Source: Candidatus Saccharimonadota bacterium
GTDB lineage: Archaea; Nanohalarchaeota; Nanosalinia; Nanosalinales; Nanosalinaceae
Direction: 5' to 3'
Assembly: GCF_029232205.1 (NCBI RefSeq)
Contig: NZ_CP107255.1
Span: 90,001 to 122,000 of the forward strand
DNA: 32,000 nt
The notes below the pieces were generated by a model. The model was not told where the DNA came from. It was given only the letters and a program-made list of their open reading frames with translations, and made no database searches. Shown here in pieces: positions 1 to 32,000 of the stretch. Made by a program: the position numbers and the translations under genes. The stretch's first letter is position 1. Each line of letters begins with the position of its first letter.

Positions 1-171
1 GAGAAGGTTGAGGAAGCTCTTTCATTGAAGAAGCCGGTTGTACATCACGAACCTGATCACCATGTTTCCGAACGGTTTAAGGCCGTTGCAGGAGATCTTG
101 CGGGTGTTGATTATGAGCCTAACCTTGCGGAGCCAGGGCTTTTCACTCGTTTGATGGGACGGTTCAGATAA
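1..171 (+). CDS. MinD/ParA-family ATPase, C-terminal fragment (5' end outside window)
   Basis: Frame 1 is open from base 1 to TAA at 169-171. My translation (EKVEEALSLKKPVVHHEPDHHVSERFKAVAGDL...) parallels the C-terminus of the next gene (HVREAIALRKPVVSHKPQSKASLAIRDVAHRV), so it looks like a tandem paralogue. Confidence 0.6.
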   Translation, partial: EKVEEALSLKKPVVHHEPDHHVSERFKAVAGDLAGVDYEPNLAEPGLFTRLMGRFR

Positions 172-178
172 GGGCACC

Positions 179-185
179 TTTTTAA
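179..185 (+). promoter_or_regulatory. TATA-like box (TTTTTAA) about 28 nt upstream of ATG 210
   Basis: AT-rich heptamer at the spacing typical of archaeal leaderless genes. No SD-like sequence lies before the ATG. Confidence 0.4.
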
Positions 186-209
186 CCCGCTGAATATAAT
201 TTTACTTTA

Positions 210-971
210 ATGACCAGGGTTATCTCTGTCGTATCTGGCAAAGGTGGTGTAGGAAAAACCACTGTAACATCTAATCTTGGCACAGCGCTCTCTAGACAGG
301 GCCACGACGTGCTTATAATCGATGGTAACTTCTCGGGTGCGAATCTAGCCCAGCATTTTGGCCTAGGTTTTTCAGACGTAACTTTCAACGATGTTCTCAG
401 AGGAGACGCATATATTACACAGGCTGTTTCCAAACATCCTGAAGGAGTTTCGATTGTTCCCGCCTCAGTACTGGAGTTCAGTACGAACGCAGATCAGCTC
501 AAACACTCTCTAGTAGAGTTTCTGGGCGACAAGGATTTCGTGTTTATTGATGCTGCCGCAGGGATCGGAGATGAAGTAGAGGCAGCTATTGAGGCCTCGG
601 ATGAGGTACTGCTTGTTTCAGAGCCAGAGCTTCCGGCATTGACTAACTGTCTTGGAGCAAAGAAGATGGCAGAGCAGCTTAACAGAGATGTTTTAGGCCT
701 AGTTGTTAACGGCGTTAAGAATGAGAAATCAGAGGTCAGCCTTGAAGATGCACAGGATTTGATGGAAACAAATATTATCGGAAAAGTTCCTGATCACAAG
801 CATGTTAGAGAGGCGATTGCCCTCAGAAAGCCGGTTGTATCTCATAAACCTCAGTCAAAGGCCTCTCTTGCTATAAGAGATGTTGCTCACAGAGTTAAGG
901 GGAATGAGCCGCCTGAAAGAGGTTTGACGGTGAGGATTAAGTCAAGTATTCACGATATTGCTCCTTTCTAG
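210..971 (+). CDS. minD: Archaeal MinD-type P-loop ATPase (MinD/ParA family)
   Basis: 253 aa ORF. Deviant Walker A VVSGKGGVGKTT at the N-terminus; DAAAG Walker B-like region; overall MinD_arch-like layout. Confidence 0.85.
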   Translation: MTRVISVVSGKGGVGKTTVTSNLGTALSRQGHDVLIIDGNFSGANLAQHFGLGFSDVTFNDVLRGDAYITQAVSKHPEGVSIVPASVLEFSTNADQLKHSLVEFLGDKDFVFIDAAAGIGDEVEAAIEASDEVLLVSEPELPALTNCLGAKKMAEQLNRDVLGLVVNGVKNEKSEVSLEDAQDLMETNIIGKVPDHKHVREAIALRKPVVSHKPQSKASLAIRDVAHRVKGNEPPERGLTVRIKSSIHDIAPF

Positions 972-993
972 ATGGCCTTGTTACTCGCTAATC

Positions 994-1000
994 TTAAATT
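994..1000 (+). promoter_or_regulatory. TATA-like box (TTAAATT) about 26 nt upstream of ATG 1023
   Basis: AT-rich box at leaderless spacing in the 51-nt spacer between minD and the HIT gene. Confidence 0.4.
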
Positions 1001-1022
1001 CAGGTATTTCTAATTTTACTTC

Positions 1023-1541
1023 ATGACTGACTTGAAGCCGTACGAGCAGTATTTATGGAGTCCAAAAAGATCAGAATATGAGGCCAAGCAGGTGCCGGAT
1101 GATATTGACTGTATTTTCTGTGCACAGGTTGAAGATGATGAAAGGGTCTCGAAGCTTCTGGTTTACGAAGATGATTTTCTGATGGTTGAACTGAATATTT
1201 TCCCATACAATACAGGCCATCTCATGGTTGTTCCGAAGAGGCACGTAAATGATCTGGCAGACCTTGAAGATGAGGAACGTGACAGGTTGTTTGCGATGGT
1301 TCAGAAAGTTGAAGAGCTTCAGGAGGAAGTTGTTGAGCCTGCAGGAATCGATATAGGTATGAATATTGGAAAGGCCGCAGGAGAATCAATTCCGCACCTT
1401 CACGTCCAGCTGGTTCCAATTTACGAAAAGGACAGAGGTTTCATGGAGACTTCTCTGGATACAAAAGTTATGAAGAAGTCTCTACCCGATGTTCAGGAAG
1501 AGTACAAGGAAAGAACAGACATTCTGGAAGACTACTGGTGA
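1023..1541 (+). CDS. HIT-superfamily nucleotidyl transferase/phosphorylase-like protein (HxHxQ variant)
   Basis: 172 aa. CIFC near the N-terminus, FPYNTGHLMVVPKRH, and a triad region IPHLHVQLVP (cac ctt cac gtc cag at 1395-1409) where Gln replaces the third His. Confidence 0.8.
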   Translation: MTDLKPYEQYLWSPKRSEYEAKQVPDDIDCIFCAQVEDDERVSKLLVYEDDFLMVELNIFPYNTGHLMVVPKRHVNDLADLEDEERDRLFAMVQKVEELQEEVVEPAGIDIGMNIGKAAGESIPHLHVQLVPIYEKDRGFMETSLDTKVMKKSLPDVQEEYKERTDILEDYW

Positions 1542-1547
1542 TCAGCA

Positions 1548-2876
1548 ATGGTCTCCTTCTTCCATTCCTATGATCTAAGAGGAACCTATCCGGACGAAAT
1601 CTCAGAAGAGGAAGCAGAAAAAGTAGGGAAGGCCTATGGAACATTTACAGATGCAGAAAAAGTACTTGTCGGCAGAGATGGCAGAGAGCACGGAGATAAA
1701 GTTGCTGAGGCCTTTATCAGAGGCATTCTTTCCACAGGTACTGATGTAGATTACGCTGGCGTTGTTCCAACCCCTGTAGTATACTATGGTCAGGTGAAAG
1801 GAGACTATGGTTCTTCAGCTGTTGTAACGGCCTCTCATAATCCCTCTGAGTATACAGGTTTCAAGTTCTGCCTTGAAGATGCTCTTGCAATGTCTCGTGA
1901 AGGAGGCATGAAAGAGATAGAGGCAATCTACGAATCTGAAGATTTTGAAGAAGGAGAGGGCCAGAGAACAGAAGTTGAAATAGTTGAACAGTATGTAGAT
2001 GCAGTCAAAGATAAGATTGGAGAACTGGATATGAATCTTGTAATCAACTGCGGAAACGGTGTAACCGGTTCCATGGCTCGTGAAATGTTTGAAAAGCTTG
2101 GAGCAAATGTGAAAATGGTTAATGAGAGGGTTGACGGCAGTTTTCCGAATCATTTGCCAGCTCCTGGAGAGGAAGAGGCCCAGCAGCAGCTTGAAGAAGC
2201 GATGAGCGATGAGCATCTTGGAATAATATTTGATGGAGATGGAGACCGTGCAGGATTCATAATTCCTGGTTATGGGTATATTGAGGAAGACAAGGTTATT
2301 GCAATACTCGCTAAAGAAAGTCTTGGCCGGCAGAAAGGCAAGGTTGTCCACGATCTCAGGGCTTCAAAGCTAGTGCCAGAGAAAGTTGAAGAGCATGGTG
2401 GAGAAGCAGTTGAGTCTCGTGTAGGCCACACATTTATCTCGGAAAAGATACATGAGGACTCTGGCGTGGTTTTCGCTGGAGAGCTTTCAGGCCATTACTA
2501 CTTCCCTGCTTTCGGTTTTCCATGGGATGACGGGCTTTTCACAGCAGCACTTATGTCAAGGATTGTCTCGGAGGAAGATGTAGTGGAAGAGCTTTATTCC
2601 TGGCCTGAGTACCCTGTCTCACCTGAAGTTAATCTTGACTGTCCGAATGATCTGAAGGAGAAAGTTATGGAAAAAGTGGCGGAGGAGTACTCCGATCATG
2701 AGACCTCTACTATGGATGGCGTTAAGATTAACTTTGAGAAGGGCTGGGCGCTTGTACGTCCTTCCAGCACCGAGCCAGTTGTAAGACTTCGCTGTGAGGC
2801 CGATACAGAGGAGGATGTCGATAGAATTCTTGAAGGAGTAGAAGCTGACGTCAAACGGTTTATTGAGGAGGCCTAG
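1548..2876 (+). CDS. Phosphohexomutase (phosphoglucomutase/phosphomannomutase)
   Basis: 442 aa. Active-site loop TASHNPSEYTGFK, metal loop FDGDGDR, sugar loop GELSGH. Starts 6 nt after the HIT gene stop. Confidence 0.9.
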   Translation: MVSFFHSYDLRGTYPDEISEEEAEKVGKAYGTFTDAEKVLVGRDGREHGDKVAEAFIRGILSTGTDVDYAGVVPTPVVYYGQVKGDYGSSAVVTASHNPSEYTGFKFCLEDALAMSREGGMKEIEAIYESEDFEEGEGQRTEVEIVEQYVDAVKDKIGELDMNLVINCGNGVTGSMAREMFEKLGANVKMVNERVDGSFPNHLPAPGEEEAQQQLEEAMSDEHLGIIFDGDGDRAGFIIPGYGYIEEDKVIAILAKESLGRQKGKVVHDLRASKLVPEKVEEHGGEAVESRVGHTFISEKIHEDSGVVFAGELSGHYYFPAFGFPWDDGLFTAALMSRIVSEEDVVEELYSWPEYPVSPEVNLDCPNDLKEKVMEKVAEEYSDHETSTMDGVKINFEKGWALVRPSSTEPVVRLRCEADTEEDVDRILEGVEADVKRFIEEA

Positions 2877-4126
2877 TTGGCCTCTTTCACAAAGCTTCCT
2901 GCTGAGATTACGTCGCCCATTCCTACCAGTCTTTTTGGATCTTCATGGATTACTGGCGGAATAGCTACTACATTGTAGCCGTCGACGCTTCCTATTCCGC
3001 TTTCCGTGAATCCTTCCATCTGGAAGAAGTCCTCGAAGTCTTCAAGGTCATCAAGCTTCTTCACGTGCTTATTATCGAAGTCCAGAGGTTCGTATTTTTC
3101 CGGTATTTCTCCTTTATCTGCCATCCGTACAGCGCAGGTCTCTCCATATAGCATGCTTTTCCTTATTTTCTCTGGTGATAGAGGATAGTCGCGGTGAGTA
3201 ACGTTCAGATGGTATCTGTAGGTGTGGATGTGCACTCTTTCAAGTCCGAACTCCTCTATAAAGAACTTTGCAAACTGGAAGGCCTCTCCAAGAGAAGGTT
3301 CCTCGTTATCAAGCTGTACGTTGAGGGCCTTCTCCAGGCTTTTCATTTCGTATTCGTCAAGGCCTATGCTCTGGATGTGTGGAAATATATATTCTTCTAG
3401 AAGGTTCAGTTTATCGCTGAGATCTACGTACTCCATGTGGATAGGAGCATCGATGTGAACAAGCTGTTCTGAGGCCTTTTTCATCTTGGCTTCCACGTTT
3501 CCATCTGCGTTGTGGAATCCTGAGAGAAGAACTCTGTCAAGGCCTTCGTTTAGTTCGTCTATATGGTCTTCTACTCCTTTTCTGAAGTATGGGCCGAATC
3601 CTCTGAGTTTGTCGGATAGTATTAGTCTGCCTGTTTTTTCTCCGTCGAATTCGAATATTCTGTTTACTTTGGTTCTGTCTGTATTTCCTGCTTCCTTTAT
3701 TGGAAGAAGCTCTAGGTTGTTGCCGGTGTTTACAGGGTATTTCATTCTCTCATCCAGGTTTTCAACCAGTTTATCGGATAGGAATGGCGTGTAGAAAACT
3801 GTGTTGTTTCCATTTTTTGCAAGGAAGTTTGCCATGATTCCGGCCTGACCTCCTATCTCTTCAACACCTCCTTCTACTTCTGGTTCAAAGTTCTGGTAGT
3901 TTACCTCCTTGTTTTTGCTGTTTTCAATACAGTATTTCAGCAGGGAGAGAAACTCTTCCTGGCTCTCCACAGAATCCAGGTTTTCAGCATCTACTTTTTC
4001 CAGATCAAGGCCTAGATCCTCTACACTGTACTTTACATCTATATTGGCATTGAATCCGACAAGTACGGAGGCCCCAGGAGATCTCATCTCCAGTTCCTGG
4101 TATCGCTCTCTCCAGATATTCTTCAC
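2873..4126 (-). CDS. ADP-dependent sugar kinase (ADP-glucokinase/ADP-phosphofructokinase family)
   Basis: 417 aa. N-terminal VLVGFNANIDV and C-terminal VGMGDVISAGSF motifs of the ADP-PFK/GK family. The start overlaps the TIM stop by 4 nt. Confidence 0.85.
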   Translation of the reverse strand: MKNIWRERYQELEMRSPGASVLVGFNANIDVKYSVEDLGLDLEKVDAENLDSVESQEEFLSLLKYCIENSKNKEVNYQNFEPEVEGGVEEIGGQAGIMANFLAKNGNNTVFYTPFLSDKLVENLDERMKYPVNTGNNLELLPIKEAGNTDRTKVNRIFEFDGEKTGRLILSDKLRGFGPYFRKGVEDHIDELNEGLDRVLLSGFHNADGNVEAKMKKASEQLVHIDAPIHMEYVDLSDKLNLLEEYIFPHIQSIGLDEYEMKSLEKALNVQLDNEEPSLGEAFQFAKFFIEEFGLERVHIHTYRYHLNVTHRDYPLSPEKIRKSMLYGETCAVRMADKGEIPEKYEPLDFDNKHVKKLDDLEDFEDFFQMEGFTESGIGSVDGYNVVAIPPVIHEDPKRLVGMGDVISAGSFVKEAN

Positions 4127-4758
4127 AGCCCGCTCACCAGTTCCTTGGCAGCTTCTCCTGGATTTTCTGCTTTAACAACTCCTGAAGCAACCAGGACGCC
4201 TTCACATCCGAGTTCAATGCTTTTACTTACGTCTTCAGAAGTTTTGATGCCGGCCCCGGTTAAAGCTGTTACAGGGGCGGCGGCCTCAACTGCTTCTTCA
4301 ATTATTTCCGGTTCTGCTTCTGCGACGGAGATATCACCGCCGATAAGTTCTGGAGGTTCGAATGCAATATAATCTGGTTCGAATTCGCTGAGTTCGGCAC
4401 ATTCTTCCGGGCTCTGCGCGCAGACAACAGTTGTTAGGCCTAGTTCCTTTGCTTTATCTACTGAGGCCTTTATCTTTTCTTTTTCAAGTCTGTTCTCGGA
4501 GTGGTTGATCAGTGTTCCTGTTGCGCCGGCCTCCTTTACTCCTTCGCCCAGAATGCTTCCTGTATGACTTCCGGGTTCTACTCCGTCGATGTGCTGTGCA
4601 AATACTTCTACTTCAGAGTCCTCGAGTCTGAGAAGGTCTTCTGGTTGAACTGAAAATATGAGTTTTTTTGGGTCAGCGACCTCTATACAGTTTTCTACAA
4701 GTTTTTCTACTTTTTCGCCTACTCCTTTTCGGTAGGCCTTCGTGTTGATTATTATCAT
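4123..4758 (-). CDS. tpiA: Triosephosphate isomerase, short archaeal type
   Basis: 211 aa. MIIINTKAY N-terminus, catalytic region LINHSENRL, GAGIKTSEDV phosphate loop. 4-nt overlaps with both neighbours. Confidence 0.85.
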   Translation of the reverse strand: MIIINTKAYRKGVGEKVEKLVENCIEVADPKKLIFSVQPEDLLRLEDSEVEVFAQHIDGVEPGSHTGSILGEGVKEAGATGTLINHSENRLEKEKIKASVDKAKELGLTTVVCAQSPEECAELSEFEPDYIAFEPPELIGGDISVAEAEPEIIEEAVEAAAPVTALTGAGIKTSEDVSKSIELGCEGVLVASGVVKAENPGEAAKELVSGL

Positions 4759-6530
4759 TGCTCTTCACCTCTCAAAATTTCAAGGTCTGGAGAGTTAAGG
4801 ACTTCAAATCCATCTTCTCCAAACTCAATGTCTAAGTATTCGTCTCCTATCCTTTTCTGAACTCTTCTTCCCTCCGCAAGATCTGAAGGGTTAATTCTTA
4901 CTGTTTCTGAATCTATGGCCTCTATTCCCAGCAGATAGCTGTCGATTACGTGCACGTACATGCCTGCACTCCAGGCCTGTTCTCCACATCCCATTAGATG
5001 GCCTTCTTCAGCATCTACTACTTCGTGGAAGCCTCCGACCTGCTCTCTCATAATATATTTCTTCATTTTTTCCAGAAAGTTCATTCCCTGGACGTCCTTT
5101 CCTTGCTGGAAGTTGGCTGCGGAAGCCCATCCGGTTGTCAGACCCCATACGCTTCCGGTATGATATCCTGATGCATCGTAGCCAGGATCAACTACTGAAC
5201 GGGTCCGGGCGCCGTGTCTGGAGGAGAACTCTGCGTTAATATCTTCCATGTACTTTTCGGAGGCCTGATCAAACATTAAAGCTATCGCAGGGTTTATTGT
5301 GAGGCTTGGATTGTCTCCAAGACTGTCAAGTATTCTATCATTCTCTATAAACTCTTCAAGGCCTTCTTCAAGATTGCTCTGAAGTGATAGGCCCTGTATC
5401 TCTGCAGCTTTCAGCCATAACGCCTGTATATCAACTGCTGAAGGTCTTTCCAGTGTGTCCATCCATGTTCCTTCGGGATCGTGCTCTACTACGCCGTTTT
5501 CATCTAGCTCCAGTTCGTGGAAGGCCTCTTCCATTTTATCCTCTATTTTCTCGCTAATCTTCCAGTGTCGTCTTAGTTTGTCAGCTGCAATCACGAAGAG
5601 AGGAGCTGCGTCTGAGTTAGGGAACTGCTGGCCTCCCTCAAGTGAGATCTGGTTGGGGAATCCTTCCTCTTCAGCAAAGTTCTCCAGTATTTCATGGCTT
5701 AACTCGAAGTGGCCTGCATCTATTAGGCCCAGAAGGGTCCAGTAGGTGTCTCTTGACCAGTAGTTCTGGAACCAGGGGTGGCCTGCGATTATTCCTTTTC
5801 CTTTCCTGTCGTATACAAGATTTTCCATGCTTCTTACAGCTGCTGAAAATCCCTGACCTAGTTTAATATTTTCAAATCCAGAATCCGAACTTTCAAGTGT
5901 TCCAAAGCTGCCTGAAGAAGTTGAAAACTCTACTTCTGCAGTTGAGGAGGATTCGGCCTCTACTTCCTCTCGGAAAATCACTCTGCCGGGTATAAAGCAT
6001 TCCTGCTCGACTCCTCCAGGATAGTGAGTTTTGTACTGTGAATCCTTCTCTACCTTGAAGTCTTTGCCGGATATCATCAATTTCTTGTCATTTCTGGAAA
6101 CTGAGAGCTTGCCTTTTCCGGTTTCAACACTGTATTCTCCTTCGGCAATATCTTCTGACTTGCTTCTAATATCTACTGCTGGCTCAACCACTATGTGGGC
6201 CGCTTTCTTGCTTGAATTATTGTTCTGTATTTCCAGGCTGATTCTGAATCCTGGAAGCTGATCAGGCGTCTCCACAATTTCTTTTACATCCAGAGAGCCA
6301 GCTTTGTGGTGAAAAATCATTTTTTCTCCGTACTCAACGTTTCTGACTGTTGACTCGTTTATCCATACGCCGTTGATCTTGATGGCGTAGTAGTCCAGAA
6401 ACTTGTACGGAGGAACCCAGTATCCGCTCCATTTGGATTTGAATCCTGTGTCGAAGTGACGGTTGAGAAAGCCATGTAGATTTGAAATAACGCCGTACTT
6501 CTTGGAGAGATCCTGATTTAAACTGTACAT
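4755..6530 (-). CDS. Archaeal-type glycogen debranching enzyme (amylo-alpha-1,6-glucosidase, GDE_C family)
   Basis: ORF 4755..6683 trimmed to ATG at 6530 (MYSLNQDL...). The upstream 51 codons run through the divergent promoter, and a TATA-like box sits about 29 nt upstream of 6530. Motifs GHPWFQNYWSRDTYW and GYHTGSVWG. Confidence 0.85.
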   Translation of the reverse strand: MYSLNQDLSKKYGVISNLHGFLNRHFDTGFKSKWSGYWVPPYKFLDYYAIKINGVWINESTVRNVEYGEKMIFHHKAGSLDVKEIVETPDQLPGFRISLEIQNNNSSKKAAHIVVEPAVDIRSKSEDIAEGEYSVETGKGKLSVSRNDKKLMISGKDFKVEKDSQYKTHYPGGVEQECFIPGRVIFREEVEAESSSTAEVEFSTSSGSFGTLESSDSGFENIKLGQGFSAAVRSMENLVYDRKGKGIIAGHPWFQNYWSRDTYWTLLGLIDAGHFELSHEILENFAEEEGFPNQISLEGGQQFPNSDAAPLFVIAADKLRRHWKISEKIEDKMEEAFHELELDENGVVEHDPEGTWMDTLERPSAVDIQALWLKAAEIQGLSLQSNLEEGLEEFIENDRILDSLGDNPSLTINPAIALMFDQASEKYMEDINAEFSSRHGARTRSVVDPGYDASGYHTGSVWGLTTGWASAANFQQGKDVQGMNFLEKMKKYIMREQVGGFHEVVDAEEGHLMGCGEQAWSAGMYVHVIDSYLLGIEAIDSETVRINPSDLAEGRRVQKRIGDEYLDIEFGEDGFEVLNSPDLEILRGEEQ

Positions 6531-6553
6531 AGAAAATATACGGAACTCGGCCG

Positions 6554-6564
6554 AGTATAAAACC
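6554..6564 (-). promoter_or_regulatory. BRE/TATA-like element GGTTTTATACT (minus strand) for the GDE-TIM-ADP kinase operon
   Basis: Reverse complement of agtataaaacc. 23 nt separate it from ATG 6530. It mirrors the element at 6603-6614. Confidence 0.5.
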
Positions 6565-6602
6565 TTCATTTTAACCAGCAAGTAGTAATGGAAACGGCCG
6601 TT

Positions 6603-6614
6603 GGTTTTTATACT
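6603..6614 (+). promoter_or_regulatory. BRE/TATA-like element GGTTTTTATACT for the glycogen synthase-PGI-glycosyltransferase operon
   Basis: 22 nt separate it from ATG 6637. Near-identical to the minus-strand element at 6554-6564. Confidence 0.5.
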
Positions 6615-6636
6615 GAGCAAGAAGAACTTATTCAGT

Positions 6637-8379
6637 ATGCGGCCGGATAATGTAGTCGAAGTATCTTTTGAAGTAGCCAACAAAGTAGGCGGAATATACC
6701 AGGTCCTCAGCTCGAAGGCCGGGAAAATGCAGGATTTCTATGGTGACAACTATCTAACCATAGGTTACTACGATGAAGAAAAGGCCCGCGATGATTTCAT
6801 CGCAAGAGAATTTGAGGGGTTCGAATTCCTGGAAGAACTTGAAGAAGAAGGAATTAAATGCCATCTGGGAGTATGGAATATCTCCAGCTCACCAAGAACA
6901 ATACTAGTAGATCCTTCAGGGGTAGAGAAATCAGCCGATGAACTCAAAGAATATCTCTGGGAAGAATTTGAAATTGACTCCATGGAGGCAGGCCACGACT
7001 TTGACGAACCGCTCAAGTGGAGTTACGCAGTAGGCCGCATCCTACAGAAAATAGAGGAAAAATGGCAGGGAGAAACAGTTTTCCACTGCCACGAATGGCT
7101 TTCAGGCCCTGCAATGTTCGAACTTGACAGTCCGAAAGTTTTCACCACTCACGCAACGGTTCTAGGCCGCGCACTATCTGATTCAGACTATGATTTGGAG
7201 GCTGCTGTTGATAGAGGATATGTAGAAGATGAAAAGGCCAAAGAGTTCGGTGTTAACGCAAAGCACCAGGTTGAGAAAACTGCAGCTCAGGAAGCCGATG
7301 TATTCACAACAGTAAGTAAAAATACTGGAGAAGAGGCCACAGCGGTGCTTGGAACGGAACCTGACGTAATACTACCTAATGGATTCAACGTAGAGGACTT
7401 CCCAAGTCTAGAGGAGCTTTCCTACCAGCATAAGGAGAAGAAAGAGGAGATGAAGCAGTTCCTCAGAGCATACTTTGAGCCATACTACAGCGTGGACCTT
7501 GAAAGCGATCCAAGAATAATGTTTATCTCAGGCCGATACGAGTTCCACAACAAAGGCCTCGATCTCTTCGCCGATGCGCTCGCAGAGGTAAATGAGAAGG
7601 AGGGAGATGACTTCTTCGTATTCTTCTTCGTACCAAGCGATACCAGAGGCCCGAAGAGAGAAGTACTTGATAACATGGCGCTTTACGAGGAGCTTGAAGA
7701 TTATATTGACTCGGTGATTCCGAAGGTGAGAAATGAGCTGCTTGAATCGGTAACTGCTGGAGAGGATCCAGAAGGACTTGAAGACCTGGTTAACAGCGGC
7801 ACTCTTGAATCGCTTCAGAGGAACTTCCACGCTCGGAAATCGAAAGAAGCACCGCTCTGCGCCTTCGATTTGAACTATAATCACGATAATATTATCGAAA
7901 GGCTGAGAGAAAGAGGTATAACTAACAGCGAAGATGACAGAGTAAAGGTTATCTTCTACCCAACCTATCTGTCTGTGGGCGATAGACTTCTCTCAATGAG
8001 TTATAAAGATGCTATGGTGGCTTCAACAGCAGGAATATTCCCAAGCTACTATGAGCCATGGGGTTACACTCCTGTAGAAACAGCAGCAAATGGAGCCCTC
8101 TCAATAACAACAGATATGGCTGGATTTGGCCACTTCCTGATGGACAACACTTCTGAAGACGAAAGAAAAGGAATCAGGGTATTGAGAAGACAGAACTTCT
8201 CCGATGAAGAGGCTGCTCAAAGCTTGGCGGATATGATACAGGAAATCACGGAGTACTCTAAGACAGAGATAACTGAGAGGAAGCATAACGCCAGAAAACT
8301 TGCACAGATGACTTCGTGGGAGAAACTGGGAGAGAACTATCTTGAGGCACATAAGGAAGCGGTGAACAACCATCAATGA
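6637..8379 (+). CDS. Glycogen synthase, GT3 (eukaryote-like) family
   Basis: ORF from TTG 6601 trimmed to ATG 6637 (MRPDNVVEVSFEVANKVGGIYQVL). EVANKVGGIY and FPSYYEPWGYTPVE closely match the signature blocks I recall from animal/fungal glycogen synthases. Confidence 0.85.
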   Translation: MRPDNVVEVSFEVANKVGGIYQVLSSKAGKMQDFYGDNYLTIGYYDEEKARDDFIAREFEGFEFLEELEEEGIKCHLGVWNISSSPRTILVDPSGVEKSADELKEYLWEEFEIDSMEAGHDFDEPLKWSYAVGRILQKIEEKWQGETVFHCHEWLSGPAMFELDSPKVFTTHATVLGRALSDSDYDLEAAVDRGYVEDEKAKEFGVNAKHQVEKTAAQEADVFTTVSKNTGEEATAVLGTEPDVILPNGFNVEDFPSLEELSYQHKEKKEEMKQFLRAYFEPYYSVDLESDPRIMFISGRYEFHNKGLDLFADALAEVNEKEGDDFFVFFFVPSDTRGPKREVLDNMALYEELEDYIDSVIPKVRNELLESVTAGEDPEGLEDLVNSGTLESLQRNFHARKSKEAPLCAFDLNYNHDNIIERLRERGITNSEDDRVKVIFYPTYLSVGDRLLSMSYKDAMVASTAGIFPSYYEPWGYTPVETAANGALSITTDMAGFGHFLMDNTSEDERKGIRVLRRQNFSDEEAAQSLADMIQEITEYSKTEITERKHNARKLAQMTSWEKLGENYLEAHKEAVNNHQ

Positions 8380-9539
8380 GCCTGGAGCTAGAAATAGACA
8401 ATCTAGACATAAAAGAAACACGAAAATACGCTGAAATCGAAAATCCTCCTTTCTCACAAATTAAACCCGATATAGATGAAATAAAGGCCTCAGCAGAAGA
8501 AGTTGACTGCCAAAGCCTTGTTGTAATCGGCAATGGAGGATCTATAACATCTTTCAGGGCCCTATACTATTCTTTCATAGATGAAGTCGATATCGATGTT
8601 CATCTTGTGACCACTCAGGAACCTGACTACCTCAGAAGAGTGGTCTCAGCAACAGATTCTGAGAACACACTGGTAATGCCGATAAGCAAGTCTGGAAATA
8701 CAACTAGCGTACTTGAATCGCTTCTATACTTCATTAAAAGAGATTATCCTGTATTTGCAGTAACATCTGACAACAACGGAGCACTCAAGAATATAGTTGA
8801 AAGAAAAGGATACAACTGGATAGAACACAAAGATGTGGGAGGAAGATTCTCGGGCCTTACAGAAACTGCTTTAATGCCGGCAGCTATCTGCGGAATAGAT
8901 ATTGAAGAAGTGAGAGCAGGCGGCGAGGAAATATATCAAAAATTCAATAAAAGCCCGAACGCAGCCTGGAAACTTGCAGAGGCCTTTCACTCGGCTGAAA
9001 GAGAAGGATTCGATCAAATACTAACTCCTTTCTATACTACAAGGCTTTTCGGTTTCTATCCATTGACAGTACAGCTAATGCATGAAACAGTTTGCAAAGA
9101 AGGAGAGGGCCAGTCAGTATTTGGAGATCTAGGCCCTGAATACCAGCATCATACAAATCAGAGACTTTTCGGTGGAGAAGAAGATATCATACCGTTCTTC
9201 ATAAGATCAAAGGCCCACGAAAAGGAAAGGCTTGATGTTCCAGAAGATTTAACCGATATAGATTTGAGAGGCCGTGATTTAGGAGATCTGGATGGAGAAA
9301 GCTACGGCTTCGCAGTTGACTCTGAGTTTAGAGGAGTTGAACTAGCGCTAGATGAAGAAGAAAGACCTTACTCAGTCCTCTCTATAAACAGTGTGGGTTA
9401 CAGAAGTGTAGGCCGTCTGATGGCCTTCCTTCAGTATCTTGCTGTTTATTCAGCTGAAATCAGAGACGTAGATCCTTACAGTCAGCCTGATGTGGAGAAA
9501 AGCAAGAAAATGGGTTTCAAGAGGAGGTTTGACAGGTGA
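8376..9539 (+). CDS. pgi: Glucose-6-phosphate isomerase (short PGI-family, SIS domains)
   Basis: 387 aa. VVIGNGGSITSFRAL, PISKSGNTTSVLES, VGGRFSGLTETALMPAA. The ATG overlaps the glycogen synthase stop (ATGA). Confidence 0.8.
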   Translation: MSLELEIDNLDIKETRKYAEIENPPFSQIKPDIDEIKASAEEVDCQSLVVIGNGGSITSFRALYYSFIDEVDIDVHLVTTQEPDYLRRVVSATDSENTLVMPISKSGNTTSVLESLLYFIKRDYPVFAVTSDNNGALKNIVERKGYNWIEHKDVGGRFSGLTETALMPAAICGIDIEEVRAGGEEIYQKFNKSPNAAWKLAEAFHSAEREGFDQILTPFYTTRLFGFYPLTVQLMHETVCKEGEGQSVFGDLGPEYQHHTNQRLFGGEEDIIPFFIRSKAHEKERLDVPEDLTDIDLRGRDLGDLDGESYGFAVDSEFRGVELALDEEERPYSVLSINSVGYRSVGRLMAFLQYLAVYSAEIRDVDPYSQPDVEKSKKMGFKRRFDR

Positions 9540-10147
9540 AAGTTCTTTTTCTGGCAAAAGAGTTCAGAGATGGGGAAGGAGTTTCTGAGTATATCAAAAA
9601 TCTTTCAGAATATCTGGTGAGCAACGGTCATGAGGCCACGATCGTATCTTTTGATGATATGGCCGAGTATCACATAGATGAGCGTGTAAGGGTGCAGAAA
9701 GTGCCGCTACCTTTTGAAGGAGATAATATCTATAGCTGGGCCATGATGATGAACAACGAGTTGAAGAACAGGGCGCGTGAAATAATTGAAGCAGATGACT
9801 ACGATATAGTTCACTGCAACGACTGGAGCACGATCCCTGGAGGAGTATCCCTGAAGAAGCATCTTGAACTGCCTCTTGCAGTGACTATCCACTCAACTGA
9901 GAATGAGAGAGGCTTTGAAGGAGATCACGCGGAACTGATCTCTGAGCTGGAGTGGCAGGGAACTTTCGAAGCTGACAGGGTATTTGTAACGAAGGAAGAT
10001 ACCAAAAACTCGGTTTTATTTGACTTAGACGTGCCAGGCGAAAAACTAAAGGCGGTTGACCCCTACAGCCCGGAATGGCAGTCAAGGATTTTAAACACGT
10101 ACAAAGAAATAGTTAAACAAGAGGAAAAAGTTATTCAGGAGACATAG
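9536..10147 (+). CDS. Stand-alone N-terminal-half glycosyltransferase paralogue (GT-B N-domain only)
   Basis: 203 aa. The GTG start overlaps the PGI stop (GTGA). It aligns by eye along its whole length to residues 1 to about 190 of the next gene (HCNDW/HAHDW; TIHSTENERG/TVHSTQEGRDG; ELEWQGTFEA/NLEWYGTYEA) and stops at the inter-domain boundary. The KxGG-like motif is absent. Confidence 0.6.
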   Translation: MKVLFLAKEFRDGEGVSEYIKNLSEYLVSNGHEATIVSFDDMAEYHIDERVRVQKVPLPFEGDNIYSWAMMMNNELKNRAREIIEADDYDIVHCNDWSTIPGGVSLKKHLELPLAVTIHSTENERGFEGDHAELISELEWQGTFEADRVFVTKEDTKNSVLFDLDVPGEKLKAVDPYSPEWQSRILNTYKEIVKQEEKVIQET

Positions 10148-10153
10148 TATAAT

Positions 10154-11296
10154 ATGAGGCCTTTATTTATCACCTGGGAATATCCGCCTTACAAGGCGGG
10201 AGGGATAGCCGCTCACTGTGAGGATCTAGCTACAACTATGGCTGCCCAGGGACACGAACCTGTAGTTCTTACGTACGGCGAAAGAGAAGAATCAGAGTAC
10301 AGAGATGGTGTAGAGATTCGTCGAGTGCCCGCAACTGATGCCGCCAGTGATACAATTTCCTGGGCGATGCATCTAGGCCACCAGATGGAGAAAAAGGCCA
10401 TTGAACTGAACAAACAGAAAAACTTTGATCTTGTCCATGCACATGACTGGATGGCCGTTCCTGGCGCTACAGGTATCAAGAAGACTTTAGGCCTTCCAAT
10501 GGTTTTTACTGTTCACTCCACTCAGGAAGGGAGAGATGGCAGAGATTCCAAGTATCAGGAGACAATCCATAATCTGGAATGGTATGGGACTTATGAGGCC
10601 TCACAGGTCATCACGGTTGGTAGAGAGTTCTCTGAAGAGGTTAAACATCTTTATGAGGTCCCTGAGAACAAGATAAACTATATACCGAACGGTGTTGATC
10701 TTGAAAAGTTCGATTCTCATTCTCATTCTATAAACCATAATGATTACGCCCTTGACTGGGAGAAAATTGTTCTATTCGTAGGCCGGATGTATCCACAGAA
10801 AGGCCCAGGCCATCTTATCGAGGCCATGCCGCAGATCACCAATCAATACGAAGAGGCCAAGTTCGTTATGTGTGGGAGCGGCGCAACACAGTACTACAAG
10901 GATATGGCCAAGTCAAAGATGGGCGACAAGGTACACTTCCCAGGCTATGTTTCGGATAAAGAACTTCTAGGCCTTATGAAGCATGCTGAGATGATGGTGA
11001 CTCCAAGTGTTTACGAGCCGTTTGGAATTGTACCTCTAGAAGCTGCTGCATCAAATACAATGACTGTAGGAAGTTACGTGGGCGGTATGAAAGATACTAT
11101 TGTCCACGAGTATACAGGCCTTCACTCTTACCCTGCTGATCCTAACTCGATCGCTCACCAGGTCAACAGGGCGCTGGAGGATCCTGGCTGGAATGACTGG
11201 ATGGGAGACAATGCCCGTGAACGTGTGGAGGAGAACTTCCAGTGGGAGCAGATTACGGCCTGGACTACAGGAATATATCAGGACGCTCTAAGATAA
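10154..11296 (+). CDS. GT4/GT5-type alpha-glucan (glycogen) synthase-like glycosyltransferase
   Basis: 380 aa. N-terminal YKAGGIAAH (KxGG-like), HAHDW, and C-terminal EPFGIVPLEAAASNT (E-x7-E). Confidence 0.8.
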   Translation: MRPLFITWEYPPYKAGGIAAHCEDLATTMAAQGHEPVVLTYGEREESEYRDGVEIRRVPATDAASDTISWAMHLGHQMEKKAIELNKQKNFDLVHAHDWMAVPGATGIKKTLGLPMVFTVHSTQEGRDGRDSKYQETIHNLEWYGTYEASQVITVGREFSEEVKHLYEVPENKINYIPNGVDLEKFDSHSHSINHNDYALDWEKIVLFVGRMYPQKGPGHLIEAMPQITNQYEEAKFVMCGSGATQYYKDMAKSKMGDKVHFPGYVSDKELLGLMKHAEMMVTPSVYEPFGIVPLEAAASNTMTVGSYVGGMKDTIVHEYTGLHSYPADPNSIAHQVNRALEDPGWNDWMGDNARERVEENFQWEQITAWTTGIYQDALR

Positions 11297-11302
11297 AAAT
11301 TT

Positions 11303-12007
11303 CTAAAGATTTTCAAGCCAGCTGAACATCATATCCTGAATCTTTTTCTCGGCCTCATCGCTTACAGAGTGCTTCTCACCTTTCAACTTGTACAGCATGG
11401 CCTCTCCATCAAAACTTTCTACAGCCTCCGAAGAGTTCTCAAAATGCACTGTGGTGTCGGCGCTACCATGGAAGATCGCAAAGGGAATATCAAGCTCTTC
11501 AAGAGTTTCTTCAAAGCTGTATTCGTCCAGATCATCGTAAAATCCAGGGATTATCGATTTATCCTCGAACAAGGTGAAACTACCTTTCTCCATCACGGCC
11601 TCACGAAACTTCTCCATAATACGGTTATAAGTAACTGGAGACTTTCCTATAACGGCCTCAGCATCCAGCGCCTTTGCTGAATGGAAAACTACTTTCCCAC
11701 CGAAGCTCATACCGAACAGGAAGACTCTTTCAGGATCGAAATACTCTACACAGGCCTTCAGATCAGCTATTTTATCGCTTAAGAACTGCTGTTCGAATTC
11801 TCCATCGCTTTCTCCGTTTCCACGGAAGTCAAGTCTTACTGCGTTAAATCCCTCTTCTGAGGCTCTGACTGCTCTTTCTCTGTAGCTGCCTTTCTTGTTG
11901 GATCCAAAGCCGTGGCAGAAGAAAATCCACTTTTCAGAGTTGGCCTCGTGATGTACTGCTGAAATTTTCTCTCCGTCCTCAACTTCGATGAAGTGTTTCT
12001 CGCTCAT
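11303..12007 (-). CDS. Alpha/beta-fold hydrolase (esterase/lipase-like)
   Basis: ORF 11303..12097 trimmed to ATG 12007 (MSEKHFIEVEDG...). HGFGSNKKG oxyanion region, GMSFGG nucleophile elbow, FHGSADTTV, late His (GEKHS). Confidence 0.7.
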   Translation of the reverse strand: MSEKHFIEVEDGEKISAVHHEANSEKWIFFCHGFGSNKKGSYRERAVRASEEGFNAVRLDFRGNGESDGEFEQQFLSDKIADLKACVEYFDPERVFLFGMSFGGKVVFHSAKALDAEAVIGKSPVTYNRIMEKFREAVMEKGSFTLFEDKSIIPGFYDDLDEYSFEETLEELDIPFAIFHGSADTTVHFENSSEAVESFDGEAMLYKLKGEKHSVSDEAEKKIQDMMFSWLENL

Positions 12008-12030
12008 AACTGTAGTTTTCCTGTTCAGGA

Positions 12031-12038
12031 TTTTATAT
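12031..12038. promoter_or_regulatory. Single AT-rich TATA-like box (TTTTATAT) between divergent starts 12007 and 12060
   Basis: It lies 23 nt from the minus-strand ATG and 21 nt from the plus-strand ATG, in a 52-nt spacer. Confidence 0.35.
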
Positions 12039-12059
12039 CTCGAATAATAATTCTTTGCT

Positions 12060-12815
12060 ATGGTCGACAAAAACCAGGCGAAAAAAGAAATGATCAAGGC
12101 CGCAGAACCCTACGAAGGATACTGGGAGGACTCATACGACTATGTTTTCTCAGTTATGCAGCAGCACTTCCAGAACGGCCCTGGCGAAAAAATGCTGGAG
12201 CTTGGCTGCGGAAGAGGAGAGTTCATAGACAGATATGCAGAATACTTCGAACACATTATCGCTGTAGAGAAAGATCCTAAAAGCAGAGATCAGGCGATGG
12301 AAAAGGCCTACTGGAATGATATAGAGAATATAGAGTTTCTAGGCGATCCAGCGAACGAGGACGGCCTTGATACTGAAAGCTTTGACTTTATCCTCCTGGG
12401 TCAGTCTCTTCAGTATATGCCGGAAGATGATTTCGAGGAGACAATGGAGAAATCGGTGGAGCTCTTGAAAAAAGGAGGCAGAGTAGCTATAATCGTGCCT
12501 CATCGAAAACCAGGCCAGGAAATATACACACAGATATATGCAGATGAGAAAGGAGAATACGTATCTGAAAAAATTGATTCCGAGGCCTTCAATGACCTTG
12601 CAGCTGTCAACAGAGGACCATTGGCGATGAAAAGATTTTCAATCCAGGATTTCCAGAATTTCGAAAGTCTTAATCTCGTTGAGGCCCGTGTCTTCCACGA
12701 TGTTCTCCTGCCCTCCTATTTTGACAGGTTTCTACCACGTGACAGGATCATCAATCTGCCGTTCCTGAAGAAGTATTTCGGTTCTCGCCTGATGCTTGTA
12801 CTGGAGAAGGCCTGA
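12060..12815 (+). CDS. Class I SAM-dependent methyltransferase
   Basis: 251 aa. Motif I LELGCGRGEF, acidic post-I (AVEKD), LLKKGGRVAII. Confidence 0.75.
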   Translation: MVDKNQAKKEMIKAAEPYEGYWEDSYDYVFSVMQQHFQNGPGEKMLELGCGRGEFIDRYAEYFEHIIAVEKDPKSRDQAMEKAYWNDIENIEFLGDPANEDGLDTESFDFILLGQSLQYMPEDDFEETMEKSVELLKKGGRVAIIVPHRKPGQEIYTQIYADEKGEYVSEKIDSEAFNDLAAVNRGPLAMKRFSIQDFQNFESLNLVEARVFHDVLLPSYFDRFLPRDRIINLPFLKKYFGSRLMLVLEKA

Positions 12816-12816
12816 T

Positions 12817-14031
12817 CTACTCGTTCAGTTTTTTCTCTACCTGTCGCTGGAAGTCCATGATGTGTTCTGTTATCACGGCGAATCCCTGGTGTGGATGGTC
12901 GAAGTACGAGAAGTAGTTGTGCACAGATCCGTCCTCCATGCTTTTTGTCGCGATATGATGCAGGTGATCTGAAGTAAGGAATTTTCTCCAGACATCCAGT
13001 ACTTCTGGATCATCAAGCTCCTTGACTCTTTCCTCCAGGTCCTGAAGTTTTTCGAAAAGCATTTTCTGCATCGGGTTACCTAGCCAGGCACTGGCGTCCA
13101 TCTCCTGATCGGCCCAGGAAACAGTATTGTATTCAAATGCGTCAAATTCGCCGACAGGATCTTTCTGAGCTACTTCACGGACCTTCTTGAATTTAAGGCC
13201 TTCACGCCCCGCTATTTCATGTGGAAGATCTTCAAGGAACCACAGAATGCCTGTTCCTTCCCAGTGGTGTTCTCCAAATGTTTCATAGTCCATGAAAAGA
13301 TTGATCATATCTCCCTGGGCCTCATCAAGCCAGGCTGCATACTTGTCGGCGGTTAATGGGTACTCGCTCCACCAGTCAGCTGAGAATCTGTATCCTACGT
13401 CGTCGGTAAGTTTTCTGTTTCTAAGTAGTATATTGGTTTTTTCTCCGTCCATGAAGTCTGGCTGGGTGTATGCGTGGTTAGGTGAGCGCCATCCAAGTAT
13501 TCTACCAGCTCCTTCAGTAAATATTCCCTCGTAGCCTTCCTCGGCTGCAACTTTTCCAATATCATTATGGTAGATAAGCTCTGTATTTGTCATGACTTTA
13601 GGCCTTTTACCGAACTTTTCCTCAATAATATCTCTGTGCTTCTCCAGCTGCCATCTGAACTCTTCTTTATCGAAGAATAATCCTGCAAGAGAGTGGTAGT
13701 GGGCCTGACCGATGAAGTCGATTGAATCGTCCGGAAACTTGTTCAGCATGTCGATAAGTTCAGGGTGGTACTTCTCCGCCTGTTCAATCCAGGAGCTTGA
13801 GATGGAGAAGTTCACGACAAGTTCGTTTCCGGTTCCCTCAAGCTGTCTAGCGGCCCTGAGAAGTCTTTCGGTCGCAGGGAAGTAGCAGTTCTCGGCTACG
13901 TCCTTGAAGAAGTGTTCGTTCATTTCATCGTCAAAATATCTTTCGTAAAGGCTGTCTGCATCCTCTTTTACGCCGTCAATCCTCAGACGGTGAGGTTGGT
14001 GGACCTCGAATGAGAGGGTTAGATCTGTCAT
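12817..14031 (-). CDS. GH57-family alpha-glucan-active enzyme (alpha-amylase-like)
   Basis: 404 aa. N-terminal LSFEVHQPHRL, internal MDYETFGEHHW (GH57 region IV-like). The specificity (amylase vs transferase/branching) cannot be decided from sequence by eye. Confidence 0.75.
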   Translation of the reverse strand: MTDLTLSFEVHQPHRLRIDGVKEDADSLYERYFDDEMNEHFFKDVAENCYFPATERLLRAARQLEGTGNELVVNFSISSSWIEQAEKYHPELIDMLNKFPDDSIDFIGQAHYHSLAGLFFDKEEFRWQLEKHRDIIEEKFGKRPKVMTNTELIYHNDIGKVAAEEGYEGIFTEGAGRILGWRSPNHAYTQPDFMDGEKTNILLRNRKLTDDVGYRFSADWWSEYPLTADKYAAWLDEAQGDMINLFMDYETFGEHHWEGTGILWFLEDLPHEIAGREGLKFKKVREVAQKDPVGEFDAFEYNTVSWADQEMDASAWLGNPMQKMLFEKLQDLEERVKELDDPEVLDVWRKFLTSDHLHHIATKSMEDGSVHNYFSYFDHPHQGFAVITEHIMDFQRQVEKKLNE

Positions 14032-14100
14032 AAAAGAAATTTCTTTGGCTGATTTAAATCGGCCACGGTCGTTAAAAACTGTCGTGAAGAATTAGTTTTT

Positions 14101-14328
14101 ATGGACGTCCAAACATCAGAAACAGAGGAAGGCCTACAGATCGACGTCTATACCGATCAAAAAGCAGCAATAGTAGTTAGAGATCCTGAAGAAAGAATTT
14201 ACTTGCCTGAAAATGCTTCAGAAGCAGAAACTTATTATACTGAGGATTATCAAGGCCTTGTAAAGACTGATTTCGGCTACAGACTGCTGCACAAGGGCGA
14301 AATATCTGATTTCAAGGTTCTAGCCTAG
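14101..14328 (+). CDS. Small acidic hypothetical protein (75 aa)
   Basis: ATG-initiated ORF in an otherwise unexplained gap, with acidic composition like its neighbours and an A-rich box about 27 nt upstream. I recognise no family. Confidence 0.4.
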   Translation: MDVQTSETEEGLQIDVYTDQKAAIVVRDPEERIYLPENASEAETYYTEDYQGLVKTDFGYRLLHKGEISDFKVLA

Positions 14329-15360
14329 ATTTCTGTAAATATCGATAGTTTCTTCCGCTACTTCCTCCCAGCTACGACCTTCTACGCCTTTAATCTCCTT
14401 CTTCAGGGCCTCATGTATGCCCTCTGAGATATCCTTGGAGTCAGGCCTTACCTTGATTAACGTGTTGTCTGGCAGTATTTCCTCTGCACCGTTTTCAGCA
14501 GCTACTACGGGCGTCTGATGTTCTAAAGCTTCTGTGATTGTCAGGCCGAACGGCTCGTTGATGGAGGGTGATACAAAGACGTCTGCAGAACTGTAGTAGT
14601 CGCCCAGTTCTTCATCAGGTATGAAACCGGGGAATATTACGTTTTCACTTATTCCAAGTATTTCTGCAAAGTCTTCCAGCGATTCTCTCATGTGGCCGTC
14701 GCCTCCCAAAACCAGGACTCCTCCCCCATTTTCCAGGAATTTCTTGAATCCGTAGAGCAGGTGTTCAAGGCCTTTCTGTTCTGCGTGACGCCCGACGAAG
14801 AAGATCATGTTTGTGTCGATACCCAGCTCTTTTTTGACGTCTTTTCCTGTGCTTTTTTTGCTGGAGAATCCGTTGTGGACGACTTTTGCTGTCTGCCCGA
14901 ACTCTGATTTTATTTCATCTGCGAGCTTGTTGCTTACCGCGATTAATGCGTCTGATTTCTCTGCGGCAGCTCTTTCAAGTTTGAGGCCTTCCTCATTTGT
15001 TGTCCTCGATCTCTGGCTGCTGAGAGAGTGCAGAGTTGAAACCCATTTGACCTCTGAGTATTTCTTGGCTTTTAGTCCGGCCTCGCTTCCAAACCAGTCA
15101 TGTGTATGCACTATATCGTATTCTGAGGCCTTTTTTGCTATCTGTGAGGAGAATTCTCTTGACATTGGCAGTATATGGTCTGCGTTACTTTCCAGAGCTA
15201 TGATGTCCTCCATTGCTGGCGCGTACTGTTCTGGTAGGGCCAGATCGACGTCGACTCCTTTCTTACGTAGTTCTTCGAAAAGGTGTGCTACGTGTATGTC
15301 GAGGCCTCCTTCGATGTTTGGAGGGAATCCCCATCCCAGCATCAAGATTTTCTTGTCCAC
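14320..15360 (-). CDS. GT4-family glycosyltransferase
   Basis: 346 aa, GTG start (MDKKILMLGWGFPP). EGGLDIHV, HTHDW, NEPFGLTITEALEHQTPVV (E-x7-E). TTTTATTT lies about 28 nt upstream. Confidence 0.8.
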   Translation of the reverse strand: MDKKILMLGWGFPPNIEGGLDIHVAHLFEELRKKGVDVDLALPEQYAPAMEDIIALESNADHILPMSREFSSQIAKKASEYDIVHTHDWFGSEAGLKAKKYSEVKWVSTLHSLSSQRSRTTNEEGLKLERAAAEKSDALIAVSNKLADEIKSEFGQTAKVVHNGFSSKKSTGKDVKKELGIDTNMIFFVGRHAEQKGLEHLLYGFKKFLENGGGVLVLGGDGHMRESLEDFAEILGISENVIFPGFIPDEELGDYYSSADVFVSPSINEPFGLTITEALEHQTPVVAAENGAEEILPDNTLIKVRPDSKDISEGIHEALKKEIKGVEGRSWEEVAEETIDIYRNLG

Positions 15361-15411
15361 AGTTCAGAAATTATAGATGAGAAATAAAATAGGGGAAGGT
15401 AGGAAGAATTT

Positions 15412-16437
15412 TTACTCGATTCCCATCGAGTTGTTTGTCATTCTAATAGAGTCTTCCTGATTCTCCATTTCGAACATTGCGCGGATTGCGTCGACGTTCT
15501 CAGGTACGACGATGGCCTCCTGGTGGACCATGTGGATCCAGTGAAGTGTTCCGTCCTCTACAGTTACTGTTTCCTCCCAGACTGCTGCTTCCTGCATGTC
15601 GCTTCTCTTTCGGCCCAGATCACGCATTTTTTCGTGAATCTTGGCTGTGGAATCGTATCCATCTCCAGCGCTCATCAATCTAACACGAGGCTGTTCTCTG
15701 AAGGCCTCTAAAACTTCTTCCTCTGAAGCATCGTCTTCCAGCTCTGCCGTAACCATGTGCACGTGGCCGTAGGTTGTAGGAACTTTTACAGCCAGTGTTT
15801 TGATATCTAGATCCGGCATTACCTCCTGTACATCAGGTCCGTGGTGTGAAGGCACTTCTGTTACAGGTACTGTTGAGTTGATGGGGCCTCTGGAGTCCTG
15901 TGGAATGTCTCCTCCTCTTCTGACCAGGTTGGCTGTTGCCTTTTCTACTCCGAACTCTGAGTCAACTGCATCCATTGTTCTGGAGAGTGAGGTGGTGTTG
16001 CAGGAAACTACTCTGACAAAGTCTTCTCCTCGGGCCTCGTCGTAGTTTGCGTCTGCGTTGAAGGATACTGGCGCGATATCTGCGTCTGCGCCGCCTTCAA
16101 AGATGGCCTTGATATTATGTGGTTCGTATAGGTTTTCCTTGTTCATTTTGTCGACTCCGGAAGGTGTGCAGTCAACTACTAGATCTATTGTTTCGGCTTC
16201 GTCTTTCAGAAGTCCTTCTACATGCATTCCTGCGTCCGACATGTCCTCCATTCCGTCCTGGTTAGACGCGTATAGTGGTGTGCCGTGAAGACCTCCTTCT
16301 TCGCTTAGTTCGTCTCTCAGGGTTCCTGATGGTGTGACATCTGCAATACCGTAAAGTTCCATGTCATCCTGCGTTTTTACGGCCTCTGCGACCCTTTTAC
16401 CGATTGTACCGACTCCGTTTACAACGACTTTTACCAT
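15412..16437 (-). CDS. gap: Glyceraldehyde-3-phosphate dehydrogenase, archaeal type II
   Basis: 341 aa. NGVGTIGKRVA Rossmann start and catalytic VSCNTTSL. Confidence 0.9.
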   Translation of the reverse strand: MVKVVVNGVGTIGKRVAEAVKTQDDMELYGIADVTPSGTLRDELSEEGGLHGTPLYASNQDGMEDMSDAGMHVEGLLKDEAETIDLVVDCTPSGVDKMNKENLYEPHNIKAIFEGGADADIAPVSFNADANYDEARGEDFVRVVSCNTTSLSRTMDAVDSEFGVEKATANLVRRGGDIPQDSRGPINSTVPVTEVPSHHGPDVQEVMPDLDIKTLAVKVPTTYGHVHMVTAELEDDASEEEVLEAFREQPRVRLMSAGDGYDSTAKIHEKMRDLGRKRSDMQEAAVWEETVTVEDGTLHWIHMVHQEAIVVPENVDAIRAMFEMENQEDSIRMTNNSMGIE

Positions 16438-16498
16438 ATTATCACGTAAGATGATTCCTCTAGCTTGAATAAAAAGAATTGCTGGCCTGATCGGCAGA

Positions 16499-16506
16499 TT
16501 TTATTT
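16499..16506 (+). promoter_or_regulatory. TATA-like box (TTTTATTT) about 27 nt upstream of ATG 16530
   Basis: Position and composition only. Confidence 0.4.
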
Positions 16507-16529
16507 CTCTCCTAGAATAAGAAGATTTT

Positions 16530-17300
16530 ATGCAGGAACTTTTCGAAAAGCTTTCGCGCGATGAAGACTCTCACAAAGGCCAGAACGGCAAAGTAATGGT
16601 TATCGGAGGCAGTGAAAAGTATACTGGGGCTCCGGCCCTGACAGCTCAGGCCGCTTTGAGAGCTGGAGCAGACCTGGTAAAAGTCCTTACTTCAGATCAT
16701 GCCAGGCCTGTTGTACAGGGTTTTTCCGAGAACCTGATCGTTGAATCCTTTGGAGAACGCTTTGATGAAAACTCTCTGGAAAAGGCCCTAGAGCTGGAAG
16801 AGTGGGCAGATACTACTGTTGTGGGTCCAGGTCTTACAGATTTTGATAAAAATGCTCTGAGAGATTTCGCAGAAGAAGCTGGGAATCTAGTAGTAGATGC
16901 AGGTGCCATCAGGCCTTTAAGACGAGTCAAGGCTGTTTTTACTCCTCATGCTGGAGAGGCCAAAATTCTGGAGAAAAATTATGGGTCTCTGAAGGCCTTC
17001 TCTGAAGAGACTGGTTCCACAGTTTTGCTGAAAGGAGGTATAGATACTATTTATTCTAGTGCAGGAGTCTTTGAGAATGAGACTGGCTGTGCTGGAATGA
17101 CTGCTGGAGGAACTGGTGACGTGCTTGCAGGTATTGTTACGGCTTTCCATGCTCAAGGCCTTGAAGATAAAGATGCTGCCCGGCTTGCTGCGTATATTAA
17201 CGGCGTTGCAGGGGAAAAGGCCTTTGAGAAGTATGGTAATGGGCTTGTAGCTTCTGATCTACTGGAAAGAATTGCTGAAGTTGTATCTGAGAAGTCTTAG
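16530..17300 (+). CDS. nnrD: NAD(P)H-hydrate dehydratase (YjeF C-terminal/carbohydrate-kinase family)
   Basis: 256 aa. HKGQNGKVMVIGGSEKYTGAPAL and GGTGDVLAG. Confidence 0.85.
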   Translation: MQELFEKLSRDEDSHKGQNGKVMVIGGSEKYTGAPALTAQAALRAGADLVKVLTSDHARPVVQGFSENLIVESFGERFDENSLEKALELEEWADTTVVGPGLTDFDKNALRDFAEEAGNLVVDAGAIRPLRRVKAVFTPHAGEAKILEKNYGSLKAFSEETGSTVLLKGGIDTIYSSAGVFENETGCAGMTAGGTGDVLAGIVTAFHAQGLEDKDAARLAAYINGVAGEKAFEKYGNGLVASDLLERIAEVVSEKS

Positions 17301-18130
17301 ACCTGTGTATCTCTGTATTCTTCAGGGTCTTCGTGGAATGAGTCTCCTACAACTACTGTATCGGCGCCTGAGTCAAGCATTTCGAGAGCCTGGTCTTCTG
17401 AGCTGATGCCTCCTCCGTAGAGAAGAGTGGTGTCTTCAAGCATTTCTGCTGCGGCCTCAACGTCCTCAGGATCTCCATACATTCCGGAGTACTCGATGTA
17501 GAGTATGTCGAAGTTGTCGAAGAAGTTTTCTACTGCTCCTGCTATCTGACCTACTGTTTCTGAGTCTACTGGTTCTGTTGCTTCTGTGAGTTCTGCTACT
17601 GCTGATTCCGGGTTCTGCACGATGTAGGCCTCTCTGAGAAGTTTGTTGTCCAGGCCTCTTCCTGCAATATTTTTTGCTGCTCTTCCGGTCAGGCCGTCTC
17701 CTACCATGGATTCTATTTCGTTGTACAGTTCCTGTTTGACTGCTGGGAGTTCTGAGCCGAAGAACTGTTCGTGTTTTCCTTTGAAGTTTTCCTCATTGCC
17801 GTTCCAGACAGAGGCCACTGCGGTGTAGTCGCTGGCTGAGAAGTTATTTGTTTTGCCGTTTCCGCCTACCACGTGTTCTCCGCTGTAGGGCTCAAGAATT
17901 ACAGGTATATCTGTATCGTCGAGAAGTTCAAGGACTTCTGCTGTGTTTTCAGCGGTTACCCCATCTGATCCGCCAACCATTACTGCATCAGTTCCTTCAA
18001 GATATTCCAGGTCCGAGGAAGAAAGGCCTTTTTCGGGATCGATCTTGGTGATGTGGTTGATGTTGTCCCAGTTAGGGCCGAATCCTGTGGATTTCTTCAC
18101 CAGTTCCCAGAATTCCTGGCCTTTGTTCAT
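17297..18130 (-). CDS. Geranylgeranylglyceryl phosphate synthase (PcrB/GGGPS family)
   Basis: 277 aa. HITKIDPEK, VGGSDGVT, ILEPYS, YIVQNPES, YGGGISS...VVVG. Longer than typical because of an internal acidic insertion. Confidence 0.7.
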   Translation of the reverse strand: MNKGQEFWELVKKSTGFGPNWDNINHITKIDPEKGLSSSDLEYLEGTDAVMVGGSDGVTAENTAEVLELLDDTDIPVILEPYSGEHVVGGNGKTNNFSASDYTAVASVWNGNEENFKGKHEQFFGSELPAVKQELYNEIESMVGDGLTGRAAKNIAGRGLDNKLLREAYIVQNPESAVAELTEATEPVDSETVGQIAGAVENFFDNFDILYIEYSGMYGDPEDVEAAAEMLEDTTLLYGGGISSEDQALEMLDSGADTVVVGDSFHEDPEEYRDTQV

Positions 18131-18151
18131 GAAGAGGTCATAGAAATCGAG

Positions 18152-18160
18152 TTTTTTATA
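18152..18160 (-). promoter_or_regulatory. TATA-like box (TATAAAAAA on minus strand) about 26 nt upstream of ATG 18130
   Basis: Position and composition only. Confidence 0.4.
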
Positions 18161-18186
18161 GAAGTATTTTCTGTATCTCTGCTCTC

Positions 18187-18741
18187 TTATTTTTCGAATG
18201 TGTCGTGGTAGGAGTTTTCTCTTTTCCAGCCTGGCTCGAATTCGTACTGTATTCCTGATTTCTTGATCTTCTCAAGTTTATCAGCGATTGCTTCTTCCGC
18301 ACATCCGGGAACTAGATAGCGCCATTCCTCTCCTGATTTGATTCTTCTTCTGACCTCGGTACCTGAGTAAATATTTGGGTCGTGAAGATCCTGTTCTACT
18401 AGTTCAAGTTTTTCGTCTTCCCTGATAATCGACTTGACCAGGCTGTTCCTTGAGATAACTTTTTCGGCCTCTGTCTCCTCTTTGAGATGTTCCAGCCACT
18501 TTCTGTTTCCTTCATCATCTCTTTCAAAGTCCTCAAGGCCTACAATCTCGACTTCAGGGTAGCATCCTCTGATTATCTTTTTTCTTTCCTCAAAGCTCAG
18601 AGGGTTTTCCTCAGTTCCTTCCTCGCTGGCGCTGCCGATAGCAATAACTAGTTCGTACTCATCTATGTAGGAGTCTACTACCTGTTTATGGCCTTCATGG
18701 AAAGGCTGAAATCTTCCAACTATAACTGCTCTATTATTCAT
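18187..18741 (-). CDS. nadM: Nicotinamide-nucleotide adenylyltransferase, archaeal type
   Basis: 184 aa. GRFQPFHEGH (HxGH nucleotidyltransferase motif) at the N-terminus. Confidence 0.85.
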   Translation of the reverse strand: MNNRAVIVGRFQPFHEGHKQVVDSYIDEYELVIAIGSASEEGTEENPLSFEERKKIIRGCYPEVEIVGLEDFERDDEGNRKWLEHLKEETEAEKVISRNSLVKSIIREDEKLELVEQDLHDPNIYSGTEVRRRIKSGEEWRYLVPGCAEEAIADKLEKIKKSGIQYEFEPGWKRENSYHDTFEK

Positions 18742-18834
18742 AATTTTTCTCTTCTAACTATCTGTTCTCTGTGAAATGTTTTGAACTGAAACTGTTTTAG
18801 TGGATAACTGGTAAAACCTTTCAAACTGAACTCG

Positions 18835-19428
18835 CTATTCCTCTACAAAATCTACAAATCTTACTCTCCCGTGTTCCGTTGTTTTTCCCTCGCTGTACCG
18901 CTTCAAAGTCTGTTTCCCATTTTCTTCTACAGGCCCGACAATTACTCCTTCTTCTGTCAAGTGCTTTACCCCATCGTCGAAGTCTTTTACAGCACAGGAA
19001 TAGATTATCTTATCGAAAAATTCTTCCTTGCCTACAGCTTCAAACCCGTTTCCGGCCCTGATATCTACATTCTCTCTGTCAATGTTTTCTCTTGATTTGT
19101 CTACAAGTTGTTTCAGAATCTCGATCCCAACTACTTCATCAGAGAGCTCCGCTAGAATAGCTGCCTGATATCCGGAACCTGAACCAATCTCCAGCACCTT
19201 ATCTGTCTCCTGAACTTCAAGCAGCTCGGTAGCCACGGCTACCATGCTCGGTGCAGAAATTGTTGATCCAGTATCAAGAGGAAGAGGCCTATCCTCGTAG
19301 GCCTTTCCTGTAAACTTCTCCGGCACAAAATCTTTTCTGTCGACATTTCTGAACGCTCTTTCAACTTTTTCTGTCTCTATACTACCTTTCTCCACCAGAT
19401 AGTTGACAAGAGCATCGTTGTCTCTCAT
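18835..19428 (-). CDS. pcm: Protein-L-isoaspartate O-methyltransferase
   Basis: ORF 18835..19491 trimmed to ATG 19428 (MRDNDALVNYL...), because the longer form overlaps the upstream gene. ISAPSMVA and VLEIGSGSGYQAAILAEL. Confidence 0.85.
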   Translation of the reverse strand: MRDNDALVNYLVEKGSIETEKVERAFRNVDRKDFVPEKFTGKAYEDRPLPLDTGSTISAPSMVAVATELLEVQETDKVLEIGSGSGYQAAILAELSDEVVGIEILKQLVDKSRENIDRENVDIRAGNGFEAVGKEEFFDKIIYSCAVKDFDDGVKHLTEEGVIVGPVEENGKQTLKRYSEGKTTEHGRVRFVDFVEE

Positions 19429-19459
19429 AAAACAGGCTTTGATTTCAAAACTTCTATCT

Positions 19460-20020
19460 TTAACCCTGGAAAAGCCTGTCGCCGGCATCAATCATATCGG
19501 ACATTGACAGCTCCGGAAAGTTTTCCAGGCCGTGAACATCTTTCAACTCCTCTGCAAGGTAGTATGCAAGAGTAAATCCGTAGTGCGAGAGCTCTTCTGT
19601 TTCCTCGACAAGCGACATCTGCACTTCCTCACGTAGAACAGGCCAGTTCTCCTCTAATTCTTCTTCAGGATCCAGCTGAGGTTTTACTTCGGTGATGTTT
19701 TCTGCGAACATGAGGGAGTGGCCTAGCATAAGTAGTTCTTCCCAGTGGTAAGAGTTTGACTTGTACTCCAGGAACCATGACTGTGCATAGGCCTGCGCAA
19801 CCGTAGTTTTCAGATCATCCTTCCAGTTCTCTCCAGTACCTACATTGATTCGGGCCTCTTCCTCAGAGATTACCTCTGGACTTGGTTGGTCTGCCCAGCT
19901 CATGTAAACCTTCAGATCGCTGTCTTTACCTAGTACAGCCTCGCATGTCTGTAAAAGGCCTTCTACAATATCGTTTGCTTCACGGAAAACTTCTGGTGAT
20001 GGCGCGATTGTATGTTCCAT
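19460..20020 (-). CDS. DUF2268-like protein, metal-site-degenerate paralogue
   Basis: 186 aa. It shares the C-terminal FPEL..D.I.AGDRLF block and overall order with the two paralogues upstream. It has AQAYAQ where they have HExxH, and GHSLMFAE where they have EEGLTQ/EEALTQ. AGGAG lies 9 nt before the ATG. Confidence 0.55.
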   Translation of the reverse strand: MEHTIAPSPEVFREANDIVEGLLQTCEAVLGKDSDLKVYMSWADQPSPEVISEEEARINVGTGENWKDDLKTTVAQAYAQSWFLEYKSNSYHWEELLMLGHSLMFAENITEVKPQLDPEEELEENWPVLREEVQMSLVEETEELSHYGFTLAYYLAEELKDVHGLENFPELSMSDMIDAGDRLFQG

Positions 20021-20082
20021 TTTTTCTTTCTCCTGTCAATTCTTCACTTACTGAATAATTTATTACCTCTTGATTTCTTTGG

Positions 20083-20526
20083 CTATCGTTCTCCAAATGC
20101 TTTCTCAGCTTCCTCACGTATTTCTCCTGCGAACTGGAGGCTGCCTTCATGATCGCCTAGAAAAATCCATGAAAGGTCCTCAGGCACTACGTAAAAAGTT
20201 ATCAAATCTTCTCGAATCTCAGATATCTCTTCTGGATCTATTTCAACGGCCTTGGAATCATATTTCTCTTCAAATGTTTCCTGGAATGAAGGGACGTACT
20301 GGCCTCCAGGATATGCAATCATGAACAGTTTTTCGCCGCGTTTTTTCAACATTTCAATGAACTCTTCCAGCCGTTCCCTGTTTTTCTCCTGCTCATGCCA
20401 GTCAGTTCTGAAGAAATCGTCAATATCTATGGGCTCCCACTCGCTATCAACATCTCCTCTAATCCCGAATTCCTCACGAATTCTATCTCTCAATTCCTTA
20501 TCCTCATTATCTGAAAGAATTCTCAC
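20083..20526 (-). CDS. Hypothetical acidic protein (147 aa)
   Basis: GTG start preceded by GGTGA with a 6-nt spacer (SD-like), 6 nt after the upstream stop. I recognise no family. Confidence 0.5.
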   Translation of the reverse strand: MRILSDNEDKELRDRIREEFGIRGDVDSEWEPIDIDDFFRTDWHEQEKNRERLEEFIEMLKKRGEKLFMIAYPGGQYVPSFQETFEEKYDSKAVEIDPEEISEIREDLITFYVVPEDLSWIFLGDHEGSLQFAGEIREEAEKAFGER

Positions 20527-20532
20527 AACATC

Positions 20533-21177
20533 TCACCGTTCTTCGAAAAGACTGTCTCCGGCCTCAACCAGATCCTCTTTCTCAAGTTCAGGGAAATCCT
20601 GTAGTTCGTGGCCCTGTTCCATCAGTTCCTGACCTATCTGGTAACTCAGTGAGTATCCTAGCCAGTTAGGGTAGTTTTCTCCTTCTCTATCTATGAAAAG
20701 CGGGTCTGGATAGCTGTACTGCCGGTCAAGCTCTTCCTTGACATCCTCCCAGTACTCCGATATTTTATCTACAGAGTGCTCGTAACGCCAGGGCTCAGGC
20801 GCTTCCGGCACCAGTTTCTCGGTAATATTCTGTGTCAGGCCTTCCTCTATAATGTACATCCACATAGGTTTCTCGCTGTGTTCATCGAGGCCTTTCTGCT
20901 CGGAGAAGTATGCGTGTGCGAACTCATGGACTGAGGTGCCAAGCAGAGCGGTTTCCCAGCCCTCGACATCTGCATTGAACTCGGCCTCGAAGTAGCCGCT
21001 GTTCCATCCCAGGCCTCGAGAACCGTTCATCTGCTCCTTGACAAAATCATCCTCGGTCCAGCCATAACCTACACGTACATCTTCCTCTTTCGGCAATTCT
21101 TCTTTTGCAAGCATTATGCCTTCTTCAACAATGCTCTGAGCTTTCTCAAGCTCCTCCGATGCAGGCCTGTGATTCAT
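20533..21177 (-). CDS. DUF2268-like predicted Zn metallopeptidase (HEFAH)
   Basis: 214 aa. HEFAH encoded at 20914-20928 (verified codon by codon), downstream EEGLTQ (candidate third ligand), YPNWLGYSLSY, and a C-terminal FPELEKEDLVEAGDSLF. Confidence 0.65.
   Translation of the reverse strand: MNHRPASEELEKAQSIVEEGIMLAKEELPKEEDVRVGYGWTEDDFVKEQMNGSRGLGWNSGYFEAEFNADVEGWETALLGTSVHEFAHAYFSEQKGLDEHSEKPMWMYIIEEGLTQNITEKLVPEAPEPWRYEHSVDKISEYWEDVKEELDRQYSYPDPLFIDREGENYPNWLGYSLSYQIGQELMEQGHELQDFPELEKEDLVEAGDSLFEER
20645..20673 (-). repeat. 29-nt block identical to 21280-21308 (encodes YPNWLGYSLS)
   Basis: ctcagtgagtatcctagccagttagggta is present in both paralogues, while flanking DNA has diverged. Confidence 0.8.
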
Positions 21178-21815
21178 TGTAGAAAAATTCTGTCACCAAC
21201 TCTGATAATATCTTCTTTCCCTAACTCGGGAAATTCTTCTGGAGTGTGCTTCTTCAAAAGTTCTTGCCCGATAACGTAGCTCAGTGAGTATCCTAGCCAG
21301 TTAGGGTATTCTGAGCTACTTCTGTTGATGAAAAGCGGTTTGTAGAAGTCTGTGCCTTTTTTCTCTAGTTCCTTTTCTTTGATTTGAGGCCAGTACTCTG
21401 CTATTTCTTCTCTTGAGAACATCGTGGATTTTCTGTGATTGGCTTCTGGCACAAGTTCTTTTGAGAAATGCTGTGTAAGGGCCTCTTCGATTATGTGTTT
21501 CCACATTATCTTGGATCGGCCACTGTTTTTCTCGAAGAACCATGTATGTACATATTCGTGGACTGTAGTCGACTTCAGATTAATTTTCCAATTATCGGCC
21601 TTCGAGTTGAACTTGACTTGCATCCATGAGGGATTAATGGCCTTTCCTGTCGAACCTCCCATCTCCTCAACTACAAAATCCTGGCTAGTCCAGCACACAT
21701 CAATATAGAGCTCTATCTCTTTCTGTAACTTCTCGGAAATTAGGTCAAGGCCTTCTTCAACCTGTTTTTCTGCCTCTTCCATATCCTCTTTTCCAGAATT
21801 TATTCTGTGCTTCAT
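21174..21815 (-). CDS. DUF2268-like predicted Zn metallopeptidase (HEYVH)
   Basis: ORF 21174..22007 trimmed to ATG 21815 (MKHRINSGKED...), which forms ATGA with the redoxin stop and gives 213 aa against 214 aa for the paralogue. HEYVH encoded at 21546-21560 (verified), EEALTQ, YPNWLGYSLSY. Confidence 0.65.
   Translation of the reverse strand: MKHRINSGKEDMEEAEKQVEEGLDLISEKLQKEIELYIDVCWTSQDFVVEEMGGSTGKAINPSWMQVKFNSKADNWKINLKSTTVHEYVHTWFFEKNSGRSKIMWKHIIEEALTQHFSKELVPEANHRKSTMFSREEIAEYWPQIKEKELEKKGTDFYKPLFINRSSSEYPNWLGYSLSYVIGQELLKKHTPEEFPELGKEDIIRVGDRIFLQ
21280..21308 (-). repeat. 29-nt block identical to 20645-20673
   Basis: See the partner feature at 20645-20673. Confidence 0.8.
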
Positions 21816-22360
21816 TCCTTCCATTTTATTGAGCAGCCAACAGGGTCTTCGCGCTCTTCTGGTGGCTCTTTTCTTTTCAGCATTTTTTCGATTGCATCGG
21901 CCATATACCTCTTCTCTACTTCGTCGTCTGGCCCGGCCTTGTCGTTCAACTTGCTGTGGTAGAAAAGTCGGTGGCGCATGTCTAAGAGGAACGGGTCGGG
22001 GGTGCACTCGGCTCCGAACTTCTTCGCGACCTCTTGATCAGGGTCTGAAAGGTAGTAGAAGTGTGCGGATTCCAGGCCTTTCTCCTCGATGAACTCGGGC
22101 ATTTTCTCCTCAGAATCCATAGGGTGTGTCTCCGCGTTTGAGTTGATGCCGACGATTGCGATGGATGAGAACTCGTCGTTCAACTTTTTGATCTCCGGTA
22201 CTTCGGCCTGTACGTACGGGCAGTGGTTGCACATGAAAATTACAAGCACTCCGTCGTAGTTGTCAAGATCAGAAAGTGCCACGTTCTGGCCTTTGTAGTC
22301 TTCAAGTTCGAATTCTGGCGCTGGTTCTCCTGTTTCAAGTACGTTTTCTGAATTGCTCAT
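21812..22360 (-). CDS. Thioredoxin-fold PRX-like (AhpC/TSA-related) protein with CxxC
   Basis: PAPEFELEDYKG, VIFMCNHCPYV, CTPDPFLLD, and a C-terminal GCSIKWK. Start set at ATG 22360; a TTG at 22387 is an alternative. Confidence 0.8.
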   Translation of the reverse strand: MSNSENVLETGEPAPEFELEDYKGQNVALSDLDNYDGVLVIFMCNHCPYVQAEVPEIKKLNDEFSSIAIVGINSNAETHPMDSEEKMPEFIEEKGLESAHFYYLSDPDQEVAKKFGAECTPDPFLLDMRHRLFYHSKLNDKAGPDDEVEKRYMADAIEKMLKRKEPPEEREDPVGCSIKWKE

Positions 22361-22442
22361 AACTTTACAAGGTTGTTGAAGCTTCAAGTTCTTTGGGCGA
22401 CTTATCTTATTTTTGGCGTTCAGAGGCGGTTTTTTCCGGCAG

Positions 22443-22452
22443 ATTTTTTAAC
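22443..22452 (+). promoter_or_regulatory. TATA-like box (ATTTTTTAAC) about 29 nt upstream of ATG 22476
   Basis: Position and composition only. Confidence 0.4.
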
Positions 22453-22458
22453 ACAAAA

Positions 22459-22469
22459 ACGTAATACGT
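22459..22469. promoter_or_regulatory. 11-bp palindrome ACGTAATACGT between the TATA-like box and the fba start
   Basis: Perfect dyad around a central base, at -17 to -7 relative to ATG 22476. Confidence 0.35.
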
Positions 22470-22475
22470 TGTATT

Positions 22476-23255
22476 ATGAAGTACGATAATGATACTATTT
22501 TCCGGAATGGAAACTCTCTAATCCTGGCATACGATCACGGAACAGAACACGGCCCGACTGATTTCGAACCTCAGCCTGAAAGCGCAGATCCAAGACACGT
22601 CTTCGAGGTTGGAAGACATGATGCGGTGACGTGCGTCGCAGTCCAGAAAGGAATTGCAGAAACCTACTACCCAGAATACAGAGATGAGGTAAATCTTCTT
22701 CTCAAACTGAACGGTAACTCCGCACTGCCAGAAAGAGAGGACTACTACTCTCCAAAACAGTGCAGCGTACAGTATGCTGTTGAAGAACTTGGCGCAGATG
22801 CAGTAGGATACACGATGTACGCAGGAAGCATCCACGAGGATCAGATGTGGAAGGAATTCCGCGAAGTACAGGAAGAGGCCCGAAAATATGGCGTACCTGT
22901 GGTTATGTGGGCCTATCCAAGAGGAAAAGGAATCCAGAACTCGGAGTACTCAGGCCAGAAAGACCCTGACCTGATTGCTTACGCAGCAAGACTTGGACTT
23001 GAGCTCGGTGCAGACATGGTTAAATGCAAGTATCCTGGAAAACAGGAGCACTGGGAAGAAGTTGAGAGAGTAACAGGCGAAATGAAAACTGTAATGTCAG
23101 GAGGGTCAAAGAGAAGCGACGAGGCCTTCATTGAAGATGTTCAAAGCGTTATCAATGCTGGAGGAAATGGCCTTGCAGTAGGCAGAAATATCTTCCAGCG
23201 TGAGGATCCTGAAGAACTGCTTGACCAGCTTGAAGAAGTCATCTTCGAGGATTAA
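22476..23255 (+). CDS. fba: Class I fructose-bisphosphate aldolase, archaeal DhnA type
   Basis: 259 aa. ADMVKCKYPG (Schiff-base Lys region) and AVGRNIFQ. The paralogous ADH-synthase family cannot be strictly excluded, but the gene sits 3 nt upstream of FBPase. Confidence 0.75.
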   Translation: MKYDNDTIFRNGNSLILAYDHGTEHGPTDFEPQPESADPRHVFEVGRHDAVTCVAVQKGIAETYYPEYRDEVNLLLKLNGNSALPEREDYYSPKQCSVQYAVEELGADAVGYTMYAGSIHEDQMWKEFREVQEEARKYGVPVVMWAYPRGKGIQNSEYSGQKDPDLIAYAARLGLELGADMVKCKYPGKQEHWEEVERVTGEMKTVMSGGSKRSDEAFIEDVQSVINAGGNGLAVGRNIFQREDPEELLDQLEEVIFED

Positions 23256-23258
23256 GCC

Positions 23259-24110
23259 ATGAGCGATGAAGTGGTCGATGAAGTAATCCAGAAAGTGGCC
23301 GAGGCCGCACCACATATTTCCTCAGGCCTGATGCATCGTAGAGAGTATGTTGGAGAAGAGAATCCTTCTGATGAGAAGATGATGGAGGCCGATGTATGGG
23401 CCAACGAGTTCTTCAAGGAGAAGATAACCTCTATCGACGGCGTCGGAGAGTTTGCATCAGAGGAAGAGCATGAGATAACTGATTGTGGGGAAGGCCTGTC
23501 AGTGGCTATTGATCCTCTTGATGGTTCATCTAACATCCCTACCAACAATCTTGTAGGTACTATAGTATGTATTTACGACGAGAGACTGCCTTGCAGCGGT
23601 GAGAATCTTGTTGCGGCCTTCTATATTCTTTATGGGCCGTTGACCACGGTAACTGTTGCCAGGGAGGGCCAGGTTAACGAGTACGTTATAGAGGAAAGTC
23701 CTGGTGATGATGTAGATCTCTATATGGCCAGTGAGGATATCAGGATCGAAGGTAAGAATATATACGGTCTTGGAGGTAATAAGGCCTGGTTTGATGATGT
23801 TGAGGATCTTGAATCTGAGCTTGCAGATGATTTAAAGCTTCGTTACGGTGGTGCGCTAGTAGGAGATTTCAATCAGATGCTGCATCACGGAGGGGTTTTC
23901 GGTTATCCTGCGAAAGAAGGCTATGAGAATGGAAAGTACAGAATTCTTTTTGAGGGAAATCCTATGGCCTTCATTGCTGAGGCCGCAGGAGGGGCTTCCA
24001 CCAACGGAGAAAGGTCGATTCTGGAGGTTGAAGTTGATGATATTCATCAGAGAACTCCTTTCTACGCAGGCCAAAAAGAGCTGGTTCAGAGAGTAGAGGA
24101 GCATCTCTGA
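23259..24110 (+). CDS. fbp: Fructose-1,6-bisphosphatase, class I
   Basis: 283 aa. AIDPLDGSSNI metal motif, LRYGGALVGDFNQML, GYPA. Confidence 0.85.
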   Translation: MSDEVVDEVIQKVAEAAPHISSGLMHRREYVGEENPSDEKMMEADVWANEFFKEKITSIDGVGEFASEEEHEITDCGEGLSVAIDPLDGSSNIPTNNLVGTIVCIYDERLPCSGENLVAAFYILYGPLTTVTVAREGQVNEYVIEESPGDDVDLYMASEDIRIEGKNIYGLGGNKAWFDDVEDLESELADDLKLRYGGALVGDFNQMLHHGGVFGYPAKEGYENGKYRILFEGNPMAFIAEAAGGASTNGERSILEVEVDDIHQRTPFYAGQKELVQRVEEHL

Positions 24111-24165
24111 CCTTCTTTCTCTTTACCTCTCCGTTATTCTCTAAAGAACCAACCTAGACAAGGCT

Positions 24166-24636
24166 TTGAACAGACAGGAGTCGAGCAAAAAAGACAAAAG
24201 AATTAGCCTGCATTTTCTATCTATGTTTAGATCAAAGAACCCTGTCGAAAGCTATCATCAACCTGTAATGACTGTTTCTGACGCCGAGATTTCCGATTAC
24301 GTGGCCGCAGTTGGGGAAATAGCTGAGGAAAGGCTGGAAAACCTTCCTGATGAATTGTACGCGTTCCAGCAATCTTACGATATGCTTAACCAGACACTTG
24401 ACGTCTCGGAGACATACGCATTTGAAAGAGATTTTTACAACCAGTTGCTGGAAGGCCTTGGCGATGTGGAATCGAAAAGCGATCTTTTCAGACATGCAGA
24501 TGAGGCAGTTGAGGCCGAAACATTGCTACCCGATTATCTGAGAGCTCTGGATATTTTCAAGGCAAGAACAGAAGGTATGAGAGGCCTTATGCTTCAGGAA
24601 GTCTTTGAAGAGGCCAAGGAAGAGCTTGAAGGCTAG
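24166..24636 (+). CDS. Hypothetical acidic protein
   Basis: ORF from TTG 24166; in-frame ATGs at 24223 and 24268 are alternative starts. I recognise no family. Confidence 0.4.
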   Translation: MNRQESSKKDKRISLHFLSMFRSKNPVESYHQPVMTVSDAEISDYVAAVGEIAEERLENLPDELYAFQQSYDMLNQTLDVSETYAFERDFYNQLLEGLGDVESKSDLFRHADEAVEAETLLPDYLRALDIFKARTEGMRGLMLQEVFEEAKEELEG

Positions 24637-26915
24637 TCAAAGTAGTCCATAATATTTTCACGGTCGAAGATATTTTCCTCGCCGACCTGTTTCTTCAGCT
24701 TCTTGGCAGTTCTCTTACCTATCAATTTTTTCAATTTCTCAAAGCTGACCTCTCGAATATCCTCCATATCTCTGACGCCATTATCATGAAGTTTACGGGC
24801 TCTTACCCGGCCAATCTGATCATATTTAACCAGGCTCAGAAGCTCCTCTTTTATTCCATGTTTCAGCCTTATTCTCAGTTTTTCAAGATCTTTATCAGTA
24901 TCTAGTTCCTCTGTGCGGGCCAGTTCCTTCGCTGCGTATACCAGCCAGTCAGCGTTCCGCATCTTGGCCCTTATTCCTCCAGGCGCAATGTTGAACTCGT
25001 TCATCAGTTTTTCCTCGTCGTTCTCGCCGATCCAGGCCTGCATCATCGCAGCTGTCTTCATGGAGTTCATAAATGACTCGTACTCGACATCCCATTCGTT
25101 AGGTATTGACTCCAGCAGGTAGTCGCGGGCATCCATCAACATCTGCTCGTAGTCACTCCACTCCTTATCTTTCACTCTCAGAGGAGGATTCATCTCGGAG
25201 GTACGGGCCAGCATGAAAAGATAGGATACCGGCTTGACTGCTTCCTTCTGCTGTGCTTTCTCAAGGGATTGAAGCATTCTGTGGGCGGAATCAGGATCAA
25301 TATACAGCTCTGAGACTCTTCTGCCGACCTTTGTGGCCTCAAGCTCTTCTTCATGCAGAAAGCCGTAATCTATCAGCTGATCGACCACGTCCTTGATCTG
25401 GGCCTCTACCTCGCTCATCTCCTCGAACTGGTGGGCGTAGAAAGTCTTCTTGTAGAAGCTGAGGAGTTCGTCCATGTCTGTACAGAACTTTGAGGCAACT
25501 AGTGCAAGTGTATGCATTCTGAGTACTGGTTTTACTGCCAGTTTCGACTGTATTCTCTCTGGCTCGCCAAGAATATACCTATTCAAAATTTCGTCCTTCA
25601 TTCCGGGGTTCTTTGCTATAGATATGGCCTCTCCACGATCGTCGTACTTCGGTCTTCCTGCCCTGCCGGTCATCTGCTCGTACTCCAGGACAGGTATGAA
25701 GTCCATGCCGCTGCCGGTGTACCTTTTGAGATCTCTGATTATTACTCTAAAGGCCGGAAGATTGACTCCTGCAGCGAGAGTCGGTGTAGCGGATACCGTT
25801 CTGATCAGGCCTTTACGAAATGCCTCTTCCACAAGGTTTCTCTGCTCTGTGACGAGGCCTGCGTGGTGGAAGGCTGCTCCCTTCCTCACGTTTTCCGCAA
25901 GTCTCTTGCACTGCGATGTTGGCGATCCCAGTACGTTAACGATTCTGTCTGCGTATTCTTCCAGTTCCTGGCGTTCCTGGTAGTCGATATCGTTGTCAGT
26001 TACTTTTCCAGCTCGATCACTGCTTTTTTCAGCTCCTTTCCTCGAGTTGCAGAATACAATGGCCTGTTTCTCCTGTTCAAGAGTGTCTTCAATTATGTTT
26101 GTAACTCCGCGGCCGTGTACGTCGTCGATGAACTCTGTACGGCCTTCATCCTTTTTCTCTTCCTGCTTCTTCACTTCGGCCCCGGTCTTGAATCCTTCAG
26201 GGGCGCTGGAGTCGTCTTCTTCATCGATTTCTTCGTCACCTGTAAAGAACTCTACCTCGTTCTGCCAGTAGACTCCGTGCTCGAGATCTACAGGCCTGTA
26301 GCTGGATTCGACCAGTTCTGCGTCAAGCCATGTAGCTAGCTCGCTGGAGTTGGAAATTGTGGCAGACAGGCCTAGCATCTGGAAATCAAGCAGCTCTCTG
26401 AGTCTTGTAAGGGTCACTTCCAGTGTAGGCCCTCTTTCTGGAGAAGTTAGTAGATGGATTTCATCTGTTACTACGAGGCCTATGTTGTGGATCCATGAAG
26501 GGTTGTGGCGTAGCATAGAATCTAGTTTTTCCGATGTCGTTACTACGATGTCTGCGTTGTCAAGGCCTTTTCCTTCGTCGTCAAGATCTCCTACAGAGAT
26601 TCTCACGTTAAGGTTTTCGTATCTTTCAGAGAAGTCCTGGTATTTTTCAGAGGCCAGGGCCTTCAATGGTACTATGTATACTGCTGTTTTTTCCTGTTTG
26701 ACGACCTGGTTGACCATCGCGAGCTCGGCAATAAAAGTCTTCCCTGAGGCCGTTGGAGAGGCCACTATCATGTCGTCTCCGTCCATTAATCCTGAGTTAA
26801 CGGCCTTTCGCTGTGGAGGATTCAGTTCTGTGATTCCTTCGTCTATGTAGTCTTTCTTGATTCTGTCAGGTATCTCAAGGTTCTCCACTTTGATCTCCTG
26901 GTTTTGATTGCTCAC
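24633..26915 (-). CDS. hel308: Hel308/Ski2-like DNA helicase
   Basis: 760 aa, GTG start. ASPTASGKT (motif I), DEIH (motif II), SATISN (III), QMTGRAGRP (VI), and C-terminal ratchet/HhH-like region. Confidence 0.9.
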   Translation of the reverse strand: MSNQNQEIKVENLEIPDRIKKDYIDEGITELNPPQRKAVNSGLMDGDDMIVASPTASGKTFIAELAMVNQVVKQEKTAVYIVPLKALASEKYQDFSERYENLNVRISVGDLDDEGKGLDNADIVVTTSEKLDSMLRHNPSWIHNIGLVVTDEIHLLTSPERGPTLEVTLTRLRELLDFQMLGLSATISNSSELATWLDAELVESSYRPVDLEHGVYWQNEVEFFTGDEEIDEEDDSSAPEGFKTGAEVKKQEEKKDEGRTEFIDDVHGRGVTNIIEDTLEQEKQAIVFCNSRKGAEKSSDRAGKVTDNDIDYQERQELEEYADRIVNVLGSPTSQCKRLAENVRKGAAFHHAGLVTEQRNLVEEAFRKGLIRTVSATPTLAAGVNLPAFRVIIRDLKRYTGSGMDFIPVLEYEQMTGRAGRPKYDDRGEAISIAKNPGMKDEILNRYILGEPERIQSKLAVKPVLRMHTLALVASKFCTDMDELLSFYKKTFYAHQFEEMSEVEAQIKDVVDQLIDYGFLHEEELEATKVGRRVSELYIDPDSAHRMLQSLEKAQQKEAVKPVSYLFMLARTSEMNPPLRVKDKEWSDYEQMLMDARDYLLESIPNEWDVEYESFMNSMKTAAMMQAWIGENDEEKLMNEFNIAPGGIRAKMRNADWLVYAAKELARTEELDTDKDLEKLRIRLKHGIKEELLSLVKYDQIGRVRARKLHDNGVRDMEDIREVSFEKLKKLIGKRTAKKLKKQVGEENIFDRENIMDYFD

Positions 26916-27208
26916 ATATTATCTCTGACTGCAAAACTCTTATGGCTCATTGATGGCGGAAGATTTCTGTCGTTAAGATGTCTTAGCTAGGCCTAAAAAA
27001 GCTTGTGATATTCTCTTCAGAGAACAAAAGAGGGCCGCTCTATGCTTTATAGTCAAAGAGTATAAAAGAATAGTTTCTTTTTTCCTTTCCACGGGGAACC
27101 AACAGAGGGGTATAACATGAAAGATCATACCAAACGATTTAGAGGTAATTCTTTTTCCGCATATCCAAAATCCAATTCTAAAACAAATAATCAGGCCATT
27201 TAGAGGCC

Positions 27209-27216
27209 GGAGGTGA
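27209..27216 (+). promoter_or_regulatory. Shine-Dalgarno-type site GGAGGTGA, 6 nt before ATG 27223
   Basis: Strongest SD-like match in the window. It contrasts with the leaderless-looking genes elsewhere. Confidence 0.6.
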
Positions 27217-27222
27217 ACAATT

Positions 27223-28284
27223 ATGAATTTGAAGAAAGCACTCAAGCACGACGTACAAGTCGCAGGCAAGACCATTCCAACCATGATTCTAGTAGGTCTC
27301 TTCCTAGTTGGAGGAGGATCCGCAGCACTGCTTACAAACTTTGGAACAGTTTCCAGAACAGCAGATGTAGATCAGGCAGTTACGTTTGATGGTCCAGAGA
27401 CTTTCGAGTTTTCCGCAGTAGGAGGTCAATCAGACTACCAGACTAGCACGGTGACTAACCATCTCAACAGTTCTGCTCCGGTTAGAGTAATAAGTTCGGT
27501 AAAGAACACTCCGTCTACAGATAAGGAAACGACATCTGGAACCTCTCTTGAGACATCGAGCATTCTACTCAAGAACGGGAAAACTTACAGTGTCGTGAAT
27601 GATGATGCAGGGGAGTCTTCAGCTAGCTTCGTGATGGTTGATGGAACGCCCGCAGTTAGGGCTACCGCTTCTTATGAGAAAGAACCTGATCAAGCTGGAG
27701 AGGTCTCAGCAGGATTATTCTTCAACGCCTCAGGAACTTTAATGAATAGTTCTACACAGACTCCGACAACATTCACGGTAGATTATCAGGGATCTGGACA
27801 GAATGTTCAGAAGCCAGATTGGATTTATGCTGTAGTCTCTACTTCGGATCAAGATTACATGATTCTTGATCCTACAGTAGAAGCCGATTCTGGTGCTCAG
27901 GTCTCTTGGAGTGGCGATGGATTCACCAACGGGGATGCTGTGGTCTATGAAGTTTCCGAAGTTGACTCAGCGCAAACCAAAGGAGACTTCCAGTTCGGCA
28001 CTAGATATGGGCCAAGTGACGGCACTGACCCAGTAGGCCCATTGAATCTCCATGGTGCAGAGATCAGATATGTTGGTGTAGGTACAGGAACCAACTACGA
28101 TCAGAGCTCTCACGAAATCTATTACACTGGTTTCCAGTTCAATGGAGAGCAGTTGATCAAGTCTGGAAGCGATTTCAATGCAGACTTGCCTTCTGGTGAA
28201 TCTCAGATTGGAACTGTTGCAGATGCAAATCTGGCTGCAGTACCTGGAGATTATACCGTAGGCTTGAACGTTACAACTCAGTAA
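27223..28284 (+). CDS. Secreted/surface protein, candidate major structural subunit (N-terminal signal-anchor plus FGTVSRTADV motif)
   Basis: 353 aa. One N-terminal hydrophobic segment (TIPTMILVGLFLVGGGSAALL). Cys-free, T/S/G/D/V-rich body with N-x-S/T sequons. The post-signal motif is shared with the next gene. Confidence 0.6.
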   Translation: MNLKKALKHDVQVAGKTIPTMILVGLFLVGGGSAALLTNFGTVSRTADVDQAVTFDGPETFEFSAVGGQSDYQTSTVTNHLNSSAPVRVISSVKNTPSTDKETTSGTSLETSSILLKNGKTYSVVNDDAGESSASFVMVDGTPAVRATASYEKEPDQAGEVSAGLFFNASGTLMNSSTQTPTTFTVDYQGSGQNVQKPDWIYAVVSTSDQDYMILDPTVEADSGAQVSWSGDGFTNGDAVVYEVSEVDSAQTKGDFQFGTRYGPSDGTDPVGPLNLHGAEIRYVGVGTGTNYDQSSHEIYYTGFQFNGEQLIKSGSDFNADLPSGESQIGTVADANLAAVPGDYTVGLNVTTQ

Positions 28285-28308
28285 ATCTCTCTTTTGAGAG
28301 GAGTTAGG

Positions 28309-28361
28309 AGCAGGCCTTGGTAGGCTTTCAGGCCGGTGTTCGATTCCCGGCCCTGCTTTTT
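28309..28361 (+). terminator. GC-rich nested hairpin (tRNA-like) followed by T5
   Basis: AGCAGG (28309-28314) pairs with CCTGCT (28352-28357). The inner stem G(G)CCGG/CCGGC(C) (28331-28336 / 28347-28352) has a loop tgTTCGATTc. TTTTT at 28357-28361 directly precedes ATG 28362. Confidence 0.45.
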
Positions 28362-28823
28362 ATGGATAAGAAGAGTGTTTTTGTTGGCTTCATGGCCTTG
28401 TTTTTGTTTGGTGCTGGTTCTGCCAGTGTTTTGGCTAGTTTTGGAACTATCAGTGGTACTGCTGATGTTAAATCTTCGTTACGTATAACAGAGATTCACT
28501 GGAATGAGAGCGCCGATCCAGGTTATGAGTACATTATAATAGAGAATAGGGCTCCAAAGTCTATTCAGGTTTCTAATATTCTGGTGGGAGACTCTGGTGG
28601 AACTGATGAGGATGGGCTTCAGGGAGCTACTGAGATTAAATCAGGTCAGACTGCTACAATTACAGGAGACGAAGTCTCTTCAACTTCTCTTGGAAGCGAT
28701 CTTCATTTGCAGGTTACTGACACAGCTATTGCAGATAGTGGCCTTAATAATGGTGGAGAGACTCTCTACTTGAAATTAAATGGAAATAAAATTTATGAGA
28801 AAACTTACTCGGGTGATGATTAA
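28362..28823 (+). CDS. Secreted lamin-tail-domain (LTD) protein with FGTISGTADV post-signal motif
   Basis: Start set at ATG 28362 (MDKKSVFVGFMALFLFGAGSASVL). The TTG 28317 start (with AGGAG 6 nt upstream) is the alternative but would encode the hairpin. The body LRITEIHWNE..YEYIIIENR...NNGGETLYLKLNG reads as an LTD beta-sandwich. Confidence 0.6.
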   Translation: MDKKSVFVGFMALFLFGAGSASVLASFGTISGTADVKSSLRITEIHWNESADPGYEYIIIENRAPKSIQVSNILVGDSGGTDEDGLQGATEIKSGQTATITGDEVSSTSLGSDLHLQVTDTAIADSGLNNGGETLYLKLNGNKIYEKTYSGDD

Positions 28824-30064
28824 TGATTAAGAAGCTACTATTAACGGCCTTTGTTTTGATGTTGGTGTCCGGTGTTTCGGGCCAGACTTTGCAGGATTTT
28901 GAGTACAGTCCTGGTAATGATTTCCAGTTGAACTTGACTGGCGGTGAGTCTTTCAGTGTTGATGCGGACTTTACGAATGCTGTTAGCAGGCCTGTTCCTG
29001 TTGCAGTGGAGGTTCGTGTTGATGGAGATCTTCCTATGAGTTCTTCAGGTGAAGAGTTTGATCTTTCTGGATCTACTGTTGATGCTGAAGGCCTTGAGTT
29101 CTCCGACTTTGATTACTACAAGAAGAATGGTGATGGTTTCTATACCTCTACTTTGAATGGTAGTGTCTCGGAGGACTTTGATTCAGGTGTTTCACTAGTG
29201 TTTGATTCCAGTACTTTGATTCAGCCTGATACTTACAGTTTTGATGTTAAGGTTAGATCTGAGATTGGTTCTAATTCTTCTGCATCTTCGAATGCAAGTG
29301 TGAATGCTTCGGAGCCTGCGGAGGTTTCATCAGGCAATGCAAGAGTGAAAGTTAATGCCTCGGATAACGCCAATGTTACTGTTCAGAGTTTGGGAAGTGT
29401 CTCGACTCAGCCTCCTCAGTCCAGAACCAACTTTGTAGGCGGTGTCTCAGTCGATGTCAGAAATAATACAGGAAAGGTTGAGGCCTCTGGTACGGTTACG
29501 ATCACTTATTCGAACAATGCCTTTGACGATGATGATATGGCTGTCTACTATTACAATGATACTAGCGGTGAATGGGAGTTTGAAGGAGGAACTCATTACC
29601 CTGGGAACAACTCGATTGTAGCGGATGTGGATCATTTCTCGACCTATGTTGCTTACCGCAGCCAGCCTGACACAGATGATGACAATGATGGTGGTGGCGG
29701 TGGCGGCTCTACAAGCTCCGATGATCAGGCCCAGGATGAAACAACTACTGTAAATGAAGATACTGAGCCAGAGGAAACTGCTCCGGAAGAAGATTCCTCC
29801 TCTCAGGGCCAGGAACAGAATGAGACCGATCAGGCCCAGGATGAAGAGCAGCAACAGCAGAATAATACTGAAACAGGTCAAGAAGATGCTCAGCAACCTG
29901 AAGGCCCTCAGAACCCGCCTAGAACAGGACTTTTCACAGCCAACCCTACCAGTATTGCAGGAGGCCTTGCATTCCTGATTCTGGTGCTGGCAGCTGGATT
30001 ACAGTACACGGGAAGAATTGATTTTAGAGAAGTTCCTGAGAAGGTCAGAAGTTACAGAGGGTAG
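28823..30064 (+). CDS. Surface-anchored putative glycoprotein (Sec signal, PGF-pre-PGF-like domain, acidic/Gln stalk, C-terminal TM anchor)
   Basis: 413 aa. The ATG overlaps the previous TAA (TAATG), with GGGTGAT upstream. Signal ...LVSGVSG|QT, many N-x-S/T sequons, YYYNDTSGEWEF...DHFSTYVAY, a G6 run, and the TM helix IAGGLAFLILVLAAGL followed by a basic tail. Confidence 0.6.
   Translation: MIKKLLLTAFVLMLVSGVSGQTLQDFEYSPGNDFQLNLTGGESFSVDADFTNAVSRPVPVAVEVRVDGDLPMSSSGEEFDLSGSTVDAEGLEFSDFDYYKKNGDGFYTSTLNGSVSEDFDSGVSLVFDSSTLIQPDTYSFDVKVRSEIGSNSSASSNASVNASEPAEVSSGNARVKVNASDNANVTVQSLGSVSTQPPQSRTNFVGGVSVDVRNNTGKVEASGTVTITYSNNAFDDDDMAVYYYNDTSGEWEFEGGTHYPGNNSIVADVDHFSTYVAYRSQPDTDDDNDGGGGGGSTSSDDQAQDETTTVNEDTEPEETAPEEDSSSQGQEQNETDQAQDEEQQQQNNTETGQEDAQQPEGPQNPPRTGLFTANPTSIAGGLAFLILVLAAGLQYTGRIDFREVPEKVRSYRG
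29669..29920 (+). repeat. Low-complexity D/E/Q/T/G-rich stalk-coding region with an 18-nt direct repeat
   Basis: gatcaggcccaggatgaa occurs at 29723-29740 and 29828-29845 (encoding DQAQDE twice). A ggt/ggc run encodes G6. Confidence 0.8.
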
Positions 30065-30079
30065 AAACTTTTTTCCCTC
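30065..30079 (+). terminator. T6 tract in the 15-nt spacer after the surface-module operon
   Basis: aaacTTTTTTccctc. Oligo-T is the usual archaeal termination signal. Confidence 0.4.
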
Positions 30080-30505
30080 TTATCTTCTTTCTCTGTACTC
30101 GGTGATTAGGCCTTTAATCTTCTGGTCGTTTTTTATCTCCAGAGTGTTGCGGAAGTAGGAGTAGATTCTTCCTATACTATCTGTGTCAAGTGATTCCAAG
30201 GCCTTTTCCACGGGCTTCTCATTTTCTGTTTCTTTTTCATCTTTGTAGGATTCTGGTTCCAGAATGTGTTTTACAGGGCCTTCTTGATAGGTCTCTACGT
30301 AGAGTGCTTCCCATGTTGCAGGATTATTTTCGGTCTTAAGTATTGTGTCTGTGTCGGCGTGTTTCAGTACGCGGCCAACGAAATCAGGTTCCAGTTCTTC
30401 GCTGAATTCTGCTATGTCGCTGCTGGTGAAGGAGCTTGTTTCCTCGTTGATGTATTCCTCTATTACTGGCATTACTTCTTCCTGGTATCGGAGTTCCCAG
30501 CTCAT
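30080..30505 (-). CDS. Hypothetical acidic protein (141 aa)
   Basis: ATG 30505 lies 4 nt downstream of the ThyX-like stop on the same strand. I recognise no family. Confidence 0.45.
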   Translation of the reverse strand: MSWELRYQEEVMPVIEEYINEETSSFTSSDIAEFSEELEPDFVGRVLKHADTDTILKTENNPATWEALYVETYQEGPVKHILEPESYKDEKETENEKPVEKALESLDTDSIGRIYSYFRNTLEIKNDQKIKGLITEYRERR

Positions 30506-30509
30506 GCGA

Positions 30510-32000
30510 TCACGTGTGCAGATCTGTTTCTCCTGGCTGAATCCTCATCAATTCTTTCACCGGGGCGTTTCTGTATACGTCCTTGATGCCTTTTCCTTCA
30601 GGGTATTCTTCCAGGCCTAGCAGCCATGGATATTCTCTGGCTGCTTCTTCTGCCAGGTTGAATGCGTCTTCACGGTATGAGAAGTTTCCTTCAGGCGTTG
30701 ATCGCAAGTTTACAAAGTATTGAAGCTGATCAAGGCCTATGCTCATAGTAATTGTTGTCATTGTAGCCATTGGCAGGACGTACTGCGCCTGCAGTTTGAA
30801 GTCCTCTCTAATCTGTTTTTCCGCTTCGTGCGCTATCTGCATTGTCTCTTCAAAGAGTTCTCCTGCTTTCTCAGGCATTTCATCGACTACTTCTGGCCTG
30901 TAGTATCCCATGTCGAGGCTGTAGATGTTTTCTCCTCTATCGTTTTTCTGGTGTCTTCTCAGATCTCTTAGAGCGCCTACATCTGTTTTTATCTCGATCG
31001 TCAGTTTCTCGATGTCATATTCTTCGTTGCGGCCTACCCATTCATCGTAGGTGTTCCGGCCCTCGACTGTTCTCTCCAGCACATCGATTTTCTCGTTGTA
31101 GCTCATCTCCTCTGACTTCTGGAAGGCCTGTTTGAAGCTGCAGGAGTTGTTTTCCTTGAGGGTGTGGGCCACTAGCTTGTTGAGAAGGTTTTCTGGCGCG
31201 GATATTATTTCAACTCCTTTTTCGATTTCCTCTCCTTCTGAATCCATTTCAAATTCGCCGTTGTACAGATTTAGTTTATCGGAGCGGTATTCGCTTTTCT
31301 CCGTGTATTTCAGTAGTGAAGGCGCTATCTGGCCTCCTGAGTCTTCCAGTTTCTCTGCTGCGTCGTTCATTTCGCTGAGAGGGCTGCTTTTCCATGATGC
31401 GATGTCAAATTCTGTGCTTCTGGCGTCAAGCGCCCAGGCAATGTTTGTCTGAATGGCCTGCGGAAGAAGAAATCTTGCGATGTCAAGGGCCTTTCCGTCG
31501 AGTTCTCTCTTGTATTTTCTCTCTAGGAAACCTTCTGATTTCTCCTGTGTTTCTTCTGATTGTTTTTCCAGCCATTCTTCGTAAGGTAGTTGTTCTCTGT
31601 AGTATTCTTTGGCTATTTCTGTGAACTCCTTGTAGTTTTCGGTCATTTTCTCGATGGTTTCTGTGTATTTTTCGGAGTGCTCGCTTTCCATGATGTCTGG
31701 ATCTTTGTAGTAGTTGTCTTTGTCGAATTCTACGTAGCGGGTGCTTTGTTCGATGAAAAATGCTAGCTGGTCTTCTGCAAGTTTTCTCGCGAATATCTGG
31801 CTGACGTCATTTGCTACGAACGGAATCCAGACAGTGTTTGCAATTGATTTGTGGCCGTATGTTCCGTAGTATTTTTCAAAGAAGCTCTGGGATTTTTCAA
31901 GGCCTGATTGAAGGCCTTTCTGCGGGTGTTCGTAGATATCTCCTTCTTTTTCGTCTGCTGTTCTTGCCAGTTTCTCCAGTCTTTCTTCGCCGCCTTCTAT
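30510..32000 (-). CDS. Tandem-repeat ThyX-like (Thy1-domain) protein, N-terminus outside window
   Basis: The listed ORF starts at M 31691. I translated 31692-32000 in the same frame and found no stop (103 sense codons), giving ...YGHKSIANTVWIPFVANDVSQIFARKLAEDQLAFFIEQSTRYVEF... The protein has two ThyX-like halves (GH.S / S.RY / AR.LLP..T....DARS, then ALRDLRRHQ / AQYVLPMAT...NLRS). Confidence 0.65.
   Translation of the reverse strand: MEGGEERLEKLARTADEKEGDIYEHPQKGLQSGLEKSQSFFEKYYGTYGHKSIANTVWIPFVANDVSQIFARKLAEDQLAFFIEQSTRYVEFDKDNYYKDPDIMESEHSEKYTETIEKMTENYKEFTEIAKEYYREQLPYEEWLEKQSEETQEKSEGFLERKYKRELDGKALDIARFLLPQAIQTNIAWALDARSTEFDIASWKSSPLSEMNDAAEKLEDSGGQIAPSLLKYTEKSEYRSDKLNLYNGEFEMDSEGEEIEKGVEIISAPENLLNKLVAHTLKENNSCSFKQAFQKSEEMSYNEKIDVLERTVEGRNTYDEWVGRNEEYDIEKLTIEIKTDVGALRDLRRHQKNDRGENIYSLDMGYYRPEVVDEMPEKAGELFEETMQIAHEAEKQIREDFKLQAQYVLPMATMTTITMSIGLDQLQYFVNLRSTPEGNFSYREDAFNLAEEAAREYPWLLGLEEYPEGKGIKDVYRNAPVKELMRIQPGETDLHT

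Follow-up and report, generated by a model that had tools for sequence, protein, structure and literature searches.

A conserved three-gene surface module of nanohaloarchaea in which a shared N-terminal peptide is joined to exchangeable outer domains

Three co-directional genes of Ca. Nanohalovita haloferacivicina, P1, P2 and P3 (Table 1), probably form a hitherto undescribed structure of modular build for contact with the host. P1 and P2 share a peptide behind their hydrophobic leaders and P3 is a stalked protein with a C-terminal membrane helix; by analogy with TapA and TasA, the peptide may be a strand adaptor that docks variable ectodomains onto a conserved anchor in a modular surface complex, a reading to which we give about an even chance. 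The genes lie in a window of 32,000 nucleotides, the whole stretch of DNA analysed, in which protein P0001 showed 100% identity to a Ca. Nanohalovita haloferacivicina protein, and the source organism is indeed an ectosymbiotic nanohaloarchaeon (PMC10266531), as had been supposed. The trio adjoins Hel308 in 14 nanohaloarchaeal loci, which upholds the preliminary description of a conserved secreted or surface module, and is absent from the syntenic Hel308 site of Nanohalococcus. Filaments of this kind are not reported for nanohaloarchaea in the literature searched.

Table 1. Features of the P1-P2-P3 locus (positions in the window)
Feature	Positions	Strand	Basis
Shine-Dalgarno-like GGAGGTGA	27209-27216	+	sequence; 6 nt upstream of P1 ATG 27223
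P1, variable-ectodomain subunit, 353 aa	27223-28284	+	ORF and homologues
P1 predicted Sec signal peptide, aa 1-34	27223-27324	+	position logo (136 members) and hydrophobicity profile
P1 shared N-terminal peptide, aa 35-53, ALLTNFGTVSRTADVDQAV	27325-27381	+	BLASTP, six-frame scan, logo
P1 motif FGTVSRTADV	27340-27369	+	within shared peptide
P1 conserved C-terminal strands, aa 325-352, ..IGTVADANLAAVPGDYTVGLNVT	28195-28278	+	family consensus and AF2
Hairpin CUCUC-UUUU-GAGAG	28287-28300	+	sequence; directly 3' of P1 stop
tRNA-like element	28309-28358	+	covariance model; 3 nt upstream of P2 ATG
P2, predicted small secreted subunit, 153 aa	28362-28823	+	NCBI P0055
P2 predicted signal peptide, aa 1-21		+	part of P2 28362-28823
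P2 shared peptide, aa 22-36	28425-28469	+	motif match to P1
P2 probable LTD (complete Ig-like fold), aa 36-149	28467-28808	+	Pfam LTD
P3, conserved anchor protein, 413 aa, 12 N-glycosylation sequons	28823-30064	+	ORF, sequon count
P3 two beta-sandwich domains, aa 26-150 and 157-280	28898-29662	+	AF2 pLDDT 80-97
P3 G-run and D/E/Q/T-rich disordered stalk, aa 288-374	29684-29944	+	AF2 pLDDT <50
P3 invariant T-G-x-F, aa 368-371	29924-29935	+	family alignment
P3 C-terminal TM helix (aa 375-395) and conserved cytoplasmic tail LQY.GRI..RE (aa 393-413)	29945-30061	+	AF2, hydrophobicity, alignment

When P1 and P2 were compared by BLASTP, 16/31 residues were identical over a 31-residue N-terminal stretch (E 2e-7) and nothing else could be aligned, in line with the near-identity noticed earlier behind their hydrophobic segments. 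A six-frame scan of the window confined the motif to these two genes. Its loss from orthologues had been set beforehand as a ground for abandoning the module; it was found on both genes 1 and 2 in 14/14 nanohaloarchaeal loci, and this recurrence places the P1/P2 motif pair beyond chance. Across 185,579 species genomes the motif scan returned only this locus (five nanohaloarchaeal loci) and one chance match in Arthrobacter, and the complete genome SG9 had exactly two matches, namely the adjacent genes 1 and 2. Furthermore, the motif co-evolves between the two genes within genomes. In the 13 positions past the cleavage region, P1 and P2 of the window have 9/13 residues in common and genes 1 and 2 of the non-halophile locus L014 have 10/13 (IPYFG.I.G.VTV), whereas P1 of the window and P1 of L014 have just 3/13; in non-halophilic archaea gene 2 bears the lineage-specific variant of its own gene 1.

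The motif most likely constitutes the mature N-terminus of P1 and P2, as judged from the residues that precede it. In the logo of 136 P1-family members the anchor position upstream of the motif (the would-be -1) was A in 100%, with S/T in 99% at -2 and G/A/V in 92% at -3, and such an invariant AXA-type site makes it more likely that the motif is retained on the mature proteins. In P1 a conserved basic n-region (K..LKHD..V.GKT.PT) is followed by an h-region and by GGGSA, ending in the invariant S-A. Even very distant members keep this n-region as [KR].V.[FL]G[KR].[IV]P, a degree of conservation seldom expected of a leader that is discarded, which counts against cleavage. Both proteins would be exported by Sec and cut after the invariant [G/A/V]-[S/T]-A by an ordinary type I signal peptidase, and both mature chains would then start with about 15-20 residues of the form (A)LL..FGT(V/I)SGTADV. 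With cleavage after S-A, the locus would co-encode proteins with a common mature N-terminal strand, one of the traits of donor-strand fibres.

It is unlikely, though not far-fetched, that P1 and P2 instead stay uncleaved as type II membrane proteins, with G.GSA..L and the juxtamembrane FGT.SGTADV forming an interface with the TM helix and TG.F of P3 while the cytoplasmic tail of P1 binds an intracellular partner. The hydrophobic segment (22-24 residues) is long enough for a permanent TM helix, the P1 n-region is strongly conserved even in distant non-halophiles and is given a small hairpin by AF2, small-xxx-small patterns occur in P1 and P2 (G.GSA) and in P3 (AGGLA), and the globular domains begin immediately past the motif. 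On the other hand, [G/A/V]-[S/T]-A after a G-interrupted h-region of 10-15 residues matches the classical pattern cut by type I signal peptidase, the n-regions of P2 are short and variable (MKYAK, MKKK) like those of ordinary leaders, and between L003 and SG9 the P2 signal peptide (35% identity) has been swapped independently of the mature part (98%), which would not be expected of a functional TM interface.

The motif had also been taken as the mark of a substrate class with a dedicated peptidase, and this fared poorly, since in SG9 it is limited to two adjacent genes. In its fullest form, which we hold to be quite unlikely, the motif would be an extended c-region read by one of this genome's three type I signal peptidases (SipW-like), cut between A and D of ..SGTADV and without a role in the mature protein. 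G at -3 and A at -1 of the halophilic motif fit the -3/-1 rule, the globular domains start right past DV, and BNXNv reportedly has three type I signal peptidases where Nanohalococcus, with no module at its Hel308 locus, has one (PMC10266531). However, in non-halophiles this G-x-A turns into G-x-V, leaving at the would-be -1 a V, a residue ill suited to signal peptidase I, whereas the S-A upstream does not vary; two motif genes per genome make no substrate class; no S24/S26 peptidase was found in the window or in any syntenic locus examined, the window being devoid of a cognate peptidase or sortase as first described; and the P1 family had no match to TIGR04088, the SipW-cognate signal. Class III signal peptides carry a [K/R]-[G/A] cleavage motif directly before a hydrophobic helix that is retained in the mature protein. 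By inspection P1 has [FL]-G-[KR] with no basic -2 residue and P2 lacks such a motif, and a type IV pilin-like nature was rejected.

P1 is Cys-free and G/T/S/V-rich with four sequons, its composition and length agreeing with the preliminary description. It defines a family in which about 55 N-terminal aa and the C-terminal strands are conserved around a swappable middle, comprising 31 homologues and, more widely, 475 representatives at E<=1e-3 that extend into non-halophilic archaea; members range from 327 to 524 aa and many have adhesin- or tailspike-like beta-helices. The AF2 model of P1 is all-beta (pLDDT 70.7) and most confident at residues 51-100 and 280-353, with a confident base sandwich assembled from N- and C-terminal strands; the C-terminal consensus F..V..F...L.P.DYTV.T.V.P is modelled as strands 325-335 and 342-352 at pLDDT around 90. 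The adjoining motif is unstructured: pLDDT is <50 for residues 27-43, so that the shared peptide, which alternates small and hydrophobic residues in a beta-strand pattern, is unpacked in the monomer model.

P2 was read earlier as a lamin-tail domain, which is probably right: it matched PF00932 at E 1.4e-7 with 32.3 bits, just below the gathering score of 34.3, covering profile positions 4-107 of 109 directly after the motif, its orthologue in Nanosalina VS9-1 scored 49.1 bits (E 8.6e-13), and P0055 has PF00932 as its precomputed Pfam label. In five other loci the P2 orthologue had no LTD match; the motif is present at all loci, joined to LTD or to another small domain.

A link of P1 to TasA, camelysin or ABP pilins was not supported by HMM, solved-structure sequence or fold searches. 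P1 matched nothing in Pfam or NCBIfam, PF12389 (Peptidase_M73) matched neither P1 nor the 31 family members at E<=1, the P1 profile found nothing at E<=10 among PDB sequences, which include TasA (8AUR, 5OF1), and hhalign of P1 against TasA gave a probability of 5.8%. Foldseek returned no match to the P1 model at E<=0.001, and its top 50 contained no TasA and no ABP, thread, cannula or Tafi pilin. In TapA/TasA and ABP biofilm fibres the N-terminal strand of one subunit inserts into the next, and the small protein is able only to donate (PMC10151520, PMC9674648, PMC9245690); mature TapA starts with AFHDI against AFNDI in TasA, and TapA is a complete Ig fold that only donates (PMC10151520), while in ABP loci AbpA and AbpB are the sole conserved pair and a generic signal peptidase is used (PMC9245690). 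Like TapA-SipW-TasA of Bacillus subtilis and AbpA/AbpB of Pyrobaculum, P1 and P2 pair a putative major beta-rich subunit with a small complete-Ig-fold protein and match only in the first residues of the predicted mature N-terminus; as in ABP, the locus has no dedicated peptidase gene. P1, whose polymerisation is putative, has no detectable sequence or fold kinship with TasA and ABP, its base sandwich is split by an inserted exchangeable domain, and the operon includes a gene for a stalked TM anchor.

By this analogy, the shared peptide would be a donor strand joining unrelated ectodomains to one common acceptor. The next P1 may supply this acceptor with its conserved base sandwich, P3 with one of its beta-sandwiches, or both may do so. 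P2, with a probable complete LTD fold and a free strand, could donate but not accept, as TapA does toward TasA and AbpB toward AbpA, and would start or cap the assembly. P3 would carry the assembly on its glycosylated acidic stalk, held by the C-terminal TM helix. Haloarchaeal Tafi, with TafA/TafE pilins, a TafC tip, a TafF membrane anchor and a TafD/TafG peptidase, similarly bring together strand-donating subunits, a separate protein at the tip or in a minor role, and an anchor in the membrane, and their structural genes are the variable ones (PMC12337348). They differ in having mostly Tat signals and a signal peptidase in the locus, whereas P1, P2 and P3 have Sec-type leaders and no linked peptidase; in the published annotation of the genome, Tat is considered likely inactive (PMC10266531). 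Chaperone-usher pilins also bear a conserved N-terminal extension (alternating small and hydrophobic, with a conserved glycine) on differing bodies, and donate-only subunits set their polarity, but with no periplasm, chaperone or usher here the likeness is one of analogy only.

With respect to gene layout, all three genes had been credited with the clearest Shine-Dalgarno leaders, which held for P1, where GGAGGTGA is the longest anti-SD match among the window's 32 genes. It did not hold for P3, where GGGTGAT precedes ATG 28823 (overlapping the P2 stop as TAATG) and the 6-nt match is no better than those of several other window genes, nor for P2, at whose start no SD was found. The P2 start in the ORF list, TTG 28317, falls within a structured RNA, and the true start is ATG 28362, as in the NCBI protein. 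Directly after P1 stands a hairpin, present at other loci as CCUCUC / T-rich loop / GAGAGG or as CUGAGC...UCAG, which may act as a terminator or 3'-end stabiliser. In the structured RNA behind it, an acceptor-like stem of 6 bp is combined with a small UGGU-loop hairpin, with a T-arm (CCGG(U)G-UUCGAUU-CCCGG) and with a discriminator U, and there is no anticodon arm. A covariance model trained on six other loci matched it at 40.4 bits (E 3.9e-8), with one match per locus, and the element lies 1-7 nt before the P2 ATG in 13 loci. In its alignment 99.4% of cells were paired, with compensatory changes in 4/13 pairs, and the covariation score, taken on an alignment fitted to the model, was 0.311 against 0.141 in shuffles (0/500 reached 0.311) and <=0.091 in slid controls. 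The fold z-score of the intergenic RNA alone was insignificant (-0.76). It is not a tRNA, as ARAGORN found 0 genes and Rfam no match at gathering score or E<=10.

The element is an acceptor/T-arm mimic supported by covariation and lies inside a longer transcript, like the t-elements of Haloferax, in which RNase P and tRNase Z make exact cuts at the two ends (PMC4946936). Unlike t-elements, it has no anticodon arm, separates two protein genes within a surface operon and closely precedes a start codon. Together, hairpin and element probably uncouple expression of P1 from that of P2-P3, and if RNase P or tRNase Z cuts there, the P2-P3 mRNA would be left almost without a leader.

P3 has 23 homologues, syntenic with those of P1, and was found to be stalked, anchored and sequon-rich, as proposed: a Sec leader, two beta-sandwich domains, a G6 run with an acidic stalk, and a C-terminal TM helix (whole-chain AF2 pLDDT 72.4; C-terminal helices 375-395 and 401-412). 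Foldseek gave only generic matches for the sandwiches (ZU5, GOLD, MAM/meprin); W251 and HFS.Y 271-275 are invariant in the family alignment, as is T-G-x-F, which sits 4-8 residues ahead of the TM helix, and a conserved tail of about 20 residues follows the helix. P3 had no NCBIfam sorting-signal match and was rejected as a PGF-CTERM/archaeosortase A substrate, a class marked by a PGF motif, a TM helix and a short basic tail at the very C-terminus. This architecture of leader, beta-sandwiches, spacer and C-terminal TM helix invites a comparison with two- or three-component S-layers, in which P1 would be the variable outer lattice, P3 the stalked anchor and P2 an accessory, with the shared peptide as lattice-anchor contact; we consider this very improbable. 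SlaA/SlaB of Sulfolobales and the haloarchaeal S-layer glycoprotein likewise show a variable outer protein, a conserved stalked anchor with a C-terminal TM helix, N-glycosylation and an acidic or Thr-rich spacer near the membrane. P1 is hypervariable against a conserved P3, both carry sequons, and the core-genome location, the window's strongest SD and the hairpin after P1 suggest high P1 expression. However, the published annotation puts S-layer glycoproteins at four other locus tags (PMC10266531), the window genes not being matched to locus tags, Nanohalococcus has no module at the syntenic site, and P1 proteins are small, many with adhesin- or tailspike-like beta-helices. Also, no homology to S-layer systems was found, and unlike these P3 has T-G-x-F and a retained tail (LQY.GRI), not PGF-CTERM, with no match to an archaeosortase signal model. 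The S-layer and strand-adaptor readings overlap at the docking step.

Comparison of near-identical loci showed that P1 and P2 exchange their outer domains between loci, with breakpoints just past the motif. The preliminary description had covered neither this exchange nor the breadth of the P1 family nor the tRNA-like element. Between L019 and L023, DNA identity was 87% over P1 codons 1-54 and none over the P1 ectodomain, came back at 85% between the RNA element and P2 codon about 39, was again absent over the P2 ectodomain, and stood at 97% from the P3 start onward; between L003 and SG9 it was 96% to P1 codon 55, then none up to the P1 stop. With strand docking, only adaptor and anchor must stay constant, so the exposed P1/P2 domains would be replaceable as cassettes, probably under selection by host recognition or viruses. 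We tentatively raise the possibility, doubtful as yet, that this is an unrecognised archaeal strand-complementation class (after ABP/threads, cannulae and Tafi), widespread in nanohaloarchaea and other, probably DPANN-like, archaea, in which an N-terminal plug mounts hypervariable adhesin cassettes on a stalked anchor and tRNA-like punctuation sets stoichiometry. If so, the cassettes would be determinants of symbiont-host specificity, and the punctuation element would set subunit stoichiometry by making the downstream genes a leaderless mRNA. No cohesin or dockerin was detectable in the window proteins; at the distant locus L024 a P1-family gene is followed by a dockerin-like and a cohesin-domain protein in place of the motif-bearing gene 2, which counts against the strand-adaptor reading and, as in cohesin-dockerin assemblies, represents another plug-and-socket means of building surface complexes.

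Nanohalovita, the source organism of the window (Candidatus Nanohalovita haloferacivicina), is an ectosymbiont of Haloferax that has been brought into cultivation (PMC10266531), and P1, P2 and P3 match NCBI 'hypothetical proteins' of this organism at 100% identity. All three open reading frames of the preliminary description were recovered, and an alternative start of P2 at TTG 28317, giving a longer ORF, was dropped because it lies inside a structured RNA and runs through it. That these genes carry the clearest Shine-Dalgarno leaders of the window held for P1, where GGAGGTGA lies 6 nt before the ATG and is the longest anti-Shine-Dalgarno match among the window's 32 genes, but the match of P3 is ordinary and P2 has none. 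The N-terminal stretch shared by P1 and P2 (motif FGT(V/I)SGTADV) was borne out, with 31 residues aligned and 16 identical (E 2e-7); nothing aligned beyond these residues, and a six-frame translation of the window lacked the motif outside P1 and P2. As had been described, P1 contains no cysteine, P1 and P3 have sequons (4 and 12 by our count), and P2 reads as a lamin-tail domain (LTD), with a nearly full-length Pfam match of 32.3 bits, slightly under the cut-off; its Nanosalina orthologue scores 49.1 bits. P1 and P3 matched no Pfam family, no NCBIfam family and no PDB sequence. The window indeed encodes no peptidase or sortase, and secretion genes are likewise absent from it; three type I signal peptidases are reported in Nanohalovita vs one in Nanohalococcus occultus (PMC10266531). 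A 103-aa ORF overlapping the P1 start and its Shine-Dalgarno sequence on the opposite strand is very likely spurious.

Coordinates of the module, its RNA features and other genes mentioned in the text (window positions unless a locus is named; L-numbers denote other loci carrying P1-family genes)
Feature	Position	Strand	Remarks
P1	27223-28284	+	ORF, 353 aa
Hairpin	28287-28300	+	directly 3' of P1 stop; same position in all loci
tRNA-like element	28309-28358	+	50 nt; also L001 7608-7652, L003 7485-7533, L012 7270-7315
P2	start ATG 28362	+	153 aa
P3	28823-30064	+	ORF, 413 aa; ATG overlaps P2 stop as TAATG
Insert of ~55-60 nt	L003 7429-7484; L012 7214-7269
Insert of ~55-60 nt	L009 about 5415-5475	-
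Hel308, window	24633-26915	-	760 aa, without intein
Hel308, intein-bearing	L012 1705-5595	-
Hel308, intein-bearing	L020 1-3204; L023 1-3110
ORF overlapping P1 start	26973-27284	-	103 aa
P1-family gene with dockerin-like and cohesin-domain proteins	L024 7178-9161
Surface protein with P3-type ending	L001 11937-13967		676 aa
Glycogen/sugar cluster	1548-14031
DUF2268 genes	20533-21177; 21174-22007	-	tandem paralogues
Peroxiredoxin ORF	21812-22387
ORFs downstream of P3	30510-31691; 30080-30505	-	with a ThyX-like protein of 393 aa

The order Hel308 (-), P1-like gene, gene for a small motif-bearing protein and P3-like gene was found in 14 nanohaloarchaeal loci, among them those of SG9 and Nanosalina VS9-1, both complete genomes, and in every one of the 14 genes 1 and 2 keep G.GSA..L..FG.(V/I)SGTA.V. 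The P2 orthologues were taken from the loci and not from homology search, since a word-indexed search with P2 returned P2 itself as sole match. When 185,579 species genomes were scanned with a degenerate pattern at DNA level, matches came from five nanohaloarchaeal loci, plus a single one by chance in Arthrobacter, and in the complete SG9 genome the pattern matched genes 1 and 2 and nothing else; thus the motif is private to this module and does not mark a general class of sorting substrates. Not every nanohaloarchaeon has the module at this site: in Ca. Nanohalococcus occultus (SVXNc_0147-0152) the genes immediately next to Hel308 are those for DHFR and thymidylate synthase (ThyA) (PMC10266531 supplement).

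With a profile built from 31 P1 homologues, 475 representatives of 50% clusters were retrieved at E<=1e-3, of which 249 reach E<=1e-10; phage and plasmid collections contained no P1 relatives. Constant within this family are some 55 residues at the N-terminus, the strands that come first behind them and the final ~25 residues (consensus F..V..F...L.P.DYT..T.V.P), and the middles are mutually unrelated, with NosD-like beta-helices among them. Distant, non-acidic members retain [KR].V.[FL]G[KR].[IV]P, a helix and SAALL.Y[YF]G.ITG...V.Q; one distant member labelled 'Thermotogota' lies on a 3-kb contig and the label is probably a binning error. In two loci of such members, L014 and L025, the latter an archaeal contig encoding PolD, the gene after the P1 homologue bears the same lineage-specific variant of the motif (SATIIPYFGKIVGSVTV; SAGLLDYFGRITGSVTV), and the final protein of L014 resembles P3 in its G-run, TGF, TM helix and basic tail. 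Within one genome the motifs of genes 1 and 2 agree at 9/13 and 10/13 positions vs 3/13 for P1 motifs across lineages, which argues that the two copies co-evolve. In the distant, non-halophilic L024, dockerin-like and cohesin-domain proteins follow the P1-family gene, replacing the motif-bearing gene 2.

Comparison of near-identical loci at DNA and protein level revealed that they differ in entire ectodomains. Between L019 and L023, P1 has 87% DNA identity over codons 1-54 and P2 has 85% from the RNA element to codon ~39, with no similarity in either ectodomain, and from the P3 start onward the identity is 97%. Between L003 and SG9 it is 96% up to P1 codon 55, none until the P1 stop and ~90% thereafter; here the mature part of P2 is 98% identical and its signal peptide 35%, the signal peptide and the type of RNA element having been swapped jointly. 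The breakpoints fall immediately after the shared peptide and at gene ends, and the P1/P2 cassettes differ between loci otherwise 85-97% identical (L019 vs L023; L003 vs L012). The leader, the peptide and P3 are thus the constant parts and the exposed domains the exchangeable ones. Exposed domains swapped between near-identical strains, with peptide and anchor constant, are the pattern expected of a host- or virus-facing specificity determinant.

In 136 P1-family members the anchor alanine is invariant (100%), preceded by S/T in 99% and, two positions before, by G/A/V in 92%, and it comes after a hydrophobic core of 10-15 residues with terminal glycines. The P2 leaders are textbook, namely MKYAK or MKKK, 11-15 hydrophobic residues and (G/V)SA. 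Alongside such leaders, a membrane complex formed by uncleaved signal anchors seems rather unlikely. An alternative site inside the motif, between A and D of S-G-T-A-D-V, obeys the -3/-1 rule in halophiles and reads G-x-V in non-halophiles; from this and the invariant S-A we infer cleavage after S-A, or one residue later, which would make the motif the predicted mature N-terminus. In the peptide thus predicted to be retained, small or hydrophobic residues (G, V/I, G, A, V) alternate with polar ones, the pattern expected of an edge or groove beta-strand; that the motif is instead a processing signal only is improbable. A class III (prepilin) signal was rejected, as the motif is unfit for it and P2 lacks such a motif.

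The model of P1 (31-row alignment; pLDDT 70.7, pTM 0.67) is all-beta; its most confident residues, 51-100 and 280-353, build a base sandwich from both termini, the middle is of lower confidence and the motif (residues 27-43) falls below pLDDT 50. Foldseek gave no match of this model to the PDB at E<=0.001, its top matches being generic jelly-rolls or CBM-like sandwiches. The P3 model (pLDDT 72.4) begins with a leader helix, after which come two beta-sandwiches modelled with confidence (26-150, 157-280), a stalk without order (288-374), the TM helix (375-395) and, on the cytoplasmic side, a short helix; Foldseek likewise returned generic sandwiches only. That these proteins form an SlaA/SlaB-like S-layer is a further reading, of low probability. 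In the P3 family T-G-x-F is invariant before the TM helix and LQY.GRI comes after it; sorting by LPXTG or PGF-CTERM was rejected, since 'PPRTG' is unconserved, the invariant being T-G-x-F, and the tail is retained. In L001 a surface protein encoded two genes downstream shares the P3-type ending 'TM helix + LQYSG.ID', and such endings suggest a common C-terminal anchor class in nanohaloarchaea.

The proposed membership in the TasA/camelysin family was not upheld, as HMMs, PDB sequence search and Foldseek gave no support for homology of P1. With hhalign, TasA residues 28-261 (sequence checked against PDB 8AUR) and the P1 profile pair LVGGGSAALL with LVGGGTWAAF and SGTADV with SGTLDL, a lead only at 5.8% probability. 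This limits our claim to the module possibly working like TasA-type systems and not being one. TapA/TasA is nevertheless the nearest worked example: mature TapA (AFHDI...) and TasA (AFNDI...) have only the N-terminal strand in common, and TapA, a complete Ig fold, donates without accepting and initiates the fibre (PMC10151520). Among archaeal bundling pili the sole conserved pair is AbpA and the TapA-like AbpB, processed by a generic peptidase (PMC9245690), and Tafi loci have a tip protein and a membrane anchor in addition (PMC12337348). By analogy P2, with its complete LTD and free peptide, would correspond to TapA/AbpB, P1 to the subunit both accepting and donating, and P3 to the anchor. Combined together, the evidence is best fitted by a putative 'plug-and-socket' surface complex, in which either P1 would polymerise or P1 and P2 would each dock on one of the two P3 sandwiches.

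Two conserved RNA features lie between P1 and P2. The hairpin after the P1 stop reads CCUCUC/GAGAGG around a T-rich loop in most loci, whereas L010 and L020 have CUGAGC/.UCAG; it may act as terminator or stabilise the 3' end, and the T-rich loop could be a TATA box ~23 nt before the tRNA-like element. The latter, present once in the window, consists of an acceptor-like stem of 6 bp, a mini hairpin whose loop is UGGU, a T-arm (CCGG(U)G-UUCGAUU-CCCGG) and a discriminator U, without anticodon arm, and in 13 loci the P2 ATG comes 1-7 nt after it. It is kept with compensatory changes in 13/14 nanohaloarchaeal loci. A covariance model from six other loci recovered the window copy at 40.4 bits (E 3.9e-8) along with a single copy in each nanohaloarchaeal locus except L021, where an 8-bp hairpin alone remains, and none in non-halophile loci. 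In the alignment fitted to the model, 99.4% of cells are paired, and compensatory changes occur in 4/13 pairs (among them acceptor pair 4, G-C 8 and A-U 5; acceptor pair 6, G-C, C-G, U-G and U-A; a mini-hairpin pair, C-G 5 and G-C 5); the covariation score, 0.311 vs 0.141 for shuffles and <=0.091 for slid controls, comes from an alignment that had been fitted to the structure. ARAGORN and Rfam were negative, and a tRNA or split tRNA was rejected; a metagenome DNA scan gave four chance matches only, in high-GC coding DNA. Its conserved location and its covariation mark the element as tRNA-like and not as a gene remnant or integration (att) site. Such elements of Haloferax are cleaved by RNase P and tRNase Z (PMC4946936), and by analogy this one is probably a processing signal for the same enzymes; processing would yield separate mRNAs for P1 and for P2-P3, the latter nearly leaderless, with which the absence of a Shine-Dalgarno sequence from P2 agrees. 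In three loci an extra conserved insert (CTCGGCGAACC...GGTTTGACCG.TTTAGAAAA...) lies between hairpin and tRNA-like element.

As to how DPANN symbionts recognise and attach to their hosts, attention has so far been on giant proteins, e.g. SPEARE-like ones. The module offers a small, tractable alternative, being an operon of the core genome in a nanohaloarchaeon that is cultivated with its Haloferax host. Judged by its sequences it would be a strand-adaptor surface assembly from families without detectable homology to known ones, to which, if true, the TapA/TasA 'shared N-terminal strand' logic extends; cassette exchange and tRNA-like punctuation would be unusual additions compared with known assemblies of this kind, the latter a natural case of an archaeal protein-coding operon in which a tRNA-like element serves as punctuation. 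In the full-text literature we found no description of the module, motif or RNA element, none joining nanohaloarchaea and donor strand and nothing relevant for DPANN and lamin tail; the Nanohalovita genome paper names other surface proteins (PMC10266531).

The window genes left of the module are housekeeping genes (glycogen and sugar metabolism, DeoC aldolase, FBPase, Hel308). A dense glycogen/sugar cluster encodes phosphoglucomutase, an ADP-dependent kinase, TIM, a debranching-enzyme-like GDE_C protein, glycogen synthase, three GT4 glycosyltransferases and a GH57 enzyme, and part of it reappears near the module in L005. In SG9, L020 and L023 the Hel308 helicase, there about 1240-1300 aa long, contains a LAGLIDADG intein. 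The protein encoded downstream of P3 is an unusually long ThyX-like one (Thy1 E 2e-18; NCBIfam thyX score under cut-off), and several other nanohaloarchaeal loci have DHFR and ThyA in its place, which looks like non-orthologous displacement of thymidylate synthesis beside the module. Elsewhere in the window a predicted Zn-protease (DUF2268) is encoded by two tandem paralogues, which overlap at their stop and start codons, and since the peroxiredoxin ORF overlaps the second of them by nearly 200 nt, its true start is probably later.
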